From Parcubacteria group bacterium GW2011_GWA2_47_26 (lineage in GTDB: Bacteria > Patescibacteriota > Patescibacteriia > GWA2-47-26): 64,000 bases of DNA. The stretch spans positions 20,056 through 84,055 of the forward strand of contig LCOG01000002.1 of assembly GCA_001001705.1 (NCBI GenBank), given 5' to 3'. Every line of letters begins with the position of its first letter. Position 1 is the stretch's first letter. Position numbers and translations under genes: made by a program. Positions 1 to 64,000 of the stretch are shown one piece after another. The notes beneath the pieces were generated by a model. It ran no database searches and was not told the origin of the DNA. It worked only from the letters and a program-made list of their open reading frames with translations.

Positions 1-12
1 GACAATTATAAA

Positions 13-1482
<1,470 letters not shown>

Positions 1483-1521
1483 ATTGTTGATGTAAATTTA
1501 AATATTTAAATATCCAAAAAT

Positions 1522-1923
1522 ATGCCCAACAATAAAACTAGAATTCTCTTGGTTGAGGACGATACATTTCTCGCCGGAATTTACGCTCATAAATTTGAGG
1601 CCGAGGGCTTTGAAGTTCTCCTTGCCACGGATGGCGAGGCGGGCGCTAAAGTCGCCGCCAAAGAATTGCCCAATATAATTCTACTGGATATTCTTCTGCC
1701 TAAAATGGACGGTTTTGAAGTTTTGGAAAAGGTTAAAGGCGATGCAAAAACCAAAAATATACCCGTAATCCTGCTTACTAATCTTGGCCAGAAAGAAGAC
1801 GTTGATAAGGGATTGAAATTAGGGGCTTCAGATTACTTAATTAAGGCACATTTTATGCCCCAGGAAACCGTGGAGAAGGTTAAGAAGGTTCTAGCTGCTA
1901 ATCCTGCAAGGTCTGGGAAATAG
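1522..1923 (+). CDS. CheY-like response regulator receiver domain protein
   Basis: ILLVEDD...LLDILLPKMDGFEV receiver-domain signature (acid pocket D, phospho-accepting D, K near C-terminus); sits between pilB and pilC. Confidence 0.8.
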   Translation: MPNNKTRILLVEDDTFLAGIYAHKFEAEGFEVLLATDGEAGAKVAAKELPNIILLDILLPKMDGFEVLEKVKGDAKTKNIPVILLTNLGQKEDVDKGLKLGASDYLIKAHFMPQETVEKVKKVLAANPARSGK

Positions 1924-1929
1924 ACGGGT

Positions 1930-3126
1930 ATGCCGCTTTTTCGTTATCGCGCGAAAGATGCTCAAGGCAGGATGGTTGAAGGCCGCGTAGAGGCGTCGAC
2001 CCTCATTCTAGCCGAGGCTGCGCTTAAAGATCGCGGTTATGAGATTGTTTTACTTGGAGAGGTAAAACGCAAATTCAGTCTTCCGACTTGGGAGCGGGTT
2101 AAAACCCGCGACCTTGTTATTTTTGCGCGGCAGTTGTCCGTGCTCATTGGGGCTAATGTTCCAATCGTGCAGTCGTTGCGTACAGTTGTGCGTCAAACGC
2201 CCAGCCCAGTTTTAAATAAAATATTGCATCAAGTTGCTGATGAGGTTGAGGCAGGAGCGCGACTGTCGCTTGCCTTTGCTAAACACCCCAAGATTTTTGA
2301 TGAATTTTTTGTGAACATGATAAAAGCGGGCGAGACTGCCGGCCGTTTGAACGAAGTTCTGGGTTATCTTGCTGATCAAAAAGAAAAAGACTACGATCTC
2401 AATTCAAAAATTCGCGGGGCCATGATGTATCCTGCCTTCATAATATTCGGCATGATTGTGGTCGGGATTATCCTGCTGGTTTATATTATTCCGCAATTGA
2501 CCTCCACGCTTCAGGAAGCTGGAGTGGAGCTTCCTTTGACTACGCGGCTTTTAATTGGGGCTTCCAGGGCCGTGAAAGAATACGGCTGGTTAATGCTTAT
2601 TGGTCTTATAGCTCTAGTCGCTGGTCTTCGTTACGGTTTGCGCAATCCTGAATTCCGCGCGGGCTGGGATAAAAATAAACTGCGCTTGCCCGTTGTCGGT
2701 GCGCTGTTTCAGCGCATTTATTTAGCGCGTTTTTCACGCAGTTTGAATACTCTGCTTGCCGGCGGTGTTGACATTGTTGCCAGTTTGAAAGGCGTGGGCA
2801 AGGTTATTGGCAATGCGCACTATGAACGGCTCGTGCGACAAACTGTGCGCGAGGTAGAAGACGGCAATTCAATCATTACCGTATTTAAAGACGATCCTTT
2901 AGTGCCCGCCATGATCTCGCAAATGCTTTCGGTTGGCGAGGAAACTGGCCAGCTTTCCGGAATTTTGGAAAAGCTCACGAATTTTTATACGCGCGAAGTT
3001 GATAATGCCGTTACTGATCTAGTGTCCGTTATTGAACCACTGCTTATGATTGCAATTGGCGTGGGGGTCGGCATGATTGTGGCTTCAATAATTTTGCCCA
3101 TGTACCGTTTGTCCGGACAGTTTTAG
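1930..3126 (+). CDS. pilC: Type IV pilus inner-membrane platform protein PilC (GspF family)
   Basis: GspF-family duplicated domain architecture with TM segments; position after pilB. Confidence 0.9.
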   Translation: MPLFRYRAKDAQGRMVEGRVEASTLILAEAALKDRGYEIVLLGEVKRKFSLPTWERVKTRDLVIFARQLSVLIGANVPIVQSLRTVVRQTPSPVLNKILHQVADEVEAGARLSLAFAKHPKIFDEFFVNMIKAGETAGRLNEVLGYLADQKEKDYDLNSKIRGAMMYPAFIIFGMIVVGIILLVYIIPQLTSTLQEAGVELPLTTRLLIGASRAVKEYGWLMLIGLIALVAGLRYGLRNPEFRAGWDKNKLRLPVVGALFQRIYLARFSRSLNTLLAGGVDIVASLKGVGKVIGNAHYERLVRQTVREVEDGNSIITVFKDDPLVPAMISQMLSVGEETGQLSGILEKLTNFYTREVDNAVTDLVSVIEPLLMIAIGVGVGMIVASIILPMYRLSGQF

Positions 3127-3130
3127 TCTA

Positions 3131-3170
3131 TTTGTGACCTAGTCACATTTTTATGTGGCTAGGTCACAAA
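3131..3170. promoter_or_regulatory. Inverted repeat TTTGTGACCTAGTCACAT-tttt-ATGTGGCTAGGTCACAAA between pilC and the first pilin gene
   Basis: Near-perfect dyad; half-site repeated at 8309. Confidence 0.45.
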
Positions 3171-3258
3171 TCACATCACAAAGGGTCTATCGTAAGTCCA
3201 CTAGATTATGTTATACTAAATATATTCAAGCTATGTGGATAACTGACACCGAAGGTGT

Positions 3259-3335
3259 CAGCCTGACCCCGCCAAAGCGGGGGAAGGATCCCCAGCATAC
3301 AAGAATGAGATTCTTCACTATGTTCAGAATGACAC
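3259..3335. repeat. Family A palindromic element (degenerate copy) upstream of pilin gene
   Basis: GTCAGCCTGA...GGAAGGATCCCC...GATTCTTCACTATGTTCAGAATGACA. Confidence 0.5.
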
Positions 3336-3388
3336 TATCAAAGCGCGGGCCTGCCCACCGAGTGTTACGGGGCGAAGCGCCGAACGGT

Positions 3389-3868
3389 ATGTGCGGCGGG
3401 ACGAGAGGCGGGTTTACTTTAGTGGAGCTCCTTATTGCTATCGCGATTATTGGAATTCTCTCCACCGTGGCAACCGTGTCCTTGACCAAAGCCCGTCGTC
3501 ATGCGCGGGATACAAAACGGGCTTCGGATATCCAGCAGATGCGCAATGCTTTGCTGATTTATTCTAATCAAAAGGCGGGTTATCCAGATGGGTCGGTTAC
3601 AGAATGTACTACTATAGGATGTGTTTTGGGCGAGGGGCAGGCACAATGTCTTGATGATTCCGTGGCCGGATTACATGCGTCCGGTACTTGCGACGGCCTA
3701 ATCATTATGCAGCGGGTTCCTAAAGAAATAGTGGCTACCCACCCGCCATATCGTTATCTGAAAACGGCGACAGGATATACGATTAGTTTTACATTGGAAG
3801 GTGCGGTTGGAGATTTATCGGGCGGCAATTGTATTGCGAAACCGGAAAATATAACATGTAGTCCGTAA
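3389..3868 (+). CDS. Type IV pilin (prepilin with class III signal)
   Basis: Leader MCGGTRGG then mature end FTLVELLIAIAIIGILSTV; ORF track extends 5' to 3155 but the pilin leader starts at ATG 3389. Confidence 0.75.
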   Translation: MCGGTRGGFTLVELLIAIAIIGILSTVATVSLTKARRHARDTKRASDIQQMRNALLIYSNQKAGYPDGSVTECTTIGCVLGEGQAQCLDDSVAGLHASGTCDGLIIMQRVPKEIVATHPPYRYLKTATGYTISFTLEGAVGDLSGGNCIAKPENITCSP

Positions 3869-3942
3869 AGGTCTTTATGTTCTGGCAAAAATTCATGGCT
3901 TAAGCCGATTTTTGCTAGAACAATCAGAAAGGGGGTGAGATA

Positions 3943-4476
3943 ATGAAGAAACAAACATACAAGAAAGGGTTTACTTTGATCGAGCTATTGGTGGTAATTG
4001 CCATTATCGGAATCTTATCAACCTTAGCCGTTATCTCACTGGGTAACGCCAGAACAAAAGCACGTGATTCCAAGAGACTTTCGGATATGCGCAGTGTAGA
4101 GAGTGCTTTGGAAATTTATTACACGGATCAGCAGGCGTATCCAGTAGCCGCCACTACCAATCCATGTCTTATAGCCACGAGCATTGAGAATTGTTGTTTG
4201 AATAATATTTCCGGGGCAGAAGGTGGTTGGAAAACCGCCGGCAACTGCACAGGGGGTTCTACCCTGATAACAGTTCCGAACGATCCTAGAAACACAGGGA
4301 CATGGGATAACTACGTTTATTTGCGACCAGATGCCAATACTTATTCTGTTGAATTTGCTCTAGAAGCGGATCCTGATAGCACTGGTCCACTTGTGATTAC
4401 GTCATCTACCACAACGACAAACTGTCTCTCATCAGGAGGTATGACTGCAAATACAGGCGCGGCAGGATGTCCGTAG
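3943..4476 (+). CDS. Type IV pilin (major pilin candidate)
   Basis: MKKQTYKKG|FTLIELLVVIAIIGILSTLAV classic prepilin N-terminus with Glu at +5; strong GGGTGAG RBS upstream. Confidence 0.85.
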   Translation: MKKQTYKKGFTLIELLVVIAIIGILSTLAVISLGNARTKARDSKRLSDMRSVESALEIYYTDQQAYPVAATTNPCLIATSIENCCLNNISGAEGGWKTAGNCTGGSTLITVPNDPRNTGTWDNYVYLRPDANTYSVEFALEADPDSTGPLVITSSTTTTNCLSSGGMTANTGAAGCP

Positions 4477-4568
4477 TCAGAGTCATAAGATGTATATGTG
4501 AAAGTAAAGGATCGCCCATACACAGGGGCGGTCCTTTTGTGGTACACTACAGATGTAGAACAACTGTT

Positions 4569-5504
4569 ATGAATATAATTTTTGTCATAATACTTGGCCT
4601 TGTCGTGGGCAGTTTTTTGAATGCCTATATTTTTCGTTTGCATAGAAGTACAACTCTTAACCCTTCCCTGCATAACCCCCTCCAACTCCCCCTTATCTTA
4701 AGGGGGAGAGATCGATCACCCCCCCCTCTTAGGATAAGAGGGGGTGAGGGGGAGTTACGAAGTGTCTGGCGCGGCAGGTCATACTGTCCAAAATGTAAAA
4801 AACCCTTAGCCTGGTATGAACTGATTCCAGTTCTGTCGTTTATTTTACAGTTGCGCCGTTGTCGCGGCTGTAAGCAAAGGATTGATTGGCAGTACCCGGT
4901 GGTGGAGTTGAGTACGGCAGTTCTGTTTGTGCTGGCTTATCTAGCACAAAGAATTATGAATCAGGCCGTAATTCATGATTTCCTATTCCTGATTCAACAA
5001 CTGGTAGCCTGGTACTTGCTTTCCGTCCTTGTCATCCTTTTCGTTTTTGATCTCCGCTATGGCCTAGTGCCGGATAGAATGGTGTTGCCTGCGATTGTGA
5101 TAGCGTTTTTTAGCATGGTCATCCTAAATGCAGTGAAGGATCCCATGATTCCCGATATAGACGGGATTCTTCGCTTCGCTCAGAATGGCACAAACCTCTA
5201 CGTTCTCTTAGCCATCGCTGTCGGCGCCGGATTTTTTGCTTTACAATACTACGCTTCAAAAGGCCGCTGGCTTGGCGCTGGCGATATTCGTATTGGCGCT
5301 TTAATGGGAGCAATGTTGGGCTGGCCGCTGATTATTGAGGCACTGGTTCTATCCTACATGATCGGCGGAGTCGTTGGACTGCTATTGATTGCAACAGGTA
5401 AAAAGCGTTTTGGCCAAACTGTGCCTTTAGGAACATTTTTAACTCTGGGCACAGCAATAACTTTTTTATATGGCGAACAAATTTGGCATTGGTATTGGGG
5501 ATAA
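4569..5504 (+). CDS. pilD: Prepilin peptidase PilD (A24 family); carries an in-frame family E palindromic element
   Basis: CPKC...CRGC tetracysteine motif before multiple TM helices, A24 peptidase core; ORF track starts at 4467 but hydrophobic N-terminus MNIIFVIILGLVVGSF starts at ATG 4569. Confidence 0.8.
   Translation: MNIIFVIILGLVVGSFLNAYIFRLHRSTTLNPSLHNPLQLPLILRGRDRSPPPLRIRGGEGELRSVWRGRSYCPKCKKPLAWYELIPVLSFILQLRRCRGCKQRIDWQYPVVELSTAVLFVLAYLAQRIMNQAVIHDFLFLIQQLVAWYLLSVLVILFVFDLRYGLVPDRMVLPAIVIAFFSMVILNAVKDPMIPDIDGILRFAQNGTNLYVLLAIAVGAGFFALQYYASKGRWLGAGDIRIGALMGAMLGWPLIIEALVLSYMIGGVVGLLLIATGKKRFGQTVPLGTFLTLGTAITFLYGEQIWHWYWG
4671..4766. repeat. Family E element (two hairpin units) within pilD
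   Basis: CATAACCCCCTCCAACTCCCCCTTATCTTAAGGGGGAGAG...CCCCCCCTCTTAGGATAAGAGGGGGTGAGGGGGAGTTACGAAGTG. Confidence 0.8.
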
Positions 5505-6144
5505 TGGGCGCGGGCCTGCCCGACTGAAATTTCTGCCGTGCAAAAATTTGGGTGGTTTTACTTTGGCAGAAGTTTTAGTAGCGATGTTTATTTTTACTGT
5601 TATCACAACAGCGGTGGTTGTTAATTATCGAGTGGGCGATCGCAATACTGAATTACGTCTTGCCGCAGAAGAAGTCGCCTCGTTTATTCGCAATGCGCAA
5701 ATTATGGCCCAAGCCGGGCGGACGATAAAATTATGCGTAAGCGGTGGTGTTCAGGACAGAGTATGCGAAGGAGCCGTGGGAGTTTGTAGTGGTGGAACAA
5801 CCTGCAGTGATCAAACGCCACGCGGCGGTTATGGAATATTTTTGCAGGCTGCTAGTACCCCCCCGATATTTTTTGCAAATAGCATAAATCCAGACGAAAG
5901 AAGTTATAATGAAGGCGAAAATGTACCGACTATTAGACTACAACTTCCTTCAAAAATTAGCATCGCATCAATTAATCCGTCGTTACCGCTCACGATCGTC
6001 TTTGCACCGCCACGGCCGCGGACCTGGATAAATAATAACAGTGACATTGTAGAGGCACGCATCATCTTACAGCATGCCGATACTGGTGCGACACGTACCG
6101 TAATTATCAAAAGCGTGAGCGGCAGAATAGAAGTTAATCCGTAA
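5470..6144 (+). CDS. Pseudopilin / minor pilin (GspH/FimT-like); true start possibly TTG at 5539 giving leader MGG|FTLAEVL
   Basis: GGFTLAEVLVAMFIFTVITTAVV prepilin motif. Confidence 0.65.
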   Translation: MANKFGIGIGDNGRGPARLKFLPCKNLGGFTLAEVLVAMFIFTVITTAVVVNYRVGDRNTELRLAAEEVASFIRNAQIMAQAGRTIKLCVSGGVQDRVCEGAVGVCSGGTTCSDQTPRGGYGIFLQAASTPPIFFANSINPDERSYNEGENVPTIRLQLPSKISIASINPSLPLTIVFAPPRPRTWINNNSDIVEARIILQHADTGATRTVIIKSVSGRIEVNP

Positions 6145-6262
6145 TCCCGTTAGAAGCCGCGGTCGCGTTATTATCTGGCACAATATTTATGCAGAGGGTC
6201 AATTTTACCAAAATAAATCTAACCGGCAGGGCGGAGAGACCGCAACCTGCTTCTCACGGGAT
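6144..6262. repeat. Family B hairpin element filling the intergenic junction and ending on the AT of the next start codon
   Basis: ATCCCGTTAGAAGCCGCGGTCGCG ... GAGACCGCAACCTGCTTCTCACGGGAT|G. Confidence 0.75.
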
Positions 6263-6848
6263 GAAAAAAGGACAAGGACTGTTGGAAACCATTGTCGCGC
6301 TTGGCATTATTATGACCGGGCTTATGGCTACGATTACTCTTGTGATTTCTAATTTGCGCGCGCAGCGCGATAGCGCGAGCCGGCTTGTTGCGGTAAATTT
6401 GGCGCGCGAGGGTGTTGAGGTCGTGCGAGCAATTCGGGATACGAATTGGCTTGCTGGGAGTGATACTTGGGCAGGTATTCTGCGGGGTAGCGACACCACG
6501 GCCGTGCTCCAGTTTGAGCCATCGACCTTGAGCTACGAGCTCAACTATGACCCGTCCGGTATAGACAATGTGCAAGCGCAAATTTGTAAATCCAGCGTCG
6601 AAGACCACAGAGGAGTGTATGTTCAGCCGGGGCCATGTGGTCGTCCTGGTTTAGAACCTACGCGATTTCGGCGCCTTCTTAATGTAACGAGTATAAAGTG
6701 CCGTGACGATGGCGCTTTGAGTGTCGCATGTGTTGAACTGGGGTCTGATACTGTAGTGGGTATAACAGTGAATTCTGCTGTGCGATGGGACGAAGGCGGA
6801 CAAACAAAAAATGTGGAAATTATAGAAAAGCTATATGACTGGCGGTAA
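6261..6848 (+). CDS. Pseudopilin (PilV/PilW-like minor pilin)
   Basis: MKKGQG|LLETIVALGIIMTGL prepilin-like N-terminus with Glu+5; ORF track start 6189 lies inside the repeat element, ATG 6261 is the likely start. Confidence 0.6.
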   Translation: MKKGQGLLETIVALGIIMTGLMATITLVISNLRAQRDSASRLVAVNLAREGVEVVRAIRDTNWLAGSDTWAGILRGSDTTAVLQFEPSTLSYELNYDPSGIDNVQAQICKSSVEDHRGVYVQPGPCGRPGLEPTRFRRLLNVTSIKCRDDGALSVACVELGSDTVVGITVNSAVRWDEGGQTKNVEIIEKLYDWR

Positions 6849-7416
6849 AAAAGGATTCACTTTAATGGAGATGCTTGTGGCTTTGGCGATATTTTCTACG
6901 GTGGTGACGATCACTACGGACATCTTTTTTTCCTATCAACGCACCCAGCGCAAAACCGAGGAGCTGCAAAAAGTTGTCAGTACGGCGCGTTTTGTTTCTG
7001 AAGCCATCGTGCGCGAGGTTAAGGAAGGCACGATTGATTATGGATACACCAATTATGTACGTAGCGGTGATGCTCTTAGCAACCCCCAGACTGTTTTAGC
7101 GTTAAAAGACGCCGAAGGTCGCCAAGTAATATTCAGTCAATCAGGTCAGAATGGGTGTCCAGAAGGATCAGATCCATGTATTATTCTGACCCGCGATAGT
7201 GGGTCAGAAAGCATTACACCTAGAGGTGTGCGCGTGAATTCTTTGCAGTTTTATATCTCGCCAGCGCAAGACCCTTATAGTTTTGACATCGGACGCGGTG
7301 CTTTTATGAGTAATGCCCAGCCGCGCGTTACGGTTTTTATGTCGCTCATGGATAGTGAAAGACGCACGCAATACGATTTGCAAACTACAGTGGTAAGTCG
7401 GGCGTATAAACGGTGA
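6835..7416 (+). CDS. Pseudopilin (GspJ/PilW-like)
   Basis: MTGGKKG|FTLMEMLVALAIFSTVV prepilin motif. Confidence 0.7.
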   Translation: MTGGKKGFTLMEMLVALAIFSTVVTITTDIFFSYQRTQRKTEELQKVVSTARFVSEAIVREVKEGTIDYGYTNYVRSGDALSNPQTVLALKDAEGRQVIFSQSGQNGCPEGSDPCIILTRDSGSESITPRGVRVNSLQFYISPAQDPYSFDIGRGAFMSNAQPRVTVFMSLMDSERRTQYDLQTTVVSRAYKR

Positions 7417-7499
7417 GTATGAAATTTATAATGAAGAATATAGAATGTAAAATGGACGGGCCTGCCCGCCGAGTGTTATGGGGCGAAGAACCGAATGGC

Positions 7500-8294
7500 A
7501 TGCGCGGCGGGGCGAGAGGCGGGTACTCTCTGCTTTTGGCTTTGCTCATTACTGCGTCAGTCGCGGCGGCGTCTTCGGCGTTGGCGCGAATTATTGTGGC
7601 GGAAATCCGGCAGACTCGTTTTGTGGATAATGCCATTGTGGCGCAAGCCGCGGCCGAAAGCGGAGGAGAGCTGGGATTATTTCTGTTAAGAAAGACAAAC
7701 TATTTCAATAATCCACTCATTGCCGAGGCTATCTTGTCTCCCATTTCTATTGATACCGCTGGAGGTATCAGAGCAAGTGTAGTGGTTAGACCAACAGAAA
7801 CGCTACCAGTCTTTACCATTAGACAGAATGACTTCATCTCTTTTGCCATCCCTAATACTAGCCGCGCCCCACATCAAATAAACATCGCTTGGCGACCACT
7901 TGATCCAGTGGCCTGTGGTTCTAGTTGGATAGAAGTGGCACAGACGGTCTGGGATCCAGAAGATTTTTCAACTACTTACAATGCATGGCGTCAGCCGTAT
8001 TCCGCTCCTGCGAGAGCCACTGAAACTGTCGCAGTGCCTTTATTTTTAAGATCCAGAGGCGGACCGCGTGCTTTAGCGGTTGAGGAGTTGCGCATCAAGG
8101 CACTTTATTGTGATATTGCAGAATTACGTATCACCCCCTCTGAGCTATCCTCACGTGTTACTATTAATGCAATAGGCGAATATCGCGATTCAAAACAAGC
8201 CTTTAACATCGTCGCTCCCCGCAGTGCGCCTTTAGGCGGGTTGTTTGATTTTGTACTCTTTTCAGAAAGTGAGCTTAAAAAAGGAGTGGACTAA
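7500..8294 (+). CDS. Pilin-like protein with atypical N-terminus (PilX-like candidate)
   Basis: MRGGARGG|YSLLLALLITASVAAA hydrophobic helix after a leader similar to that of the 3389 pilin; conserved upstream nucleotide block. Confidence 0.5.
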   Translation: MRGGARGGYSLLLALLITASVAAASSALARIIVAEIRQTRFVDNAIVAQAAAESGGELGLFLLRKTNYFNNPLIAEAILSPISIDTAGGIRASVVVRPTETLPVFTIRQNDFISFAIPNTSRAPHQINIAWRPLDPVACGSSWIEVAQTVWDPEDFSTTYNAWRQPYSAPARATETVAVPLFLRSRGGPRALAVEELRIKALYCDIAELRITPSELSSRVTINAIGEYRDSKQAFNIVAPRSAPLGGLFDFVLFSESELKKGVD

Positions 8295-8308
8295 ATTATG
8301 GGGTAATG

Positions 8309-10469
<2,161 letters not shown>

Positions 10470-10489
10470 AGTAAGGTGAACACGTCGAA

Positions 10490-12355
10490 GTGATACATAT
10501 TATGCTTTCATCAGTTGATGAAATAAAAATACGACTGGATATTGTTGATTTTATTTCGACGTATGTGCAGTTAAAAAGAGCAGGCGCCAATTTTAAGGCG
10601 CTTTGCCCTTTTCATACTGAAAAAACGCCATCATTCATGATCTCCAAGGCAAAGCAGATGTGGTACTGTTTTGGTTGTAATGAAGGCGGGGATATTTTTA
10701 AGTTTTTAATGAAGATGGAAGGATTGGATTTTCCCGAAGCCCTAAAAATTTTAGCGGATAAGGCCGGGGTGGAGTTGCCCAAATACGACAAGCGGCTTGA
10801 AAGTCAAAAAAATACTCTACTAGAAATTCTGCGGCTAGCAGTAGAATTTTATTCAAAACAGTTGCATGCTCCGGCAGGACAGTCGGCTTTGAATTATTTG
10901 CAAAGGCGCGGTTTATCCGAAAATGTGATCAATCAGTTTGCCTTAGGTTATGCGCCGGATTCTTGGGATGCTCTTACTAACACCTTGCGTGCGCGATTTA
11001 AACCTGAAGACATATTTGCAGCCGGCCTTGTTGTGAAGAAAAATAGGGACGTTTCTAATTTTGCAAAGCAAAATTTAGAGACGTCCCATTTTTCCTCGTA
11101 CTACGACCGTTTTCGTCATCGGATTATGTTTCCCATCCGTGATGTCAACGGCAATGCAGTGGGCTTTACAAGTCGGCTTTTGGACGAGAAACGCGCTGAA
11201 GGCAAGTATATTAATACCCCCGAAACCATGCTCTACAACAAAAGCCGCGTGCTTTATGGGTTGGATTTAGCGCGCCAAGCTATGCGCCAATTGAATTACG
11301 CCGTGATTGTAGAGGGCAATATGGACGTGATTGCCTGCCATCAGTTTGGCATGTCTAATGTGGTGGCCGCCTCCGGCACTGCCATGACCATCGATCATCT
11401 TAGATTGCTCAAACGCTATACAAATAATCTTGCCATTGCCTTTGATGCTGATCCGGCTGGCGTCAGTGCCGCGAAACGCGGTATTGATCTTGCTCTGCAA
11501 GAAGGAATGAGGGTCAAGATTATTACAATTCCCAAAGATTGCGGCAAGGATCCCGATGAATGTATTCGTAAGAATAAAAAGGCTTGGGCCATTGCAGTTG
11601 GTGCGGCTCGCGAAGTCATGGATTATTATTTGGAGCGTGCAACTCGCAATTTTGATATAAAAACCGCAAAGGGTAAATCCGATTTTGCCAATCTCCTAAT
11701 GACCGAAATTAAAAAATTGCCGGATTTGATAGAACAAGATTTTTGGTTGAAAAAAGTTGCCGAGGCCTTGCGCGTTGATGATAAGTTATTGCGGGAGCAG
11801 ATGGCAAGAGTTGGTAACGCCCCTCAACCTCCTCTTAAGTTAAGAAAGGGAGTTACGCGTGAGGTGCCGGCAGAGACTAATATGCGCCCGAGGGCCGAGC
11901 TACTTTCGGAACGACTGCTTGCCCTTTTTCTGGCCGTGCCGCAATACGCGGAAAGCATCATTGAAGCTGTGCTTCCGGAGATGTTTTGTCCCGCGGGCAA
12001 TCAAGACCTTTACACCCAACTTGTGCAATGTTATACTGCTTATAATTCACAAGGCTCCGCTTCGGCGGGGGCTGATTTCAGCCAATTTTGGCATAACTGG
12101 TGCGTAAATCACGCACCAGAACTTTCATCCACAGCCGCTATTCTTGAACTTTATAAAGACAAGGAGTTTGCGGGTTGGGACGACATCCAGTTAAGGCGGG
12201 AAAAAAATTTTTTAACTAAAGAAATTCGGCGCGAATATTTACACAAGCGCCGTTTTGAGCTTACCGAAGCAATGCGCCAAGCCGAGAAAGAGGATGATAA
12301 AGCGCAGGTGGCTGAACTTACCCGCGAATTTGAGGCGCTTGCGGCGCAAGAATAG
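10490..12355 (+). CDS. dnaG: DNA primase DnaG (in-frame family F and E elements)
   Basis: CPFHTEKTPSF...CFGC zinc-binding domain, TOPRIM region. Confidence 0.9.
   Translation: MIHIMLSSVDEIKIRLDIVDFISTYVQLKRAGANFKALCPFHTEKTPSFMISKAKQMWYCFGCNEGGDIFKFLMKMEGLDFPEALKILADKAGVELPKYDKRLESQKNTLLEILRLAVEFYSKQLHAPAGQSALNYLQRRGLSENVINQFALGYAPDSWDALTNTLRARFKPEDIFAAGLVVKKNRDVSNFAKQNLETSHFSSYYDRFRHRIMFPIRDVNGNAVGFTSRLLDEKRAEGKYINTPETMLYNKSRVLYGLDLARQAMRQLNYAVIVEGNMDVIACHQFGMSNVVAASGTAMTIDHLRLLKRYTNNLAIAFDADPAGVSAAKRGIDLALQEGMRVKIITIPKDCGKDPDECIRKNKKAWAIAVGAAREVMDYYLERATRNFDIKTAKGKSDFANLLMTEIKKLPDLIEQDFWLKKVAEALRVDDKLLREQMARVGNAPQPPLKLRKGVTREVPAETNMRPRAELLSERLLALFLAVPQYAESIIEAVLPEMFCPAGNQDLYTQLVQCYTAYNSQGSASAGADFSQFWHNWCVNHAPELSSTAAILELYKDKEFAGWDDIQLRREKNFLTKEIRREYLHKRRFELTEAMRQAEKEDDKAQVAELTREFEALAAQE
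11041..11095. repeat. Family F hairpin element within dnaG
   Basis: AAATAGGGACGTTTCTAATTTTGCAAAGCAAAATTTAGAGACGTCCCATTTTTCC. Confidence 0.75.
11820..11859. repeat. Family E single unit (degenerate) within dnaG
   Basis: CCCCTCAACCTCCTCTTAAGTTAAGAAAGGGAGTTACGCGTG. Confidence 0.55.
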
Positions 12356-12382
12356 GGATGCCTATTATTAAATTCAAAGATC

Positions 12383-13552
12383 ATGCCGAAGAAAAAAATC
12401 AAAGCCAAAACCAAAGTTAAAAAAATCAAACGCAAAAAAATCGTGCGCCGTCCTAAAGTTGCGCCTCCGTCCGAAGAAGCAGTGAACGCTTTATTTCAAA
12501 AAGGGCGCATGCGCGGATTTTTTACAGAAACGGAATTGATGTACGCCTTTCCCGAAGTGGAAGAGCACTTGGATTTTTACGAAAAATTTTTAGACCGCAT
12601 TGAACAAGCTGGTTTGAATGTTGTTGAAACGCGCGAGTCAATTTTAGGGGCTCGACCGCAATATGAAGAAACCCTTAAAAAAGTTAAATCCGCAAAGGAA
12701 GAAGTAAAAAGTGTAGGCATAGGTGAAATCTCTGCGGATTCAGTGCAAATTTATTTGCGTGAGATTGGTAAGATTCCTCTTTTAACTCCGGAGGAAGAAG
12801 TGGCTTTGGCTAAGCGCAAGGAAAGGAATGACAAAGAAGCGGAGAAACGTTTGATTGAGGCAAACTTGCGGCTCGTGGTTTCTATTGCCAAAAAATTCGT
12901 GGGCAAGAGTCTTTCGCTTTTGGATCTTATCCAAGAGGGCAATATCGGGCTTTTCCGCGCTGTAAAAAAATTTGAATATCGCAAAGGGTACAAATTTTCC
13001 ACTTACGCGACATGGTGGATTAGGCAGGCCATCACCCGCGCCATTGCTGATCAGTCGCGCACTATCCGTATTCCCGTGCACATGGTTGAGACCATTAATC
13101 GGTTTCAAACGGTGGAGCGCCGGCTCATTCAAGATTTAGGACGTGAACCATTGCCTGAAGAGATTGCCGCGGAAATGGGCGAGTCGGTTGAGAAAATCAA
13201 TTATATTATCAAGATCGCCCAAGATACGGTCTCGCTAGAAACTTCCGTTGGTGAAGATGAAGAGGATTCTACGCTCATGGATTTCATCGAGGATATCCGC
13301 AGTATTCCGCCCGATCGTGCCGCGGCCCAGCAACTTTTGCGTGAATATGTGCGGGAATCTATAAAGGATCTTAGCCCGCGCGAGCAAAAAATTCTGGAAA
13401 TGCGTTTTGGGCTTGTAGATGGCATTACTCATACTCTTGAAGAAGTGGGGCGAGAATTTGACGTTACCCGCGAGCGCATTCGGCAGATTGAAGCAAAGGC
13501 CCTGGACAAAATTCGCGCCCAGGCTACTATTGAAAAATTGCGGGACTATTGA
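12383..13552 (+). CDS. rpoD: RNA polymerase sigma-70 factor RpoD
   Basis: Regions 1.2-4.2; [28 protein letters not shown] region 2.4/3.0. Confidence 0.9.
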
Positions 13553-13574
13553 TATTATAATTTCTCCGACAGAG

Positions 13575-13646
13575 CTCCGAGGTGGCGCAGCGGTAGCGCA
13601 GGGGACTGTTAATCCCTTGGTCGTGGGTTCGAATCCCACCCTCGGA
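13575..13646 (+). tRNA. tRNA-Asn (GTT)
   Basis: Cloverleaf: acceptor TCCGAGG/CCTCGGA, anticodon loop CTGTTAA, T-arm GTGGGTTCGAATCCCAC; no encoded CCA. Confidence 0.8.
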
Positions 13647-13662
13647 GCTCTGTCGGAATACT

Positions 13663-14217
13663 ATGACTATTACAATGCATCAGTTAGAAAGACTGTTTCT
13701 TTATGTTGGTTTATTTTTTTTAATTACGCCCACATACGCGCAATCTCCAACCGTCTCCATTATTTCTCCAGCTCCTGGCGAGGTTGTTTATGGCGATAGT
13801 ATCACGGCGAATGTAAGGATGCCGGATAATTTTATATTGGGGCAAGATGGTTATTTGTATTTTTGGCTTGATGCGCCGCTTGAGCGCGACAGCTCCAATG
13901 CCGTGATTGTTCCAGAGGCACAACATACTTTTGCGCAAGTTACTTCGGGCTTGCATACGCTTTGGGTTGAGCTTGTAAATCAAAACTATGCTTCTCTTTC
14001 TCCCAAAGTTGAAGCAATGGTGGAGTTTGAAACTGTGGTAGAGGGGCTTGCTGGTCCAGGCGGCGGTCCCGGGCCAGTCCCGCCCCAAACAAGTGGCGGT
14101 TTTTTATCAGTCTCTAGCAATACCGTGGCCGTAATTATTTTGATAGGGGTTGCGATTGTAGTTTTATGGTATTTGTTTGGGCGACATAAAAAGGTGTCGC
14201 CTACTAAGAAAACTTGA
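13663..14217 (+). CDS. Hypothetical cell-surface protein (signal peptide, Pro/Gly linker, C-terminal TM anchor with basic tail)
   Basis: N-terminal signal LFLYVGLFFLITPTYAQS; C-terminal GPGGGPGPVPPQTSGG + TM + GRHKK. Confidence 0.5.
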   Translation: MTITMHQLERLFLYVGLFFLITPTYAQSPTVSIISPAPGEVVYGDSITANVRMPDNFILGQDGYLYFWLDAPLERDSSNAVIVPEAQHTFAQVTSGLHTLWVELVNQNYASLSPKVEAMVEFETVVEGLAGPGGGPGPVPPQTSGGFLSVSSNTVAVIILIGVAIVVLWYLFGRHKKVSPTKKT

Positions 14218-16340
14218 GCGCAGAAGTATTGTGCATGGCAATTAATTATCAACGCGAACTAAACGCCGAGCAGTTGCGTGTAGTCAATGACGGAAACGGT
14301 CCTTGTTTAGTTTTAGCCGGAGCTGGAACAGGCAAGACGCGGACCATTGTGTACCGCGTTGCTTATTTATTGGAACAAGGCATTGATCCGGGCAAGATTT
14401 TGTTGGTTACTTTTACCAATAAAGCCAGCCGCGAGATGTTAAGAAGAGTGGAAATTTTGCTTGGCCACACGCCCGAAGGTCTTTGGGGCGGAACTTTTCA
14501 TCATGTGGGCCATGCAATTTTGCGCCGTTATGGATCGCGCATCGGACTCGCGTCCGGTTTTACTATTTTAGATCAGGATGACAGCATGGAATTGCTAAAA
14601 TCAACTATGGCAGAGCAGGGCCTGTCCACTAAAAAAGATGATAAATCTTTTCTAAAACCCGAAGTATTAGATAACTTAATTAGCTTTTCTGTAAATAGCG
14701 CGCGCGCATTGCCAGAGCTTGTTGAGGAATGGATACCTAAACATGCACATCTAACGCCGGAAATTTTACGCCTCGCAAGCGCCTACGAGCAAAAAAAGCG
14801 CGAACGTAATGTTGTAAGTTTTGATGATTTGCTTTATTTCTGGCTATGCCTTTTGCGTGAGAGGCCCGAGGTGCGCGAGAGTCTAGGCGGTAAGTTTGAT
14901 TATATATTGATTGATGAATATCAGGATACAAATCGTTTGCAAGGTATGATCGTTGAAGAACTTGCTCGTCAAAGTGAAGGCGGTGGGGCTTGTGGTAAAA
15001 ACGTTCTTGTGGTTGGCGATGATGCCCAATCAATCTACGCCTTCCGTGCCGCGACCGTTGAAAATATTATGCGTTTTCCCGAGGTATTTCCCGGCGCAAA
15101 AATTTTCCGTCTTGAACAGAATTATCGCTCTACGCAAGCAATTCTTGATCTGGCGAACGCATGCATCGCTTGCAATCGCCGGCAATTTGAAAAGGAACTT
15201 AAAAGTGCTTGTCATCCTGAGCGAAGCGAAGGATCCCGGCCTAATCGAGAATCACGGGATTCTTCGGCCTCTGGCCTCAGAATGACAGACTATGAGGGCA
15301 CTAGGCCGGAGCTTATTGGGTGCGCTGACGCTACCCAAGAGGCTAGATTTATTGCGGGCAAGGTTTTGGAGTTTCACGACGAAGGCGAATCTCTCCTTGC
15401 AAGCGCTGTACTCTTCCGTGCGGCCTATCAAGCCATGCAGCTTGAACTAGAACTTCAAAAGCGAGGGGTGCCCTATGTTGTTCGGGGCGGTATTCGTTTT
15501 TTTGAACAAGCGCATATCAAAGACGTGGTGGCGTATCTAAAAGTGGTAGCGAATCCAACTGACGAGATTGCTTGGCAGCGTGTGCTAAAAATGGAAGAGG
15601 GAATTGGTGCAAAAACTGCCGCGGTGCTTGCGCAACGCATGATTCATAACTCCCCCCAACCCTCTCTTACCTTAAGAGGTGGTGATATAGTGAATATTCC
15701 TACCCAAAGAGCGCGGGGAAGTGAGGAGGGGTTACAAAAAGTTCTTGCCCGTATTGAAAAATTAAAATCTTTAGATAAGGTCTATAGAATGATTGATTAT
15801 TTATTAGAAGCATTTTACGAAAATTATGCCGAAGCAGTTTTTGAAAACGCGCGAGAGCGGCTTGAAGATTTAAGACAACTCGCGCTTTTTGCCAAAGAGT
15901 ACCAAGAGCTAGAACAATTTTTAGCTGATGCAACCCTTTCAGAAGGCTTTCGCGGGGAAAGAAAAGGGAACGTTTCTAATTTTGTCGAGCAAAATTTAGA
16001 GACGCTCCCTTTTCTTAATGAAGATCAAGAGCATCTAGTGCTCTCTACGATTCATCAAGCTAAAGGCTTGGAGTGGAAAAATGTTTTTGTGGTGGGTCTG
16101 ATTGATGGTCAATTTCCGCATTACAAATCTCACGGTAGCCGCGCAGAGCTCGAAGAAGAACGGCGTCTTTTTTATGTGGCAGTGACGCGCGCCAAAGAGC
16201 AGCTCTTTCTAACCTATCCCGTAACCAGTATGGGCTCGCTTGGCACAGCCGTGCACCAGCCGTCTTTATTTGTCCGCGAACTCAACCCGCATTTGTTTAA
16301 GACCATGCTGGATGACGAAGAAGTCGTCGTTGAAATATAA
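14214..16340 (+). CDS. uvrD: ATP-dependent DNA helicase UvrD/PcrA family (in-frame family A, E and F elements)
   Basis: Walker A AGAGTGKT, helicase motifs through VTRAKEQLFL. Confidence 0.9.
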   Translation: MSAEVLCMAINYQRELNAEQLRVVNDGNGPCLVLAGAGTGKTRTIVYRVAYLLEQGIDPGKILLVTFTNKASREMLRRVEILLGHTPEGLWGGTFHHVGHAILRRYGSRIGLASGFTILDQDDSMELLKSTMAEQGLSTKKDDKSFLKPEVLDNLISFSVNSARALPELVEEWIPKHAHLTPEILRLASAYEQKKRERNVVSFDDLLYFWLCLLRERPEVRESLGGKFDYILIDEYQDTNRLQGMIVEELARQSEGGGACGKNVLVVGDDAQSIYAFRAATVENIMRFPEVFPGAKIFRLEQNYRSTQAILDLANACIACNRRQFEKELKSACHPERSEGSRPNRESRDSSASGLRMTDYEGTRPELIGCADATQEARFIAGKVLEFHDEGESLLASAVLFRAAYQAMQLELELQKRGVPYVVRGGIRFFEQAHIKDVVAYLKVVANPTDEIAWQRVLKMEEGIGAKTAAVLAQRMIHNSPQPSLTLRGGDIVNIPTQRARGSEEGLQKVLARIEKLKSLDKVYRMIDYLLEAFYENYAEAVFENARERLEDLRQLALFAKEYQELEQFLADATLSEGFRGERKGNVSNFVEQNLETLPFLNEDQEHLVLSTIHQAKGLEWKNVFVVGLIDGQFPHYKSHGSRAELEEERRLFYVAVTRAKEQLFLTYPVTSMGSLGTAVHQPSLFVRELNPHLFKTMLDDEEVVVEI
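15211..15287. repeat. Family A element within uvrD (encodes HPERSEGS...)
   Basis: GTCATCCTGAGCGAAGCGAAGGATCCC...GGGATTCTTCGGCCTCTGGCCTCAGAATGAC. Confidence 0.8.
15647..15692. repeat. Family E single unit within uvrD
   Basis: CATAACTCCCCCCAACCCTCTCTTACCTTAAGAGGTGGTGATATAGTG. Confidence 0.6.
15958..16016. repeat. Family F element within uvrD
   Basis: GGAAAGAAAAGGGAACGTTTCTAATTTTGTCGAGCAAAATTTAGAGACGCTCCCTTTTCT. Confidence 0.75.
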
Positions 16341-16402
16341 TGACAAGAAAATAGAGTAAACCATCGCCTCGCTTTCCTTTGATGTTTTTGACGTTAAAGA
16401 AA

Positions 16403-16440
16403 ATTATCACTTTTCATGCGGCCGCATGAAAAGTGATAAT
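16403..16440. promoter_or_regulatory. 38-bp perfect palindrome ATTATCACTTTTCATGCGGCCGCATGAAAAGTGATAAT, candidate operator for the downstream ArsR-family regulator
   Basis: Perfect dyad symmetry, 75 bp upstream of the ArsR-type gene, no T-run after it. Confidence 0.5.
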
Positions 16441-16515
16441 CATACTCAAGGTGGAGTATAGTATTTGACAAGTTTTACCGCCGCCGTTAATATAGATATA
16501 TAGACGCAAATCTAT

Positions 16516-16794
16516 ATGTTACGGAAAAAGAAGCAGTGTGTTAATTGCTTTAATGTGCTGGGCGATCCGACGCGGGCGCGGATATTGGAGGCCATTAAGC
16601 GTCGACCCTTGAATGTGCGCTCTATTTGCGCCTTATTTGATTTGCGCCAGCCAACAATTACCCATCACCTCCAGACCCTGTACGCCGCCGGCTTAATTAC
16701 CCGGCAAAAACACGGTCGAGAAGTTGAATATAGTTTTAATAAAGATTATCCCTGCGGCAAATGCAATATCTTTGCCATCCCATTGCAGTTTTAA
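16516..16794 (+). CDS. ArsR/SmtB-family HTH transcriptional regulator
   Basis: LGDPTRARILEAI...ICALFDLRQPTITHHLQTLYAAGLI winged-helix signature. Confidence 0.75.
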   Translation: MLRKKKQCVNCFNVLGDPTRARILEAIKRRPLNVRSICALFDLRQPTITHHLQTLYAAGLITRQKHGREVEYSFNKDYPCGKCNIFAIPLQF

Positions 16795-16803
16795 AGGTAT
16801 TCG

Positions 16804-16923
16804 TCCCGTTAGAAGCCGCGGTCGCGATACATTGGAGAGCTAAATATTATGCAAAAGGTCTATATTATAACAACAAACATTAACCAGCAGATCGGGAAGA
16901 CCGCGACCTGCTTCTAACGGGAT
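16804..16923. repeat. Family B element between the ArsR-family gene and nifS, ending on nifS ATG
   Basis: TCCCGTTAGAAGCCGCGGTCGCG ... GAAGACCGCGACCTGCTTCTAACGGGAT|G. Confidence 0.8.
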
Positions 16924-18331
16924 GAACGAGAAACGCACAGTATATCTTGATCATGCCGCGGCCACACCTCTTGATCCGCAAGTTAAAGAGGCTATGTTGC
17001 CATATCTGGGCGAACAATATGGCAACCCCTCGGCAATCTATGCGCCGGGGCGCATTGCTCGAGAAGCTTTGGATAATGCGCGCGAGACAGTAGCACAGGC
17101 TTTAAATTGCACCGCCGCCGAAATTATGTTTACCGGTAGCGGCACCGAGTCTGCTAATCTGGCCATTTTCGGCGTCGCACGAGGGTATCGTCGTGACCAA
17201 GTCACTGCCGCAGGCGCAACCCGTGACTTGGTCACAAAAGGCCACATCATCACCACCAACATTGAACATCATGCTGTTTTAAATTCCTGCAAAGCCCTTC
17301 AAAACGACGGTTTTGAAGTTACTTATTTGAAAGTAGATCATGACGGGCTTGTAACAGCCGAGCAATTTAAAGCCGCTATTCGGCCGGACACGATTTTAAT
17401 TTCCATCATGTACGCCAATAACGAGATTGGCACAATTGAGCCGATACATGAACTCACGCGCGCAATGCAAGAGCGCAAAAAAGAACTCGGACGCAAGCCA
17501 AATGACCCCCCATTTTTTCATACTGATGCCTGTCAGGCCGCGGGATATTTAGATATTGATGTGAAGAGCCTCGGGGTGGACCCCGTTAGAGGCAGGTCGC
17601 CCCAAGGTGACCGTAGCACTGCCTCTAGCGGGGTGGCCTCTAGCGGGGTGGATTTAATGACAATCAATGGAAGCAAGATTTATGGGCCCAAAGGCACTGG
17701 TGCTCTTTTTGTGCGCCGTGGCTTGAAACTGCAACCGCTAATTTATGGGGGCGGACAAGAAATGAAATTGCGCTCTGGAACAGAGAATGTGGCTGGTATT
17801 GTGGGGTTGGCCACGGCGCTTAAAATTGCGACGCAACTACGCGATAAAGAGGGGCAGCGCTTAATTGCACTGCGTGATCAACTGCTTACTGGCATTATGG
17901 ATCGCATTCCAAAGGTGGTATTAAATGGACACGCCACCAAACGTTTGCCGAACAATGTTGATGTGTCAATTTTAGACATTGAAGGCGAAGCCATGCTTTT
18001 GTATCTGGATGAGCATGGTATATATGTATCAACCGGCAGCGCTTGTGATTCCCAAGCTCTGGATCCCTCGCATGTGATTTTGGCTCTAGGCAAGCCCTAT
18101 GAATTCGCGCACGGCAGTATCCGGTTTACTTTGGGGCGCGCGACTAGCGCAGCAGATATTGATTATGTATTGGATGTCCTGTCGCAGATTGTAAGCACCC
18201 TGCGCAAAATATCGCCGGTGCGCATAGATGTGAATGCAACCGGTATAACTGCTAAGACCGCGTTTGTTGGGGACGGTCTGCCGCATTTCGTAAAACAGCA
18301 GAGTAATAGAGGAAAAAAGGACCGCCTCTAA
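16922..18331 (+). CDS. nifS: Cysteine desulfurase NifS/IscS (class V aminotransferase) with in-frame family D and C elements; stop codon lies inside a family F element
   Basis: PLP-binding region, TGSGTESANLAI, active-site Cys loop STGSACDS. Confidence 0.9.
   Translation: MNEKRTVYLDHAAATPLDPQVKEAMLPYLGEQYGNPSAIYAPGRIAREALDNARETVAQALNCTAAEIMFTGSGTESANLAIFGVARGYRRDQVTAAGATRDLVTKGHIITTNIEHHAVLNSCKALQNDGFEVTYLKVDHDGLVTAEQFKAAIRPDTILISIMYANNEIGTIEPIHELTRAMQERKKELGRKPNDPPFFHTDACQAAGYLDIDVKSLGVDPVRGRSPQGDRSTASSGVASSGVDLMTINGSKIYGPKGTGALFVRRGLKLQPLIYGGGQEMKLRSGTENVAGIVGLATALKIATQLRDKEGQRLIALRDQLLTGIMDRIPKVVLNGHATKRLPNNVDVSILDIEGEAMLLYLDEHGIYVSTGSACDSQALDPSHVILALGKPYEFAHGSIRFTLGRATSAADIDYVLDVLSQIVSTLRKISPVRIDVNATGITAKTAFVGDGLPHFVKQQSNRGKKDRL
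17192..17235. repeat. Family D element (GTGACCAAGTCAC doublet) within nifS
   Basis: GTGACCAAGTCACTGCCGCAGGCGCAACCCGTGACTTGGTCAC. Confidence 0.8.
17575..17657. repeat. Family C element within nifS (encodes VDPVRGRSPQGDRSTASSGVA)
   Basis: GTGGACCCCGTTAGAGGCAGGTCGCCCCAAGGTGACCGTAGCACTGCCTCTAGCGGGGTGGCC with duplicated terminal arm. Confidence 0.8.
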
Positions 18332-18369
18332 TTTTGCAGAGCAAAATTTAGAAGTGGTCCCTTTTTCCT
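18313..18369. repeat. Family F element containing the nifS stop codon and the iscU ORF 5' end
   Basis: GAAAAAAGGACCGCCTCTAATTTTGCAGAGCAAAATTTAGAAGTGGTCCCTTTTTCC. Confidence 0.8.
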
Positions 18370-19058
18370 TGAATCTGCCTAATCTGTTTATGATTATCAC
18401 ACCATCCGACCTCAAAACCTCTGATGTAGTGCATCCCACGACTGGCCAAAAGTGGGTCTATTCCGATGTTGCACGCGATCACTTTTTTAATCCGCGCAAT
18501 CTAATGCTCAAAGATCCTAAAGACGGCGAATATGACGCCGTGGGCGTAGTTGGGAGTCCGGCCTGCGGTGATGTCATGACCATGTGGCTTAAAATTGACA
18601 AAGCAGACGAGCGCATCTACAAGTTGAAATGGCGGACATTTGGCTGCGGCAGTGCGATTGCGGCAACTTCCATGTTTTCCGCCATGGTTATGGAAAATGG
18701 AGGCAGGACAATTGACGAAGCGCTTAAAATCACTCCTCAAGATATAACCGAGCGTCTTGGCGGTTTACCCGGCCGCAAAATTCATTGTTCTGTGTTGGCG
18801 GATAAGGCCTTTCGAAAAGCTATCAACAATTATTTTCGTACAACTCACCAACATCAGCGCATTGTTGTGGAGGGCGCAAAGGTGATTGATACGGTATTGA
18901 ATATAACTGACCGCGATATTGAAGAGGCTGTGCTTGAAGGCGCGACTACCCTTGAGGAAGTGCAAAATAAACTCAAGGTTGGCGTGGGCTCGCCAGAGTC
19001 AATCCCGGAGCTTGAGCAGTTAATAAGATTTTATAGCGAAAAATATTATGACGGATAG
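18354..19058 (+). CDS. iscU: IscU/NifU-type Fe-S cluster scaffold with C-terminal extension (start uncertain, possibly 18390)
   Basis: YSDVARDHFFNPRN, three conserved Cys (GSPACGD, FGCGSAIA, HCSVLA). Confidence 0.8.
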   Translation: MVPFSLNLPNLFMIITPSDLKTSDVVHPTTGQKWVYSDVARDHFFNPRNLMLKDPKDGEYDAVGVVGSPACGDVMTMWLKIDKADERIYKLKWRTFGCGSAIAATSMFSAMVMENGGRTIDEALKITPQDITERLGGLPGRKIHCSVLADKAFRKAINNYFRTTHQHQRIVVEGAKVIDTVLNITDRDIEEAVLEGATTLEEVQNKLKVGVGSPESIPELEQLIRFYSEKYYDG

Positions 19059-19096
19059 AGAAGAAAAATAATCAATAACTCAATAACTTCAACAAT

Positions 19097-19612
19097 ATGT
19101 TACAAGTCGGAAGAAAAGCCCCAGACTTTACTGCCGAAGCTCTAGTGGGCAAAGAATTTAAAACAATTAATTTAAGCGACTACAAAGGCAAGTGGATAGT
19201 TTTATTTTTCTATCCGCTGGATTTTACTTTCATCTGCCCAACCGAGATTCGTGAGTTCTCCAAAAGGCACGATGAATTTGTAAAACTCAATGGCCAGGTT
19301 ATCGGCGCTTCAACCGATAGCGTATACTCGCACTTGGCTTGGACAAAAGAGCTGGGCGAGCTTAATTATCCCTTGCTCTCCGATAACACCCATGAGATCA
19401 GCCGCAATTACGGGATTCTTCTTGAAGATAAAGGAGTTGCCTTGCGTGGAACATTTATTATTGATCCGGAAGGAGTATTGCGCTATCAATTGGTTCACGA
19501 TCTTTCTGTTGGCCGCAGCGTTTCCGAAACTCTGCGCGTATTGCAAGCTTTGCAAACCGGTGAGCTTTGCGGCATTGAATGGAAACCCGGCGAGCAAACG
19601 CTTGGGAAATAA
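19097..19612 (+). CDS. Peroxiredoxin (AhpC/TSA family)
   Basis: FYPLDFTFICPTEI peroxidatic Cys motif. Confidence 0.9.
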   Translation: MLQVGRKAPDFTAEALVGKEFKTINLSDYKGKWIVLFFYPLDFTFICPTEIREFSKRHDEFVKLNGQVIGASTDSVYSHLAWTKELGELNYPLLSDNTHEISRNYGILLEDKGVALRGTFIIDPEGVLRYQLVHDLSVGRSVSETLRVLQALQTGELCGIEWKPGEQTLGK

Positions 19613-19633
19613 CACGGCAACAGTCCCAAAATT

Positions 19634-20605
19634 ATGACAATAGGGGAGGCTTTGAAGTGGGGCATAAAAAAACTCACTGGCTCTGGGGTGGACCCCGTTA
19701 GAGGCAGGTCGCCTCAAGGTGACCGTAGCACCGCCTTTGGCGGGGCGGCCTCTAACGGGGTAGATTCTCCTGCGCTGGATGCGGAGGTTATTTTAGCGCA
19801 TGTGCTCGGTGTTCCCCGCGCCGAGCTCTATATCCACCCCTTGACCACTCTACTACCGGCAGAAGCGGCGACATATAAAATTTTGATCAAGCGGCGTTTT
19901 AAGCGCGAGCCCGTCGCCTATATTACGGGTCATAAAGAATTTTACGGCATGGATTTCATCGTGGACAAATCTACGCTTATTCCTCGACCGGAAACCGAAA
20001 TGCTCGTGGAGGAAGCGCTAAAGGCGGTTAAGGCTAGGAACACAAAGACATTGTGTGTTGTTGATGTTGGCACTGGTTCGGGTTGTATTATTGTATCCTT
20101 AACTAAAATATTAAACCAAATAAGCCGCCACAAGACCTTGCATTTTTTTGCCACAGAGATCTCACCGCAAGCTCTTAAAATAGCCAAGCTCAACGCCAAA
20201 CGCCATAGTCTTGCTGATAAAATAGTTTTTAGAAAAGGCTATTTGCTCAAACCGATCTTATCCAATCTAGAAAAAACGGTACCGCAATCAAGATTATTGA
20301 TTACGGCAAACTTGCCCTATTTGCCTACAGCCGAGTGGCGGCGCGCCATGGAAGACGTGCATTATGAACCGCGCCAAGCTCTGGATGGCGGTAAAGACGG
20401 ACTAGAATACTACCGGCATTTGTTTGAGCAATTAAAATCCTGGCGCGGCATTAAAAAATTTGCTAACGTGGCCGTGCTCGCTGAAATTGATCCGCATCAG
20501 GTTAATGAATTTACAACTCTGATAAAATCATTTTTCTCGCGAGCCAGTTTATCAATCAAAAAAGATCTGGCCAGCCTTGATCGAGTTGCGATCGCGGTAC
20601 TATGA
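19634..20605 (+). CDS. prmC: Release-factor glutamine methyltransferase PrmC/HemK (in-frame family C element)
   Basis: VVDVGTGSGCI SAM motif, NLPYLP (NPPY-type) motif. Confidence 0.8.
   Translation: MTIGEALKWGIKKLTGSGVDPVRGRSPQGDRSTAFGGAASNGVDSPALDAEVILAHVLGVPRAELYIHPLTTLLPAEAATYKILIKRRFKREPVAYITGHKEFYGMDFIVDKSTLIPRPETEMLVEEALKAVKARNTKTLCVVDVGTGSGCIIVSLTKILNQISRHKTLHFFATEISPQALKIAKLNAKRHSLADKIVFRKGYLLKPILSNLEKTVPQSRLLITANLPYLPTAEWRRAMEDVHYEPRQALDGGKDGLEYYRHLFEQLKSWRGIKKFANVAVLAEIDPHQVNEFTTLIKSFFSRASLSIKKDLASLDRVAIAVL
19687..19762. repeat. Family C element within prmC
   Basis: GGTGGACCCCGTTAGAGGCAGGTCGCCTCAAGGTGACCGTAGCACCGCCTTTGGCGGGGCGGCCTCTAACGGGGTAGA. Confidence 0.8.
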
Positions 20606-20669
20606 GAGCCAAGAGGCTCTTTTTGTTGTGGATATTTGCAGTGGTGTGCTATACTGTAGATAAACAAAT

Positions 20670-23267
20670 ATGGAGCTCCTGATGAAGTTTGTGAGCAGGG
20701 CATGGCGCAAGCTGAAACAGCCTAAGGTTTTAGGCATTGTTTTAGTTGTGGCTTTTGCGGCGTTGATTGTTGCACCAGTGTTGGCACAACCAAGAATAGA
20801 CGTCCCCACTCCCGCCGAACCAACTCTGCCGGACTTTGTTGAAAAGACTATTATAGCTTTAGCTCAAGCTTATTTGCGATTGGTTCAGCCTCTGCTGAAC
20901 TCTTTGATTAGCCAAGTAGTTTGGGTCTCTGGCTATAGCGATTTTGTCAATTCTCTGCCGGTCGTGACTGGTTGGGTAATTGTGCGCGATATTGCCAACA
21001 TGTTCTTTATTATTGTGCTTTTAATCGTGGCATTTGGCACAATTTTAGGGCAAGAACAGTACCATTACAAAAAACTTTTGCCAAAACTTTTGCTTTTGGC
21101 CATACTGGTAAATTTCTCGCGCACCATTGTCGGAGTTTTTACTGACGCGGCGCAAGTAGTCATGCTGACTTTTGTTAATGGTTATTCTGCCTCGGCCGGC
21201 GGCAATTTCGCCCAAATGTTTGGAATTACAGAACTGCTCAAAGCGGACGCCTCGTGTCTTCAGCTTACCGCGGGCGGCGCCTTGAATGTTCAAACGCAAA
21301 CAGTCGGATTTTTATTAGCCGCAATTTTGGTAACCATCTCTGTAATTACGGTATTTGTTGTTTTGGCCGTGCTGATTTTACGCGTGATAATGCTCTGGCT
21401 TTTGACTATTTTATCACCAATTGCTTTTTTAACCGGGACTTTTCCGCAAGGGCAAAAATATTATGCGCAGTGGTGGAAGGAATTTACTGATCAGGCCGTG
21501 GTTGGGCCAATGCTGGCGTTTTTCCTGTGGTTGTCTTTGGTTACGGCTGGCGGAGGAAACGCCTATACTATCATCAATACTTCCAACGCCGTGCAATTAG
21601 ATGCTGCCCAGAGCGCGCCAACCGGCTGTACTTCCGCAGGCACAGCTCCCGCCCTCGCCTCCTTTATCATCAGCATCATGATGCTTTTGGCCGGCGTGCA
21701 AATGTCCCAGCAAATGGGCGGGGCCATCTCCGGAGTCGCCGGCCGGGCCAAAGGTTTTGCCACCAAATTCGCCAAATCAGGGTTTGGAGCGCGGTACGCT
21801 TGGAAATATGGGGGCAAACAGACGGCCGGGTTCCTTGATCGCCAGCAAGGACGTTTCACCGGTATTCAGTTTGCCAAGATTCCGGGAAGATTTAAGGAAG
21901 CCTTGAAAGAAAGGCGCGAGAAAAACGAACAGGCCATAAAGGATAGGGGTTATAGATTGGCCGGAGCGGCCCAAAAATATGTGGGAGCATTACCTATTGC
22001 AGGGCGTCCTTTGGCCGGAATATATGGAGCTTTGGCAGCACCTGATGTTTTGGTCAAGAGTTTTTTGACCAGAGGAATTATGGCGCGGACGGCCCGAGGA
22101 TTACAAGGCAGCGCATTGTATAAATTCCGGCATGCTGACAAAGCAGAAAAAGAGCGGAAGCAAGCAGGGGTCATTGATGAAGGTTTGGCAACTGAAAAAA
22201 CACAATATGAAATCAATAAGTCAAATTTAGATGTGCTTGCACAAAATAGAGCTCGGTATGCGGTACTTTCTTCAAGGGCTACGGCTGGTACCGCCCTCAC
22301 CCCTGCAGAGCTAGTAGAACAAGCGGAGTTAACCGCTGCGATTACAGCGGCGGCACCTGATGAAATAAGATGGCGGACAGATACAGGCACATATGAAGAT
22401 ATTTCAGCAGAAAATAGCCGCGCCACAAGCAGGCAAAAATCAGCTCGGCTCAACGCAAGCGCTGCAAAATCAGAAGGAAAATACGCGCGCGGAGAGGTGC
22501 GCTATGATGTGGCGCGTGAAAATGTGCAGTTTCGACAAGAAAGCGAAGCGCAAAAGACCGTAGATCTTACCAGATCCACTAATGAACTGATAGGAGATCT
22601 TGAGCGTGCAGTTGCAAAACGCGACCAGGCTACTGCCGCATTGCTTTCTAAAACAATTGCCCAGCGCGGAGATACTGGAGATATGCTGAAGCGTTTTGGA
22701 ATTACCGCTACCGGCGTAGCGGGTTTGCATGAATATAAAAACAATGTTTTGCGCAAGCAAGCAGGCCTTGATCAATCATACGCTGATAAAACAGCAGTAC
22801 GTATGTCTGAACACGCCTGGAAAGCTGGGGATATGGATTATGGCAATGCCTATAGAGTTGATCCAATTACCAATGAAGTGAAAGAACAATCGGGCGATGA
22901 AGCGGCTAATATTTCTGCAAAGCGCATGGAGGGCAAGAGCATCTCGTCTATTCTTTCTTCGATTAAACCAGGAGCGTTGAGCGAAACTACTTCAGATGGC
23001 AAGGAACGCATGTCCGGAGTAGCCGCGGCATTGCTTGCGCGCACCAACTCCGAATCGCCAAGAGTCTTGGCCGATCTTTTGCGGCGCGGATTATTCCCCG
23101 CGGAAATTATGAGAGTTATGAAAGGGCAATTGGGAGTATTGGAGACATTGGCTAGCGCGGGCACGCTTAGGCCCGAAATTGTAGAGGGAATTAGAACTGC
23201 ACCGGTCGCCCCGCCTGGACTTTCAACCGAAAATATTGTATCGGAAATTTTAAGGGTAAGGTCGTGA
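20670..23267 (+). CDS. Large polytopic membrane protein with long hydrophilic C-terminal domain; VirB6/TrbL-like candidate
   Basis: Signal/TM then at least 5 TM helices, Ala/Lys-rich coiled C-terminus; neighbourhood with VirB4. Confidence 0.4.
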   Translation: MELLMKFVSRAWRKLKQPKVLGIVLVVAFAALIVAPVLAQPRIDVPTPAEPTLPDFVEKTIIALAQAYLRLVQPLLNSLISQVVWVSGYSDFVNSLPVVTGWVIVRDIANMFFIIVLLIVAFGTILGQEQYHYKKLLPKLLLLAILVNFSRTIVGVFTDAAQVVMLTFVNGYSASAGGNFAQMFGITELLKADASCLQLTAGGALNVQTQTVGFLLAAILVTISVITVFVVLAVLILRVIMLWLLTILSPIAFLTGTFPQGQKYYAQWWKEFTDQAVVGPMLAFFLWLSLVTAGGGNAYTIINTSNAVQLDAAQSAPTGCTSAGTAPALASFIISIMMLLAGVQMSQQMGGAISGVAGRAKGFATKFAKSGFGARYAWKYGGKQTAGFLDRQQGRFTGIQFAKIPGRFKEALKERREKNEQAIKDRGYRLAGAAQKYVGALPIAGRPLAGIYGALAAPDVLVKSFLTRGIMARTARGLQGSALYKFRHADKAEKERKQAGVIDEGLATEKTQYEINKSNLDVLAQNRARYAVLSSRATAGTALTPAELVEQAELTAAITAAAPDEIRWRTDTGTYEDISAENSRATSRQKSARLNASAAKSEGKYARGEVRYDVARENVQFRQESEAQKTVDLTRSTNELIGDLERAVAKRDQATAALLSKTIAQRGDTGDMLKRFGITATGVAGLHEYKNNVLRKQAGLDQSYADKTAVRMSEHAWKAGDMDYGNAYRVDPITNEVKEQSGDEAANISAKRMEGKSISSILSSIKPGALSETTSDGKERMSGVAAALLARTNSESPRVLADLLRRGLFPAEIMRVMKGQLGVLETLASAGTLRPEIVEGIRTAPVAPPGLSTENIVSEILRVRS

Positions 23268-23300
23268 TAAGGCGATCCGAAAGACGATCATATTAATTAT

Positions 23301-24512
23301 ATGCCCAACATGCAAAGAATAAATTCAAAAGAATATGCAGAACAAGTAAAAACGACGGCGCGCAACCTAGCTATATTTGGCGATCGTGCCGGCGCGTTTG
23401 AGTTTGCGCGCGCGATTCAAGAATTATTAAAAAATCCGGAGCTAAACGCGGAGGTGCGCCCACTGTACGAAGATGCGGAGCGGGACGCCTTATTTGCCGC
23501 GATTCCTGTGCTTCCGGATCGTGAAGTTTTGCAAGGGCTGGAAAAACATCTTGCGTATTATCTTGGGCAAGAAAATTATGATTTGCTCTCGGTCATAAAA
23601 AGCAAGCTTTCAGGCATTGATATTGTTGAAGAACGTGATGCGTTCCGCGCGATGTTACGCGATTCTTTAATGAACGCGGACGGCAAAATTTCCGAAAAGA
23701 TTGAGTTGCTGGATGGAAGTCAGGAGGGATCCCCGCGTAATTGGCTGTCATATTATTTGCAAACTGTTGGCGGCGTAATTCCCGACACGTTTAAGCGCAC
23801 AGAGTTTATTGCCAGCCGTCCGGTTGAGCATGCAAAACCAGTAGAACAAGCGCGGCTTAAGCGATTGATTGAGTTGTTTGATTACTTGCGGCTTTCCTCG
23901 GCTACGGGCGCGGGTTTTGAGGAGGAATTAGTGGCGGATTTTGACGAGCGGATCATGATTTTGCAAGATGGCAAAGTCACGCAAATTGATCCCAAAACCG
24001 ATGAAATTATGAGCAAGACTATGCCGGCAATGCTCACGGCGTTAAAGCAAGCATGGGCCAGACAAGCCGCGCAGCCGACTGATTTAGAAAAAGAAGCGCG
24101 GGAGCAGGCCAAAAGCCTTAATCCCGCTCAAAGCCAGCAAACAATCGCGGAGATTTTTACAGCCAAGAGTTCTAAAGATCAAAAAAACGGATTAGCGGCT
24201 TTATATGGCGCGATTGGCGGCGGTTTGGATATATTTCTCAAACAGATTTTGCCGACTTTACAAGCTCATCTTAAAGATGCGCCTGAAGCAGAGCGGAGCG
24301 CTTCGCTTTTGCAAAGCGGACTGATTACTCCAGCGGTGGCCAAAATATTCTTGCGGATTTATTTGGAAAAACTTTTGGGTTTTTCTATGGACCATGCCGC
24401 GGCTTTGGTTGGGCGCATGTTGGGCACTTTGTCTCCGGCAGAGCGCGACAAATACTTCAAGGTTGCTTATTACGATTTTGAAAAAGGCTGGTTTGTTTGG
24501 GGCGAAGTTTAA
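23301..24512 (+). CDS. Hypothetical protein
   Basis: Long ORF, no recognisable motif. Confidence 0.55.
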   Translation: MPNMQRINSKEYAEQVKTTARNLAIFGDRAGAFEFARAIQELLKNPELNAEVRPLYEDAERDALFAAIPVLPDREVLQGLEKHLAYYLGQENYDLLSVIKSKLSGIDIVEERDAFRAMLRDSLMNADGKISEKIELLDGSQEGSPRNWLSYYLQTVGGVIPDTFKRTEFIASRPVEHAKPVEQARLKRLIELFDYLRLSSATGAGFEEELVADFDERIMILQDGKVTQIDPKTDEIMSKTMPAMLTALKQAWARQAAQPTDLEKEAREQAKSLNPAQSQQTIAEIFTAKSSKDQKNGLAALYGAIGGGLDIFLKQILPTLQAHLKDAPEAERSASLLQSGLITPAVAKIFLRIYLEKLLGFSMDHAAALVGRMLGTLSPAERDKYFKVAYYDFEKGWFVWGEV

Positions 24513-24619
24513 TTCCATTCAAGGTGCCTCGTTGATTATGTCCGATGAAATTTTAATCAAAGGTACCGATGGCCCGCCTACGTTTCTGCTCCGTTTTAAT
24601 TCCGAGCAATAAAAAAAGA

Positions 24620-24643
24620 CTAGCATACTCGCTAGTATGCTAG
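24620..24643. promoter_or_regulatory. Inverted repeat CTAGCATACT-cgct-AGTATGCTAG upstream of the TrpR/YerC-like gene
   Basis: 10-bp arms; same arms recur at 25305. Confidence 0.5.
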
Positions 24644-24690
24644 GACCATATTTCTAGCGTGTCATCAGATGTGCGCTTAGACTATAGCCT

Positions 24691-25308
24691 ATGGCAAAAT
24701 TTAGTTCCCGACAAAGACTGGACCATAAACAGCGGCAAAAGGTATTGCTCGAGCTTTGCCATGCGTTAGTTGTGGTCAAGAAATTGGATGAAGCCGCTAA
24801 AGTGCTTGGCGATTTATTATCTGACCAAGAAATTGAAATGATTGCTAAGCGTTTGCAAATTGCAAAATTCTTGCTTCAGGACAAGAAGTACGAGGAAATT
24901 ATGGAGCAGTTAAAAGTTAGTGCTACTACTATTGCCCGAGTAAACCTTTGGCTCCAACAGGCCGGTGATGGGTTTCGGATGGTGATGTCCCGTGGGCTCG
25001 CTAAGAACAGTGTCAAGATTCCGGAGTGGCAGCCTCCGGCACGCAAAAGCGAAATGGCACGACGTTTCCCGCTTTATTATTGGCTGCAGGGATTGCTGGA
25101 AGGCATTATCCGCGCCGCAAATAATCGTCAGCGTGCAAAGATGCTGGAGACGCTCAAAGTGTTGAGGGTTTCTGGTAAAGGCAAGCGCGAAGTGTTTCGC
25201 TATGTGGAAGAGCTGATTCATAATCAGCAACGGAGCCCAAATCCGCGTCGTTTGCGGTCACTTGAGCTTGAAAAGGAAATGCAATTGGAGAAAGTAAAAC
25301 AATACTAG
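24691..25308 (+). CDS. TrpR/YerC/YecD-like DNA-binding protein
   Basis: LSDQEIEMIAKRLQIAKFLLQDKKYEEIMEQLKVSATTIARV helix-turn-helix resembling the Trp-repressor-like YerC family. Confidence 0.55.
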   Translation: MAKFSSRQRLDHKQRQKVLLELCHALVVVKKLDEAAKVLGDLLSDQEIEMIAKRLQIAKFLLQDKKYEEIMEQLKVSATTIARVNLWLQQAGDGFRMVMSRGLAKNSVKIPEWQPPARKSEMARRFPLYYWLQGLLEGIIRAANNRQRAKMLETLKVLRVSGKGKREVFRYVEELIHNQQRSPNPRRLRSLELEKEMQLEKVKQY

Positions 25309-25328
25309 CATACTAGCTAGTATGCTAG
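25305..25328. promoter_or_regulatory. Perfect palindrome CTAGCATACTAGCTAGTATGCTAG overlapping the stop codon of the TrpR-like gene
   Basis: Second copy of the same dyad; extends to a 30-bp perfect palindrome. Confidence 0.5.
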
Positions 25329-25472
25329 TATTAGCCAGATCAGATTCGGATCTTGCAAATCTTGTAAAAAAAGGACGGGATCACAAAAAGGCCCTTGCGG
25401 GCCCTTCGGATGAATTATCTATAATTTATAATAACACATGGGGTATAATTGTCAAGGATGGGGTGTGGATAG

Positions 25473-26807
25473 GTGAACACTATGCAAGATGAAATTTTAG
25501 TTAAAGGCACAGATGGGAAGTGGTATCTTCTGCAAGGGGAGGAGTTGGTGCCGTATGGGGCAGGTACGCAGGGACCAGATAAGCAGGCGGCAGGCGTGAA
25601 ACAAGAGTTGCCTAAAGGGGTGACAGAAGAGAGGCATAAAAAATTGGAAAAGGTGACCAAAGCGGTAGAGGAGCCACATGTGGCAAAAGAAATTTTCTTG
25701 CCAGCCGTAGCTACTCCGCCCCTTCCGGCTGTTTCTGCTCCCGCGCTTCGTGACTTGGTCACTGCCGCAGGCGCAACACGTGACCAAGTCACAGCTCCGG
25801 CCTATATTCCGCCGGAGTTGCCCGAATTAGTCGCGCCTGCTTTGGGGCCGGTAACACACGAAGGACATCCTTTATATAAGGAATTGCAGGAGCTTGTGGA
25901 TCAGGTGGTAAGTGAGAGCGCCGAAATAATTCGCGCTCAAGCGCCAGCTTGGGACGAAATTTTGCAAAAACGTTTCCGGTTCGTGATCTCGGCACGTTTG
26001 CGGGATATGCGGGACGCGGCAGAAACCAAAGCCTTGATATTGCGTGATCAGAAGATTGGTGGTTTAGGTTTGCGCGAGGCAGACGCGCAAAAGGTCACGG
26101 AGTTTACCGAGCGCGTTTTTCAAGAATTTCAAAAAAAGTGGCAAGAGTTTGAGGCAAAGCGCATTGAAGAATGGAAGCGCAAGAAGCGCGAAGAAGCGGC
26201 TCATAGCGAAGAAGTTTGCAAGAAAAAAGAAGAGCAGGAGATGGAGGAGAGATACGCCCGCCTTACAGGCGAGGTTGCAAAAGTGGCAGAGGTGGCAAAT
26301 GAGCCAAAGATTAAGGTACCCAAACCTCAAACCTCAAACCTCAAACCTCAAACAGCCCCAAATATTAAAGCTCAAAAGCCAAGGATAATAGAGCAATCCA
26401 GAACATCTGTCACTTCTGAAACATTTGCAACATCTGTGACTTTGCCGCGAAGCAGCAAAGTCACAGATGTCCGTACCCCGCCGAAACTCTTGGGACCGGT
26501 GGAGGAACTGCAAAGCATAAGCCCCCAAGATTTTAGACGGCTGGGCGCGCCTGGCGAGGCAACTGCAAAAATCAAGGCCAAAGTAGATTTTTTGGCGCAA
26601 GAATCATTTACAAAATACAGAAATGGAATCAAGGCTTGGCAAAGTTCGCCACTGCACAGACTGTATTTATTCATTAGCGGAATATCCTTACGGGAACGCA
26701 AGAGTATTGAGCAAGTTATAGGTGATTTACAGGTGCAAAACAAAGACACACTCACACCTGACGAATTTCATGCTATAATGGAGTTGAATAAACAATTGAG
26801 GTTTTAA
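25473..26807 (+). CDS. Hypothetical K/E-rich coiled-coil protein with PQTSNLK repeats
   Basis: Long ORF; contains an in-frame family D element and a 7-nt tandem repeat. Confidence 0.55.
   Translation: MNTMQDEILVKGTDGKWYLLQGEELVPYGAGTQGPDKQAAGVKQELPKGVTEERHKKLEKVTKAVEEPHVAKEIFLPAVATPPLPAVSAPALRDLVTAAGATRDQVTAPAYIPPELPELVAPALGPVTHEGHPLYKELQELVDQVVSESAEIIRAQAPAWDEILQKRFRFVISARLRDMRDAAETKALILRDQKIGGLGLREADAQKVTEFTERVFQEFQKKWQEFEAKRIEEWKRKKREEAAHSEEVCKKKEEQEMEERYARLTGEVAKVAEVANEPKIKVPKPQTSNLKPQTAPNIKAQKPRIIEQSRTSVTSETFATSVTLPRSSKVTDVRTPPKLLGPVEELQSISPQDFRRLGAPGEATAKIKAKVDFLAQESFTKYRNGIKAWQSSPLHRLYLFISGISLRERKSIEQVIGDLQVQNKDTLTPDEFHAIMELNKQLRF
25750..25791. repeat. Family D element within the 25473 gene
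   Basis: GTGACTTGGTCACTGCCGCAGGCGCAACACGTGACCAAGTCAC. Confidence 0.8.
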
Positions 26808-26816
26808 GGTATGCAA

Positions 26817-27020
26817 TCCCGTTAGAAGCCGCGGTCGTTGGTTTGTGGAGTAGATAATATTCATATGCAGAAAGGTCAAATGGTTTTAATAAATAACCTC
26901 GCAGGGCGGGCGACCGCGACCTGTCCCGTTAGAAGTGTTGTTCTAACGGGTAATCAATCAGGAGTCTGGGGAGTGTTCAGTATTATGGGCACTTCTAACG
27001 GGACCTGCTTCTAACGGGAT
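26817..27020. repeat. Family B element (expanded/composite) ending on the ATG of the PrgI-like gene
   Basis: ATCCCGTTAGAAGCCGCGGTCG ... GGCGACCGCGACCTGTCCCGTTAGAAGTGTTGTTCTAACGGG ... ACTTCTAACGGGACCTGCTTCTAACGGGAT|G. Confidence 0.75.
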
Positions 27021-27444
27021 GCAACAATTCGTCGTCCCCCAATTCATTGATGTTGAGGATAAGATCATCGGCCCGATTACCACGCGGCAGTTTATTATTA
27101 TGCTTGTCGTGGGACTGGCAATTTTTATCTTCTATAAAATACTGGCCTTTATTCCTTTTGTAATCTCGGCAATCCTTTTGTTCGGTGCCGGAGGAGTAAT
27201 TGCATTCTTGCGCATTAATGGTCAACCCTTTCATTTTTTTCTGCTTAACGTCTTTCAGACTTCGCGCCGGCCAAAATTAAAAGTTTGGAACAAAGAACTG
27301 ACTGACGCGGAATTAAGAGAAAGATTAACTGCTCCACTGCCGCCGCATCCACTGCCGCCGCCGCGCAAAGAATTGTTGACCACTTCACGGCTGAACGAGA
27401 TAGCGCTGGTCGTGGACACTGGCGGTGTTTATACGCCGGAATAA
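27019..27444 (+). CDS. PrgI/VirB3-like small membrane protein (T4SS component candidate)
   Basis: 141 aa, two hydrophobic helices, immediately upstream of and overlapping VirB4. Confidence 0.5.
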   Translation: MQQFVVPQFIDVEDKIIGPITTRQFIIMLVVGLAIFIFYKILAFIPFVISAILLFGAGGVIAFLRINGQPFHFFLLNVFQTSRRPKLKVWNKELTDAELRERLTAPLPPHPLPPPRKELLTTSRLNEIALVVDTGGVYTPE

Positions 27445-28147
27445 TATGCCCGAAATGCAATCAAAAAAATTAGCCGGAGCCAAACCCGGGCCCGCAGTCC
27501 AGCAGTATCTTGATATTGCGGAAATAAAAGAAGATGTAGTGGTTTTAAAAGATGGAACCCTGCGGGCCGTGCTCGCGGTTGCTTCAGTAAATTTCGGTTT
27601 AAAGTCCGAAGATGAACAAAATGCCACCATCTCCGCCTATGTGCAATTTATCAATGCTCTAGAGCATCCTTTGCAGATCGTGATTCAGTCCCGCAAGCTT
27701 AATATTGATGAGTATATAAATCGCCTGGAGCGCGCGGAGCATGAGCAGACCAATGATCTTCTGCGTCTGCAGATTACAAACTACCGCTCTTTTATTAAAG
27801 AATTGGTTGAACTCGGCGAAATAATGTCTAAACGTTTTTTTCTTGTTGTGCCATACTCGCCATTATCCGATAAACGCAAAGGGTTTTGGTCTAGGTTTTC
27901 AGAGCTTTTGCGTCCGCTAGTTACCGTGCGCATTCGAGAAGAGCGTTTTCGCGCTCATCGCGGAGCTCTTTTGCAAAGAGTCTCACATGTGCAAAACGGG
28001 CTGTCTTCCATTGGGCTGAAATCACAAGCGCTGGATACCCAAGCTTTGATTGAGTTGTACTACAGGGTTTATAATCCTGATATCGCTGAAGTGGAAAAAT
28101 TGCAGGATCTGGCTAAGATTAAGACTGAAGAGTCGTACGCGGTCTGA
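27425..28147 (+). CDS. virB4: VirB4/TrsE/PrgJ-family ATPase, N-terminal portion (split gene)
   Basis: N-terminal domain typical of Gram-positive VirB4 homologues; ends at TGA directly before a family G element. Confidence 0.65.
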   Translation: MFIRRNNMPEMQSKKLAGAKPGPAVQQYLDIAEIKEDVVVLKDGTLRAVLAVASVNFGLKSEDEQNATISAYVQFINALEHPLQIVIQSRKLNIDEYINRLERAEHEQTNDLLRLQITNYRSFIKELVELGEIMSKRFFLVVPYSPLSDKRKGFWSRFSELLRPLVTVRIREERFRAHRGALLQRVSHVQNGLSSIGLKSQALDTQALIELYYRVYNPDIAEVEKLQDLAKIKTEESYAV

Positions 28148-28149
28148 TT

Positions 28150-28235
28150 ATGTAGCATGTAGCCTGTAACATATAACACAAGATTGAAATTGAGTACGCT
28201 CTTGGGTTACATGCTACATGTTATAAGTTTACATG
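28150..28235. repeat. Family G hairpin element separating the two virB4 ORFs
   Basis: ATGTAGCATGTAGCCTGTAACATATAACACAAG...TTACATGCTACATGTTATAAGTTTACA. Confidence 0.7.
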
Positions 28236-28239
28236 ATTT

Positions 28240-30114
28240 ATGCCTTTACTCGGTAAGAAAAAACCCCCGATAGCTATCGGGGCGCCCCAGGTGACTGTGG
28301 CGGCGCAAAAAGCCAAAGCGGCCGAAGAGCGCATCGTGCTTGAAGAAGAGCGCGTATATCGGCGCGGTGTAGTTTCAGTGCGCGATATTATAGCGCCGGC
28401 TTCCATGCAGCTGACGCCTTCTTTTGTGAAGCTGGGCGATGTTTTTGTGCGCACCATTTTTGTCGTTTCTTATCCTCGCTATATCGCAGTGGGTTGGTTT
28501 ACGCCCATTGTTAATTTGCCGGTAACTTTGGATATTGGTATGTTTTTCTATCCGGTTAAGTCCGATGTTATTTTGAAGCAATTGAAGAAGAAAGTCGGCA
28601 CGCTTGAGGCCCAAGTTATTGCTGATTCGGAAAAAGGCGCTCCGCGCGATCCGATTCGCGAGACCGCCTTGCGCGATATTGAAAAGTTGCGCGACGATTT
28701 GACCCAAGGGACAGAAAAGTTTTTCCAGTTCGCTCTTTATGCGACAATTTACGCAAAAGACAAAGCCGAGCTGGAAAAGCTGACCGAGGATATAGAAGCG
28801 CTCTTCGGCAGCAAATTGATTTATTCTAAAAAAGTATTTTTCCAGGCGGAGCAAGGCTTTAATTCCACAATTCCGTTAGGCAATGACGAACTCATGATTG
28901 CCTTTAACATGAATTCCTCCCCGATTGCCTCTTCGTTTCCGTTTATCTCCGCGGATTTAACCTCGGATAACGGCATTCTCTACGGCATTAACCGTCACAA
29001 CAATAGCCTCATCCTGTTTGATCGTTTTTCTCTGCAGAATGCCAATTTCGTGGTCTTTGCCACCTCTGGCGCCGGTAAAAGCTATACCATGAAATTGGAA
29101 ATTTTGCGCTCTTTAATGCTTGGCACAGACGTAATTGTGATTGACCCGGAAATGGAATACAAGCATTTATCCGACGCGGTTGGCGGCACCTATATAAATA
29201 TTTCCCTGGCGGGCGAGGCCAAAGTAAATCCTTTTGATCTTTCGCGCCCGGTTGGCGAAGAGGTTAAGACCGAAGATATAATCCGTTCCGCGGTTATCAC
29301 GATTAAAGGATTGTTAAAAATAATGCTTGGTCAATTTACCCATGAAGAAGATGCCCTGATGGATCGCGCGCTTATTGAGACTTATGCGAAAAAAGACATT
29401 ACCGCCACCTCTGATCTTTCTAAAGTGGAGGCGCCAATTATGTCTGATTTGCAAGAAGTGCTGGAGGGCATGGAAGGCGGGGCTTCTTTGGCCGAGCGGC
29501 TGAAAAAATATACGACTGGAACATTTGGCAGTCTTATCAATAGCCCGACCAATGTTGATATGCGCAACCAGTTAGTGGTTTTCTCTGTTCGCGATTTGGA
29601 GGACGAGTTGCGGCCGATTGCCATTTACTCGTTAGTCAATTATATCTGGAATGTGGTGCGCTCGGAGCGCAAGAAAAGAATTTTGACCATTGATGAGGCT
29701 TGGTGGCTTATGCAAAATGAGGATTCGGCAAAATTCATTTTTGCGCTTGTTAAACGCGCGCGAAAATATTATCTTGGAGTAACAACCATTACGCAGGATG
29801 TAAACGACTTCCTGCTTAATCCTTACGGTAAAGCGATTGTAACCAACTCCGCCCTCCAGTTGCTTTTGAAGCAATCGCCCGCCGCTATCGATCTAGTCCA
29901 GCAGACCTTTATGCTTACTGAAGGGGAGAAATATTTACTTTTGGAATGTGCGGTTGGAGAAGGCATCTTTTTTGCCGGCGCAAAACACGCCGCTATAAAA
30001 GTCGTGGCTTCCTACGCCGAAGATCAGCTTGTTACGACCGACCCTCGCCAACTGCTTGAGCTGGAGGCGGCTAAGAAAGAATTTGAGGAACAAATGATGC
30101 CTAAGGGCCTATGA
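28240..30114 (+). CDS. virB4: VirB4/TrsE/PrgJ-family ATPase, C-terminal ATPase portion (split gene)
   Basis: Walker A FATSGAGKSYTM, Walker B ILTIDEAWWLM, conserved C-terminal motifs. Confidence 0.85.
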   Translation: MPLLGKKKPPIAIGAPQVTVAAQKAKAAEERIVLEEERVYRRGVVSVRDIIAPASMQLTPSFVKLGDVFVRTIFVVSYPRYIAVGWFTPIVNLPVTLDIGMFFYPVKSDVILKQLKKKVGTLEAQVIADSEKGAPRDPIRETALRDIEKLRDDLTQGTEKFFQFALYATIYAKDKAELEKLTEDIEALFGSKLIYSKKVFFQAEQGFNSTIPLGNDELMIAFNMNSSPIASSFPFISADLTSDNGILYGINRHNNSLILFDRFSLQNANFVVFATSGAGKSYTMKLEILRSLMLGTDVIVIDPEMEYKHLSDAVGGTYINISLAGEAKVNPFDLSRPVGEEVKTEDIIRSAVITIKGLLKIMLGQFTHEEDALMDRALIETYAKKDITATSDLSKVEAPIMSDLQEVLEGMEGGASLAERLKKYTTGTFGSLINSPTNVDMRNQLVVFSVRDLEDELRPIAIYSLVNYIWNVVRSERKKRILTIDEAWWLMQNEDSAKFIFALVKRARKYYLGVTTITQDVNDFLLNPYGKAIVTNSALQLLLKQSPAAIDLVQQTFMLTEGEKYLLLECAVGEGIFFAGAKHAAIKVVASYAEDQLVTTDPRQLLELEAAKKEFEEQMMPKGL

Positions 30115-30178
30115 CATGTAGCCTGTAACATGTAGCTCAAGGTCTTGTGTTATATGTTACAAGTTATAAGTTACAAAA
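30112..30178. repeat. Family G element after virB4
   Basis: ATGACATGTAGCCTGTAACATGTAGCTCAAGGTCTTGTGTTATATGTTACAAGTTATAAGTTACA. Confidence 0.7.
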
Positions 30179-30184
30179 ACCCAT

Positions 30185-30781
30185 ATGTCTCGCCGCACTA
30201 AAATAATCCTCGTAAGCGTTATAGTGATAATTATTTTGATTATACTTTTCTGGTTGATTTGGATAGGGCCGCAAATGTTGCGGCGCAATACAACAAATGT
30301 GCCCGCGCCACCACTAGAAACTCAAGGCGGGCTTGCCTTGCCTCTGTCGCCCGCAACTCCTCTCGGCGCGGCGCCGCAGACCGCCGAAGTCGGCGCGGAA
30401 GTGGCCCAGGCCTCGCTTGAAGCTTTTGCGCGCTCCTTTATTGAACGCTACGGCAGTTATTCCAACCAAAGCAATTATGACAATCTTGAAGATTTATATC
30501 CTTTTATGACTAAAAATCTTCAGCAATCAACTCAAGATTTTGTGCAAAGTGAACGGGCTAAAATGCGGACGCAAACACCAGCTTATTTTGGCATTACTAC
30601 GCGAGTATTATCTAGCATGGTGTCTCTATTGAATGATGATCGCGCCGGACTAGTTATTAAGACGCAACGGCGCGAGTCTGGCTCTGACCCGAACGCTTCG
30701 CGGCTCTATTATCAAGATGTAGAACTGAAACTAGTAATGGTGGGGGAGCAATGGAAAGTTGATGTGGCGGAATGGCAATAA
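30185..30781 (+). CDS. Bitopic membrane protein, VirB8-like (NTF2-like) candidate
   Basis: Short cytoplasmic N-term, one TM, ~150-aa external domain; position after VirB4. Confidence 0.35.
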   Translation: MSRRTKIILVSVIVIIILIILFWLIWIGPQMLRRNTTNVPAPPLETQGGLALPLSPATPLGAAPQTAEVGAEVAQASLEAFARSFIERYGSYSNQSNYDNLEDLYPFMTKNLQQSTQDFVQSERAKMRTQTPAYFGITTRVLSSMVSLLNDDRAGLVIKTQRRESGSDPNASRLYYQDVELKLVMVGEQWKVDVAEWQ

Positions 30782-31502
30782 AATGGTACGGCTTATGCTG
30801 TTTCAGAGGTGCATAAACTTTACCATTGATACCCTTTTCCCCATCGAATGCCTGGGATGTAAAAAAGAAGGCGAGTGGTTATGTCAGGACTGTTTGGCAA
30901 AAATTCCCATTGAAACCAAGGAGGACTGTTTTGTTTGCAAAAAACCGTCCGCCGGCGGTAAAACTTGTTTTTCCTGTCAACGCAATTTTTCACTTCAAAG
31001 CGTGGCATGGTTAACAGATTACGACAATGCCTTAGTGCACCGGGCGCTTCATATAGCCAAATATGGATATGTTAAGGCAGTATTAGTCGCGCTTCTCAAT
31101 AGTTTAGTGCCGCATCTATCTCATAAGTTTAGATTTTTTGATCTTGATCCGCGGGCGGTCATGTTTATACCCGTTCCCTTGCATCTGCGTCGTTTGCGGG
31201 ATCGCGGATTTAATCAGGCGCAAATTGTAGCCGAGTCATTTGCTCGCGCGACTAATGGCATTTGCGTAAACGCATTGACGCGGAGACGTTTTACAATACC
31301 GCAGGTTAAGCTTGACGAGGCGGATCGGGCGAGAAATATTAAAGGAGTTTTCAAATGCCTAGATCAAGCAACCGTCGCCGATCACTATGTGTTTATTGTA
31401 GATGATGTGGCAACAAGCGGAGCAACACTCAATGCTTGCGGCGAAGAGCTACAAAAAGCCGGAGCGCGAGGAGTATTTGGATTGGTAATTGCGAAGGGTT
31501 GA
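30759..31502 (+). CDS. comFC: Competence protein ComFC (phosphoribosyltransferase-domain DNA-uptake protein)
   Basis: N-terminal double CxxC zinc finger, C-terminal PRTase motif VFIVDDVATSGATL. Confidence 0.8.
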   Translation: MMWRNGNKMVRLMLFQRCINFTIDTLFPIECLGCKKEGEWLCQDCLAKIPIETKEDCFVCKKPSAGGKTCFSCQRNFSLQSVAWLTDYDNALVHRALHIAKYGYVKAVLVALLNSLVPHLSHKFRFFDLDPRAVMFIPVPLHLRRLRDRGFNQAQIVAESFARATNGICVNALTRRRFTIPQVKLDEADRARNIKGVFKCLDQATVADHYVFIVDDVATSGATLNACGEELQKAGARGVFGLVIAKG

Positions 31503-31513
31503 AAACAAAAAAA

Positions 31514-31597
31514 CGGAAGGGGTGGGACTCGAACCCACAAGCCCTTGCGGGCGCCGGTTTTCAAGACCGGTTCCTTAGCCATTCGGAGCACCCTTCC
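31514..31597 (-). tRNA. tRNA-Ser (TGA)
   Basis: Reverse complement folds: GGAAGGG acceptor, anticodon loop CTTGAAA, long variable arm, T-arm GTGGGTTCGAGTCCCAC. Confidence 0.75.
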
Positions 31598-31598
31598 A

Positions 31599-31685
31599 CG
31601 GAGAGGGTGGGATTTGAACCCACGAGCCCCCTTACGGGGGCAGAGTTTAGCAAACTCTTGCCTTGGACCACTCGGCCACCTCTCC
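31599..31685 (-). tRNA. tRNA-Ser (GCT)
   Basis: Reverse complement GGAGAGGTGGCCGAGTGGTCCAAGGC..., anticodon loop TTGCTAA, long variable arm, T-arm GTGGGTTCAAATCCCAC. Confidence 0.75.
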
Positions 31686-31733
31686 AATAAATCACATTTT
31701 ACCAGTAAAATACATTGTGGTCAATAATAAGCT

Positions 31734-32243
31734 GTGGTATACTTTAATACTATGCCAGAGACAGAAACTAAACAATACGGTAAAGAACTTTTATCCTGGG
31801 AAGCGGATGAATACAGTCAAGGACACAAGGGTCTTTTGTGGTATTTTATGGCGACCATCGCGGCCGTTGCTTTTCTTATCTGGGCAGTGGCCACTCGCAA
31901 TTTTTTATTCGCTTTCATCGTAATCATGTTCGCGGTAATTACCGCAACCCATGCCCTGCGTCCGCCAATGCGCTATCGTATCGGCCTTTTTGAGCGCGGA
32001 TTAGTTTTTGGAACCAGGCTCTATCTATGGAAAGATATAAAAAACTTCTGGATTGTCTACGAACCGCCAGAAGTAAAAACGCTTTACTTTGATTTTGGGG
32101 GCTTGCGTCCGCGTTTGCCTGTGCCACTTATAGACACTGACCCCAATCGCGTACGCAAAACTTTACAGGAATTTTTGATGGAAGACGTTGAACGGATCGA
32201 AGAACCTTTGTCTGATTGGGTTGCGCGGGTGCTGAAGTTATAA
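31734..32243 (+). CDS. Hypothetical membrane protein (two TM helices)
   Basis: ORF with hydrophobic segments; no motif recognised. Confidence 0.5.
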   Translation: MVYFNTMPETETKQYGKELLSWEADEYSQGHKGLLWYFMATIAAVAFLIWAVATRNFLFAFIVIMFAVITATHALRPPMRYRIGLFERGLVFGTRLYLWKDIKNFWIVYEPPEVKTLYFDFGGLRPRLPVPLIDTDPNRVRKTLQEFLMEDVERIEEPLSDWVARVLKL

Positions 32244-32408
32244 TGGGACTGTTGCTAAATACGCTTTCGTAACGAAAGGTAAGAATTTTGAGCGAGACGA
32301 AGTGAAACATTTGAAGCATATACGGCGTATATGTTGAGATCCGCAAGCTCGCATTCTATCCGTTGAACTACGGGCGCAAAAGGCGCTGGATTCTTTATTG
32401 TATTCTAC

Positions 32409-34697
32409 ATGATCCGCTATAACTTATCAAGTCCAGTAAGTGCACTATCGCATATTGGCCGCACCGTGGAGACTCAACTGCGACACCTAGGAGTTCTCAC
32501 CATACAGGATCTCCTTTTTTATTTTCCGGTTCGCTACGACGATTTGCGCAATATCACCGAGATTAAAGATTTAAAAATCGGCGAAAGGGCAGTAGTGCGT
32601 GGAAAAATTGAGCTTATTCAAAGCCGCCGCAGCAAATATAGAAAGAAACTCCTTACCGAGGCCATTGTCTCTGATGCGACGGGCAGTTTAAAAATACTTT
32701 GGTTTGGCCAGCCTTGGCTAATTAAAATGTTTAAAACCGGCGATGAGCTGTATTTGGTTGGCGAAGTTAAAGACGATGGCTCCGGCGCGTATATGTCCTC
32801 GCCAAGCTATGAGCGCGCAAGCGGGCACGCGACAATTCATACGGGCCGCATTGTGCCAGTTTACGCTTTGACCGAAAAGCTTTCTCAAAAACAAGTGCGT
32901 TTTTTAATGAGTCGCGCTTTTCCGCTCGCTTCGAGCATAGTTGATTGGCTGTCTCAAGATTTGAGGACAAGATACAAATTATTGGATTTAAAACGCGCTA
33001 TTTCTTTTGTGCATTTTCCGCCGGATAATCAAAAAATGGAAGCGGCCCGGCGGCGTTTGAAATTTGATGAATTGCTGCGCTTGCAGATTTTTGCCGCTAA
33101 AGTAAAACAGGAACTCAAAAAATTACCCGCCCCGAAAGCGGTATTTAATGAGAAGGCGACAAAGCAATTTGTACAAGGCTTGCCTTTTGAGTTAACCGAG
33201 GCGCAACGCAAAGCGGCCTGGGAAATTGTCAAAGATATTAGTCGGCCGCGCCCAATGAATCGTTTGCTGGAGGGCGATGTTGGATCGGGAAAGACTGTCG
33301 TGGTTGCGATTGCGGCATTGAATGCGGTTGGTGTTTGTGACCATGTCACCGCGGCTAGTGACCTGGTCACAAACAAAGGTCAGGTGGCCATTATGGCGCC
33401 GACCGAAATTTTGGCGCGTCAACATTTCAAAACATTTTCAAAATTACTTGGACCCCATGGTGTGCAAGTAGAGTTACGCACCAGCAGTGAAAAAGGTAAA
33501 AAGGGGATTATAGACAGCAATGTAGTTGTGGGAACACATGCTTTAATACAAGACAGTGTAAAGTTCAAAGATTTGGTGCTCGCGGTTGTTGATGAACAGC
33601 ACCGTTTTGGCGTGCGTCAACGGCAAGCGCTCAAGGATAAGCGCGAGGATGGAAAAATGCCCCATCTGCTTACTTTGACCGCCACGCCAATCCCGCGTAG
33701 TTTGGCTTTAGTATTTTATGGCGATCTTGATCTCTCCGTGCTTAATGAAATGCCCAAGGGGCGGCAGAGAATTGAAACCGTGTTGGTAAGTAACGCTTCC
33801 CAACCCCCTCCTCATAAACCCACCCACCCTCCCCTTAAGTTAAGGGGAGGAGGCGAAAAAGGGACCGCCTCTAATTTTGCAAAGCAAAACTTAGAAGTGG
33901 TCCCTTTTTCGCGGGAACAGGCCTATCAATTTATCCGTACTGAAGTTGCCGCCGGCCACCAAGTCTTTTGGACATGCCCGATTATTGATCCTTCCGACAC
34001 GCTTGGTGTAAGAGCCGCGACCGAAGTATTTGAGCATTTGCGCACCGAAATTTTTTCTGATCTGCGCATTGGACTCTTACACGGGCGCATGAAGTCAAAA
34101 GAAAGAGAAAAAGTGATGGAAGCGTTTGTAGGCCCATCTTGTCATCATGAGCGTAGCGAAGGATCTCGGGATTCTTCGCCTGCGGTTCAGAATGACAGAG
34201 GACACACGATTGATATTCTCGTAGCCACGCCGGTTATTGAAGTTGGTATTGATGTGCCTAATGCTACAGTCATGGTTATTGAAGGAGCACAGCGTTTTGG
34301 CTTAGCCCAGCTTCATCAATTTCGCGGACGCGTTGGCCGGGGCGAGGCGAAATCGTATTGTTTGTTGATGGTGGAAGAAAAAGGGACCGCCTCTAATTTT
34401 GCTGCGCAAAATTTAGAAGTGGTCCCTTTTTCTGCGCGTATCAAGGCATTTTTAGAGTGCGACAATGGTTTTGAACTCGCCGAGCGCGATTTGACGCTTC
34501 GCGGTCCTGGCGATACTTATGGCATTGCCCAATCCGGTTTTCCGGAATTCAAAATCGCGAGTTTCGCGGATGTTGAAATTGCCAAAGAGGCCAAAGAAGC
34601 GGCGGAGGTGATTTTAACGCGCGATCCGGAACTTACGAACTATTCCGAGCTCAAACAGGCGATACTTGATAAAGAAGGCCGGACGCATTTAGAATAA
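32409..34697 (+). CDS. recG: ATP-dependent DNA helicase RecG carrying five in-frame palindromic elements
   Basis: Wedge domain, Walker A GDVGSGKT, DEQH box, helicase C motifs QFRGRVGR. Confidence 0.9.
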   Translation: MIRYNLSSPVSALSHIGRTVETQLRHLGVLTIQDLLFYFPVRYDDLRNITEIKDLKIGERAVVRGKIELIQSRRSKYRKKLLTEAIVSDATGSLKILWFGQPWLIKMFKTGDELYLVGEVKDDGSGAYMSSPSYERASGHATIHTGRIVPVYALTEKLSQKQVRFLMSRAFPLASSIVDWLSQDLRTRYKLLDLKRAISFVHFPPDNQKMEAARRRLKFDELLRLQIFAAKVKQELKKLPAPKAVFNEKATKQFVQGLPFELTEAQRKAAWEIVKDISRPRPMNRLLEGDVGSGKTVVVAIAALNAVGVCDHVTAASDLVTNKGQVAIMAPTEILARQHFKTFSKLLGPHGVQVELRTSSEKGKKGIIDSNVVVGTHALIQDSVKFKDLVLAVVDEQHRFGVRQRQALKDKREDGKMPHLLTLTATPIPRSLALVFYGDLDLSVLNEMPKGRQRIETVLVSNASQPPPHKPTHPPLKLRGGGEKGTASNFAKQNLEVVPFSREQAYQFIRTEVAAGHQVFWTCPIIDPSDTLGVRAATEVFEHLRTEIFSDLRIGLLHGRMKSKEREKVMEAFVGPSCHHERSEGSRDSSPAVQNDRGHTIDILVATPVIEVGIDVPNATVMVIEGAQRFGLAQLHQFRGRVGRGEAKSYCLLMVEEKGTASNFAAQNLEVVPFSARIKAFLECDNGFELAERDLTLRGPGDTYGIAQSGFPEFKIASFADVEIAKEAKEAAEVILTRDPELTNYSELKQAILDKEGRTHLE
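33337..33370. repeat. Family D short element within recG
   Basis: GTGACCATGTCACCGCGGCTAGTGACCTGGTCAC. Confidence 0.65.
33793..33854. repeat. Family E unit within recG, directly abutting a family F element
   Basis: CCCAACCCCCTCCTCATAAACCCACCCACCCTCCCCTTAAGTTAAGGGGAGGAGGCG. Confidence 0.65.
33855..33910. repeat. Family F element within recG (copy 1)
   Basis: GAAAAAGGGACCGCCTCTAATTTTGCAAAGCAAAACTTAGAAGTGGTCCCTTTTTC. Confidence 0.8.
34141..34197. repeat. Family A element (short form) within recG
   Basis: GTCATCATGAGCGTAGCGAAGGATCTCGGGATTCTTCGCCTGCGGTTCAGAATGAC. Confidence 0.8.
34376..34432. repeat. Family F element within recG (copy 2)
   Basis: GAAAAAGGGACCGCCTCTAATTTTGCTGCGCAAAATTTAGAAGTGGTCCCTTTTTCT. 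Confidence 0.8.
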
Positions 34698-34698
34698 G

Positions 34699-34775
34699 GA
34701 AAAGAGAACGCCTCTAGTAAAAAAGAGAACGCCTCTAATTTTGCTGCGCAAAATTTAGAAGTGGTCCCTTTTTCT
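34699..34775. repeat. Family F element with partial left-arm duplication, just after recG stop
   Basis: AAAAGAGAACGCCTCTAGTAAAAAAGAGAACGCCTCTAATTTTGCTGCGCAAAATTTAGAAGTGGTCCCTTTTTC. Confidence 0.75.
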
Positions 34776-34873
34776 GCCCAGCCGGTATATATGCCCCGTG
34801 TCAAATCATCTAATCATGACACCGAACCGTACACTTGGGTATACGGAGAGTGCCACAATATGCTTTCCAAAAC

Positions 34874-34909
34874 GTCCCGTGTTTGGCTCGATCGAGCCAA
34901 ACACGGGAC
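34874..34909. repeat. 36-bp perfect palindrome GTCCCGTGTTTGGCTCGATCGAGCCAAACACGGGAC
   Basis: Direct reading; followed by tandem GAAACGTCATAGG x2 at 34922..34950. Confidence 0.7.
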
Positions 34910-35254
34910 GAGTAGCGTTAAGGAAACGTCATAGGGAAACGTCATAGGGAACTAGGGTATAATTTTAGATGATTTAATTTATGACAATTTAATTTGTGCA
35001 CTTGACGCAGGATGGCCTGCTATTGTAGTATGTCAAAATTACCGCGTTGGTCAGGGGTTTTAAGTAAATGAGCCCCCTCACTAGCGCGGTAATAAATTAG
35101 CGTAAACACAGTGAACACATGGGCTGCCCACCCAAGCCGGGTGTTGTGCCAACCTTTTGATGGAGGAGCGGGGCGAATTAGCTGACACGATCCGCCACTA
35201 CGCGGGGGGTCACGAAGTACAAGCAACCTCGGACCGAAGAGGGGATCTGCAACA

Positions 35255-35516
35255 AATGAGTACGAACAACGGCAACGGTCAGAGCGGTGGGAACGGCCAC
35301 CATGGCAAGTTCCAGTCGTGCAACAACGACTTCTGCCTCCGCAATGGAGGCGTGATCGCGCCCGGCGAGTCGTGCCAGCGCGTGGGGAGCGAGCTCTTCC
35401 ACGCGGGCTGCTACCAGCTCTGGCAGCAGCACGTGGCGGAGCGTCAACGCCGTTTCGGTGGCGACGCCTCGATCCGCCACCGCACGCGCGCGGCGGTCAA
35501 CACCCTCGTCCCGTAG
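35255..35516 (+). CDS. Small Cys-containing protein encoded in a high-GC segment (start uncertain; ORF track 35157)
   Basis: GC3 about 90% in this frame versus about 50% in flanking genes; followed by a hairpin terminator. Confidence 0.3.
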
Positions 35517-35640
35517 CCCGCCAACCCCCTCACTTTTTGCTCCTTCCGTAGGCTCCTCCGCCTAAACCGCTGGCGGAGTTCGCAGCCGCAAACCCGCCCC
35601 GACACCTCGCGTGCCGGGGCCTTTTCTTTTTTGCATACAT

Positions 35641-35667
35641 AAAAAGCTCCCACATGGGGAGCCTTTT
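35641..35667. terminator. Rho-independent terminator-like hairpin AAAAAGCTCCCACATGGGGAGCCTTTT (bidirectional)
   Basis: GC stem GCTCCC/GGGAGC flanked by A-run and T-run. Confidence 0.6.
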
Positions 35668-35752
35668 GATGGGGTCCGATCACGGTGACTCGTGAGAAGC
35701 CTTATCAACAATTTAATCGTACTTGGATTCAAAAATTTAGAGCAACAATTAT

Positions 35753-35795
35753 TTCCCCTCTTAAGATAAGAGGGGATTAAGGGGAGTTATGAAGT
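35753..35795. repeat. Family E unit, intergenic
   Basis: ATTTCCCCTCTTAAGATAAGAGGGGATTAAGGGGAGTTATGAAGT. Confidence 0.6.
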
Positions 35796-35883
35796 ATGAA
35801 GAGAGTCATATATTTAACATTAGTTTCATAACCCCTCCCGCAGCACCTCGGACGCGGGTTGTTTTTTATCTACAAGCTATACT

Positions 35884-37458
35884 TTATGGACATGGTCTGC
35901 TTTCCAGGCCTTTGATCAAATTTGTGGGATCCAGTAGTGACGGTGGTTTTGTAATTAGAAATTCTCGCGCACATTTGTTAGTGCCGATAGTACTCTGCCC
36001 CGGGGGGGGATTCCATCTAAAATTTCTTCGTGCCCGTCCTGGATAAGCTTCAAGGTGTAACATATCACAAAATGTGGCTTTTCCAAGAGTTTGTCCTTTA
36101 GTCACAGTGGCTCGCGCTCTTATACTGGATGGAACCGTTCCGCTATTTATCTCTCCGTATACTACCGTGATGTTGAGTTTTGGATGAAATACAAGTACAG
36201 CTACGCTTTGTCCCCCGCTGCATGGATAAAAATTATAAGTGTTAACAACCTCACCGCTGTCCAGCGCTACTACTTCGCCATCGCCTTGAGTATAAAGGTC
36301 AATCCCGGCGTGGCATCTCGCCCCTTGGGCACGGTCATCGCCCCAATTCCAAGAGATTTGTTGTAGACTGCCGGTCTTTATTGGGAGACATTGGTCCGTG
36401 ATGTTGTAGTTTGTAGCCCCGGTGGTCCATGTCCCAGTTTCTCGAATTTCCTCACCTGCTCCCGGGGGCTCAAGCTCTATCTTTTCTATTTGCTCTACTC
36501 GCAACGGCTGAAAAACCACCAAATCTGGATTTATAATCATCAAAATTATGTACGATCCCAAAACCAGTATAAGTCCAACCGAGGCATCCGCGATTTTGCG
36601 TTTGGCGTCGCTTATTTTATCCGGACTGCCGCCGGCGGTGAGCCATTTGAATCCGGCGTAAACAATCATTATTCCCGCGATTACCCCCACCACGGAAACC
36701 AAAAATTTATATACTGCGGCCAGGTATTGAGCGAGAAAATCAATGATCAGAAATTCTCTATCGCCTTCAGTTGTTCTAAATGGCACGGTAAAAGGTTGCA
36801 GTGTAACGAGCGGAATTTGCAAGCGGGGAAGAGCGATTTGAGCTGGGGGGAGTTCGGAGGTTGGAACGCATTGAGAGACAAATGTGCGTGTGGCCCGATG
36901 CCCCTCTTCTCTGATCTGACATCTAAACCCACTTGCGCAATCAGCATCTGTACCACACCCCTCACTTGCTGCTGTTAAAACACATCTCTCACTTTGACAT
37001 TGTAAGTTTGGCGAAGAAGAAGATACACATTGACTATTATTATTACAAGGGCATCCAATGGGCATGAACCCGTTGTGCCCCGGCCCTCTCGGCGCCATGA
37101 TGTCAGAAAAAGACATGCATGCATTGCGTGGCGAAACCCAAGCCTGACCCGCCGAGCATCGTCGATCGTTACAGTTTATAGTTTCAGCTGTTCCTTCGCC
37201 GCCTTGACATACGCGTAAACTCGTATTACATATTCCACCTCTTCCACAATCTGAATTACTTAAACATGCGCCCCCGCTATGAAAATATGCGGTTTGCATG
37301 CATTGCCTTGCGGCGAACTGGCAGAGATGGGGAGGGGCAAGACTAGCGCAATCGGAATCTTGGGTACAAGGTGTTGCTTGCGAGGTTAGCGGTAACATGA
37401 ATAATAGCAATGAAATAATGCTGAGCACTAAAAGCAATTGTTTTTGCGACCGTAACAT
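35884..37458 (-). CDS. Secreted Cys-rich protein with central TM hairpin (TrbC/VirB2-like) and C-terminal M23 (LytM) peptidase domain
   Basis: Signal peptide; repeated C-x-x-D-x-D-C motifs; two TM helices separated by a charged loop; M23 signatures HAGIDL...G.V.A...G.V and HLH (MLHLEAY). Confidence 0.7.
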   Translation of the reverse strand: MLRSQKQLLLVLSIISLLLFMLPLTSQATPCTQDSDCASLAPPHLCQFAARQCMQTAYFHSGGACLSNSDCGRGGICNTSLRVCQGGEGTAETINCNDRRCSAGQAWVSPRNACMSFSDIMAPRGPGHNGFMPIGCPCNNNSQCVSSSSPNLQCQSERCVLTAASEGCGTDADCASGFRCQIREEGHRATRTFVSQCVPTSELPPAQIALPRLQIPLVTLQPFTVPFRTTEGDREFLIIDFLAQYLAAVYKFLVSVVGVIAGIMIVYAGFKWLTAGGSPDKISDAKRKIADASVGLILVLGSYIILMIINPDLVVFQPLRVEQIEKIELEPPGAGEEIRETGTWTTGATNYNITDQCLPIKTGSLQQISWNWGDDRAQGARCHAGIDLYTQGDGEVVALDSGEVVNTYNFYPCSGGQSVAVLVFHPKLNITVVYGEINSGTVPSSIRARATVTKGQTLGKATFCDMLHLEAYPGRARRNFRWNPPPGQSTIGTNKCAREFLITKPPSLLDPTNLIKGLESRPCP

Positions 37459-37461
37459 ATT

Positions 37462-38163
37462 TTAGCGTAATAATTCCTGTATAGATTGGTTTACAGTATT
37501 TTGATCAATTGCTCCTGAAAATTTCCTCTCGCCAATGAAGAAATACGGCGTGGCGTCAACGCGCAAAAGTATGGCCTCGTTGAAGTTGCGCGCGACAAGA
37601 TCTTTGGTGCGTTCGGTTTTAAGGCAGTCTTCAAAGGTGGCTGTGTTTAAGCGAAGCTCCTGCGCTAGCGGGATAAAACTGGTTTCAGCTAATTCAGTTT
37701 GCCGTTCAAACAAAAGATCATGATATTCCCAGAATTTTCCTTGCTCCTCGGCGCATCGTGCGGCCTGCGCCGCTTTTTCCGCCAAAGGATGCAAACGCGT
37801 ATTCGGCAGATCTTTCCAAACTAATTTTACGCGGCCGCTGTACTGTTCAAGCACGCTTTTCAAAGTGGCCTCCACTTCCGCGCAAGAAGGACAGAAAAAA
37901 TCCCCGAACTCTACAATTGCAATAGCTGTGACCAAGTCACTTTCCGTTGTGGCTTGGTCACGGCCCGCGGGATCTCCGCGTACCGGATCAGTGGAGCGGA
38001 TAATGGGGCGGGAAGGCAGTGCGATCGTTGTGACCAAGTCACTTTCCGTTGTGACTTGGTCACGGTCGTCCGGCGGTATAAATGTATAATACGCCACAAT
38101 ACCAACAAAACCCGCCAAAAGTAGAGCGACAATTACGATAATGATGAAAGAAGGAGTACGCAT
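37462..38163 (-). CDS. dsbA: Membrane-anchored DsbA-like thiol:disulfide oxidoreductase (two in-frame family D elements)
   Basis: N-terminal TM, thioredoxin CPSC active site, DsbA-like helical insert. Confidence 0.7.
   Translation of the reverse strand: MRTPSFIIIVIVALLLAGFVGIVAYYTFIPPDDRDQVTTESDLVTTIALPSRPIIRSTDPVRGDPAGRDQATTESDLVTAIAIVEFGDFFCPSCAEVEATLKSVLEQYSGRVKLVWKDLPNTRLHPLAEKAAQAARCAEEQGKFWEYHDLLFERQTELAETSFIPLAQELRLNTATFEDCLKTERTKDLVARNFNEAILLRVDATPYFFIGERKFSGAIDQNTVNQSIQELLR
37928..37961. repeat. Family D variant within dsbA (copy 1)
   Basis: GTGACCAAGTCACTTTCCGTTGTGGCTTGGTCAC. Confidence 0.75.
38030..38063. repeat. Family D variant within dsbA (copy 2)
   Basis: GTGACCAAGTCACTTTCCGTTGTGACTTGGTCAC. 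Confidence 0.75.
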
Positions 38164-38187
38164 GTTGATTGGACCGTAGTCGGTAGT

Positions 38188-39405
38188 CTACCGTAAATTA
38201 ACCCTATACAACTGCCCGGAAATGCTGTCTGTAAAATAGAGAATCCGTTCGTCGTCAGATACAACAATATTATTGATGGTGTGATCTTCAGAAGGAATCG
38301 CGATTAAAGAGCGCTCGCCGGTGCGAAGATTTACGCGATAAAGATTGTCCGGGGTATTGCCGACTGCAGTCGGATACAAGCCGGCTCCGCGGGGAAGTTC
38401 AGTCGGTACGGCGCAATAGATTATTTCATCGGATCCAAAAGTGCATTTATCCACCCAAGTGTTAAGTCCGAGCGGGGTTTTGCCTTGCCCAATAGTGTCC
38501 GGCGTGGCCCCTGCAATCCAAAGCAAGGGTTTCCAATCCTCATCTCCGGAGGTAGCCGAGTAGAGTAGGCGCTCCCCGTCGGGCGAAAAGCGTCCGCGGA
38601 AACCAATGCCATTGGCGACCAAAGCGGGAAAATTTTCGCCTTGCTTTCCAACCATGAGTATTTCTTGTTCATTAAGCCCGCGCGGCGTACCCGTGCGCGA
38701 GAAGGCAATGATTTGGTCATTAGGCGACCAAGCTACCTGCACTTTATCAGCATTATTGCCCAAAGGTTCAATCGGCCTGGTACCCGAGCCGTCATTATTA
38801 GCGGTAGCCAGCCACCTGGAATCCTCATCAATACCAACAGACAAAAACGCCAAAGCCTCCGAGCGGGGAGAAAAATTAAATTGTTGCCAGTGGCTGGGAA
38901 GGGTCGTAGCCCGTTCAGTTTCAAAATTATATACGATATTTGATCCGTCAGGATATTCAAGCACAGCCTGATTGCGGTCCGGCGCCCAAGTAACATTGGA
39001 GACATTAAAGAACACGCGATCCGAAAGCGGCTCCAAAGTCCCATCAGGTCGGATGCGGTAGAACTTGCCGTCAGAACGATTGTAGTAGTTTACCGAGGAG
39101 CCGTCCGATGATATAGACGGCGTCAGTGTGGCAAAGGTGGTAAGCGCGGTGGTCTGCGTTAGTCCGCCTGTGGCAAGGGGTGAAGGCTGGAGTGTCGCGG
39201 CAGGTGTAACAACAGTTGGACGAGGTGGAGCAGGCAAGGCCGGAGGAAGCCCTACAGTAGGCGGCACAGCGGGCGGAACTGCTTCCGGTGCCGCCGGCGG
39301 CGCTATGATTGGTCTAAAAAAGAACCACCAAATGCCAAAGCCAATCGCGGTAGAGATAATTATAAAGCCTATGATGAGGATGATGCGTTTAATGCGTTCT
39401 TGCAT
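38188..39405 (-). CDS. Membrane-anchored TolB-like beta-propeller (PD40/WD40-like) protein with Pro/Ala-rich linker
   Basis: N-terminal TM, PAAPEAVPPAVPP linker, repeated SPDG/SPND beta-propeller blades. Confidence 0.5.
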   Translation of the reverse strand: MQERIKRIILIIGFIIISTAIGFGIWWFFFRPIIAPPAAPEAVPPAVPPTVGLPPALPAPPRPTVVTPAATLQPSPLATGGLTQTTALTTFATLTPSISSDGSSVNYYNRSDGKFYRIRPDGTLEPLSDRVFFNVSNVTWAPDRNQAVLEYPDGSNIVYNFETERATTLPSHWQQFNFSPRSEALAFLSVGIDEDSRWLATANNDGSGTRPIEPLGNNADKVQVAWSPNDQIIAFSRTGTPRGLNEQEILMVGKQGENFPALVANGIGFRGRFSPDGERLLYSATSGDEDWKPLLWIAGATPDTIGQGKTPLGLNTWVDKCTFGSDEIIYCAVPTELPRGAGLYPTAVGNTPDNLYRVNLRTGERSLIAIPSEDHTINNIVVSDDERILYFTDSISGQLYRVNLR

Positions 39406-39443
39406 ATTCGTCTCTATTATATTTTAACCGATTTAAGACGAAA

Positions 39444-40124
39444 TTAGAAATTACAGTCTATGCCAATTTTATAACGAGTAATATATTTGAGCGTTCCACT
39501 TACAGAAATGTCGGATTCACACAAAACAGCGATTGAAGCGGCGATAACCAAAATAGTTCCTAGGACAAATAAACCAATTCCCATAATCAATAAAAAGCGG
39601 TACAATTGCGGCGGTAATTTTATAAGTCCAAATAATTCTTTGGGTTTGTCAGCGCCTTGAAATGATTGCAAGATAGGGAGGCGTACGCCTTCTCCGCCAT
39701 GAGCCGATTCTGTTTGTGGTTTTTTTGTGCCAAGTTCTTTATGAATTGCTTTAGCTTCGCTGGAAGCGGCAACTTCTTCTCGTCTGGCTGCTAAACGAGC
39801 GGCCAGCTCTAGTGGAACGCGTATCACTTTGATTATTATGCGAGCAAGAGCAAAAAGCAAACGAAAGACAATTCCGATCCAAGGAATAGCGCCCAAGAGT
39901 GTCCCGCAACCTTTAGCCAATAGCTCGCCCTTTTTCATTATGCCGACCGAGACAGAGGGAGTCTCGGCAGTTTCCCTTTCATGCGCGCGTTTAGCTTGCT
40001 CTTCCAGGGCCTTGGCTCGTTTTTTTTTCATCTGCTGGCTTTCTTTTTCAAATTCAACTTGCCGATCCTGCTCATCCACCGATTCTTGTTCGTCATTCTC
40101 TGAAACTTGTAGAATCCAGAACAT
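39444..40124 (-). CDS. Hypothetical membrane protein with acidic N-terminus
   Basis: ORF with several hydrophobic helices. Confidence 0.5.
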   Translation of the reverse strand: MFWILQVSENDEQESVDEQDRQVEFEKESQQMKKKRAKALEEQAKRAHERETAETPSVSVGIMKKGELLAKGCGTLLGAIPWIGIVFRLLFALARIIIKVIRVPLELAARLAARREEVAASSEAKAIHKELGTKKPQTESAHGGEGVRLPILQSFQGADKPKELFGLIKLPPQLYRFLLIMGIGLFVLGTILVIAASIAVLCESDISVSGTLKYITRYKIGIDCNF

Positions 40125-40140
40125 AGTTTTTATTTAGTTC

Positions 40141-40228
40141 TCCCCCTTAGGTTAAGGGGGAGTGAAAGGGGGTTACGAGACGCTCATAACCCTCCCCAGC
40201 CCTCCCTTAACTTAAGGGAGGGAGAAAG
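40141..40228. repeat. Family E double unit, intergenic upstream of htpX
   Basis: TCCCCCTTAGGTTAAGGGGGAGTGAAAGGGGGTTACGAG...CATAACCCTCCCCAGCCCTCCCTTAACTTAAGGGAGGGAG. Confidence 0.7.
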
Positions 40229-40234
40229 ATTCAC

Positions 40235-41119
40235 CTATGCCATCGATCTCAACACCTTTATTCTATCTCCAATCGGCGGATGCGTGGAAAAAAGAGTAGT
40301 CAGCCATTTGCGCGTGCCACCAAAAGGATTGGCAATATAAAGATGGGCCGTAGCTTCATTGGCGCGGGCAAGCGGCCGGTTTTCACGGCCAATTTTTTCT
40401 AGCGCACGCGCCAGTCCTTCCGGAAAGCGCGTCATAAGCGCACCAGACGCGTCCGCCAGATATTCGCGTCGGCGCGAAACAGCAAATTGTATAAGCTGCG
40501 CGATAAGCGGCGCTAAAATCATGAGAACAATGCCGACTACTAGTAGCATGGGGTGTAGACCACGATCCCGATCATCCCGGCGGCCGCCAAAGAGGTGCGC
40601 ACGGAGCATCCAATTTGATAGCAGGGCGATGATTCCCACAAGCACAATCACCATCGTCATAATGCGAATGTCATAATTTTTTATGTGTGACAGCTCATGG
40701 GCAAGTACCCCTTCCAATTCCTCATTTTCCAGTTTTTCAATTGCGCCGGTGGTAACCGCGATTGAGGCATGTTTGGGATCTCGGCCAGTCGCAAAAGCGT
40801 TTATCGCGGGGTCTTGGATTATATGCAGGTGCGGCATGGGCATTCCCTGTGAAATGCAAAGATTTTCTATCATACGCCAAAGATACGCGTTTTGTTCTTT
40901 GTTTATTTGCTTGGCTCCCGAAACCGCAAGTGCGAGCTTATCGCCCTTATAGTATGAAATGAGCGCCATGAAAAACGATATAAAAGCCGCAAATACAAGC
41001 CCGCCCGAGCCATGACCGTATAGATAATCGTAAAGATACCCAAGGCCGAGCACTACGGCGACAAAGATTATAATAAGCGCCCATGTCCTGCGCTTATTGG
41101 CCGTGATTTGATTGTACAT
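40235..41119 (-). CDS. htpX: Zinc metalloprotease HtpX (M48 family)
   Basis: HELSH motif, TM topology. Confidence 0.85.
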   Translation of the reverse strand: MYNQITANKRRTWALIIIFVAVVLGLGYLYDYLYGHGSGGLVFAAFISFFMALISYYKGDKLALAVSGAKQINKEQNAYLWRMIENLCISQGMPMPHLHIIQDPAINAFATGRDPKHASIAVTTGAIEKLENEELEGVLAHELSHIKNYDIRIMTMVIVLVGIIALLSNWMLRAHLFGGRRDDRDRGLHPMLLVVGIVLMILAPLIAQLIQFAVSRRREYLADASGALMTRFPEGLARALEKIGRENRPLARANEATAHLYIANPFGGTRKWLTTLFSTHPPIGDRIKVLRSMA

Positions 41120-41204
41120 ACCTGTTTTGAATCACTAAGCGAATCAAACTAATTTTGTTCGAATGATTCGTTTATCATTAGTGCGAATTCGCTTAGCGAT
41201 CAAT

Positions 41205-41762
41205 TTAGAATTTCACCTTTACCGCTTCTCTCATTCTAGCCTCTTCTACCTCAAAAAATTCTCGTGCTGTAAAACTAAACATACCTGCTACTATATTAGA
41301 AGGGAAGCTCTGGATCCGGGTGTTTAAGTCCATGACATTTTGATTGTAGAAACGTCGGGCCGCTTGGATTTTATTTTCCGTGTCAGAAAGCTCATCTTGG
41401 AGTTGTAGGAAGTTCTGCGAGGCCTTTAGATCCGGATAGTTTTCCGCGACTGCGAATAGCGATTTAAGAGTTTCCGTAAGCATGTTTTCCGCTTTGGCAT
41501 GCTCGGCCATGGTTCGGGCTCCCATTGCCGCGGTGCGCGCGGCTGTGACTTTCTCCAAAGTTTCCCGCTCATGGGTCATATAGCCCTTGACTGATTCAAC
41601 TAGATTGGGGATAAGGTCGTACCGCCGCTTTAATTGTACATCAATATCGGACCATGACTCTTGCGCGCGGTTGCGGCGGACAATTAACCCGTTGTAGGTG
41701 GCAATAAGCCAAAGAATTAAGAGAGCCGCGGCGACAATAATAATCCAAGCGTAAGTAGGCAT
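41205..41762 (-). CDS. lemA: LemA family protein (ORF track extends to 41954; likely start at 41762)
   Basis: N-terminal [20 protein letters not shown] then LemA core; LemA-HtpX pairing is common. Confidence 0.75.
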
Positions 41763-41835
41763 ATGTTTGATAGTTGTTAAGTTTATGCATATATTGTACA
41801 ATAATATACCTAATAAACGCAACCACAACTTTAAT

Positions 41836-43227
41836 ATGCGTCTTGAGCCAACAATGTTTAGAAAATACGATATCCGCGGCCGGGTCTCCGATGCGGAATT
41901 TAACGAAAAAAGCGTGGAGGCTATCGCGAAAGGCTTTGGAACCATGTTGCGCAAAAGGGGAGTAGAAACTTGCGTTTGCGCTTATGATAATCGAGCCTAT
42001 TCCAAAGGGTTGACCGAAGTAGCCATGGCCGGTCTCGCTTCAACTGGTGTGTCCGTACGCAATATTGGCCTGGCCACTGTGCCAGTGGCGTACTGGGCCC
42101 AATACTTTTTAAAGATCAAGGGGGTATGTATGGGCACAGCTTCGCATAATCCCAATGGCTGGTTTGGGTTAAAACTGGGTTTTGATTATACCTCTACTCT
42201 TGTGGAAGAGGAGATTCGCGAGCTATATAGCATTATTGAGCGCGAAGAATTTCAAGTTGGTCAGGGCGCGATTGAAACTGTGGATGGCGTGATCGAGGCC
42301 TATCAGGAAGATGTGGTCGGCCGTGCCACTTTGCACCGCCCTCTGACAGTCGTAGTAAATTGCGGAAACGGCACAGCCGGCCCTATCAATGTTCCAGTCT
42401 TAGAAAAGCTAGGTGTCAAAGTCATCGGACAATTTATTGAGTCTGATCCGACCTTTCCTAATCATGAGCCTAATCCGAGTTTAGTGGAGTTTCAACGCGC
42501 GCTTTCTTCTAAAGTGCTGGAAACCAAAGCGGATTTAGGAATCGGCTTTGATGCCGATGGAGACCGCCTAGGCTTGATTGATAATTTAGGCCAATCATTT
42601 TTTTCAGATAAAGCTTTTATTCTGCTCACGCGTCTGGCTTTGGAAAAAGAACCAGGCGCTAAAATAGTCTTTGATGTCAAAAGCACGCAAGCTTTGATTG
42701 ATGACATAAAAGCCCATGGCGGCGTGCCAGTCATGTGGAAAACAGGCCATTCGTTTATCAAGGCCAAAGCCAAAGAAGTTGACGCGGCGCTCGGAGGGGA
42801 ACGCAGTGGGCATATTTTTGTGCGGCGCGGTTATTATGGCTATGATGATGCGCTTATGGCCGCTTTGAAATTTTTGGAATATGTAAGCGGACAATCCAAG
42901 ACTGTGGCGGAGCTACACGACGAGGTTTCCACTTATGCGGCTTCGCCGGAAATTAAAGCGCATTGCGCCGATGAAATCAAGGAACAAGTGGTAGCGCGCA
43001 TCGTGCAAGAATTAAAACAGGAGTTTGGGCCAGAGCGCGTCATAGATATTGATGGCGCAAGAGTAGATTTTGGAGACGGCTGGGGGCTGGTGCGCTATTC
43101 TTCCAACCTACCCGAGTTGGTACTCGTGTTTGAGGCTAAGACCAAAGAGCGGATGCGGGAAATCAAGGAATTATTTCGCGCGCGATTGCAAAAGCACCCG
43201 GAAGTCGGCCCATTTGAGAACGAATAA
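41836..43227 (+). CDS. Phosphoglucomutase/phosphomannomutase (alpha-D-phosphohexomutase family)
   Basis: Active-site GTASHNP, Mg-binding FDADGDR, sugar-binding GERSGH. Confidence 0.85.
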
Positions 43228-43303
43228 GTCTCCAATCACTAAGCGAATGTTGGCGAATGATGAACGAATAGCGCATTAGCTCTGATTAGTTTTAATTAGT
43301 TCA

Positions 43304-44140
43304 GTGATTTGTGAGAATATGACCATTGGCATTTTTGATTCAGGGCTGGGTGGGCTTACAGTAGCAAAAGAGATCATGCGGGTTTTACCCGTGCAGAAGA
43401 TCGTTTATTTTGGCGATACTGCCCGTGCGCCTTATGGCGGTAAAAGCCCGCAGGAGGTTGCCAAGTACGCCCTGGAAAATACGCAATTTTTGCTCAAGAA
43501 AAAAGCTAAGACGATTGTTATAGGTTGTAATACCGCTTCAGCCGTGGCCGGGGAGATTCTGCGCAAGAAATTTTCAGATGTTCCAATTCTTGAAGTTATA
43601 ACCCCCGCAGTGCGAGAGGCTTTGAGACTTACACGAACTGGTAGGGTTGGCGTTATCGGTACGCGCACTACAATTCAAAGCGGCGCATATCAACGCTGGT
43701 GTTCTATTTATACGCGAGCCTGTCCTTTATTTGTTCCACTGGTTGAAGCTGGTCACCTTGATCATCCGGCAACACAAAATGTAGCTTACCGGTATTTAAA
43801 ACCATTGAAAGACGCGCGTATTGATACCCTGATTCTTGGCTGTACGCATTATCCCTTTCTAAAATCCGTTATCTCGCGTATTATGGGTAGTAATGTACAA
43901 CTGGTAGATTCCGCGCAGACAGTGGCAAAGGAAGTTGTTGCGTTCATAACCCCTCCCACCTCCCCTTATCTTAAGGGGAGGAGTCTAGTTGGTTCCTCTC
44001 TTAAGTTAAGAGGGGCAGGGGGAGTTATGAAAGTGCCAAAACACGAGTTCTACGTGAGTCAAATTACGCCCAAATTCCGTGAGCTTGCGGAAAAATGGCT
44101 AGGGCAAGAGATAATGCTTAAGATTGCTAAGAGAGTGTAG
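43304..44140 (+). CDS. murI: Glutamate racemase MurI (in-frame family E element near C-terminus)
   Basis: IGIFDSGLGGLTV, GDTARAPYG, GCTHYP motifs. Confidence 0.9.
   Translation: MICENMTIGIFDSGLGGLTVAKEIMRVLPVQKIVYFGDTARAPYGGKSPQEVAKYALENTQFLLKKKAKTIVIGCNTASAVAGEILRKKFSDVPILEVITPAVREALRLTRTGRVGVIGTRTTIQSGAYQRWCSIYTRACPLFVPLVEAGHLDHPATQNVAYRYLKPLKDARIDTLILGCTHYPFLKSVISRIMGSNVQLVDSAQTVAKEVVAFITPPTSPYLKGRSLVGSSLKLRGAGGVMKVPKHEFYVSQITPKFRELAEKWLGQEIMLKIAKRV
43945..44034. repeat. Family E double unit within murI
   Basis: CATAACCCCTCCCACCTCCCCTTATCTTAAGGGGAGGAG...CCTCTCTTAAGTTAAGAGGGGCAGGGGGAGTTATGAAAGTG. Confidence 0.8.
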
Positions 44141-44218
44141 TCCATACGAAAGTACGAAATATTACGAAAGATACGAAAAATTTTCGTATCTTTCGTAGCG
44201 CAGTTTTCGTAATTTCGT

Positions 44219-45544
44219 ATGATTACTCTATTTATCTTTCTCGCCGTTCTATCTGTCCTTGTTTTTGTCCACGAATTTGGACATTTTTTTGTGGCAAAAA
44301 AGGCCCGATTGCGTGTTGATGAGTTTGGCATAGGTTTTCCTCCGCGGCTTATTGGAATCCGTAAAAAAAATGTCATCCTGAGGGAGTCCCGCGCCTGCGG
44401 GACGACGAAGGATACCGCACATAAAAGAACGGGATTCTTCACTGCGTTCAGAATGACGAATTGGGAGGTTGTTTGGGGCCACCCCGTTAGAGGTAAGACG
44501 CCAGAGGCGTCTGCCGATGCCCTCGGGCATCGGACCTCTAACGGGGTTGACCCGCACGCGGGCGGAACGCTTTATTCTATCAACCTGTTTCCTTTCGGCG
44601 GTTTTGTGAGAATCAAGGGAGAGTCTGGAAATGAGCGACTGGATCAGGATAGTTTTGCCAGCCGCGGCGCCGGAGTCAGAATTATGATTGCCGCGGCCGG
44701 AGTATTGATGAACGCGCTTTTGGCAGTGGTGCTCATTGCCGCGGGTTATAGACTAGGCTTTCCCCAAGCTATCTCGGATCAACCGTCAAAGTACGCGCAA
44801 ATCTCTGATCAGCATATTGAAGTCATGGGAGTCTTGCCAGATAGTCCCGCGGCGCAATCCGGTCTTAATGTTGGCGATCGTATTTTGGCAGTCGGTGTAG
44901 CGTCAGAGACAGCCGCTTTGCGTGAGCTTCAGAACTCCGAGGACTTTCGCAATGTTACAAAGGAGTTAGTCGGAGAGTCGGTAACGCTTGTTGTTGAATC
45001 TGATAAAGTGCGGCGAGAAATTCAAGTGACCCCTAAAATTTTAGAGCAAACTGGCAAGGCCGGAATAGGCGTGGCTATCGTTGATGCCGCAATAGTCCGC
45101 TATCCTTTATGGGTGGCATTGCCCAAAGCTTTTGAAACCGTGGGGATTTTAGCGAAAACGATTGTCGTAGCTTTTGCCGATATTGTCCGCGATGCTCTGC
45201 TTGGTCGGCCAGTTACGGCTGAACTGGCTGGTCCGGTTGGTATTGCCGTACTCACTGGTCAGGCCGCACGCATGGGTTTTGTATTTTTATTGCAATTTAT
45301 TGCGATCCTGTCCATTAACTTGGCCATTCTTAATGTTCTGCCGATTCCCGCGCTGGATGGCGGCCGCATCCTGTTTATTCTGATTGAAAAGCTAAGGCGT
45401 CGTCCTGTCGCGGTAAAAGTGGAAATGATGATTCAGCAGATCAGTTTTGTTTTGCTTCTGCTCCTGATTATTTTTGTGACCTATCGCGATCTCGGCCGCT
45501 ACGGCGGACGAATTACTGAATTTTTTAAGAACATGGTACAATAG
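44219..45544 (+). CDS. rseP: RseP-like site-2 protease (M50) with PDZ domain; adjacent in-frame family A and family C elements inside the first loop
   Basis: HEFGHF zinc motif, PDZ GLNVGDRILAVG, LDGG motif. Confidence 0.9.
   Translation: MITLFIFLAVLSVLVFVHEFGHFFVAKKARLRVDEFGIGFPPRLIGIRKKNVILRESRACGTTKDTAHKRTGFFTAFRMTNWEVVWGHPVRGKTPEASADALGHRTSNGVDPHAGGTLYSINLFPFGGFVRIKGESGNERLDQDSFASRGAGVRIMIAAAGVLMNALLAVVLIAAGYRLGFPQAISDQPSKYAQISDQHIEVMGVLPDSPAAQSGLNVGDRILAVGVASETAALRELQNSEDFRNVTKELVGESVTLVVESDKVRREIQVTPKILEQTGKAGIGVAIVDAAIVRYPLWVALPKAFETVGILAKTIVVAFADIVRDALLGRPVTAELAGPVGIAVLTGQAARMGFVFLLQFIAILSINLAILNVLPIPALDGGRILFILIEKLRRRPVAVKVEMMIQQISFVLLLLLIIFVTYRDLGRYGGRITEFFKNMVQ
44372..44457. repeat. 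Family A element within rseP (GAGGAGTCCCGC subfamily)
   Basis: GTCATCCTGAGGGAGTCCCGCGCCTGCGGGACGACGAAGGAT...GGGATTCTTCACTGCGTTCAGAATGAC. Confidence 0.8.
44478..44550. repeat. Family C-like element within rseP, directly after the family A copy
   Basis: CCACCCCGTTAGAGGTAAGACGCCAGAGGCGTCTGCCGATGCCCTCGGGCATCGGACCTCTAACGGGGTTGACC. Confidence 0.7.
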
Positions 45545-45576
45545 AATAACCATGAACCCATAGCAGGTTTTTCCGT

Positions 45577-45654
45577 TGTCATTCTGAGCGAAGCGAAGAA
45601 TCCCGTGGAAAATGAACGGGATCCTTCACTACGCTACGCTCCGTTCAGGATGAC
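45577..45654. repeat. Family A element, intergenic rseP-pheS
   Basis: GTCATTCTGAGCGAAGCGAAGAATCCCGTGG...GGGATCCTTCACTACGCTACGCTCCGTTCAGGATGAC. Confidence 0.8.
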
Positions 45655-45687
45655 AAAAAAGATTAAAGGAAATCCATCGCCAGTTTT

Positions 45688-46821
45688 ATGGAGCTATCTA
45701 AATTAAAAGATAAAGCTCTGCGCGACATTGCGAAAATAGATAGTGTTGAGCGGCTGGAGGCATTGCGCATTCACTATCTTGGCCGCAAAGGAGAAGTGAC
45801 CAAACTTTTTACAACCCTGCCTAAATTAAACGAGGAGGAGCGCAAAATACGCGGGCAAGAGTTGAATGTGCTCAAGCGGGAGATTGAAAAAGTGCTATTG
45901 GCACGTGGCAAAACCCTAGAGCATGAGAAATTAGGCACGCTTGTCAAGGCCGAAAAATTGGATGTGACGCTTCCGGGTGCGCGGCCGTCGCTCGGGCATC
46001 TGCATATTACAAGTCAAGCCATAGAAGAGATCAGCCGTATTTTTGCGCAAATTGGTTTTAACCGCGTGCGCTATCCTGAAATTGACTGGGATTATTATGC
46101 GTTTGAAAGTTTAAATATGCCCAAAGGGCATCCCGCGCGCGATGAGTGGGAGACGTTTTTCATGCCATGGGAACATCCGCGCTTGGGGCGTATGGTCTTG
46201 ACTCCGCATACATCTAATGGCCAAGTGCGTGAAATGGAGAGGAGAAAGCCGCCAATTCGCATGACCAATATTGCGAAATGCTATCGCCGCCAGTCCGATA
46301 TATCGCACGTGCCCATGTTTCATCAATTTGAAGGTTTGCTTGTAGATCGCGCGGTGTCCGTGGCTAACTTAAAGGGTACTCTTGATTACTTTGCGTGCGC
46401 GTTTTTTGGTCCGGATCGCAAAATCCGTTTGCGGCCATTTCATTTTCGTTTCACAGAACCGTCATTTGAGGTGGATGTATCGTGCGGCGTGTGCGGTGGA
46501 ACCGGATTTGTTTTTAACCCCTCCCAACCTCCCCTTAACCTAAGGGGAGAAGAGCAATCGGAACCCCCTCTTAGATTAAGAGGGGGCGTGGGGGAGTTAC
46601 AAGAGCGGTGTAGACTTTGCAAATCCGGCTGGCTTGAGCTGGGCGGCGCTGGCATGGTGCATCCCAATGTGTTAAAAGCTGGCGGGCTTGATCCTAAAGA
46701 GTGGCGCGGTTTTGCGTTTGGCTGGGGTGTGGAGCGCACTTATATGATGAAAGCGGGATTGAGGATAGATGACATTCGGGTTTTGTATAGCAATGACTTG
46801 AGTTTTTTAGAACAATTCTGA
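45688..46821 (+). CDS. pheS: Phenylalanyl-tRNA synthetase alpha subunit (in-frame family E element)
   Basis: Class II aaRS motifs 2 and 3 (FRFTEPSFEVDV, GFAFGWGVERT). Confidence 0.9.
   Translation: MELSKLKDKALRDIAKIDSVERLEALRIHYLGRKGEVTKLFTTLPKLNEEERKIRGQELNVLKREIEKVLLARGKTLEHEKLGTLVKAEKLDVTLPGARPSLGHLHITSQAIEEISRIFAQIGFNRVRYPEIDWDYYAFESLNMPKGHPARDEWETFFMPWEHPRLGRMVLTPHTSNGQVREMERRKPPIRMTNIAKCYRRQSDISHVPMFHQFEGLLVDRAVSVANLKGTLDYFACAFFGPDRKIRLRPFHFRFTEPSFEVDVSCGVCGGTGFVFNPSQPPLNLRGEEQSEPPLRLRGGVGELQERCRLCKSGWLELGGAGMVHPNVLKAGGLDPKEWRGFAFGWGVERTYMMKAGLRIDDIRVLYSNDLSFLEQF
46516..46602. repeat. Family E double unit within pheS
   Basis: AACCCCTCCCAACCTCCCCTTAACCTAAGGGGAGAAG...CCCCCTCTTAGATTAAGAGGGGGCGTGGGGGAGTTACAAGAG. 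Confidence 0.8.
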
Positions 46822-46828
46822 CACAAAG

Positions 46829-46884
46829 TGTCATCCCCGACCGCGATCGGGGATCCGTGGATTTCCGCTTTCGCGGGAATGACA
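46829..46884. repeat. Family A-like short element, intergenic pheS-pheT
   Basis: GTCATCCCCGACCGCGATCGGGGATCCGTGGATTTCCGCTTTCGCGGGAATGAC. Confidence 0.6.
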
Positions 46885-46894
46885 ATAAAGAATT

Positions 46895-49609
46895 ATGAAC
46901 TTATCGGTTTCCTACAAATGGTTAAAAGAATATTTGCCCGGACTTAAGGCTGACCCGGAAGAGGTGGCGGCCAAATTGTCCCTGCATTCTTTTTCTGTTG
47001 AACGCTGGCAGAGAACGGGAGAAGGACTTAATGAGCGTATTGTGGTTGGAAAAATTAAAAAAATCGAACAACATCCCAATGCGGATAAGTTGAAAGTTGC
47101 GCATGTGCAAGTCAGTCCACAGTCGACAATCGACAGTTCACAGAAAATTGTTTGTGGCGGTACGAATATCCGCGAGGGACAGCTCGTGGCTTTGGCATTG
47201 TCGGGCGCAAAGGTGCGTTGGCACGGGGAAGGGGAGTTGATTGAACTCAAGCCCACAGAGATTCGCGGAGTCCGAAGCGAAGGCATGATTTGCGCGGCTA
47301 ATGAAATTGGTTTATTTGAAATGTTCCCGCATAAGGAGAGGGAAATTTTGGATTTAACCGCGACCGGTGCGCAAGTTGGCGTGCCGCTTGCCAAAGCGCT
47401 TGGGTTAGATGACACGATTTTTGAGGTTGAAGTAACTACCAATCGTCCTGATGCAATGGGGATAGTGGGCTTGGCAAGAGAGGTAGGGGCGATTTTTGGC
47501 GTGCCGTTGAAGTTGCCGCAGATTAAGCAGATTAAGCAGATTAAGCAGATTAAGCAGATTAAGCAGTTGGAGGTGCGCATAGAGACTTCCAAACTTTGCC
47601 CGCGCTATATCGCCGTCATGATGGAAGGCATTAAAGTAGCGCCTTCGCCTTGGTGGCTGCAGAGAAAATTAATTGCAAGCGGAATTAGGCCGATAAATAA
47701 TTTGGTGGATATTACAAACTATGTTCTTTTAGAATATGGCCAGCCGTGTCATGCGTTTGATGCGGGGAAATTGAGCGACGGAAGTGACCATGCCACTGCC
47801 GTAGGCGCAACACGTGGCCTGGTCACGGAGAGCTGTTCCATTGTAGTCCGCATGGCTAGGAAAGGAGAAAAGATTTTAGCATTGGATGGAAATACGTATG
47901 GTCTTGACGAAAATATTTTGGTGATTGCTGATGCAAAGCGACCAGTGGCGATTGCAGGAATTATGGGAGGAGAGGAAACAGGCGTACATGCAGATACAAC
48001 GCGCATTGTGTATGAGATTGCGAATTTTGATCCGATTACGGTGCGCAAGGGTGAGCATCAATTGGCGCTTACCAGTGATTCTTCCGCGCGGTTTAATAAA
48101 GGTTTGCCAGTGAAGTTATCAGAATATGCCGCGGCGAGGTTGATTGAACTAACCAAAGAGGTGGTGGGTGGTGAAGTCATGGGTGTGGTTGACAAGAAAT
48201 CTCTACGCCGTCATCCTGAATGCAGTGAAGGATCCCGTGGAAGTAAGAACGGGATTCCTCGCGGAGTGCAACCCCGCACCGAACTCCGTTCTGGTGCGTG
48301 GGCTCGGAATGACAAGCTAGTTGTAGCTGTGTCTCCGCAAGATGTGGCGCAAAACATCGGCATTGATATTCCAAGAGCGCAAATGAAAAAATATCTTACT
48401 GCTTTAGGATTTAAGGTTAGCGGTTCAGCTAAAAAATGGTCAGTTGCGTTTCCTTACTGGCGCACAGTTGAGGCTGATGGAGTGGCTGATATCTCTGAAG
48501 AAGTAGCGCGGATGTATGGGTATCATAATCTGCCAAGTGTTTTGCCAGCAGGCACTTTGCCAGACGAGGCGCCCAATCCGGATTTTGCCCATGAGCAAAC
48601 AGTCAAAGATATACTGCGCGGCGCAGGCTTTACCGAGTTATATACTTACTCATTTGTCTCATCTGACGATATAATCAAAGCTGGCCTTGACGCAGGTGAG
48701 GACGCCGCAGCAATTGCTAATCCGCTCACTTCGGAGCTTACGCACATGCGGCCATGGCTTGGCATTTCTATATTGCGCGCGATTGAGAAAAATCAGACGA
48801 TGGCTGATGTGCTTAAGTTTTTTGAATTATCAAATGAATACCATCCCCGTCATAGCGGTCATTCCGAGCCCGCGCACCAGAGCGAAGCTCGGTGCGGGGT
48901 TTTACTCCGCGAGGAATCCCGTGCTTTACAGAACGGGATCCTTCGTCGCATTGCTCCTCAGGATGACACTGCGTGTCAACTGCCTGAAGAACGTCAAAAA
49001 CTTATCGTGGCGGGAGCGGGCAAGGAAGAACACGACGGAGAAAATTTTTATATTATAAAAGGTTTAGCCGAATATTTGGCCGTAACTCTAGGCTTGCCAA
49101 AATTGAGCTTTGTGCCAGCCCCAAAAAGCTCCGCGCTGTATAAATGGTTCCATCCGGCGCGGGTTATATGGTGTAAAGCAGGCGAAGATTTTCTGGGCCC
49201 GTTGGGCGAGGCGCACCCGACACTGCTTAAGGCCTTTGGCATCACGCGCCGTGTGGCTTTTCTAGACTGGGAAATTAAAGCGCTTTTTCCCTTGATTGGC
49301 AAAGGGCGTGTCTATAAATCTCCTCTAGCATATCCGCCAGTCAAACGCGATGTTGCGTTTATTGTGTCTAAATCTGTACAATATGCAAGTATCTTGGAGA
49401 CTATAGTAAAGCTTGATCCACTGATTTATGAAGTTGAGCTTTTTGACCAATACGAAGGCAAAGGCGTACCTGCGGATTCCAGAAGTTTAGCTTTTCACAT
49501 AACCTATGCCAGTTATGAACGCACCCTGACTGCGGAAGAAGCAGAACGTGTGCATGACAAGCTCACGAAAATTTTAAAGGAAAAATTTGACGCAAAAGTG
49601 CGCGAGTAA
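46895..49609 (+). CDS. pheT: Phenylalanyl-tRNA synthetase beta subunit (tandem QIK repeat, family D and two family A elements in frame)
   Basis: N-terminal tRNA-binding OB fold, B3/B4, FDX-ACB C-terminal domain. Confidence 0.9.
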   Translation: MNLSVSYKWLKEYLPGLKADPEEVAAKLSLHSFSVERWQRTGEGLNERIVVGKIKKIEQHPNADKLKVAHVQVSPQSTIDSSQKIVCGGTNIREGQLVALALSGAKVRWHGEGELIELKPTEIRGVRSEGMICAANEIGLFEMFPHKEREILDLTATGAQVGVPLAKALGLDDTIFEVEVTTNRPDAMGIVGLAREVGAIFGVPLKLPQIKQIKQIKQIKQIKQLEVRIETSKLCPRYIAVMMEGIKVAPSPWWLQRKLIASGIRPINNLVDITNYVLLEYGQPCHAFDAGKLSDGSDHATAVGATRGLVTESCSIVVRMARKGEKILALDGNTYGLDENILVIADAKRPVAIAGIMGGEETGVHADTTRIVYEIANFDPITVRKGEHQLALTSDSSARFNKGLPVKLSEYAAARLIELTKEVVGGEVMGVVDKKSLRRHPECSEGSRGSKNGIPRGVQPRTELRSGAWARNDKLVVAVSPQDVAQNIGIDIPRAQMKKYLTALGFKVSGSAKKWSVAFPYWRTVEADGVADISEEVARMYGYHNLPSVLPAGTLPDEAPNPDFAHEQTVKDILRGAGFTELYTYSFVSSDDIIKAGLDAGEDAAAIANPLTSELTHMRPWLGISILRAIEKNQTMADVLKFFELSNEYHPRHSGHSEPAHQSEARCGVLLREESRALQNGILRRIAPQDDTACQLPEERQKLIVAGAGKEEHDGENFYIIKGLAEYLAVTLGLPKLSFVPAPKSSALYKWFHPARVIWCKAGEDFLGPLGEAHPTLLKAFGITRRVAFLDWEIKALFPLIGKGRVYKSPLAYPPVKRDVAFIVSKSVQYASILETIVKLDPLIYEVELFDQYEGKGVPADSRSLAFHITYASYERTLTAEEAERVHDKLTKILKEKFDAKVRE
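47518..47566 (+). repeat. Tandem 9-nt repeat (CAGATTAAG x5) inside pheT encoding QIKQIKQIKQIKQIK
   Basis: Direct reading of sequence; motif shared with family H hairpins. Confidence 0.85.
47784..47826. repeat. Family D element within pheT
   Basis: GTGACCATGCCACTGCCGTAGGCGCAACACGTGGCCTGGTCAC. Confidence 0.75.
48210..48313. repeat. Family A element within pheT (copy 1)
   Basis: GTCATCCTGAATGCAGTGAAGGATCCCGTGG...GGGATTCCTCGCGGAG...CGGAATGAC. Confidence 0.75.
48859..48968. repeat. Family A element within pheT (copy 2)
   Basis: GTCATTCCGAGCCCGCGCACCAGAGCGAAGCTCGG...GGGATCCTTCGTCGCATTGCTCCTCAGGATGAC. Confidence 0.7.
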
Positions 49610-49647
49610 TATTTAACAAATGTATTTTAAAAAATTAATGCACTAAT

Positions 49648-50004
49648 ATGATCACCGAAACAAAAGATATATTTTATTTAGTACTGGCTTTTTGCGTGCT
49701 CTGGTTTACAATTTTTGTCTGCTGGCTTCTGTACTATTTTATCGCGATTATGCGGGATGCGCGCGGTATGGTTCGCGATGTGCGTGAAAAAATTAGCCGC
49801 ATTGAAGAGGTAGCCCATCTGGTTAAAGATAAAATTGAAAAGTCCCTCTCAATTTTCGTGGTTTTAGCCGATGGTTTTAAATATATCTTACAATTTCTTG
49901 GTGAGCGCGGTCGTTTTAATGGGCGTAAGACTAGAAAACGCAAAAGTGAAGAGACCAGAGATGAAGCTAGAGAAGAGCACGAAGAACACTTGACAGAAAA
50001 ATGA
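49648..50004 (+). CDS. Hypothetical small membrane protein
   Basis: One TM helix, charged C-terminus. Confidence 0.4.
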   Translation: MITETKDIFYLVLAFCVLWFTIFVCWLLYYFIAIMRDARGMVRDVREKISRIEEVAHLVKDKIEKSLSIFVVLADGFKYILQFLGERGRFNGRKTRKRKSEETRDEAREEHEEHLTEK

Positions 50005-50044
50005 TAGTAATGTTAAAGTAACATACTGCCACAGACCACAGGCA

Positions 50045-50160
50045 TATTAAGCCCTGTGCAGGCGTAATCCATGCAACTTGTAACATATAGCATGAAACCC
50101 GAGAGCATAGTCAATTGCAATCTTGTGTTTCATGTTACAGGCTACATGTTGTGTGTATCA
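50045..50160. repeat. Family G-related element upstream of rplJ
   Basis: ...CTTGTAACATATAGCATGAAAC...CTTGTGTTTCATGTTACAGGCTACATGTTGTG shares the TGTAACAT / CAGGCTACATG motifs. Confidence 0.55.
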
Positions 50161-50267
50161 TTTGTCTGTGGCCTAAAGGTCGCAGTTTTTTTGTAACTTT
50201 CCCGGAAAGTTACAACCCGCCGAGCATGCGCGATGAACCGATAGGCGGGTGTATTCACTGAAGTATT

Positions 50268-50801
50268 ATGGCTAAAACACGAGCACAAAAAGAGCAAACC
50301 GTTGCAGAGTTGACGGATAAGTTGGAAAAAATGAAGGGCGCGGTGGTTGTTGACTTTCAAGGTCTTAAAGTTAAGGATGCCCAGAAAATTCGCGTGAGGT
50401 CTTGGCAAGAAGTCGTAGATTATGAGGTTGTGAAAAAAAGCCTCTTAAAACTGGCTTTGCAAAATTCCGCGCTTGGCGGAGCAGTGGACACTAAAATGCT
50501 TCAAGGCAATATAGGTATTTTCATTGCCTACAAAGACGAGATTGAGGCCGCAAAATTTGCCGCGCAATCGGCAAAAGATTTTGATGCAGTGAAGATATTG
50601 GGCGGATTTTCAGAGGGCCGATTTGTTGATGCGTCGGCTATCAAAGCCTTGGCCAGTTTGCCGGGTCGCACTGAACTCCTAGCTAAGCTAGTTGGCTCAA
50701 TCAAATCTCCAATATCCGGTTTTGTCAATGTACTGGCTGGCAATCTGCGCGGATTAGTCCAAGTGCTTAAGGCAATAAAGGAATTTAAATCTGCAGAATA
50801 A
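50268..50801 (+). CDS. rplJ: 50S ribosomal protein L10
   Basis: MAKTRAQKEQTVAEL... L10 signature; followed by rplL. Confidence 0.9.
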   Translation: MAKTRAQKEQTVAELTDKLEKMKGAVVVDFQGLKVKDAQKIRVRSWQEVVDYEVVKKSLLKLALQNSALGGAVDTKMLQGNIGIFIAYKDEIEAAKFAAQSAKDFDAVKILGGFSEGRFVDASAIKALASLPGRTELLAKLVGSIKSPISGFVNVLAGNLRGLVQVLKAIKEFKSAE

Positions 50802-50807
50802 GCAATA

Positions 50808-50845
50808 AGCAGATTAAGCAATTGCTTACTCTGCCTAATCTGCTA
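50808..50845. repeat. Family H hairpin AAGCAGATTAAGCAATTGCTTACTCTGCCTAATCTGCT after rplJ
   Basis: AGCAGATTAG/CTAATCTGCT stem. Confidence 0.6.
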
Positions 50846-50862
50846 ATTCACTAATCAAAAGT

Positions 50863-51267
50863 ATGTCTGATGAACAAAAAAATATTGAGGTCCCTGAAAA
50901 ATTTAAGGGACTCGTAGAGCAGATTGAGAAGCTTTCCGTTCTTGATCTCTCGGAATTAGTAAAAGTTCTAGAAGATAAATTCGGAGTTTCTGCCGCAGCT
51001 CCGGTAATGGCTGTGGCCGCCGGCGCTCCAGCCGCCGCCCCCCCCGCTGAAGAGCAAACCGTCTTCAATGTGGAGCTTACGGAGTCGGGCGCCAATAAGA
51101 TCGGCGTGATTAAAGTCTTGCGCGAACTAACCCAGCTTGGCCTTAAAGATGCCAAGGACTTGGTTGATGCCGCGCCGAAGATGGTAAAGGAAGGGGTTGG
51201 CAAGGCTGAAGCCGAAACCATGAAAAAGAAGCTAGAAGAAGCCGGTGCCAAAGCGACCTTGAAGTAA
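50863..51267 (+). CDS. rplL: 50S ribosomal protein L7/L12
   Basis: Ala-rich hinge, C-terminal [23 protein letters not shown]. Confidence 0.9.
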
Positions 51268-51288
51268 AGGCCAATATAGCTAAAACTA

Positions 51289-51317
51289 AAACTCGCCGGA
51301 TACACCGGCGAGTTTTT
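51289..51317 (+). terminator. Rho-independent terminator after rplL
   Basis: CTCGCCGG-ataca-CCGGCGAG followed by TTTTT. Confidence 0.7.
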
Positions 51318-51336
51318 GATGTGTGTGTGTTGAATA

Positions 51337-52395
51337 ATGAATCTATGTAGGGTATACTGTATAACTAGTATGACTCTAGAATCGCTCGCCCCGTATTTAG
51401 TAATTGCAGGTATTATTCTGCTTCTTTTTTGGACGCAGAAAAGCAAGCTTAAGGGCGTATTCGGCGCAGGAACGCCGATTTTGAATAGTTACACCACGGA
51501 TTTTACACTGCTCGCCAAAGAAGGAAAGCTCAAACCCGTTATAGATCGGATTAATGAGCATGCGCGGATAATCCAAATTTTATCACGCAAGGAAAAGAAT
51601 AATCCGATTCTTTTAGGCGAAGCAGGCGTAGGAAAGACCGCTATTGTTGATGGGTTGGCGCAAAGCATCATTGCCAGCGAAGTGCCTTCTTCTTTACTTG
51701 ACAAGCGCGTCCTGGGCCTTAATGTTTCAGCTTTAATTGCGGGAACAAAATACCGCGGCGAATTTGAACAGCGTTTGAAAAAAATCGTGGAGGAAATTCA
51801 GCGTGCTGGCCGGAGCGTTATTTTGTTTATTGATGAGATTCATCTGCTTGTTCAGGCCAAGGGGTCAGAGGGCGCACTAGACCCGACCGATATTTTAAAA
51901 CCCGCGTTGGCTCGCGGAGATCTTCAAGCTATTGGCGCTTGCACCATGGAGGAATATAACCAGTATATCAAGCCTGATTCAGCTTTAGAACGCCGGTTTC
52001 AGCCGGTTTTTGTTGGCGAGCCTTCAGTAAAAATGACCATTGAAATTTTAAAGGGCGTGAAAAAAGTATATGAAGATCATCATCATGTGCGCATTACTGA
52101 TGAAGCCGTTAAAACCGCGGCCGAGCTTTCGCACGAATATATCAAAAAACGCTTTTTGCCGGATAAGGCCATTGATTTAATTGACGAAGCATCCGCAAAA
52201 GTGCGTTTGGAAACCATCGAGATACCTAGACGCATTGAAACGCTCAAGACTTCTTCCAATAAAAAGTTGGAAATTGTGCATCTGCAAAAAATGTGGGATG
52301 ATGATAAAAATGGCATATTGCCAGCGGTTGAACCCGAGCAAATTCGGGAAATTATCACTATGTCAACCGGTCTGCCGGTGAGGAAGTTAAAGTAG
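51337..52395 (+). CDS. Clp/Hsp100-family AAA+ ATPase, membrane-anchored, first nucleotide-binding domain only (truncated or naturally single-domain)
   Basis: N-terminal TM; Walker A GEAGVGKT, Walker B ILFIDEIH, ends at the TGLPV motif that normally precedes the second nucleotide-binding domain; stop abuts the poly-G repeat. Confidence 0.7.
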   Translation: MNLCRVYCITSMTLESLAPYLVIAGIILLLFWTQKSKLKGVFGAGTPILNSYTTDFTLLAKEGKLKPVIDRINEHARIIQILSRKEKNNPILLGEAGVGKTAIVDGLAQSIIASEVPSSLLDKRVLGLNVSALIAGTKYRGEFEQRLKKIVEEIQRAGRSVILFIDEIHLLVQAKGSEGALDPTDILKPALARGDLQAIGACTMEEYNQYIKPDSALERRFQPVFVGEPSVKMTIEILKGVKKVYEDHHHVRITDEAVKTAAELSHEYIKKRFLPDKAIDLIDEASAKVRLETIEIPRRIETLKTSSNKKLEIVHLQKMWDDDKNGILPAVEPEQIREIITMSTGLPVRKLK

Positions 52396-52396
52396 A

Positions 52397-52440
52397 AGTT
52401 ATCCACATGAGATATTGCGCAAAATCGTGGGGGGGGGGGG
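52397..52440 (+). repeat. 44-bp direct repeat AGTTATCCACATGAGATATTGCGCAAAATCGTG(G)12, copy 1, abutting the clp-like stop
   Basis: Identical to copy at 53669 including 12-G homopolymer. Confidence 0.8.
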
Positions 52441-52479
52441 AGACTAGAGGAATGACATTAGCACTTAAAAAATAAGGGT

Positions 52480-52872
52480 ATGCTAGATAACGAAGTCACC
52501 AACAATGAAATCATGGAGTTTCTAAAAGAAACAGTAGCGACCAAAGAAGATCTTAAAGCCTTCGCCACGAAAGATGATCTTAAATCTTTTGCCACCAAGG
52601 AGGATCTGAAGGCCTTTGCGACCAAAGAAGATTTGAAAGCCTTTGCCACGAAGGAGGATTTGTACAGGGCCAAAGACGAGATTTTAGCGCGTTTGGCAGA
52701 ATTTCAGTTTGAGCTTGAAGAGATTAAAAAACGGCTGGAGAAAATTGAAAAGACGCTTAAGGAAGATACAGATGCACTAGTTATGGAGGTAGAACAATTG
52801 AAAGAACGGGTTGCAGTATTAGAAGTGCATCTTGGAATTCAAAAAATGGCCGCAGTAAGCAATAATTTATAG
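52480..52872 (+). CDS. Hypothetical coiled-coil protein with five ATKEDLKAF tandem repeats
   Basis: 27-nt tandem coding repeats. Confidence 0.5.
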   Translation: MLDNEVTNNEIMEFLKETVATKEDLKAFATKDDLKSFATKEDLKAFATKEDLKAFATKEDLYRAKDEILARLAEFQFELEEIKKRLEKIEKTLKEDTDALVMEVEQLKERVAVLEVHLGIQKMAAVSNNL

Positions 52873-52900
52873 AAAACAAAAGGGCAGATTAAGCCTTGAG

Positions 52901-53641
52901 TTGTCGACTAAATATCCAAAACCTATGTTGTCGCAGACATCTAAAATAATTATTGCCATTGCTATTACGGCTATTGTCGCGGGTGGGGCAATATTTTTGT
53001 GGCAGGGCCGTATTCAACAATCAAGACAACCTGAAAATTTTCAAATAGAACAAATAGAACAATCTAAACAACTTCTTGAGACAACGCCGTCATCAGCGGC
53101 AAAACAGCAGCAATATGATTTTTTCTGCTACCCAAAAGGACAAGCGCCCCAACAGGTCAAAATTATATTAAATCCTCTTCTTGATCGCGCGGGTTGGCGT
53201 AATGCTGATGGCGGTGCAAGGGTTTGTCTTGATACAAGCGGGTCTTTTAGACGCGCACTTGTCCTGACCAATGACTGTCATCCTACCGATGATGTGGCCA
53301 ACCCCGCTGAACCATGTCGAACGACAGCTATAGTACTTATTGACCTTGTGACAGGGTCAATACGGTCTCTTGTAAGTCAAACGATTACTGATGAATTTTA
53401 TGGTACGCGTCCCTTTACCGAAATTCTAAGTTGGGCATCCGACTCTGTGGCATATCGTGCACTTCCAATACGTGGCGCTGGTGAATACGGTGATATAGAA
53501 TGTGTGCCGCAGGATATTAAAAAATATTACGCGTATCAAGACCGCGTGCTTACCATCGCCGATGGTCAATCTCGTGTTTTGCAAACGTGTTATAATGTCT
53601 CCTGTTCTGATTTGAGCGAGCTGGAATGTGTGCCACAGTGA
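52901..53641 (+). CDS. Hypothetical secreted Cys-containing protein (ECVPQ motif twice)
   Basis: N-terminal TM/signal, 8 Cys. Confidence 0.5.
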   Translation: MSTKYPKPMLSQTSKIIIAIAITAIVAGGAIFLWQGRIQQSRQPENFQIEQIEQSKQLLETTPSSAAKQQQYDFFCYPKGQAPQQVKIILNPLLDRAGWRNADGGARVCLDTSGSFRRALVLTNDCHPTDDVANPAEPCRTTAIVLIDLVTGSIRSLVSQTITDEFYGTRPFTEILSWASDSVAYRALPIRGAGEYGDIECVPQDIKKYYAYQDRVLTIADGQSRVLQTCYNVSCSDLSELECVPQ

Positions 53642-53668
53642 TAGTGGTTGAAATAGGAGAGAGGTTTC

Positions 53669-53712
53669 AGTTATCCACATGAGATATTGCGCAAAATCGT
53701 GGGGGGGGGGGG
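53669..53712 (+). repeat. 44-bp direct repeat with 12-G tract, copy 2
   Basis: Identical to 52397..52440. Confidence 0.8.
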
Positions 53713-53826
53713 TAAACTGGATGCAAACACTGTTTTGTATTGTGATGAAAGTAGGTCTAGCAATAAGCAATATCAATAATACTTAACACTAGTGAATATT
53801 TAACTAAATGATTTTTAACCCACTAT

Positions 53827-54204
53827 ATGTTAAAAAGGATCACAAAATCGGCAGTATTTGCATTATTAGGTCTTAATCTGGTAACGATTACAAATCAACT
53901 GGTTCTTGCCCAGTCAAGATGTGTTCTCAATGGACAAGAAGTCCCTTGTGAAGAATTGGCTGAATCAGCAAAAGGAATGATAGGCTGGGGCATAGGTTTA
54001 CTTGCCGTGATATTTGTTGTTGGGATAGCGGCGACAATTTTTTGGCTTTTGATGATAGTGCATGCCGCCTCTCACCCTATTGAGAATAGAGCGATGTGGA
54101 TTATCTTGATGGTGTTAACAGGCGTAGTCGGCGCGTTGATTTATTATTTTGTTGTTAAGCGAAAATTCAATGGACAACTGTCACAGCCCACTGTAACGCG
54201 GTAA
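53827..54204 (+). CDS. PLD-nuclease N-terminal (PLDc_N) domain small membrane protein
   Basis: WGIGLLAVIFVVG...WIILMVLTGVVGALIYYF pattern. Confidence 0.55.
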   Translation: MLKRITKSAVFALLGLNLVTITNQLVLAQSRCVLNGQEVPCEELAESAKGMIGWGIGLLAVIFVVGIAATIFWLLMIVHAASHPIENRAMWIILMVLTGVVGALIYYFVVKRKFNGQLSQPTVTR

Positions 54205-54231
54205 CACATAATATATATTTGCCATAATTTT

Positions 54232-55323
54232 ATGGAGACACAAAATATGCCACCCGTAACAACTCAAACCAAAACCAAAGTCGGAGTCGGAACAAAAGTC
54301 GCCGTAGCCCTGCTTATTGTAGGCGGAGCCGTAGCCGCGGCTTTTGCGATACCTAGGATTATAAACAAACCCATGTTTTTGGTACGCTTGCTAGATCTTA
54401 CCGTGACAAGTATCAGCCCGGACTTAACTACGAAGAGAACAACTGTCCGTGTGCAGAATATTGGTTCAGGACCTATCAGCAGTGCTCCGTCTGGACCTAG
54501 TGCTTCAAGATTAAAGCTAGAAGCGGTTGACGCGGATGGCATGATAATTGGATCTTCTGTAACCACAGTTGATCTTCCGCCCAGTATTGCGGCTGGATCA
54601 GAATGGGTGGCAGCGATTGACCTTTTTCCTGCCGGTTATTCTGGCCCCGAGTCTATAGTGGACTATCCTGTCGGAATGGTTGCTTTTCGTGCTACCGTAG
54701 ACTATGACAATGTCATCAGGGAAAGCAACGAAGATAATAACATTTTAAAACTGGCTTGGTCTCCACCTGCGCCTGTGGCACCCGTTGCATCCCGTTTATC
54801 ATTTACCCTTGCGCCGACATCGCCCTCTGGCGCAGGAGTCGGAGTGAATGAGGTGTTGCGATTTAATGTTACGAATGAGTCACCGGTTGATGCCGCTCTT
54901 ATAGATATGCATTTTGATGGCGCTGGCACTGATAATGCGGGGTCAAGATGGCCTGAAACCGGGCCACTAATGCGCAGTTGGAGATTATATGATCAAACGG
55001 ATTTATCTACCGCGCTCGGAGATTTACTGACAGTTCCTAGAGTACTACGCTGGGATGGTGCAAATTGGAATACTACAGATGCAGAAATAGAATTTAGTGG
55101 CCCCGGTTTCCTTTTGATATCAGCCGGCACTACTAGGACCTTGATTTTGAAAGTTGATACCATAGGAGCGAGTGCGGTTAGGGATGATCTGGTGCGCTTT
55201 GACTTAATGAGAGTAACTTGGGTGAATGCAGGCACGACGGGTCCACTGTCTGGGGCAGGTTCTCCTTTTGAACCAGGCGTAGTTGGCACACCGCTTGTGA
55301 CAGGCAATACGCTTAGCTATTAA
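54232..55323 (+). CDS. Secreted CARDB-like (cell-adhesion related) domain protein
   Basis: N-terminal anchor, CARDB-like block DLTVTSISP...VDYDNVIRESNEDNN. Confidence 0.5.
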   Translation: METQNMPPVTTQTKTKVGVGTKVAVALLIVGGAVAAAFAIPRIINKPMFLVRLLDLTVTSISPDLTTKRTTVRVQNIGSGPISSAPSGPSASRLKLEAVDADGMIIGSSVTTVDLPPSIAAGSEWVAAIDLFPAGYSGPESIVDYPVGMVAFRATVDYDNVIRESNEDNNILKLAWSPPAPVAPVASRLSFTLAPTSPSGAGVGVNEVLRFNVTNESPVDAALIDMHFDGAGTDNAGSRWPETGPLMRSWRLYDQTDLSTALGDLLTVPRVLRWDGANWNTTDAEIEFSGPGFLLISAGTTRTLILKVDTIGASAVRDDLVRFDLMRVTWVNAGTTGPLSGAGSPFEPGVVGTPLVTGNTLSY

Positions 55324-55407
55324 TTAGAGGTGGTAAAATTACACAAAAGCAGTCCCGCAACCGCGGGACTGCTTTTGTGTTGGAAGAATAAGGGACCGTT
55401 GCCGAAT

Positions 55408-55480
55408 GTCATCCTGAGCGCAGCGAAGGATCCCGAGCATCTAAAAAATAACGGGATTCTTCACTTCATTCAGAATGACA
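55408..55480. repeat. Family A element, intergenic
   Basis: GTCATCCTGAGCGCAGCGAAGGATCCCGAG...GGGATTCTTCACTTCATTCAGAATGAC. Confidence 0.8.
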
Positions 55481-55595
55481 ATGGAAAAAATTATATTCGG
55501 CAACAGTCCCATTAAGACAAGACGAAGCAAGCTCTAAAACTCTCGTTCCGAAATTGACACGATCGTGTCAATTTCGGGATAGCCTGCGGGACCGA

Positions 55596-55660
55596 AAAAG
55601 AGAACACTTCTAAATTTTGCAAAGCAAAATTAGAGGCGTTCTCTTTTTCGGCGTTCTCTT
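55596..55660. repeat. Family F element with right-arm duplication, intergenic
   Basis: GAAAAAGAGAACACTTCTAAATTTTGCAAAGCAAAATTAGAGGCGTTCTCTTTTTCGGCGTTCTCTTTTTCC. Confidence 0.7.
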
Positions 55661-55666
55661 TTTCCA

Positions 55667-57967
55667 CTATTTTTTCAGGTGGGGCATTGTGAAAGATATA
55701 ACGTCAGCGCCTCTTAGTATGTACGCGATTTTCTGCCCTTCGTTTATCGCAAAGTCTTTGAGGTTAGTGAAAGTTTGGCTTGTATATTGCGCTTTTAGTG
55801 TGCCATTATCTTTGTTAAAAACAACGAGTCGATTTCCGCTCTGGTTTAATATGTAAAGATATTGTGAGGCTTCGTTAGTCCACAGTTTCGTGGCTTGCGT
55901 AAGCACCGGGTCAATATTTTTAAGCGCAAAATTTGTTTTTAGACCTTTGCGAAATTCTGTTACATTGCCTGATTCATCAAGAACATAGGCTGTGCCGTCC
56001 ACCGTCAGCGCCAAAGCAGTGTTAATTGCGGTTCTATCTTTTATCCAGGCCGCGCCGGAGTTAAAACCCTGCGCCATGGGCTCGTACTTATAAATCTGAT
56101 TCTCACTCGGGTGCAATGTATAAAGCCGACGATTGTATATGGTCGCATCGCGCGCTCCACTGCGTAGTGTTCTAGGTTCACCTAGCTTATTCTCTGCGTA
56201 ATTATAAATATAAGCTCTGTCACTGTTAATTAATAGGAGTGCGTTACGCTGGGGATGAGCAAGCATTACGTTCAATGCGGTTATATTTTCTGGTGTAAAT
56301 TTTTGTGTTACATTATTTTGCGACCAGACTAACGCATTTGTGCTATAAGCAAAAAGCGCATTATCTTTCAAAAAAATCCCTTTGGCCTCTGGCAGTAGCT
56401 CGCGAAGATCAAGTACTGTTGTTGGATTTTCTATAACGATAATGTGGCGCAGCCGTTCTTCTACGCCCTGCAAGGCAGCAACCAACATGCTGGTTTCGTT
56501 TTCGTCTGCCGCTGATTTTAAATAACGCAAAGGAATATTTGCCGTTACTTGTCTTTTAAACGCGGATAAATTTTGCAAGCGCGCTTTTGCTTCTTCAATT
56601 TGCAAGCGCGCTTGTTCCTCGTTATTGTAAATTAGTGATGCGCTCGCCGTATCTATTAGGGTTTGTATGCCCGTAATCTCGGTTTGCAGTTGATTTTCTG
56701 CCGATCTTATTATCCCTCTGCGGTTGGCAAAAAGCACGCTCTCGCTAAAAACGAAAATTAGGGTAAGAAGGGCAATGAAGATTATTTTGCTTTTAAGCGA
56801 AAGGCCGTTGAATTTATTGGCTAGATAGTTTACTTTTGTTCTGAAAAGAAAGAGCAGTTTCTGTTTGAGCAGTTTCATGTCTGTAGCGCGCGCAAACCGC
56901 GCCAAAATTTTCTGGCGAAAACTTGTGTTGGCAATTGAAACACGTGTCCTTTGTATAATCTGCGCCGCCTTTTGCGGGTATTTGGCAAGGCGGATAAAAT
57001 ACGAAGATATTGTTCTATGTTTTAAGGGTGTCGTTGGAATAGGTGGAGCCGTTGTAGCTATGGCTTTACGCGTCTCTTTAATTGGAATGGCTATTGTGTT
57101 TTTAATAGTCTTTAATTTATTCCCGAATTTATTATTAAAGTGATCAAAAAAAACTGTCAAGGTTTTCTGGGTTTGATGTACAGAGGCTTGTATTGATTGT
57201 AGAAATGGTTTTAAAAGCGGCGGCGAGAGCATTTCTTCAGTGCGAGCTTCGGTTTTAAGCAGAGTAGCGATAGATGACCCCGTTGATTCAGTTGGGCGCA
57301 GAACTTGCGGTTTTGCCTCCAATAAAACAGCCCGGAAAATTGGCGGCTGTACATTCCGCGTTTCAATGCTTCGCCTAATAGAGGCGAGTTTATTTTCGGA
57401 ACTGCGTGAACGCGCGATCTCTTTTAAGTCGTTGGATTTTAAAAGGGGAGACAGATGTTTGGAAACCACAAGCAGATAAGCATGCGGCGCCAAAACTCCA
57501 TTATGAAAATTGCTGAAATGAAGCGGCCCGCTTGCCCCCATTTCTCCAAAATTGCTGATTGCATTGCCGCTGACGTGGAGTACGGCTATCTCGCCGGAGC
57601 TCGTGAAAAACAATTGTGTTCCCGAAACGATGCCAAGACTGGCATGGATGCGCGGCAGGTCGTGGGCTCGTTCTTTAATTTTATTTTCAAAAATGGCAAG
57701 TTTTTTTTCAAAAAATTGTTCGGCTTGTGTACGATCTACTGGAATATACTCAAAAGCCGTTGCCAGACGCAAAGCGTAGTCAAAGAGATCGTTGGCCGCT
57801 TCGCGATCTTGTGAGGATAGTGCCTCCAGCTCGGCGTCGTTGAAACCGAAAAGTCCAAAGAATTGAGTCTCCGTTGAGAATTTTCCGCGGCGCACTACCG
57901 ACGTCCACGCCGAGAAGGCGCGATGGTGTATTGTGGTCTCAATGTGGATAGTTAATCTTTGGTTCAT
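55667..57967 (-). CDS. Hypothetical bitopic membrane protein (766 aa)
   Basis: Long ORF with central TM; start codon abuts a family B element. Confidence 0.5.
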   Translation of the reverse strand: MNQRLTIHIETTIHHRAFSAWTSVVRRGKFSTETQFFGLFGFNDAELEALSSQDREAANDLFDYALRLATAFEYIPVDRTQAEQFFEKKLAIFENKIKERAHDLPRIHASLGIVSGTQLFFTSSGEIAVLHVSGNAISNFGEMGASGPLHFSNFHNGVLAPHAYLLVVSKHLSPLLKSNDLKEIARSRSSENKLASIRRSIETRNVQPPIFRAVLLEAKPQVLRPTESTGSSIATLLKTEARTEEMLSPPLLKPFLQSIQASVHQTQKTLTVFFDHFNNKFGNKLKTIKNTIAIPIKETRKAIATTAPPIPTTPLKHRTISSYFIRLAKYPQKAAQIIQRTRVSIANTSFRQKILARFARATDMKLLKQKLLFLFRTKVNYLANKFNGLSLKSKIIFIALLTLIFVFSESVLFANRRGIIRSAENQLQTEITGIQTLIDTASASLIYNNEEQARLQIEEAKARLQNLSAFKRQVTANIPLRYLKSAADENETSMLVAALQGVEERLRHIIVIENPTTVLDLRELLPEAKGIFLKDNALFAYSTNALVWSQNNVTQKFTPENITALNVMLAHPQRNALLLINSDRAYIYNYAENKLGEPRTLRSGARDATIYNRRLYTLHPSENQIYKYEPMAQGFNSGAAWIKDRTAINTALALTVDGTAYVLDESGNVTEFRKGLKTNFALKNIDPVLTQATKLWTNEASQYLYILNQSGNRLVVFNKDNGTLKAQYTSQTFTNLKDFAINEGQKIAYILRGADVISFTMPHLKK

Positions 57968-58075
57968 CCCGTTAGAAGTTTAAGAATAATTTTCTTTTAA
58001 GTACCCGCTAGACGTCAGTCGGCTTCGCCTACTGTTTTTCGTATACGAATGTCGTGCTTAAACTTCTAACGGGAT
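57966..58075. repeat. Family B-like divergent element abutting the start codon of the minus-strand 766-aa gene
   Basis: CAT|CCCGTTAGAAGTT ... CTTAAACTTCTAACGGGAT; reverse complement reads CTTCTAACGGGATGAAC exactly as at nifS. Confidence 0.6.
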
Positions 58076-58130
58076 TGACGCGACTGTATTTTTAGTATAC
58101 TATAGATGAAGATATTGTAAAGATAAGCCT

Positions 58131-58766
58131 ATGCGCAAGCGCGCGTCACTCGAACAAATTTTTGGCTCAAGGGTCCGTGTGAGACTGCTCAAGCTTTTTT
58201 TAGAGCATCCCGATGATCGTTTCTATGTCCGTGAGATAACGCGGCTGACACGGTCGCATATTCATTCAGTACGGCGCGAACTTGCGAATCTGTCCAAGGT
58301 TGGACTGGTGCGGATTTACATTGATAAAAATGCAAACGGCGGCATTACTTACAAAAACAGCGCAAATAATTTACAGCGCAAATATTATGAAGTTAATCCC
58401 GAGTGTGTAATTTTTAACGAGCTACGATTACTGTTAATCAAAGGACAGCTTTTGCTCCAAGAAGAACTTGCGAGGCAACTGTCTGCGGCGGGCGCGGTTA
58501 ATTACTTAGCCTTGACTGGATTTTTTGCCGATCTTCAAGGATTGCCAACTGATCTGCTTTTAATAGGCCGCGTTAGTAAAAAGAAATGCGCGAAATCAAT
58601 AGAAGATTTTGAAGAAGAATTCGGGCGCACCATTAATTATACGATTTTGACCTTGAAAGAATTTTTGGAGCGCAAGGAAATGACCGATCGCTTTCTTTAT
58701 ACGCTGCTGGAGTCAAAAAAAATTGTTCTTGTAGATAAACTGCCCGTCTCGTCGCGCATTGGCTGA
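58131..58766 (+). CDS. Putative winged-helix transcriptional regulator
   Basis: N-terminal wHTH-like region (VRVRLLKLFLEHPDDRFYVREITRLT). Confidence 0.4.
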   Translation: MRKRASLEQIFGSRVRVRLLKLFLEHPDDRFYVREITRLTRSHIHSVRRELANLSKVGLVRIYIDKNANGGITYKNSANNLQRKYYEVNPECVIFNELRLLLIKGQLLLQEELARQLSAAGAVNYLALTGFFADLQGLPTDLLLIGRVSKKKCAKSIEDFEEEFGRTINYTILTLKEFLERKEMTDRFLYTLLESKKIVLVDKLPVSSRIG

Positions 58767-58781
58767 TTGTGTTGAAGTGCC

Positions 58782-58933
58782 GTCATTCTGAGGAGTCCCG
58801 CAGGCGCGGGACGACGAAGAATTTCGCACGAATCCCGTTAGAGATCGCGGACGCAGTCCGCGTCCTATCTCTAAACGGGACGAATGTGCGGAATCTCGCA
58901 TACGCGAGAGATCCTTCACTGCGTTCAGGATGA
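58782..58933. repeat. Composite element: family A termini enclosing a CCGTTAGAG...CTCTAAACGG hairpin (family C-like)
   Basis: GTCATTCTGAGGAGTCCCGCAGGCGCGGGACGACGAAGAAT...CCCGTTAGAGATCGCGGACGCAGTCCGCGTCCTATCTCTAAACGGGACG...GATCCTTCACTGCGTTCAGGATGAC. Confidence 0.7.
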
Positions 58934-58942
58934 CTACTAATT

Positions 58943-59260
58943 ATGTCCACCACTACCTTACAAATTGTGATTAAAAATAAACGCGCCTTGCTTAAAAGTG
59001 GCGTAAAAAAAATAGAGTTCAACTTGGATGAGAAGCCATTGCTATGGGGTATTGCTAAAATGCTCCGCCGCCTCCGCGACTTACAAGGTTTGAGTGTAGA
59101 CATGGAAGAAACGTCTTTTAGTGGAACTCGCGAGGCAGTCGCCGTGGTTAATACCATAGCTTGGGCGCTCAAAATAAAAGTCAACGGGCAGGCGCAACTC
59201 CGACCGACTTATCAGCGTGAGCCCAATATTACCAAACCCAAACATGACACCACGCACTAA
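58943..59260 (+). CDS. Hypothetical protein
   Basis: ORF only. Confidence 0.35.
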   Translation: MSTTTLQIVIKNKRALLKSGVKKIEFNLDEKPLLWGIAKMLRRLRDLQGLSVDMEETSFSGTREAVAVVNTIAWALKIKVNGQAQLRPTYQREPNITKPKHDTTH

Positions 59261-60770
59261 ATTATATCGTTTATTAGAAATAATACCCGGAGCGCTAATC
59301 TGGACGACTTTGATCGGCGCGATTATTTTTTCAATTGTTAAACCAATTTGGGCCTTATACTTTATTTTAATCTTCGACGTTTATTGGCTGTTTCGCGTAG
59401 TTTACTTTGTTTTTTATTTGATGATTTCCTGGCGCAGGTTAAAAGTGGATTCCCGTGTTGATTGGCTTGATAAGTTAAAGCGGGAGAAACCAGATTGGAC
59501 GCGGATTTGGCATTTAATTTTTCTGCCCACTTCTAAAGAAGATATCGAAATTTTAAGAGCGACGCTTGCCTCGCTTTCTAAATCCAGATACGAGGCAAAA
59601 CGTTTTATTATTGTGCTCTCCGGAGAAGAGCGCGGCGGCGGAGAGCGATTTTTGCGCGATGCCGAAATATTGCAAACCGAATTTCAGAACTCTTTTGGCC
59701 ATTTTTTAACCATCCTGCATCCGGAAAATTTGCCGGATGAGATTCCGGGCAAAGGCTCAAATCTTAATTTTGCCGGTCATCGCGTGCGTGAGTTTATTGA
59801 CGGCTTGAAAATTCCCTATCCGGATATTATCGTTTCCGCTTTTGACATTGATACAATTACTCACCCGCAATATTTTGCCTACTTGAGTTATAAATATCTG
59901 ACCGTGCCTGATCCCTTGCATTCTTCTTATCAGCCCATTGCCTTGTATAATAATAATATCTGGGAAGCCCCGGCTTTAATCCAAATCGCTTCTTTGGGCA
60001 CTACTTTTTGGCTCATGACTGAATTACCGCGTCCCGAGCGGCTCTTTACTTTTTCCTCGCACAGCATGCCTTGGACTGCGCTCACGGAGGTTGGTTTTTG
60101 GCAAAAGGATATTGTAACTGAAGACTCCCGGATATTTTTACAATGCTTTCTTCATTACAATGGCGACTATCGGGTTACCCCGCTTTATCTGCCGGTTTCC
60201 ATGGATACGGTTACGGGCGCAAATTATCTGCAGAGCCTGGTTGCCCTTTATAAACAGCAAAGGCGCTGGGCTTGGGGCATTGAACATTTTCCGTACATGG
60301 TTTGGCATTTTTTTCAACGCCGGGCAATTCCTTTGCGCAAAAAAATCAAATTTATCTGGAATCTTGGCGAGGGGATGTATTCTTGGGCTACTGCGCCTAT
60401 CTTAATTTTTATTCTAGGACGCCTGCCTTTTATCGCCGGAGATAGTTTTCTTGGTGTCTCGGTTTTTTTTCAGCTCACGCCTCTGATGCTCCAATGGCTA
60501 ATGCGCGCCGCTATGGTTGGAATCTTAGTCTCGGCAATATTGACTTCCAAACTTTTACCGCCTCTGCCCTCGACAACTTCTTCTTATCGCCGACTGCTCG
60601 TGATACTGCAATGGCTGCTTCTTCCGCTCACGTTAATTATATTTGGTTCAATCCCAGCCTTTGACGCCCAAACTCGGCTAATGCTCGGAAAGTATTTAGG
60701 ATTTAACGTTACGGAAAAATATAGACAAAAACTATCCAGCAGGACATTGGATGTAGTGGCAAAAATATGA
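59217..60770 (+). CDS. Membrane glycosyltransferase family 2 (processive, QxxRW type)
   Basis: DxD (FDIDT), QQRRW motif, N- and C-terminal TM helices. Confidence 0.75.
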   Translation: MSPILPNPNMTPRTKLYRLLEIIPGALIWTTLIGAIIFSIVKPIWALYFILIFDVYWLFRVVYFVFYLMISWRRLKVDSRVDWLDKLKREKPDWTRIWHLIFLPTSKEDIEILRATLASLSKSRYEAKRFIIVLSGEERGGGERFLRDAEILQTEFQNSFGHFLTILHPENLPDEIPGKGSNLNFAGHRVREFIDGLKIPYPDIIVSAFDIDTITHPQYFAYLSYKYLTVPDPLHSSYQPIALYNNNIWEAPALIQIASLGTTFWLMTELPRPERLFTFSSHSMPWTALTEVGFWQKDIVTEDSRIFLQCFLHYNGDYRVTPLYLPVSMDTVTGANYLQSLVALYKQQRRWAWGIEHFPYMVWHFFQRRAIPLRKKIKFIWNLGEGMYSWATAPILIFILGRLPFIAGDSFLGVSVFFQLTPLMLQWLMRAAMVGILVSAILTSKLLPPLPSTTSSYRRLLVILQWLLLPLTLIIFGSIPAFDAQTRLMLGKYLGFNVTEKYRQKLSSRTLDVVAKI

Positions 60771-62707
60771 CAAAAGTACGTTCATCTCGGCGAAAATTAT
60801 TCTACGCCGTTATCGTATTTACGGTTTTAACTCTGTCCGTGTTAGCGGTTTTTTCTTACAGTTCGCTAAATAGCGCGCGAATAAATGTTCTCGCCGCAAA
60901 GAATGCCGCTCTGTCTGCCAAAGATGCCTTGCTTACAGAACGCGATCCCCGCGCTGCACAAAACTTTTTAAATGAGTCAAAAAAATATTTTGATGAAGCC
61001 GCGTTTAAGATACAGCGCGTGCGTTTTCTCAAATTTGTTCCATGGGTTGGTGCGCAATGGAAAGCCGTGGATGCTGGCCTGCGCGCCGCCTCAATAGCCT
61101 CGGGCGCTCTTTCCAAGGCCGCGGCTCTCGGGGCAGATATTTTAGGGCCATTGGCTCGCTTGGAAAATGTGCAGATCGGCGAGATTCCAATTGCGGAGCG
61201 CCAGCGAATTTTGAAAAATATGTTTGAAAGCGCGCCGCAGATGACTGGCATTAAAGCCGAGATTGAACTTTCCCGATATCTCATTGATTCTGCGCTGCGG
61301 CCCGGGGTTTTGCCAGTAGTCCGCGAAAATTTGGATTTACTGCGCGGCAACCTGAATACAGTGCAAACGGTTTTAGAAGACAGCGCTGCGCTTGTCCATT
61401 TCGCGCCGCTCTTTCTCGGTTATGCCAGTCCAAAAACTTATCTTTTTGTGCTTGAAAATAGCGACGAGCTTCGGCCAACAGGCGGTTTTATCGGAACCTA
61501 TGGCCTGCTCACTCTTGAAGCAGGGCATATTGCCAATTTTTTTACTGATGATGTTTACAACCTAGATCGTTTTGCGCCGGGAGCAAAACGTCCGCCGTCC
61601 CCGCCGGAATTGCAGCAATATTTGCAGCAGCCGCGTTTTTATTTGCGCGATGCCAATTGGGCGCCGGATTTTCGCGAATCAGCAAAAACAATTTTGCAAT
61701 TTTATAAAGATGAGGCGATGTATGTTAGGAACCCTCCGTCCTCCGTCCTCCGTCCTTCGTCATCCGAACTTGACGGTGTCATTGCCGTCATGCCCTCGGC
61801 TATTAAGCCGTTATTTGAATTAACAGGACCTATTACTGTAGAAGGCCAAACCTTTACCGCTCAAAATTTAACCGAGGCCCTGGAATTTGAAGTGGAGATT
61901 GGTTTTCAGGAGCGCGCTATCCCGCGGCCGCAACGCAAAGCTATAATTGCCGAGCTTACCCGCGCTTTGATTGCTAAGATTTTTGCTCTCCCATGCTCAA
62001 AGTGGCCGCAAGTCCTGCATATCTTGCGCATGGCCTTGGACGAAAAACACATTTTGCTTTATGCTAATGACCCTGTAGCCCATGGAATTATTGAGGAAGA
62101 AAATTGGGCCGGCAGTATAAGCGCGGCAGGCGGAGACTATTTGGCGATTTTTGACGCCAACATGTTTGCCCTGAAAACCGATCCTTACATTGAGCGCGCG
62201 ATTTTCTACAATGTTAGTAAAGAAAATGACGCGTTTATTGGAAACGCGGAAATAGTTTATAGTTATCCAAAAGCCGGGCCGGCTTGGAAGACCAAAGGTT
62301 ATCGAACATACACCCGCGTTTATGTGCCGCAGGGCAGTGTGCTTTTGGAATCCTCGGGCGCCATGAAAGAAGAAGGCTCGCGAGAGTCCGGTCAAGTAAA
62401 AATAGGACAGGAATACGATAAAACCGTCTTCGGCGCATTTCTGGCGGTACAAGTTGGCGAAGTTAAACGGTTGAGATTTAAATACCGCTTGCCCGATAGT
62501 GTGGCCGAGATAATTAATGCGGGCGCTTATTCCTTGCAAGTTCAAAAACAGCCCGGGACGCTCGGACACACTTTGACAACGGTAGTTGATACTGATAAGA
62601 TACCCCAGTCCTGGAGTCCGACTGGCCTTAACGTTAGTCGTGATGGCTCACGGTTGAATTGGCAGACCAGTTTGCGGAAGGATCAAGAGTTTAGAATTCA
62701 GCTCTAA
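60767..62707 (+). CDS. DUF4012-like secreted protein
   Basis: ELRPTGGFIGTYG motif characteristic of DUF4012; N-terminal TM anchor. Confidence 0.55.
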   Translation: MTKVRSSRRKLFYAVIVFTVLTLSVLAVFSYSSLNSARINVLAAKNAALSAKDALLTERDPRAAQNFLNESKKYFDEAAFKIQRVRFLKFVPWVGAQWKAVDAGLRAASIASGALSKAAALGADILGPLARLENVQIGEIPIAERQRILKNMFESAPQMTGIKAEIELSRYLIDSALRPGVLPVVRENLDLLRGNLNTVQTVLEDSAALVHFAPLFLGYASPKTYLFVLENSDELRPTGGFIGTYGLLTLEAGHIANFFTDDVYNLDRFAPGAKRPPSPPELQQYLQQPRFYLRDANWAPDFRESAKTILQFYKDEAMYVRNPPSSVLRPSSSELDGVIAVMPSAIKPLFELTGPITVEGQTFTAQNLTEALEFEVEIGFQERAIPRPQRKAIIAELTRALIAKIFALPCSKWPQVLHILRMALDEKHILLYANDPVAHGIIEEENWAGSISAAGGDYLAIFDANMFALKTDPYIERAIFYNVSKENDAFIGNAEIVYSYPKAGPAWKTKGYRTYTRVYVPQGSVLLESSGAMKEEGSRESGQVKIGQEYDKTVFGAFLAVQVGEVKRLRFKYRLPDSVAEIINAGAYSLQVQKQPGTLGHTLTTVVDTDKIPQSWSPTGLNVSRDGSRLNWQTSLRKDQEFRIQL

Positions 62708-62793
62708 GCAGATTAAGTACTAAGCAGAGTAAGCAATTGTTGATTGCCTAATCTGCTTACTCTGCCTAATCTGCTTACTCTGCCTAATCTGCT
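62706..62793. repeat. Family H repeat cluster (AGCAGATTAAG / CTTACTCTGCCTAATCTG x3) between DUF4012 gene and mreB
   Basis: Three tandem CTGCTTACTCTGCCTAAT units plus the inverted AGCAGATTAAG. Confidence 0.6.
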
Positions 62794-63801
62794 ATGTTTA
62801 TCAAAAAAATCGGCATTGATCTAGGCACGACAAATGTGCGTGTTTATGTTCCAAAAAAGGGGATTATTATCAATGAGCCCTCGGTTGTAGCCATCTCTAC
62901 CCTGGACAAGAAAATTTTAGCTGTAGGAAGGGACGCCAAAGAAATGTTGGGACGCACCCCCGATACGATTGTCGCTTCTCGGCCAATGAAAGACGGAGTC
63001 ATTGCGGATTACAAAACAACCGAGGCCATGCTCCGTTATTTCATCAACAAAGCTTTGGGTGGCGTTAAACTATTTCGCCCCGAAGTCATGGTCGCGGTTC
63101 CCGGCGGCATAACTTCAACCGAACGCCGTGCCGTTATTGACGCAACAATTGCGGCTGGCGCCAAAGCCGCCTACATTATTAAAGAGCCGATTGTCGCCGC
63201 GATTGGGGCGGATATTCCAATTGGCAGTCCTTCTGGTTATATGATTATTGAAATTGGCGGCGGAACCATGGAAGCCGCGGTGCTTTCCTTGGGTGGAATT
63301 GTCTCGTCGGCCTCGGTGCGCGTGGGCGGCAATCGTTTGGATGCGGCCATTGCTGAACATGTGCGGCGAAGGTACAATGTTGCGGTAGGTGAGCGCACGG
63401 CCGAGGATATAAAAATACAAATCGGTTCCGCGCTTTATTTAAATGATCAGCTTTCCATGGAAGTCACAGGTAGGGATATGATTCAAGGTTTGCCCAAGAG
63501 GATTACGGTTACCTCGCACGATGTTACTGAAGCCATTGGCAACGCGCTGGAGCAAATGGTTACAACCATTAAAGAAGTTTTGCACGAAACTCCGCCCGAA
63601 CTTTCCGCGGATGTCATGGAAAAAGGCATGGTCGTCTCCGGCGGAACATCCCAACTGCGCAATTTAGCCGAATTATTTTCCGAAGCAACCGGCGTTCCGG
63701 CTATGGTCGCGGAAGAACCCGCGCTATGCGTAGCAAAAGGCACCGGCGTTGCGCTTGAAAACCTGGAGTCCTACAAACGCAGCATCCTCGCCTCGCGGTA
63801 A
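62794..63801 (+). CDS. mreB: Rod shape-determining protein MreB
   Basis: IGIDLGTTN phosphate-1 motif, actin fold motifs. Confidence 0.9.
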   Translation: MFIKKIGIDLGTTNVRVYVPKKGIIINEPSVVAISTLDKKILAVGRDAKEMLGRTPDTIVASRPMKDGVIADYKTTEAMLRYFINKALGGVKLFRPEVMVAVPGGITSTERRAVIDATIAAGAKAAYIIKEPIVAAIGADIPIGSPSGYMIIEIGGGTMEAAVLSLGGIVSSASVRVGGNRLDAAIAEHVRRRYNVAVGERTAEDIKIQIGSALYLNDQLSMEVTGRDMIQGLPKRITVTSHDVTEAIGNALEQMVTTIKEVLHETPPELSADVMEKGMVVSGGTSQLRNLAELFSEATGVPAMVAEEPALCVAKGTGVALENLESYKRSILASR

Positions 63802-64000
63802 AACTAAAAGACAGTGCAATTTTCCGTTGTGGATACGTGCCGTGTCAACTCATATTAGGATGACACCGTAGCGCCCCTCGGTTGGGTCATCAAAAAAGAC
63901 ACCGTAGCGGGCATTAATTTTTTCAATGGTTTAAGCTTTGGTTCGACCTTTTGTGCTGACGTTTGTTTGGCTTGATATGCCTTGTACAGAAGATTCAATG

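Follow-up and report, generated by a model that had tools for sequence, protein, structure and literature searches.

Introduction

Among the described repeat systems, the closest to the one reported here are REPs and REPINs, dispersed palindromic units of 20-40 nt that mostly occur as inverted doublets with a spacer and fold as one long or two small hairpins. The REP doublet is the replicative unit (Bertels and Rainey 2011, PMC3116915), REP superfamilies are defined by a conserved tetranucleotide tag, GTAG or CGTC, that terminates the unit on one side (PMC3733652), and intragenic REPs are often dimers, sometimes present twice per ORF (Di Nocera et al. 2013, PMC3733652). In-frame insertions of the Rickettsia-specific RPEs, which measure about 100-150 bp, are reviewed in PMC10969869; two of these elements, RPE-4 and RPE-6, carry the CGTC tag (PMC3733652), and MITEs too are occasionally fused in frame with ORFs of the host (PMC10969869). 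The same review lists terminator-like dispersed hairpins such as SPRITE of the pneumococcus, and the small hairpin repeats (RHE) that have invaded the compact mitochondrial genomes of sponges are mostly intergenic, sometimes lying in rRNA or protein genes at length-variable sites (PMC2800124).

In the literature searched, we found no description of such repeats in bacteria of the candidate phyla radiation, which have tiny genomes and are known almost solely through metagenomes. Here, we describe a repeat, Family D, in a 64-kb stretch of DNA (the window) from a member of this group whose closest relatives are Candidatus Uhrbacteria. Like RPEs, Family D is a palindromic repeat of a bacterium with a small genome, inserted in frame in many housekeeping genes that are unrelated to one another, where it is translated as extra segments at fold-compatible positions, and like RPEs it has intergenic copies too. 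Its copies are much smaller, 34-43 nt or 12-15 residues, and, as far as could be recognised, share no sequence with RPEs.

Results

Family D is an inverted 13-nt repeat with a conserved spacer

Read directly from the window, the copy at 17193-17235 is GTGACCAAGTCAC-TGCCGCAGGCGCAACCC-GTGACTTGGTCAC. The original prediction had taken the 13-mer GTGACCAAGTCAC for a perfect palindrome; its reverse complement is in fact GTGACTTGGTCAC, the partner arm, so that within a copy one 13-mer is an inverted version of the other and the two pair into a 13-bp stem. They enclose a loop of 8 nt in a 34-nt form and of 17 nt in a 43-nt form. Of the size range first proposed, 34 to 44 bp, the lower value thus holds while the long form is 43 nt, and the resulting insertions measure 36 or 45 nt, equal to 12 or 15 codons. 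The 17-nt spacer is TGCCGCAGGCGCAAC followed by CC or AC, and the 8-nt spacer is TTTCCGTT in dsbA and CGCGGCTA in recG; the GT that the original prediction included in TTTCCGTTGT is part of the second arm. nifS and gene 25473 share the loop TGCCGCAGGCGCAAC exactly, and pheT has it with 1 nt changed. Since the spacer is conserved between genes and species, it is the whole hairpin of 34 or 43 nt that constitutes the repeated unit.

Family D is present in the window as seven doublets and one singlet, with a further doublet 4.6 kb upstream of it, giving eight doublets and one singlet on the scaffold. The copies in the window are:

3130..3171, no strand: intergenic doublet of the CTA/TAG subfamily, ATTTGTGACCTAGTCACAT-TTTT-ATGTGGCTAGGTCACAAAT
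8307..8330, no strand: intergenic singlet (half element) TGATTTGTGACCTAGCCACATAAA, in the space that separates ligA from the last ORF of the pilus cluster
17193..17235, plus strand: 43-nt form in the nifS-like cysteine desulfurase gene (16922-18331), encoding (R)DQVTAAGATRDLVT
25750..25792, plus strand: 43-nt form in an Uhrbacteria-specific gene of no known function (25473-26807), encoding (R)DLVTAAGATRDQVT
33337..33370, plus strand: 34-nt form in recG (32409-34697), encoding CDHVTAASDLVT
37928..37961, minus strand: 34-nt form in dsbA (37462-38163), encoding RDQATTESDLVT
38030..38063, minus strand: 34-nt form in dsbA, in the N-terminal linker past the membrane helix, encoding RDQVTTESDLVT
47784..47826, plus strand: 43-nt form, more diverged, in the B3/4 domain of pheT (46895-49609), encoding SDHATAVGATRGLVT

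The predicted repeats proved to be real and to form a single family with shared 13-nt arms and loops. Exact matches to GTGACYWRGTCAC and GTGACNNNGTCAC number 9 and 10, respectively, in the 64 kb, whereas 100 dinucleotide shuffles gave 0.00, and the exact motif GTGAC-N3-GTCAC has 10 sites in the window, against none in the shuffles. When up to two mismatches are allowed, there are 15 distinct arm positions in the window, about 0.5 matches being expected. The 72 kb comprising the window and 8 kb upstream on the same scaffold, reached through pilC, contain 17 arms at nine sites, compared with an expectation of about 0.3. The lone 13-mer is almost absent, 16 of the 17 arms on the scaffold being held in inverted doublets.

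The hairpin itself is conserved. Folded as DNA, the doublets reach -13 to -18 kcal/mol (z -3 to -10), and the stems are fully paired in most of the 13 tabulated copies, with a single mismatch or G-T wobble in five. Changes in the stem are compensated at positions 4/10 and 6/8, for example in GTGGC..GCCAC and in CAA/TTG versus TTG/CAA. In several copies, complementarity runs into the flanks: recG has 18-nt arms, its palindrome extending to 33332-33375, and dsbA has a 16-bp stem. The two dsbA copies, 102 bp apart, are identical at 36 of 37 nt, counting 1 + 2 flanking nucleotides. The copy in gene 25473, with arm centres TTG..CAA, has its loop oriented as in nifS and its arm centres swapped relative to it, a combination unexplained by simple copying or inversion of one master.

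Kinship to the intergenic dyads flanking the pilin cluster, also part of the original prediction, is borne out by the copies at 3130-3171 and 8307-8330. The former follows the stop of pilC by 4 nt, precedes the first pilin gene, has 19-nt arms of 95% complementarity (-18.2 kcal/mol, z -9.99), and, being of the CTA/TAG variant, contains stop codons in all six frames. The singlet is the exact reverse complement of 3150-3173 and does not fold alone (z -0.9). Other hairpin repeat families are present in the window as well; 25 of its 53 repeat intervals lie inside ORFs.

Genic copies are in-frame insertions in permissive loops

Six of the nine scaffold sites are inside ORFs, not predominantly extragenic as for REPs, and this share is close to random placement because the ORF-based coding fraction is 0.90. 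The six intragenic copies occupy five genes, dsbA having two, and not six genes as first counted; all are in frame, as anticipated, with peptides such as RDQVTAAGATRDLVT and similar, and a predicted peptide spanning a junction is ...YRRDQVTAAGATR... Comparison with homologs identifies these copies as insertions. That of RecG is missing in all 14 orthologues compared, some of which carry other inserts at the same site, and in DsbA the copy at 37928..37961 corresponds to a clean 12-residue gap in three orthologous proteins. The insertions in NifS, PheT and, from another organism, MnmA fall in gaps against solved structures, the nifS copy in an alignment gap against the desulfurase 9wep_A and the pheT copy in a gapped loop against PheT 2rhq_B.

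The ORFs that received insertions are unrelated, and the positions are ones that the fold can accommodate. In RecG, it is located between the Walker A helix and the following strand, and the AlphaFold model predicts it to be a low-confidence loop, with pLDDT below 50 for residues 311-321 and of 85 and 80 for the flanking blocks. The DsbA insertion encoded at 37928..37961 immediately precedes the first strand of the thioredoxin fold.

Frame and orientation of the genic copies are non-random. Phase 2 of the element always contains TGA, and phase 1, one of two stop-free phases, is used by all eight independent genic copies. The loop reads AAGAT or AVGAT, and not the cysteine-rich reverse, in all five independent 43-nt genic copies. 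Because almost every gene here runs on the plus strand, this orientation is not separable from the strand of the gene or that of replication. Together, the single phase and the single loop orientation amount to a stronger bias than peptide tolerance alone can confidently explain.

Family D is confined to a narrow lineage

The 43-nt form, including its loop, was found in two other organisms: TGCCGCAGGCGCAAC occurs in a second species (L024, L119, L121, L130, L131) and in a third organism (L117, L118, L120), which carries the 43-nt form in mnmA. Arms in relatives are perfect 6-1-6 palindromes, GTGACCWGGTCAC. In the second species, where one doublet was present in 18 kb sampled, the orthologue of gene 25473 is without a copy at the position seen here and has its own about 190 residues further on. 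A hairpin at 26430-26470 was considered as a decayed Family D copy at this second-species site and rejected, its GTCAC being part of the conserved coding segment SSKVTDVR. No arms were detected in 93.8 kb, partly syntenic, sampled from five other Uhrbacteria. An assembly artefact was likewise rejected, as independent assemblies agree (L116, P0001, L117/L118/L120); for nifS, L116, an independent metagenome contig, matches the element with 100% identity. Contigs end about 300 bp past mreB, and the pilB and 865-residue ORFs have no called record. Assemblies may break at such repeats, the cause not being visible from the contig ends examined.

More distantly, Saccharibacteria and other Patescibacteria have GTGACCGAGTCAC..GTGACTCGGTCAC hairpins, which are intergenic, at gene ends, and flanked by an A-run and a T-run; they occur in several copies per genome, and their core matches Family D at 12 of 13 nt. 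The loop of L084, TTTCCGTTGAAA, is nearly the same as the dsbA loop TTTCCGTT. Overall, the GTGAC-N3-GTCAC core was seen in Uhrbacteria-like genomes, Saccharibacteria, another Patescibacteria bin and a contig binned as Nanoarchaeota. Scanning genome contigs with the permissive pattern GTGACNNNGTCACN{4,20}GTGACNNNGTCAC returned at least 115 loci; among the matches listed, most are unrelated direct repeats in actinobacteria and other groups, the informative ones being the Patescibacteria hairpins and L024. No match came from two scans of viral contigs. A peptide census with a 54-residue tandem of the encoded peptides gave one candidate and none that scored. A profile of three 43-nt copies recovered only the window's own protein from 1.84 billion cluster representatives, a result that is uninformative on spread because representatives at 50% identity hide insert-bearing members.

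Discussion

Family D is probably a lineage-specific selfish, non-autonomous hairpin repeat, akin to REPs and REPINs and to RPEs, whose genic copies survive in permissive loops only. It would be built like a REPIN, from two inverted 13-nt cores, GTGAC-YWR-GTCAC, around an 8-nt or 17-nt spacer, and would have expanded in one Uhrbacteria-like lineage and at least two related organisms. Intergenic copies would be placed at operon boundaries, while a genic copy would persist only if it added whole codons (36 or 45 nt), lay in a frame and orientation free of stop codons, cysteine and tryptophan, and fell in a surface loop or linker. There, it would be translated as a loop-out of 12 or 15 residues with no required function, comparable to Rickettsia palindromic elements and intragenic REPs.

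We infer that Family D has been mobile, and its mechanism of movement is likewise inferred. The mobiliser would most likely be an enzyme that recognises single-stranded hairpins and acts in trans, for which we tentatively propose the IS200/IS605 or RAYT type. Enzymes of this type leave no target-site duplication. No such duplication was apparent at the copies described here, direct repeats of at least 2 nt being inconsistent and matching dinucleotides flanking one of nine copies, and no flanking tetranucleotide is conserved across copies. Pfam assignments revealed no transposase, RAYT or integrase among the approximately 60 ORFs of the window. A transposase or recombinase recognising the 13-mer is a plausible mobiliser and belongs within the mobile-element reading.

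In its construction, Family D resembles REPs and REPINs. Across the 72 kb examined, its units are dispersed, palindromic and mostly arranged as spaced inverted doublets, and it shares with them compensated stems, remnant-like singlets, coexisting subfamilies and lineage-specific abundance, as well as intragenic dimers, at times two per ORF, in repair genes and tRNA synthetases. It differs in lacking the terminal GTAG or CGTC tag: the arms start with GTGAC or GTGGC, CGTC adjoins only one of nine copies (nifS), and GTAG occurs only within the pheT loop, through a point change. Moreover, the stem of the Family D unit is just 5 bp, most copies are intragenic, and no RAYT was found in the window. 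With MITEs, it has in common dispersed copies, the absence of coding capacity, and terminal inverted repeats in the form of perfectly or nearly complementary 13-nt arms, but it is well below the usual MITE size, shows no target-site duplication, and could not be traced to a parent insertion sequence with matching ends. RHE, although similar as small hairpins in compact genomes, belong to unrelated genomes and have unrelated sequences, and are an analogy only.

The original prediction had preferred a protein recognition site to a mobile element. In such a case, GTGAC-N3-GTCAC would be a functional site for a dimeric host protein, be it an operator, a site for a nucleoid-associated protein or one for a site-specific recombinase, and its copies would be kept for a function at the DNA level, the intergenic ones possibly serving to control or invert the type IV pilus cluster. 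Dimeric helix-turn-helix proteins bind near-palindromes like the arm, which in relatives is a perfect 6-1-6 palindrome; the centre-to-centre spacing of 21 or 30 bp approximates two or three helical turns; the 13-nt core is common to the hairpins of distant Patescibacteria; and the exact boundaries of the pilus gene cluster are occupied by three CTA-subfamily copies, two of which form a 24-nt exact inverted pair 5.1 kb apart. However, the compensated changes maintain arm-arm pairing and not a fixed word, the spacer is conserved as sequence, beyond mere length, and the genic copies are insertions into unrelated loops of unrelated genes that are absent in close relatives. The window has no candidate regulator, nor a recombinase gene beside the pilus cluster. 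We consider this explanation improbable, and a nucleoid-site reading is unsupported. A CRP-like operator was dropped, since the Family D site, TGTGA-N5-TCACA, has the wrong spacing for one, and an Xer/dif site was rejected for want of resemblance. Equally unsupported is a role as a restriction-modification or orphan-methylase target, or as a HIP1-like iterated palindrome, which we judge extremely unlikely. GTGAC and GTCAC in each arm presumably match a recognition site of the GTSAC type, 25 of whose 63 sites in the window are inside elements, and outside them GTSAC is mildly depleted (38 observed versus about 51 expected under a third-order Markov model); but this depletion is weak, restriction targets get avoided, not multiplied, and what is repeated is not the word itself but a 34-nt or 43-nt unit whose spacer is conserved. 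No restriction-modification or integrase gene is encoded in the window, its only methyltransferase or endonuclease gene being that of the protein methylase PrmC.

That the hairpins are retained for a role in RNA, be it as terminators, attenuators, RNase targets or mRNA stabilisers, seems no more probable than a binding site. The related GTGACCGAGTCAC..GTGACTCGGTCAC hairpins, with their flanking A- and T-runs at gene ends, do resemble bidirectional intrinsic terminators, and the full intergenic copy of the window lies directly behind pilC. The window copies, however, are mostly genic and lack the T-run that follows the stem of an intrinsic terminator; termination would do harm in six of the nine copies, which reside in essential-type genes; the mismatches in the stems are not consistently biased towards G-U on the transcribed strand, the one in dsbA being C-A on the mRNA strand; and Rfam at its gathering threshold reports three tRNAs only and no element match. 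A signal for DNA uptake by the competence/type IV pilus machinery, with inverted pairs as a by-product comparable to DUS pairs of Neisseria, could account for a short core across Patescibacteria lineages, often as inverted pairs at gene ends, and for copies beside the pilus cluster and in or near the DNA-repair genes recG and ligA. Uptake sequences, though, are mostly single sites that arise by substitution in collinear sequence, whereas here nearly all arms are doubled, spacers are conserved and genic copies are inserted; with a density of only about one arm per 4 kb, and the motif absent from 94 kb of five related genomes, this is very unlikely. Finally, each palindrome might have been born locally and independently by replication template-switching, with no master copied. 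This would fit with copies that lack target-site duplications, with a window in which no transposase was found, and with complementarity extending into the flanks of several copies, but identical 13-nt arms and loops of 15 to 17 nt in five genes of three organisms are impossible by independent local events. The shared loop sequence disfavours template-switching so strongly that we regard its likelihood as close to negligible.

Family D might also be one branch of a Patescibacteria-wide superfamily of GTGAC-N3-GTCAC hairpins, moved by a putative enzyme that recognises the 13-mer, with strand- or transcription-coupled insertion, and not selection alone, behind the single phase and loop orientation. 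We consider this wider proposal rather unlikely; were it true, such elements would be a main source of the many lineage-specific peptide insertions in proteins of these bacteria.

Irrespective of the mechanism, housekeeping proteins such as RecG, PheT, NifS, DsbA and MnmA carry short peptide insertions derived from hairpin DNA repeats, and the same permissive loops are hit by different repeats in different species. The inserted segments inflate apparent protein divergence and can mislead alignments and domain calls; at the same time, they mark sites at which proteins tolerate insertion. Family D extends the phenomenon known from Rickettsia and from REPs to another reduced-genome lineage and a little-studied group, rather than establishing a new principle. 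Its length of 34 to 43 nt makes it a very compact example, from which the constraints on frame and orientation can be read directly.

Family D is a family of hairpin repeats

The copy in the nifS-like gene reads GTGACCAAGTCAC-TGCCGCAGGCGCAACCC-GTGACTTGGTCAC (arm, loop and arm), and the reverse complement of its first 13-mer is the second, so that it forms a hairpin with a 13-bp stem and a 17-nt loop. The original prediction had described these elements, here termed Family D, as two copies of a perfect palindrome; the arms are instead reverse complements of each other, each being a 5-3-5 near-palindrome on its own. While the description thus needs correction, the repeat family it proposed is real and non-random: GTGACNNNGTCAC occurs 10 times in the window, compared to 0.00 times in 100 dinucleotide-preserving shuffles. 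Allowing up to two mismatches, we found 15 arms at 8 window sites, as seven inverted doublets and one singlet, a single arm.

Family D copies in the window
17193-17235, nifS-like gene, 43 nt, 17-nt loop
25750-25792, gene 25473-26807, 43 nt, 17-nt loop
47784-47826, pheT, 43 nt, 17-nt loop
33337-33370, recG, 34 nt, 8-nt loop
37928-37961 and 38030-38063, dsbA, 34 nt, 8-nt loop
3134-3167, intergenic, 34 nt, 8-nt loop
8313, singlet

Folded as single-stranded DNA, the doublets reach -13 to -18 kcal/mol, with z-scores of -3 to -10; the singlet yields no fold in the same calculation.

Evidence for copying of entire hairpins

The nifS and 25473 copies have the same 15-nt loop core, from which that of pheT departs by a single base; the core has no further occurrence in the window. 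The two dsbA copies match at 36 of 37 nt. A metagenome scan with the loop and arm ends as query returned six contigs: one from the window's own genome (100% identity), two from a second species (Uhrbacteria RIFCSPHIGHO2_02_FULL_46_47 / RIFCSPLOWO2_12_FULL_47_10) and three from a third organism, where the copy lies within mnmA. The second species has an orthologue of gene 25473-26807 whose copy lies about 190 residues further downstream than the window's, and each species lacks the element at the other's site. Most stems of the 13 tabulated copies are fully paired (five have a single mismatch or G-T wobble), and several stem changes are compensated (GTGGC with GCCAC; CAA/TTG versus TTG/CAA); thus, it is arm-arm pairing that is preserved. 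The nifS and 25473 copies share their loop orientation and have swapped arm centres (CAA..TTG versus TTG..CAA), a swap that inversion of the element cannot yield; a single compensated base-pair change separates either arrangement from the GTGACCWGGTCAC arms found in the relatives.

Genic copies are inserted in protein loops

The window's RecG matches a partial RecG of Parcubacteria group bacterium GW2011_GWC2_45_7 at 100% identity, and the next relatives, at 59-65%, are Candidatus Uhrbacteria. By Pfam, the genes that host Family D encode a class-V aminotransferase (cysteine desulfurase), RecG, a DsbA-like thioredoxin and PheT, with no family match for gene 25473-26807 (UX17_C0030G0016 in the GW2011_GWC2_45_7 assembly). 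Products of the approximately 60 window ORFs scanned include a type IV pilus cluster, LigA, DnaG, RpoD, a UvrD-like helicase, NifU, type IV secretion-like proteins, cell-envelope enzymes and others, with no transposase, integrase or restriction-modification enzyme among them; Rfam returned three tRNAs and nothing else in the window.

All six genic copies are in frame, coding for 12 or 15 residues. The RecG insert, CDHVTAASDLVT, separates the Walker A helix from the following strand and is absent from 14 orthologues; several of these have very different sequence inserted there, of the PSPGLRPPSP...GRGEGEG type. Across alignment columns 355-400 (window residues ~307-323), different Uhrbacteria have unrelated insertions, these and others, and this loop is a common permissive site that was repeatedly hit by different repeat families. 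In an AlphaFold model built from the orthologue alignment, residues 311-321 have a pLDDT below 50, between flanking blocks at 85 and 80, and the remaining low-confidence segments coincide with other repeat-derived inserts. The DsbA insert RDQATTESDLVT faces a clean 12-residue gap in three syntenic orthologues, the other dsbA copy lies in the variable N-terminal linker, and the inserts in NifS, PheT and the third organism's MnmA fall opposite gaps in solved structures.

Phase 2 contains TGA in every variant, while genic variants leave phases 0 and 1 open on both strands; none of the six frames of the intergenic CTA/TAG variant is free of stop codons. Phase 1 (xGT GAC ...) is used by all eight independent genic copies, and in all five independent 43-nt genic copies the loop reads AAGAT or AVGAT, not GCACG or CCACG. 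This bias fits a filter for small, hydrophilic loop peptides free of cysteine and tryptophan. The bias is strong, however, and, since GC skew is positive throughout the window and the plus strand carries almost all genes, the effect of copy orientation cannot be separated from that of gene or replication strand; the filter is therefore a candidate cause.

Distribution and pilus-cluster copies

The scaffold continues for 8 kb upstream of the window (L127), where a further intergenic doublet separates an RNase H gene from the first pilus gene. In total, its 72 kb have 17 arms, at 9 sites, compared to ~0.3 expected. The second species has a single doublet in ~18 kb. Five other Uhrbacteria genomes, of which three are syntenic with the recG-dsbA region, have no arm in the 93.8 kb covered. 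Such a distribution, with many copies in one lineage but few in a sister and none in others, is typical of a proliferating repeat. Among the matches listed in a genome scan are hairpins whose core, GTGACCGAGTCAC...GTGACTCGGTCAC, is nearly the same: at least four loci in a Saccharibacteria genome, at least two in another Patescibacteria bin (one with loop TTTCCGTTGAAA versus TTTCCGTT in dsbA) and a contig binned as Nanoarchaeota. They are intergenic, with A and T runs alongside, like bidirectional terminators.

The intergenic unit GATTTGTGACCTAGYCACATAA stands head-to-head at L127:3473, tail-to-tail at 3130-3171 and alone at 8307-8330. Positions 3150-3173 and 8307-8330 form a 24-nt exact inverted pair, 5.1 kb apart, around pilin and prepilin-peptidase genes, and a third copy of this subfamily (L127:3473-3506) precedes the first pilus gene; the type IV pilus cluster therefore has such hairpins at three of its boundaries. 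They could serve as operon punctuation or delimit an invertible segment, and may have a regulatory or recombination role.

Other repeats in the window

Further repeats and palindromes
Hairpins of GTCATCCTGAGCGAAGCGAAGGATCCCG and its complement, intergenic and intragenic: 5118-5187, 8895-8924, 15209-15238, 44423-44457, 45568-45607, 48210-48313, 48858-48922, 55407-55489, 58910-58934
Hairpins GAAAAAGGGACCGCCTCTAATTTTGC...GCAAAATTTAGAAGTGGTCCCTTTTTC, two within recG, others at several gene ends: 11049-11083, 15970-16004, 18312-18367, 33854-33911, 34377-34435, 34720-34777, 55593-55650
CCCGTTAGAGGC-type repeats: 6143, 16804, 17573-17654, 19685-19766, 26815, 26923-27004, 44475-44553
GCAGATTAA/TAATCTGCTTACTCTGCC tandems: 47518-47566, 50823-50845, 62749-62794
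Unique perfect intergenic palindromes, 30-40 nt: 16403-16440, 34873-34910, 44163-44197, 55341-55380, 55548-55577

The first family encodes HPECSEGSRGS... inside pheT, and the ERSEGSRDS segment of recG, not picked up as a repeat by itself, looks related. The second encodes KGTASNFA.QNLEVVPFS in recG, in segments modelled by AlphaFold as low-confidence loops. Through an 82-nt CCCGTTAGAGGC-type copy (17573-17654), the nifS-like product gains an additional segment, VRGRSPQGDRSTASSGVASS, flanked by two GVD motifs; the counterpart at 19685-19766 is within a prmC-like ORF. In pheT, tandem (GCAGATTAA)n encodes KQIKQIKQIKQ, and the related TAATCTGCTTACTCTGCC tandem is intergenic at two other places. 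One 38-nt palindrome lies ~480 nt upstream of the nifS-like gene.

Two ORFs without known function (52480-52872 and 52901-53641) lie between exact 44-nt direct repeats, AGTTATCCACATGAGATATTGCGCAAAATCGTGGGGGGGGGGGG (52397-52440 and 53669-53712), which include a run of 12 G and the DnaA-box-like word TTATCCACA; the arrangement could reflect insertion of a small module or a duplication. Near-identical palindromes TACTAGCATACT.GCTAGTATGCTAG, upstream of (24610-24643) and at the end of (25295-25332) a TrpR-like gene (24691-25308), could be operator sites. Near the window's end (~63800-64000), two independent metagenome contigs with mreB both stop ~300 bp downstream of that gene; a repeat or some other sequence that breaks assemblies may lie just past the window.

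Discussion

Family D is best read as a REP/REPIN-like hairpin repeat, with genic copies that act like Rickettsia palindromic elements (RPEs), as selfish DNA kept where harmless. Each part of this comparison has support in the literature. Intragenic REPs are frequently dimers, encoding ~20-30 residues, sometimes two per ORF, in repair genes and tRNA synthetases (PMC3733652); the replicative unit of REPs is the inverted doublet, with compensatory changes and decayed singlets (PMC3116915), and RPEs are inserted in frame in genes (PMC10969869). Family D works like REPs, MITEs and RPEs, but it lacks the GTAG/CGTC tag that defines REPs, and the flanks of the tabulated copies show no target-site duplication; it is therefore filed under none of the three. 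Its mobiliser might be a hairpin-recognising single-strand transposase, our leading guess because this class is not known to leave a target duplication.

A restriction-modification target or nucleoid-protein site, as originally proposed, found no support. Over the whole window, GTSAC (GTGAC and GTCAC) is just mildly depleted outside Family D (38 observed versus ~51 expected), and the observed/expected ratio of GTCAC is in the lowest 1.4% of 5-mers; 25 of the 63 GTSAC sites fall within Family D copies.

The literature searched holds no description of such repeats in candidate-phyla-radiation bacteria, and most likely Family D is an undescribed but otherwise ordinary kind of small palindromic mobile repeat. 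It bears mainly on protein evolution and annotation in this bacterial group.

Follow-up and report, generated by a model that had tools for sequence, protein, structure and literature searches.

The stretch of DNA analysed here (64,000 nucleotides, referred to as the window) includes a nifS gene with its stop codon inside a strong hairpin that recurs elsewhere in the window, and this raises the questions of whether the repeat, designated family F, supplied the stop codon and what kind of repeat it is. The features of the junction between nifS and iscU are as follows.

16922-18331, + strand, nifS, class V aminotransferase/cysteine desulfurase, 469 aa
18313-18366, + strand, junction F element, 54 nt (18311-18368 with the closing GG/CC)
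18311-18337, + strand, left arm of the element, including the closing GG
18338-18340, + strand, loop
18341-18368, + strand, right arm of the element, including the closing CC
18380-18382, + strand, TAA, putative old nifS stop, in frame, 3' of F and 7 nt before the ATG at 18390
18390-19058, + strand, iscU from its likeliest start (ATG 18390), NifU_N plus BFD-like domain

The 3' end of nifS reads GGA AAA AAG GAC CGC CTC TAA. The codons at 18314-18328, encoding KKDRL, are F sequence and the TAA at 18329-18331 lies inside the left arm, 16 nt into the 54-nt unit. It is thus confirmed that F supplies the last five residues of NifS together with its stop codon, as the earlier note had claimed with correct coordinates. 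The junction with F in place was found at 100 % identity in three independent assemblies and is therefore not an assembly artefact. This copy has a bulge owing to an additional T at 18347 (alignment column 41) and an A.C mismatch owing to a G to A change from the consensus at 18318, and its predicted RNA fold is -32.2 kcal/mol on the + strand and -35.4 kcal/mol on the - strand (z about -7.7). We reject a NifS-IscU fusion through frameshifting at the A AAA AAG heptamer, since the -1 frame stops at TAG 18347-18349 and IscU is in the +1 frame.

A comparison of NifS C-termini with those of orthologues had been set beforehand as the test on which the claim could fall. Among 119 NifS orthologues, the best being 62-69 % identical, none ends in K/R-D/E-R/H-L and the F peptide is absent from all of them; their tails consist of 2-18 variable basic residues past a conserved PH(F/W), and the claim withstood the comparison. 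The TAA of the element, used in one frame, also terminates three unrelated genes found in related contigs, and the four gene ends at the left-arm TAA are listed here.

NifS, ending KKDRL*, in the window
XerC/D-like tyrosine recombinase, ending RKREHL*, in a related contig
HTH_17 protein, ending GKRERL*, in a related contig
DoxX protein, ending EKRDRL*, in a related contig

The F unit is 54 nt, or 18 codons, long and is made up of A5, a 20-nt left arm, a 3-nt variable loop, a 21-nt right arm and T5. It starts with (G)AAAAAGGGAC, has a dyad-like core of TCTAATTTTGC-NNN-GCAAAATTTAGA and is a near-perfect palindrome, with the inverted repeat covering its whole length. The 27-bp stem is AU-rich in its inner half, the right arm carries one bulged T, and the ends are usually closed by 2-3 extra complementary bases. 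Predicted RNA hairpins range from -24 to -39 kcal/mol (z -6 to -8.7) and are strong on both strands.

The core pattern and an nhmmer profile agree on exactly seven full copies in the 64-kb window, the number given before, and neither returned anything else above noise that could be an eighth. When the consensus was compared with 18314-18366 there were two mismatches, where shuffled sequences are expected to give no matches. With the related metagenome contigs added, 27 distinct copies and about eight diverged ones were collected, and the 54-nt unit is 85-100 % identical over more than 27 unrelated loci, the invariance of the core being circular because the copies were collected with a fixed core pattern. 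In the outer stem, pairing is kept through two-sided changes in 10 pairs, and 92 % of the cells are paired versus 42-57 % when the partners are slid, a covariation that template-switch correction of quasi-palindromes, rather than selection, could explain. The copies in the window, with the peptides read from those in frame in genes, are as follows.

11040-11093, + strand, in frame in dnaG (10490-12355, + strand), peptide ...SNFAKQNLETSHF, listed also as KNRDVSNFAKQNLETSHF
15961-16014, + strand, in frame in uvrD (14214-16340, + strand), peptide ...SNFVEQNLETLPF, listed also as RKGNVSNFVEQNLETLPF
18313-18366, + strand, nifS-iscU junction
33856-33909, + strand, in frame in recG (32409-34697, + strand), peptide ...SNFAKQNLEVVPF, listed also as KGTASNFAKQNLEVVPF
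34378-34431, + strand, second copy in frame in recG (32409-34697, + strand), peptide ...SNFAAQNLEVVPF, listed also as KGTASNFAAQNLEVVPF
34720-34773, + strand, intergenic
55595-55648, - strand, intergenic

Read in either orientation, F is open in one frame and closed in the other two by a TAA or TAG that belongs to the TCTAA/TTAGA motifs. Fourteen of the 27 copies overlap ORFs, ten being internal to a gene and four overlapping a stop. All ten internal copies are in an open frame, nine in the sense frame (in dnaG, uvrD, recG twice, ThiI, an AddB/UvrD-like helicase twice, an FG-GAP protein and a GT2-like ORF) and one, in the gene of an amino-acid-kinase-fold protein, in the antisense frame, while copies in a stop frame are found in genes only at the extreme 3' end. 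The four in-frame copies in dnaG, uvrD and recG reported earlier are all present, and their peptides are near-identical, not identical. The internal copies are intact, including the T-run, and the frame bias suggests that they are translated.

Compared with solved structures and 120 RecG orthologues, the copies are insertions that form extra loops in conserved domains, with RecG loops varying too much among relatives to fix a clean insertion length of 54 nt. The segment encoded by the dnaG copy has no counterpart in the Aquifex primase structure. In recG, the copy at 33856 lies at a helicase-domain junction directly 3' of a repeat of another family (33817-33852), and the loop holding the copy at 34378 has 18 residues between anchors versus 3-5 in the shortest orthologues.

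Other repeats were also seen in these genes. There are four insertions from three repeat families in recG. In nifS there are three, of which the two besides F lie in frame at about 17191-17236 and 17573-17654. The same loops in relatives hold other repeat-derived inserts.

Seven of the 13 intergenic F copies lie no more than 30 nt downstream of a stop codon, and one, in a divergent region, precedes a gene start by 9 nt. The copy at 34720-34773 is 22 nt past the recG stop and is preceded by a half-arm duplication; its arms are chimeric, with GAGAAC on the left and GGTCCC on the right, and its hairpin is consequently weak (-21 kcal/mol). It is identical to the 34378 copy in the loop, the right arm and 4 flanking nt. 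The copy at 55595-55648 follows the stop of a minus-strand gene (55667-57967) by 18 nt and lies between convergent genes, in a spacer dense with other hairpin repeats. Both of the copies for which a duplicated arm had been reported do have one, located as follows.

34698-34717, + strand, partial left arm, ahead of the 34720 copy
55650-55664, - strand, 15 nt, left arm in the element's own orientation

A third half-arm duplication, which is nested, was found in a related contig (L018). On the sequence, either slippage or nested insertion may have produced these duplications.

Our preferred reading, in which we have considerable confidence, is that F is a selfish, non-coding palindromic repeat, specific to its lineage and of the RPE/SPRITE kind, and that one copy donated the nifS stop. 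The family would have multiplied recently in one Rifle-aquifer Parcubacteria population, with selection keeping copies inside genes only where they are in an open frame and read as an 18-residue loop. Selection would also keep those between genes, mostly just past stops, and would spare a copy in a stop frame only at the extreme 3' end of a gene, as in nifS. The copy number and the variety of contexts point to mobility.

The insertion point and the old nifS stop are reconstructions, since the nearest relatives are only 62-69 % identical at the protein level. F would have entered nifS some four codons short of the original stop, in the KKDRL-TAA reading frame, and replaced a dispensable tail reconstructed as LESA*. 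Deletion of 18313-18366 in silico yields a nifS ending ...PHFVKQQSNRGLESA* at the TAA at 18380-18382, although chance alone would give an in-frame stop within five codons roughly one time in four, and the reconstructed empty site reads ...CAGAGTAATAGAGG|CCTTGAATCTGCCTAATCTG... The stop would thus have been shifted 51 nt upstream of its putative old position and the spacer between nifS and iscU would have grown from 7 to 58 nt, gaining a strong hairpin and a U-run. Spacing in orthologues is 8 nt (L031), -4 nt (L034) and 19 nt (L036), and the L031 NifS has a tail of 12 aa past PHF, the same length as the reconstructed tail. The reconstructed layout agrees with the closest long-tailed orthologue, and we regard the exact junction as reconstructed as rather probable. 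Possible effects of the inserted copy on nifS and iscU are partial termination or attenuation, protection of the mRNA 3' end, or loss of translational coupling.

The earlier note also had iscU beginning in the right arm of F. This holds for the annotated ORF, as the longest ORF and the public gene calls both start at GTG 18354 in the right arm, a call that probably arises because the open frame of F coincides with that of iscU. As the real start it probably does not hold. IscU orthologues start 5-16 residues ahead of a conserved D/E-V-V/T-N/H motif, and there are 10 residues before the motif from ATG 18390 versus 22 from GTG 18354. GTG 18354 also sits within the -32 kcal/mol stem, and nearly all genes of this genome have an ATG start without a Shine-Dalgarno sequence. 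The GTG start is probably an annotation artefact, with ATG 18390 the most likely start.

F is narrowly distributed, judging from the nucleotide collections searched outside the related contigs. There was no real match in 185,579 GTDB species-representative genomes, the sole hit lacking the arms and being put down to chance, and none in IMG/VR. Rfam gave no family match, only three tRNAs being found in the window, and a protein database search with a synthetic three-unit F-peptide query returned one candidate and no hit, which says little about the spread of the peptide. No excess of 3-5-nt direct repeats indicative of a target-site duplication was found over 100 boundary combinations, and the flanks of F are mutually complementary for 2-3 nt. 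Neither transposase Pfam families (among the called genes) nor a RAYT/Y1 transposase was seen in the window. One XerC/D-like recombinase gene has an F copy on either side.

A different view of the same hairpin is that F serves the host as a bidirectional intrinsic terminator or attenuator, with the copy between nifS and iscU selected and those inside genes being accidents. That copy would then set the ratio of NifS to IscU transcripts or stabilise the nifS 3' end, and a stop within the stem would tie hairpin formation to ribosome traffic. A hairpin of -24 to -39 kcal/mol set between A5 and T5 on both strands has the appropriate form, the seven intergenic copies close behind stops and the four overlapping a stop are appropriately placed, and mobile repeats of terminator-like form, the SPRITE repeats, have been described (PMC10969869, PMC3184786). 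F was not called in a simple consensus terminator scan, whose stem rule does not allow for the bulge. A terminator role for F is plausible on the sequence. However, ten copies, intact down to the T-run, lie inside essential genes, orthologous nifS-iscU junctions of only -4 to 19 nt have no hairpin, the copy 9 nt upstream of a gene start is in a divergent region, and the 27-bp stem far exceeds that of usual terminators. We therefore consider it unlikely that host service explains the family.

A combined form, in which F elements are mobile terminators, bidirectional and gated by translation, is an outside chance. Were it correct, a trailing ribosome would block the hairpin in dnaG, uvrD, recG and the other ORFs, making transcription of these replication and repair genes conditional on translation. 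The ribosome terminating at nifS would cover the left arm, and iscU transcription would need nifS translation, coupling expression of the Fe-S scaffold to translation of the desulfurase. Linked to this is the possibility that F spreads along a route not yet described, which leaves no target-site duplication and in which insertion is at the centre of a short palindrome such as AGG|CCT.

It is very improbable that the nifS stop is native and that F is a conserved functional motif (such as an operator, an uptake sequence or a Xer-type recombination site) which evolved in place at several loci. The core does resemble a dyad binding site and the bracketed recombinase gene would suit a Xer-type site, but the TAA is embedded in a unit nearly constant at so many unrelated loci, the unit is missing from all of the NifS and RecG orthologues compared, and it forms an extra loop within conserved domains. 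Least credible is an RNA-level excision or bypass of F inside genes, in the manner of a mini-intron or an excised hairpin, with the encoded peptides and the KKDRL tail never made as read: F is a compact and stable hairpin and insertions in rRNA genes are a known trait of CPR bacteria, but frame and orientation would be irrelevant if F were removed, whereas the internal copies all use one of only two frames that are open among the six, the length is a multiple of three, stop-frame copies are confined to extreme gene 3' ends, and no intron or ribozyme match was found in Rfam.

The NifS C-terminus and the called IscU N-terminus of this genome in public records are repeat products, and repeat-aware gene calling would shift the start of iscU to 18390. 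That a stop codon was donated is in itself a minor and expected by-product. More broadly, several families of short palindromic repeats have colonised the housekeeping genes of this CPR bacterium in frame, a situation like that in Rickettsia in a second, unrelated group with small genomes that is probably host-dependent, and our literature search found no report of in-frame palindromic repeats in the CPR. The copies amount to a natural experiment on the tolerance of proteins for loop insertions of 18 residues and give a tractable case for asking whether terminator-shaped hairpins are silent within ORFs.

F is a new family, and events in which a repeat donates a stop are of a type already known, Rickettsia being an example. 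In ERIC/RU, Correia and Bordetella BRE repeats, the repeat extends or replaces a gene 3' end or is internal and in frame (Delihas 2011, PMC3184786), and F likewise alters a gene 3' end or sits in frame. In MITE-type elements, however, terminal inverted repeats bound a body that is not itself palindromic and target-site duplications are usual, whereas the whole of F is an inverted repeat and a 3-5-nt direct duplication is absent.

REP/BIME elements and RAYT-mobilised REPINs, which are short, imperfectly palindromic and located at the 3' ends of genes, influence termination and the stability of mRNA (PMC3733652). F differs in lacking the GTAG/CGTC head that, at the 5' end of a 20-40-bp palindrome, defines REP superfamilies, in not being exclusively extragenic, in not forming doublets and in having no RAYT evident in the window. 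REPs no more than 15 nt from a stop reportedly lower translation through ribosome stalling and tmRNA, a finding attributed to Liang, Rudd and Deutscher in 2015. That a hairpin close to a stop can disturb translation termination is relevant to the stop in the F stem.

SPRITE (2011), as presented in PMC3184786 and PMC10969869, is mobile, has a terminator-like fold and is biased to gene 3' ends, and pneumococcal repeats are reported to extend or alter ORF ends. F is likewise a small terminator-shaped repeat, but SPRITE is about 105 nt and mostly intergenic, while F is half that size with over a third of its copies in ORFs.

The closest likeness is to the RPEs of Ogata et al. (2000), which those same sources portray as hairpin palindromes in frame in many housekeeping genes (PMC10969869, PMC3184786). 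F is similarly a dispersed stable-hairpin repeat in a small-genome bacterium with no evident transposase, in frame in unrelated genes and apparently read as peptide at sites that the fold tolerates. In contrast to RPEs, which are about 100-150 nt, F is 54 nt, fully palindromic, flanked by terminator-like A5/T5 and common just past stops. Its length and its Parcubacteria host set it apart from RPE-1 to RPE-10, of which it is not a member, and it is RPE-like in behaviour.

Seven copies of F, a 54-nt palindromic repeat, were recovered in the window, a number on which a looser arm pattern, the core pattern TCTAATTTTGNNNNGCAAAAYTTAGA and an nhmmer profile built from 27 copies all agree; none of the three found an eighth full copy above noise in the window. 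The consensus quoted in the earlier note matches three window sites at ≤3 mismatches (none expected), and its description of 18313-18369 agrees with the sequence as read directly.

Copies of F in the window
11040-11093, +, in dnaG
15961-16014, +, in uvrD
18313-18366, +, nifS/iscU
33856-33909 and 34378-34431, +, two copies in recG
34720-34773, +, 22 nt downstream of the recG stop
55595-55648, minus orientation, 18 nt past the stop of a minus-strand gene

The four copies in dnaG, uvrD and recG (two) are indeed in frame, and all four are read in one common frame, giving the near-alike peptides K-G/N-T/R/N-A/D/V-(V)-S-N-F-A/V-x-Q-N-L-E-V/T-x-x-F. Both tandem partial-arm duplications reported earlier were also found (34698-34717 and 55650-55664). 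The gene content of the window is ordinary CPR housekeeping (type IV pilus genes, ligA, dnaG, rpoD, uvrD, an HTH regulator, nifS, iscU, peroxiredoxin, prmC, T4SS-like genes, recG, ribosomal proteins and others). Its DNA is also present on an 84-kb ENA scaffold and two JGI Rifle-aquifer contigs, and its NifS matches [quoted passage not shown] at 100 % identity.

Each unit begins with A5 and ends with T5; between them are arms of 20 nt (left) and 21 nt (right), separated by a 3-nt loop that GC/GC closes. A perfect palindrome would be 53 nt long, and a single additional T in the right arm brings the length to 54 nt (18 codons). Two sub-types were seen, one with arms (T)AGGGACGTT.../...AGACGTCCC(A) and the other with GGGACCGCC or GAGAACGCC.../...AGTGGTCCC or AGTGTTCTC. 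The RNA of either strand folds at -24 to -39 kcal/mol (z -6 to -8.7), the exception being the chimeric 34720 copy (-21 kcal/mol). Among 27 distinct copies from the window and related contigs, the outer stem keeps its pairing despite two-sided changes at 10 pairs, with 92 % of cells paired versus 42–57 % when partners are slid. The triplet in the loop is hypervariable. That the inner core looks invariant is circular, since the copies were collected with the core pattern; a profile search of the compared loci adds about eight copies with small core changes, as well as one copy with a second hairpin in its loop and one relative whose core differs.

The core pattern was not found in IMG/VR or in 185,579 species-representative genomes, where the sole match was without arms, and Rfam has no family for F. 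JGI metagenome or bin contigs contain the core pattern in 26 stretches, every one with a Rifle-type identifier, which overlap the window through repeats only. As F is found in Rifle-type contigs but not in these genomes, IMG/VR or Rfam, it is narrow in distribution and recent, with copies 85–100 % alike.

Read in sense, F has a single open frame (KGTASNFAKQNLEVVPF); of the two others, one is closed by the TAA of the left arm, following K-K/R-D/E-R/H-L, and one by the TAG of the right arm. On the antisense strand, too, two frames contain a stop and one is open. Ten of the 27 copies lie well inside real genes, all ten in an open frame, and the four at gene ends are all in one same stop frame. 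The remaining 13 are intergenic, seven of them ≤30 nt downstream of a stop codon.

Genes carrying F copies in the census
Internal, sense frame (9): DnaG, UvrD, RecG (two), ThiI, AddB/UvrD-like helicase-nuclease (two), a 683-aa FG-GAP protein, a GT2-like ORF
Internal, antisense open frame (1): amino-acid-kinase-fold protein, peptide KKWDTSKFCGAKLEASLF
Gene end (4): NifS ...KKDRL*; XerC/D-like tyrosine recombinase ...RKREHL*; HTH_17 ...GKRERL*; DoxX ...EKRDRL*

Relative to the local gene, 22 copies are sense and five antisense (two-sided binomial approximately 0.0015, using our own classification and arithmetic), a bias that comes mainly from copies overlapping coding sequence (13:1). No stop-frame copy interrupts a gene in the census of 27, and the overall pattern is what would be expected if F inserted and purifying selection then acted at the translational level. 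Excision of F from the RNA is disfavoured by the open frame of all ten internal copies.

Comparison with solved structures places the in-gene copies as insertions. The 33856 copy lies within a 37-residue extra segment exactly between the two helicase domains of the Thermotoga maritima RecG structure, the other RecG copy appears as extra loop residues, as does the DnaG copy, and the UvrD copy is in a poorly aligned linker. The F peptide is in none of 120 RecG orthologues (≤65 % identical), the partial entry of the window organism itself (P0121) set apart, and the shortest have 3–5 residues where the window RecG has 18. In relatives, the same RecG loops hold other repeat-derived segments (PPLKLRGG-like and ERSEGSR-like), making these loops insertion hot spots of the clade.

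The claim that F supplies the nifS stop is borne out. The product of nifS (16922-18331) ends ...PHF VKQQSNRG KKDRL*, and AAA AAG GAC CGC CTC TAA lies within the F left arm. In 119 orthologues, the conserved part of NifS extends to G-x-G-x-P-H-F/W or, in a subgroup with short tails, stops sooner, and is followed by 2–18 variable, lysine-rich residues; none ends K/R-D/E-R/H-L, so no repeat-free NifS with the same ending was found. Removal of 18313-18366 in silico keeps the frame and gives ...PHFVKQQSNRGLESA* with a TAA at 18380-18382, 7 nt upstream of ATG 18390. The closest long-tailed orthologue (protein P0002, locus L031) ends ...PHFVVEEKATKQLGN*, likewise 12 residues past PHF, and its iscU starts 8 nt after the nifS stop (-4 and 19 nt at two other junctions). 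This comparison gives moderate support, not proof, for entry of F four codons ahead of the old stop, a chance stop within five codons not being rare. Whatever the old stop, the present one is element sequence. The insertion alters five C-terminal residues, the nifS-iscU gap is now 58 nt against an inferred 7 nt earlier, and a strong hairpin with a U-run stands 24 nt ahead of the iscU start.

A G->A change in this copy makes A AAA AAG at 18313-18319, a dnaX-type -1 slippery heptamer in the nifS zero frame directly 5' of the hairpin, which is missing from the other three stop-donating copies. A -1 shift there would yield ...RGKKGPPLILQSKI* (TAG 18347-18349); a NifS-IscU fusion by this route is ruled out, as IscU is in the +1 frame. 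NifS proteins of other CPR genomes (P0015, P0018, P0021, P0027 and P0089) have similar tails, ...KMQN, ...KTQN or MQNAERKMQN, and other repeats may have remodelled the same C-terminus there.

The earlier note also placed the beginning of the annotated iscU ORF inside the right arm, which holds for the called start and not for the likely real one. The iscU frame coincides with the F open frame, so the stop-to-stop ORF spans the entire element and callers choose the first start, GTG 18354. Orthologues start 5, 13 or 16 residues ahead of the conserved D/E-V-V/T-N/H motif, and the window IscU has 10 from ATG 18390 and 22 from GTG 18354. Nearly all window genes start with ATG after an A/U-rich leader without a Shine-Dalgarno sequence, and GTG 18354 is buried within a -32 kcal/mol stem. 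Hence, ATG 18390 is most likely the true start.

The window has other repeats besides F. Two further in-frame insertions in nifS, missing from every aligned NifS orthologue, are a GTGACCAAGTCAC-type palindrome (peptide RDQVTAAGATRDLVT) and an 82-nt repeat 91 % identical to a prmC copy (peptide VDPVRGRSPQGDRSTASSGVASSGV). An eight-copy palindromic family, CCCCTTAAGTTAAGGGG, encodes in-frame PPLKLRGG-like peptides in dnaG, uvrD and recG, directly adjoins F in recG, and has similar peptides at the same loops of RecG and NifS in related CPR genomes. The GTCATCCTGAGCGAAGCGAAGGATCC...GGGATTCTTCGCTTCGCTCAGAATGAC family, in frame in uvrD and recG (CHPERSEGSR...SS..RMT) and also in XerC-like and helicase genes of related contigs, appears far more widespread than F among CPR relatives. 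Four different hairpin repeats crowd the 343-nt convergent intergenic region 55324-55666. Several genes have upstream and 5' leader regions that are themselves repeated, which points to promoter or leader modules common to them; examples are gcttctaacggg, directly 5' of the ATG of both nifS and the gene at 27019, and a 100-nt block upstream of recG repeated at 100 % identity. The genes at 52480-53641 are flanked by an exact direct repeat of 44 nt that ends in a 12-G run, its copies 1272 nt apart.

Other repeats
17191-17236 and 17573-17654 (nifS), 19685-19766 (prmC), 25748-25793, 47782-47827: sites listed with the nifS repeats
4675-4746, 11817-11852, 15649-15684, 33817-33852, 40189-40224, 43948-43983, 46517-46552: CCCCTTAAGTTAAGGGG sites listed
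5117-5190, 15210-15265, 34141-34170, 45577-45632, 48210-48277, 55407-55480: GTCATCCTGAGCGAAGCGAAGGATCC...GGGATTCTTCGCTTCGCTCAGAATGAC family
~55345-55372, classic terminator; 55407-55480, GTCATCCTGAGCG family; ~55549-55577, palindrome; and F: hairpins in 55324-55666
16803-16926 (L022 1739-1861), 16895-16921 (26992-27018), 32241-32340 (L014 12628-12727), 34797-34935 (L013 4032-4170): leader repeats, with matches in the window or related loci
52397-52440 and 53669-53712: 44-nt direct repeat
52537-52659: contains a tandem repeat, 27-nt period

As to how F moves, it has no GTAG/CGTC head and no viral copies in IMG/VR, and no transposase family, hence no partner transposase, was found among the called genes of the 64-kb window. 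Beyond the A/T runs, the flanks are complementary for another 2–3 variable bases (such as AGG/CCT, GAG/CTC, AAG/CTT or GTGG/CCAC; at nifS 18310-18312 and 18367-18369), with Watson-Crick pairs in 18/27 copies at each of flank positions 1 and 2 versus 25 % expected, and there is no direct target-site duplication of 3–5 nt at the boundaries. Flanks that vary between copies yet remain complementary, without direct duplication, are unusual for a transposed element. Such flanks could result from insertion of F at the centre of short palindromic targets (AGG|CCT at nifS) or from template-switch correction of quasi-palindromes; the latter, if true, would also explain the stem covariation and variable loop without selection on RNA structure. 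In three cases (34698, 55650-55664 and a nested one in the related locus L018) a partial left arm lies 5' of a full copy, pointing to a directional process, slippage or F-into-F insertion. Local recombination or conversion is suggested by the 34720 copy, whose loop and right arm, together with four bases of flank, are shared with the 34378 copy lying 342 nt upstream. In L005, another related locus, two same-orientation copies (7280-7333 and 8404-8457, the same as L023) bracket the XerC/D-like recombinase gene, one 9 nt upstream of its start and the other donating its stop; the arrangement may have arisen by chance, or may bear on how F is mobilised.

The shape of F and its preference for gene 3' ends appear to be those of a bidirectional intrinsic terminator, so F may plausibly cause a degree of termination or attenuation or protect 3' ends, as has been proposed for SPRITE, a terminator-like repeat (PMC10969869). 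A ribosome halted at the nifS stop (18329-18331) would cover the F left arm. At intragenic terminators a trailing ribosome blocks hairpin formation, and within ORFs it would be expected to prevent the F hairpin from forming. Liang, Rudd and Deutscher reportedly found in 2015 that REPs ≤15 nt from stop codons disturb termination, and the F hairpin so near the nifS stop could do the same.

A literature search found no report of F-like elements in CPR/Patescibacteria, though with incomplete coverage this is weak evidence of novelty. In-frame repeats inside genes (Rickettsia palindromic elements, RPE; BRE in Bordetella; pneumococcal repeats) and repeats that extend or replace ORF 3' ends have already been described (PMC3184786 section 15; PMC10969869). 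The finding of the earlier note is real and, except for the iscU start, correctly read, and stop donation is one instance of a general, expected consequence of RPE-like repeat invasion, of moderate weight for CPR genome biology and annotation and of low weight as a mechanism in itself. F lacks the target-site duplication that defines MITEs and, unlike REPs, has no tagged head and is not restricted to extragenic sites. It behaves as RPE do, yet even the smallest RPE are about twice its size; it is also fully palindromic and terminator-shaped, and its host is a CPR bacterium. F is a new family within an already known kind of repeat.

Follow-up and report, generated by a model that had tools for sequence, protein, structure and literature searches.

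The gene block at positions 20670–31502 of the plus strand, in a 64,000-nucleotide stretch of DNA from Parcubacteria group bacterium GW2011_GWA2_47_26 (the window, meaning that whole stretch), constitutes a genuine type IV secretion system (T4SS) in stripped-down form, adjoining the DNA-uptake gene comFC in a CPR bacterium. Its core is an inner-membrane T4SS of the monoderm (MPF_FATA-like) kind, comprising a VirB6-like platform, a PrgI/VirB3-like anchor, VirB4 together with a TrsD-like protein, and a VirB8-like protein. Very probably, the locus is a chromosomal, vertically inherited T4SS of the Patescibacteria clade in the arrangement typical of ABY1, most likely serving contact-dependent exchange with a host cell. 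The finding of such a T4SS is correct, yet not new, since the T4SS of Patescibacteria and its gene arrangement were published in 2025 (Quiñonero-Coronel et al., Microb Genom 2025, PMC12102498).

The original prediction described a co-directional T4SS-like block, and every ORF that it listed is present on the plus strand at the coordinates given. The order of the genes is 865-aa, 403-aa, TrpR-like, 444-aa, PrgI, TrsD-like, VirB4, VirB8-like and ComFC; two hypothetical genes had been placed before the regulator, but the TrpR/YerC-like gene lies between the 403-aa and 444-aa genes. The set had also been called minimal, which is apt in that it is stripped down but understates it, as the TrsD-like protein and the conserved 444-aa family also belong. 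When the family assignments were checked with HMMs, PrgI and VirB4 passed curated cutoffs, but the VirB6 and VirB8 matches fell below gathering scores. For the proposed synteny comparison, tblastn found the operon conserved among 80 related genomes.

Components of the secretion system

The first gene (20670..23267, +) encodes an extended polytopic membrane protein of 865 aa, in which about six hydrophobic segments within residues 15–347 precede a long hydrophilic C-terminal tail (~500 aa). Its proposed VirB6-like identity held and is probable on the grounds of predicted structure (a VirB6 fold at ~residues 1–350) and gene position, with a sequence HMM match below the gathering score and with the proviso that helical-bundle folds match unrelated proteins at similar scores too. 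Its positional partner (23301..24512, +) specifies a fast-evolving soluble protein of 403 aa with no family match in Pfam or NCBIfam, detected by tblastn in 14 of 80 loci; even in the same-position ORF of the closest relative (L001), only the C-terminal ~58 aa align (E 5e-7).

The 444-aa gene (25473..26807, +) is situated immediately 5′ of prgI in 74 of the 80 loci. Its soluble product, for which no TM segment is predicted and searches of Pfam, NCBIfam and PDB sequences gave no match, contains a helical module (~residues 160–210) and a conserved C-terminal domain of ~115 aa. At E ≤ 1e-3 this large family, which carries no annotation, has 2,282 representatives; its conserved region nearly always reaches the C-terminus among the 150 matches listed. 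Judged by its recurrence before prgI, this hypothetical protein is a conserved partner of the T4SS, for whose family no name was found in the available part of PMC12102498.

The small membrane protein of 141 aa encoded next (27019..27444, +) is PrgI/VirB3-like, as proposed: PF12666 scores 33.6 bits (gathering score 27), the TcpE match is weak, and one long hydrophobic stretch (residues 16–67) is consistent with a helical hairpin. The gene was detected by tblastn in 75 of 80 loci. Its supposed overlap with VirB4 did not stand, since it abuts or overlaps the TrsD-like gene and not the ATPase gene. The TrsD-like protein (27446..28147, +; 233 aa from the ATG, or 240 aa from an alternative GTG at 27425) corresponds to a detached N-terminal piece of a monoderm VirB4 and aligns to positions 2–96 of 752 in the conju_CD1110 VirB4, 111–233 of 894 in a mycoplasma VirB4 and 15–142 of 201 in TrsD (NF041427, 5.2e-7). 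The best 120 of its 4,922 homologues are all stand-alone proteins of ~216–251 aa, several of them named ‘TraC family’ or ‘VirB4 component’. The MPF_FATA-like VirB4 ATPase itself (28240..30114, +; 624 aa) matches P-loop_TraG (1.1e-27), AAA_10 and, weakly, CagE_TrbE_VirB in Pfam, and exceeds the cutoff of NCBIfam conju_CD1110 (335.1 bits versus 325, model positions 172–729 of 752). Intact Walker A (GAGKS) and Walker B (ILTIDEAW) motifs are read from its translation, and neither internal stops nor lost catalytic residues were seen in this ORF. The ATPase had thus been rightly identified, but VirB4 is not the single gene that had been supposed, being distributed over two ORFs in different frames.

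The bitopic protein of 198 aa (30185..30781, +) consists of a TM helix, a Pro-rich linker and an NTF2-like domain. Sequence HMM matches are weak and below the gathering score (TcpC 0.0032, VirB8 0.072), and one homologue carries a precomputed PF04335 match. The AF2 model (pLDDT 87.1) has an N-terminal TM helix and an NTF2-like fold, in keeping with the VirB8-like size and topology originally noted, and its Foldseek matches include CagV (1.5e-4), PrgL, TrwG, TcpC, Rickettsia VirB8 and IcmL-like proteins, mixed with generic NTF2 proteins, unrelated NTF2-like folds scoring similarly. Predicted structure and gene position, directly 3′ of virB4 in 75 of 80 loci (tblastn), together suggest that the protein is VirB8-like. 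ComFC (30759/30762..31502, +), with a double zinc ribbon and a PRTase fold (DZR_2 5.4e-7, Pribosyltran 8.4e-6), also matches GntX (7.6e-22) and comF TIGR00201 (1.2e-18, 67.8 bits), both below the full-length cutoffs (233.55 for the latter). Its start overlaps the VirB8-like gene by 20–23 nt. The predicted linkage of comFC to the T4SS was found again in relatives: comFC lies directly 3′ of the VirB8-like gene in 48 of the 66 loci with enough sequence and is not adjacent in the other 18 (27%), so that the coupling is common, not obligatory.

A VirB2-like/M23 gene had been noted downstream on the opposite strand, and its pilin assignment is confirmed. Located 4.4 kb from the block (35884..37458, −), it encodes a secreted, Cys-rich fusion of 524 aa, in which a T4SS pilin domain with two TM helices (PF18895, 33.8 bits versus a gathering score of 26.6, residues 245–300; also a weak match to the Mbov_0395 pilin-like family) is joined to an M23-like peptidase domain (Peptidase_M23 2.4e-4, with 21.7 bits falling short of a gathering score of 28.7). 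The latter domain has HxxxD (HAGID), its second motif being HLE, not HxH. By tblastn, this gene occurs at most 10 kb from virB4 in 13 of the 80 loci.

Regulator and intergenic repeats

The 205-aa helix-turn-helix protein (24691..25308, +) is a TrpR/YerC-family regulator, as predicted (Pfam Trp_repressor 8.4e-16; TIGR02531 YerC/YecD 55.9 bits versus a cutoff of 42.2), but not a conserved part of the module. It is absent at this position in relatives, a single one of the 80 loci having it, at another place, and the L001 ORF in its place is unrelated; the regulator is therefore local and not a core T4SS part. A CTAG-rich palindrome of 24 bp, a candidate operator (CTAGCATACTCG/CTAGTATGCTAG, 24620..24643), lies 48 nt upstream of its start codon, and a second 24-bp copy (25305..25328) overlaps its stop codon, 145 nt upstream of the 444-aa gene. 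The second copy was also retrieved by a terminator scan, with a stem of 15 pairs. The motif occurs only at these two sites flanking the TrpR-like gene (four half-site matches observed versus 0.09 expected).

Repeats of other kinds occupy three spacers. Between the 444-aa gene and prgI (26808..27018), nested palindromic repeats include five copies of the CCCGTTAGAAG/CTTCTAACGGG motif, with a predicted RNA fold of −89.6 kcal/mol (z −6.3); in relatives this gap is mostly ~1–30 nt. The 92-nt spacer between the TrsD-like and VirB4 genes (28148..28239; usually 1–10 nt in relatives, median ~5 nt) holds a palindromic repeat element predicted to form a hairpin (−30.2 kcal/mol, z −2.84), with related copies at 30111–30171 and 50067–50158. 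The former of these corresponds to the repeat in the VirB4/VirB8-like spacer (30115..30184), recorded as inverted repeat I11 (30114–30171).

Conservation, surroundings and related systems

The comparison set consisted of 80 loci from related genomes (species-level relatives) searched by tblastn. TrsD and VirB4 were detected in all 80, PrgI and the VirB8-like protein in 75 each, the 444-aa protein in 74, ComFC in 54 and the VirB6-like protein in 52, and recG is near the T4SS in 27, about a third. The closest relatives of the source genome are Uhrbacteria, Falkowbacteria and Magasanikbacteria, and VirB4 identities of 72–84% to CPR homologues suggest placement in the Patescibacteria clade. The persistence of the operon beside comFC in most relatives, and beside recG in about a third, indicates that this chromosomal locus is vertically inherited.

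The block is bordered on one flank by DnaG, RpoD, UvrD, IscS, NifU, AhpC and PrmC, and on the other by two tRNA-Ser genes, RecG (downstream of the block), DsbA and PheRS; GC is flat across the window (0.45–0.49), which also contains a full type IV pilus cluster. Pfam scans of ~50 of the 64 window ORFs of at least 130 aa, the remainder lying mostly inside larger ORFs in another strand or frame, revealed no relaxase, VirD4/T4CP, VirB11 or integrase, nor was any found in the ~8 kb of contig sequence that precede the window. The predicted absence of relaxase, VirD4 and VirB11 was thereby upheld and, together with the housekeeping surroundings and flat GC, supports the earlier reading of a Gram-positive-style, non-conjugative T4SS.

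Nothing essential distinguishes the locus from the ABY1 T4SS described in PMC12102498, which has the same parts (VirB4, TrsD, PrgI/VirB3, VirB6, VirB8 and a VirB2-like pilin), is chromosomal, lacks a relaxase at the locus and adjoins comF and recG. That paper also reports TrsD as the most abundant component of Patescibacteria T4SSs, VirB8 homologues as scarce and nearly confined to class ABY1, VirB2-like pilins near virB4, relaxases as mostly absent, ABY1 loci with comF and recG/radA, and genes resembling VirD4 in most genomes of Patescibacteria, as a rule far from virB4. Local to this genome are the TrpR/YerC regulator between hypotheticals and flanked by CTAG palindromes, the palindromic repeats filling three spacers, and the fusion of the pilin to an M23-like domain.

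The sole member with genetic evidence is the T4SS of Southlakia epibionticum (Saccharimonadia; SEML1_0006-0019), a bacterium that depends on these genes for its epibiotic growth (Wang et al., Cell 2023, PMC10633639). This T4SS is likewise Gram-positive-like, with VirB3/4/6-like parts, TrsD and VirB2-like pilins, and with a cluster in which no relaxase or coupling protein is recognizable. It belongs to another class, however, and has six separate pilin genes in an array instead of a single pilin-M23 fusion, peptidase/lysozyme genes directly after virB4, no detected structural VirB8 homologue (a clear VirB8-like gene being present in the window) and no reported comFC linkage (PMC10633639).

Monoderm MPF_FATA conjugative systems share the lack of outer-membrane parts. 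The window VirB4 scores above the cutoff of the CD1110 family (C. difficile CTn CD1110-type VirB4), TrsD and VirB4 are two genes as in pGO1 (TrsC/TrsD/TrsE), and the PrgI-family VirB3 and PrgL/TcpC-like NTF2 VirB8 are of the kind found in pCF10 (PrgH/I/J/L). In contrast to those systems, the locus is chromosomal and vertically inherited, is devoid of relaxase, T4CP, adhesin (PrgB) and oriT context, and has a VirB2-like pilin, which is not known from Gram-positive conjugation systems. Helicobacter pylori ComB and archaeal Ced are also T4SS-derived, without relaxase and alongside competence proteins; import by the CPR system would be hypothetical. In H. pylori, ComFC handles single-stranded DNA at the cytoplasmic face, with ComB/ComEC. 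ComB differs in being a diderm VirB2-4/6-10 system not encoded beside comFC, and Ced in that the window VirB4 gives a CedB match of 40 bits against a cutoff of 700.

Competing readings and probable function

A decaying locus, in which VirB4 was broken by a frameshift or insertion and the T4SS is a pseudogenized relic, could explain the different frames of the TrsD-like and ATPase ORFs, the repeat-bearing 92-nt spacer and the repeats in other operon spacers. This is extremely improbable: the two are separate ORFs in 80 of 80 related loci, with gaps usually of 1–10 nt, so that the split is not a frameshift and a frameshifted VirB4 was rejected; moreover, the best-matching N-terminal-piece homologues stand alone, neither ORF is truncated and the Walker motifs are intact, the repeat insertions keep to ORF boundaries, and the split is the known TrsD/VirB4 arrangement (NF041427; PMC12102498). 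Hardly more credible is the idea that the block belongs to, or is left over from, an ordinary conjugative element (ICE or plasmid) whose relaxase, coupling protein and integrase lie elsewhere, even though the VirB4, PrgI and TrsD families have their origin in the conjugation systems of monoderms and T4CP genes can be far from virB4 (PMC12102498). Housekeeping genes on both sides, flat GC and the absence of relaxase, coupling protein, VirB11 and integrase from the scanned 64 kb argue that the block is not an ICE, and a T4SS whose locus has neither relaxase nor coupling protein would not be a conjugation apparatus. The operon's recurrent position beside comFC and recG also opposes mobility, as do, in PMC12102498, a VirB4 tree whose clades are class-specific, with transfer being rare, and a total of only 109 relaxases among 3,035 genomes.

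A less remote, though still unlikely, alternative is dedicated DNA import, in which a reversed T4SS would pull host or environmental DNA through the wall, handing single strands to ComFC at the membrane while RecG processes recombination intermediates, host contact being secondary. It draws on the overlap of comFC with the last T4SS gene and its immediate succession to it in 48 of 66 loci, recG nearby in 27 loci, the co-localization of comF/recG/radA in ABY1 (PMC12102498), the lack in window scans of relaxase and T4CP, both needed for DNA export, the weak CedB match of VirB4 (1.5e-10), and the missing nucleotide synthesis of CPR bacteria (PMC10633639). Against this, the CedB score is far below its cutoff, 27% of loci have no comFC beside the T4SS, the direction of transport cannot be read from gene adjacency alone, and the window has a full cluster for type IV pili, through which DNA is usually taken up. 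Furthermore, in a Saccharibacterium, deletion of comEC abolishes competence and leaves viability unaffected, whereas T4SS genes are essential for epibiotic growth (PMC10633639, PMC12857230); the essential role of the T4SS in that tractable relative is thus not ComEC-dependent uptake.

Analogy with the R388/pCF10 structures and with the genetics of Saccharibacteria allows the preferred reading, a T4SS for host-cell contact, to be outlined. At the base of a VirB6 oligomer, a VirB4 hexamer would be docked to the membrane through PrgI and the TrsD-like protein, and the VirB8-like protein would form an extracytoplasmic collar. ATP hydrolysis by VirB4 would drive extraction and assembly of the VirB2-like pilin and/or passage of substrates across a single membrane and wall, the peptidoglycan being opened by the M23 domain. 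Such a T4SS would most likely serve contact-dependent exchange with the host cell, and would be expressed with, and may feed, the ComFC/RecG route for incoming DNA in this lineage.

Gene content of the T4SS block

Nine co-directional ORFs with operon-like packing occupy the + strand of the T4SS block (20670-31502). They encode a VirB6-like protein (20670-23267, 865 aa), an unassigned protein (23301-24512, 403 aa), a TrpR/YerC-like protein (24691-25308, 205 aa), a conserved protein without assignment (25473-26807, 444 aa), a PrgI/VirB3-like protein (27019-27444, 141 aa), a TrsD-like protein (27425/27446-28147, 240/233 aa), VirB4 (28240-30114, 624 aa), a VirB8-like protein (30185-30781, 198 aa) and ComFC (30759/30762-31502, 247/246 aa). 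The original prediction recognized most of these products, and four of its calls (PrgI, VirB4, TrpR/YerC and ComFC) are directly confirmed by curated family models. The PrgI protein, a small membrane protein adjoining trsD/virB4 with a hydrophobic stretch at residues 16-67, matches PrgI PF12666 over model positions 8-87 of 91 (33.6 bits versus a gathering score of 27). ComFC combines a double zinc ribbon (DZR_2, 29.8 bits versus a gathering score of 27) with a PRTase domain (Pribosyltran, 25.6 bits, just under the 26.3 required); its translation displays CxxC motifs and the sequence VDDVATSGAT, and its match to comF TIGR00201 (1.2e-18) lies under the full-length cutoff.

The VirB4 call is likewise sound as far as the ATPase is concerned, with matches to P-loop_TraG (1.1e-27) and to the NCBIfam ‘VirB4-like conjugal transfer ATPase, CD1110 family’ (335.1 bits versus a cutoff of 325) and with intact ATPase motifs. 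It shares 72-84% identity with the VirB4 proteins found in Uhrbacteria, Falkowbacteria and Magasanikbacteria MAGs; these pairwise identities and the conju_CD1110 score point to the CPR-like VirB4 of MPF_FATA ancestry that defines the Patescibacteria clade. What had been read as a single VirB4 is, however, encoded by two genes in different frames, 92 nt apart. The TrsD-like gene (27446-28147) lies directly upstream of virB4, and its 233-aa product, which matches TrsD NF041427 (5.2e-7), aligns to positions 2-96 of the 752 positions of the CD1110 VirB4 model, while the 624-aa ATPase aligns to positions 172-729. On sequence grounds, the TrsD-like piece and the ATPase together represent one monoderm VirB4. 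A frameshifted VirB4 pseudogene was considered and ruled out: the split does not reflect damage, because each of the 80 related loci has them as separate ORFs, usually 1-10 nt apart, and because the best 120 of the 4,922 TrsD-like homologues found in a database search are stand-alone proteins of about 216-251 aa.

The VirB6-like and VirB8-like assignments rely on structure rather than on sequence models. For the 865-aa protein, predicted to be VirB6/TrbL-like, no Pfam match at E ≤ 1 (including TrbL PF04610) and no NCBIfam match were obtained, and TrbL/VirB6 was matched by just 4 of 27 aligned homologues (best 7.8e-5). Family sequence profiles searched against the PDB yielded low-complexity matches to the charged tail only, so that structure comparison was needed. 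For residues 1-410, AlphaFold2 gave a model with a mean pLDDT of 79.6 from the 27-homologue alignment, and in a Foldseek search TrwI chains occupied ranks one to five; chain 7o3v_F was identified as TrwI/VirB6 by searching the R388 trwI product (from NC_028464) against the PDB. The protein itself thus has no sequence match to the TrbL model, and the predicted structure supports a polytopic membrane protein in which the helices adopt the fold of VirB6. Its roughly six hydrophobic segments, together with a hydrophilic tail of some 500 aa, fit the ‘extended VirB6’ of a recent review (PMC12857230).

The 198-aa protein, for its part, scores under the gathering thresholds of VirB8 PF04335 (13.3 versus 23.2 bits) and TcpC PF12642 (17.7 versus 27 bits). 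Its model (pLDDT 87.1) comprises a TM helix (TM at residues 1-34), a Pro-rich linker and an alpha+beta NTF2-like domain, with CagV, PrgL, TrwG, TcpC, Rickettsia VirB8 and an IcmL-like protein as best Foldseek matches. Generic NTF2 proteins score almost as high as these matches, the fold not being specific, so the VirB8-like assignment rests on fold, topology and place directly after virB4 taken together; the prediction of VirB8-like size and topology is upheld in this form. It matches UX17_C0030G0020 from Parcubacteria group bacterium GW2011_GWC2_45_7 at 100% identity.

The anticipated VirB2-like/M23 gene was found on the − strand (35884-37458), 5.8 kb from the virB4 end. It encodes a pilin-M23 fusion in which T4SS_pilin PF18895 is above its gathering score (33.8 versus 26.6 bits) and M23 is weaker (2.4e-4, under gathering score). 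The N-terminal region of the fusion, about 200 aa long, is rich in Cys, and a signal peptide is present. In the M23-like domain HxxxD is retained (HAGID), and the second metal motif is HLE instead of HxH; this domain may bind peptidoglycan as a non-catalytic or variant module.

Conservation and chromosomal setting

Scanning species-representative genomes with VirB4 returned 80 loci, those with organism titles belonging to Uhrbacteria, Falkowbacteria, Magasanikbacteria and unnamed Patescibacteria (72-84% identity). In tblastn comparisons of the window proteins with these loci, TrsD and VirB4 were found in 80/80, PrgI and the VirB8-like protein in 75/80 each, the latter encoded directly 3′ of virB4, and the 444-aa protein in 74/80. 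ComFC (54/80) and the VirB6-like protein (52/80) followed, then RecG (27/80), a small membrane ORF adjoining RecG (25/80), the 403-aa protein (14/80), pilin-M23 (13/80) and the TrpR-like protein (1/80). The predicted linkage to comFC recurs: among the 66 loci whose sequence extends 900 bp or more downstream, comFC stands directly 3′ of the VirB8-like gene in 48 (~73%). In the window, the overlap between these two genes is 20-23 nt, and recG follows 0.9 kb beyond comFC. The small membrane ORF (31734-32243, 169 aa) is hydrophobic in its N-terminal region and matches no family; it is probably a real gene, since it is conserved beside recG in 25 related loci with 31-51% identity. The CPR-type operon also turns up, with the same synteny and VirB4 identities of 73-78%, in many public MAG records that bear the title ‘uncultured Gammaproteobacteria bacterium’ (binchicken co-assemblies; loci L004, L005, L008, L010, L011, L017, L022, L023 and others), and the organism names of these records look wrong.

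The 444-aa protein is a candidate for an uncharacterized, soluble T4SS component. Its gene stands immediately upstream of prgI in the 74 loci that have it. The unannotated family counts at least 2,282 cluster representatives at E ≤ 1e-3. Its N-terminus varies, and a helical module and a C-terminal domain of about 115 aa are conserved; among the 150 matches listed, lengths range from 239 to 825 aa and the conserved part is nearly always C-terminal. For the protein itself no sequence match was obtained in Pfam, NCBIfam or the PDB, and nothing was retrieved by a C-terminal-domain profile against the PDB or by Pfam scans of 35 family members.

The neighbourhood is chromosomal. The window accounts for the greater part of an 84-kb scaffold. 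Upstream lie the genes for DnaG, RpoD, tRNA-Asn, UvrD, IscS, NifU, AhpC and PrmC, and downstream two tRNA-Ser genes and those for RecG, DsbA, an HtpX-like protein, LemA, PGM, both PheRS subunits and others. GC content is flat (0.46-0.48 over the block versus 0.42-0.50 over the window), and the neighbourhood of the block recurs in relatives. As predicted for relaxase, VirD4 and VirB11, Pfam scans of about 50 of the 64 window ORFs of at least 130 aa revealed no relaxase, coupling protein (VirD4/TcpA), VirB11 or integrase, and the sole T2SSE-family ATPase found in the window is PilB, within a type IV pilus cluster. The features expected of a conjugative T4SS or ICE (relaxase, coupling protein, integrase, atypical composition) are thus lacking in the window, and no conjugation-specific genes are present at the locus; an ICE or plasmid origin is rejected in view of flanks, composition and conserved synteny. 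The type IV pilus cluster (13-8294) is complete, with PilB, a response regulator, PilC, at least four N-methyl pilins and the prepilin peptidase PilD, and extends upstream of the window, where the record covering the same contig (L083, 1-10000) adds PilM and RecJ; LigA, DnaG and RpoD follow, and some 12 kb separate the end of the cluster from the T4SS block. The 1.2 kb from recG to the pilin-M23 gene (34698-35883) are slightly higher in GC (~0.50) and contain several perfect hairpins (e.g. 34873-34910). No convincing ORF was seen in this interval, the best being a 119-aa TTG ORF (35157-35516), and a permissive Rfam search gave chance-level matches only.

Regulator and palindromic elements

The regulator belongs to the TrpR/YerC family, as predicted (Pfam 8.4e-16; TIGR02531, 55.9 bits versus a cutoff of 42.2), but its gene sits between the two hypothetical genes and not after both. 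That it is a core T4SS part was considered and ruled out: its single tblastn match among the 80 loci is at another place in that locus, and in the closest relative (L001) an unrelated ORF takes its position. Two copies of a 24-bp palindrome with CTAG motifs at 8-bp spacing (24620-24643 and 25305-25328) flank the gene, and the motif occurs nowhere else in the window. These palindromes are plausible candidate operators for the TrpR-like regulator, since CTAG at this spacing resembles TrpR operator architecture. Another possibility is that they mark the ends of a gene cassette inserted here, given that the TrpR/YerC-like gene is absent at that position in relatives.

The genome is peppered with short palindromic repeat elements, which in the T4SS operon are held by three intergenic spacers (26808-27018, 28148-28239 and 30115-30184). 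A first family, a palindrome of about 60 nt (GAAAAAGGGACCGCCTCTAATTTT...AAATTTAGAAGTGGTCCCTTTTTC) with at least six occurrences, has copies inside recG (33853-33912 and 34365-34444), inside uvrD (15959-16016), at the iscS/nifU junction (18310-18369) and at 34725-34768 and 55592-55651. The in-frame translation of the recG copies is ‘EKGTASNFA(K/A)QNLEVVPFS’; in an alignment with relatives, the extra peptide segments of RecG fall exactly at the element positions, and RecG of relatives lacks them (tblastn gaps at aa 463-499 and 656-676). A second family consists of hairpins built on CCCGTTAGA(A/G)G / C(T/C)TCTAACGGG, both intergenic and inside ORFs, with copies at 6146-6260, 16805-16921, 26818-27018 and 57968-58073, inside prmC (19694-19759, PrmC residues ~21-42) and inside the M50 protease gene (44483-44545). 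Five copies of its motif fill the 211-nt spacer before prgI, where the predicted fold is very stable (-89.6 kcal/mol, z -6.3). In-frame elements occur within RecG, UvrD, PrmC and the M50 protease and resemble Rickettsia palindromic elements, which insert into coding genes; a literature search for elements of this type in CPR found no report.

The third family, a palindrome ATGTAGC.TGTAGCCTGTAACAT / GTTACATGCTACATGTTAT, is found upstream of rplJ (50067-50158), in the VirB4/VirB8-like spacer (30111-30171) and in the TrsD/VirB4 spacer (28148-28239, z -2.8). Because the corresponding gap is mostly 1-10 nt in relatives, comparison identifies this 92-nt spacer as a recent insertion, which might affect transcript processing or relative expression.

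A known system and its possible transport direction

The interpretation of the block as a minimal, non-conjugative T4SS is right yet already in the literature. A survey of 3,035 Patescibacteria genomes (Quiñonero-Coronel et al. 2025, PMC12102498) describes a monophyletic Patescibacteria VirB4 clade nested in MPF_FATA, with TrsD as the most abundant associated component and with PrgI/VirB3 and VirB6 homologues and VirB2-like pilins close to virB4. In the same survey, VirB8 homologues are very rare and nearly confined to class ABY1, VirB1-like proteins sometimes carry M23 domains, relaxases occur in just 103 genomes, and ABY1 T4SS frequently co-localize with comF, recG and radA. Since the window agrees with these features point by point (TrsD by virB4; VirB3/PrgI, VirB6 and VirB8 near virB4; a VirB2-like pilin nearby; a chromosomal context, no relaxase at the locus, and comF and recG nearby), its system is already known.

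By analogy with the R388 and pCF10 structures, a VirB4 hexamer would be tethered beneath a VirB6 oligomer by PrgI and the TrsD-like protein, and the VirB8-like protein would form an outer collar. VirB4 would power pilin extraction and/or substrate passage, and the M23-like domain may open the wall. The linkage to comFC and recG speaks for some connection with incoming DNA, but two observations argue against import being everything the machine does. In a Saccharibacterium, epibiotic growth depends on the T4SS genes, which are essential for it (Wang et al. 2023, PMC10633639), whereas comEC deletion abolishes competence there and leaves viability unharmed (2025 review, PMC12857230). The other is that the window also carries a complete type IV pilus cluster, 12 kb upstream of the block. 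A dedicated import role is on balance rather doubtful. A bolder proposal is that the ABY1 T4SS, ComFC and the 444-aa family constitute a single import machine, the monoderm counterpart of ComB/Ced, taking host DNA (or nucleotides as DNA), with the 444-aa protein as a cytoplasmic adaptor replacing the coupling protein and ComFC receiving the incoming strand. This proposal is quite improbable. With respect to the known ComB/Ced DNA-import T4SS, CedB scores 40.3 bits against a cutoff of 700 and CedD 18.3 bits against 600, which leaves the locus outside that family.

The window thus offers no new kind of system but a clean, fully resolved ABY1 example. As T4SS genes belong to the small number of CPR-enriched systems with a demonstrated essential role in epibiotic life, the exact parts list matters, and its quantitative detail (a VirB4 split universal among 80 relatives, comFC linkage of ~73% and a near-constant 444-aa partner) could guide experiments. 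It raises the questions of what role the 444-aa protein plays and of whether ComFC is physically coupled to the machine. If the import machine were real, DNA uptake driven by a T4SS would be seen for the first time in a monoderm bacterium, and CPR cells would have a direct way of scavenging nucleotides.
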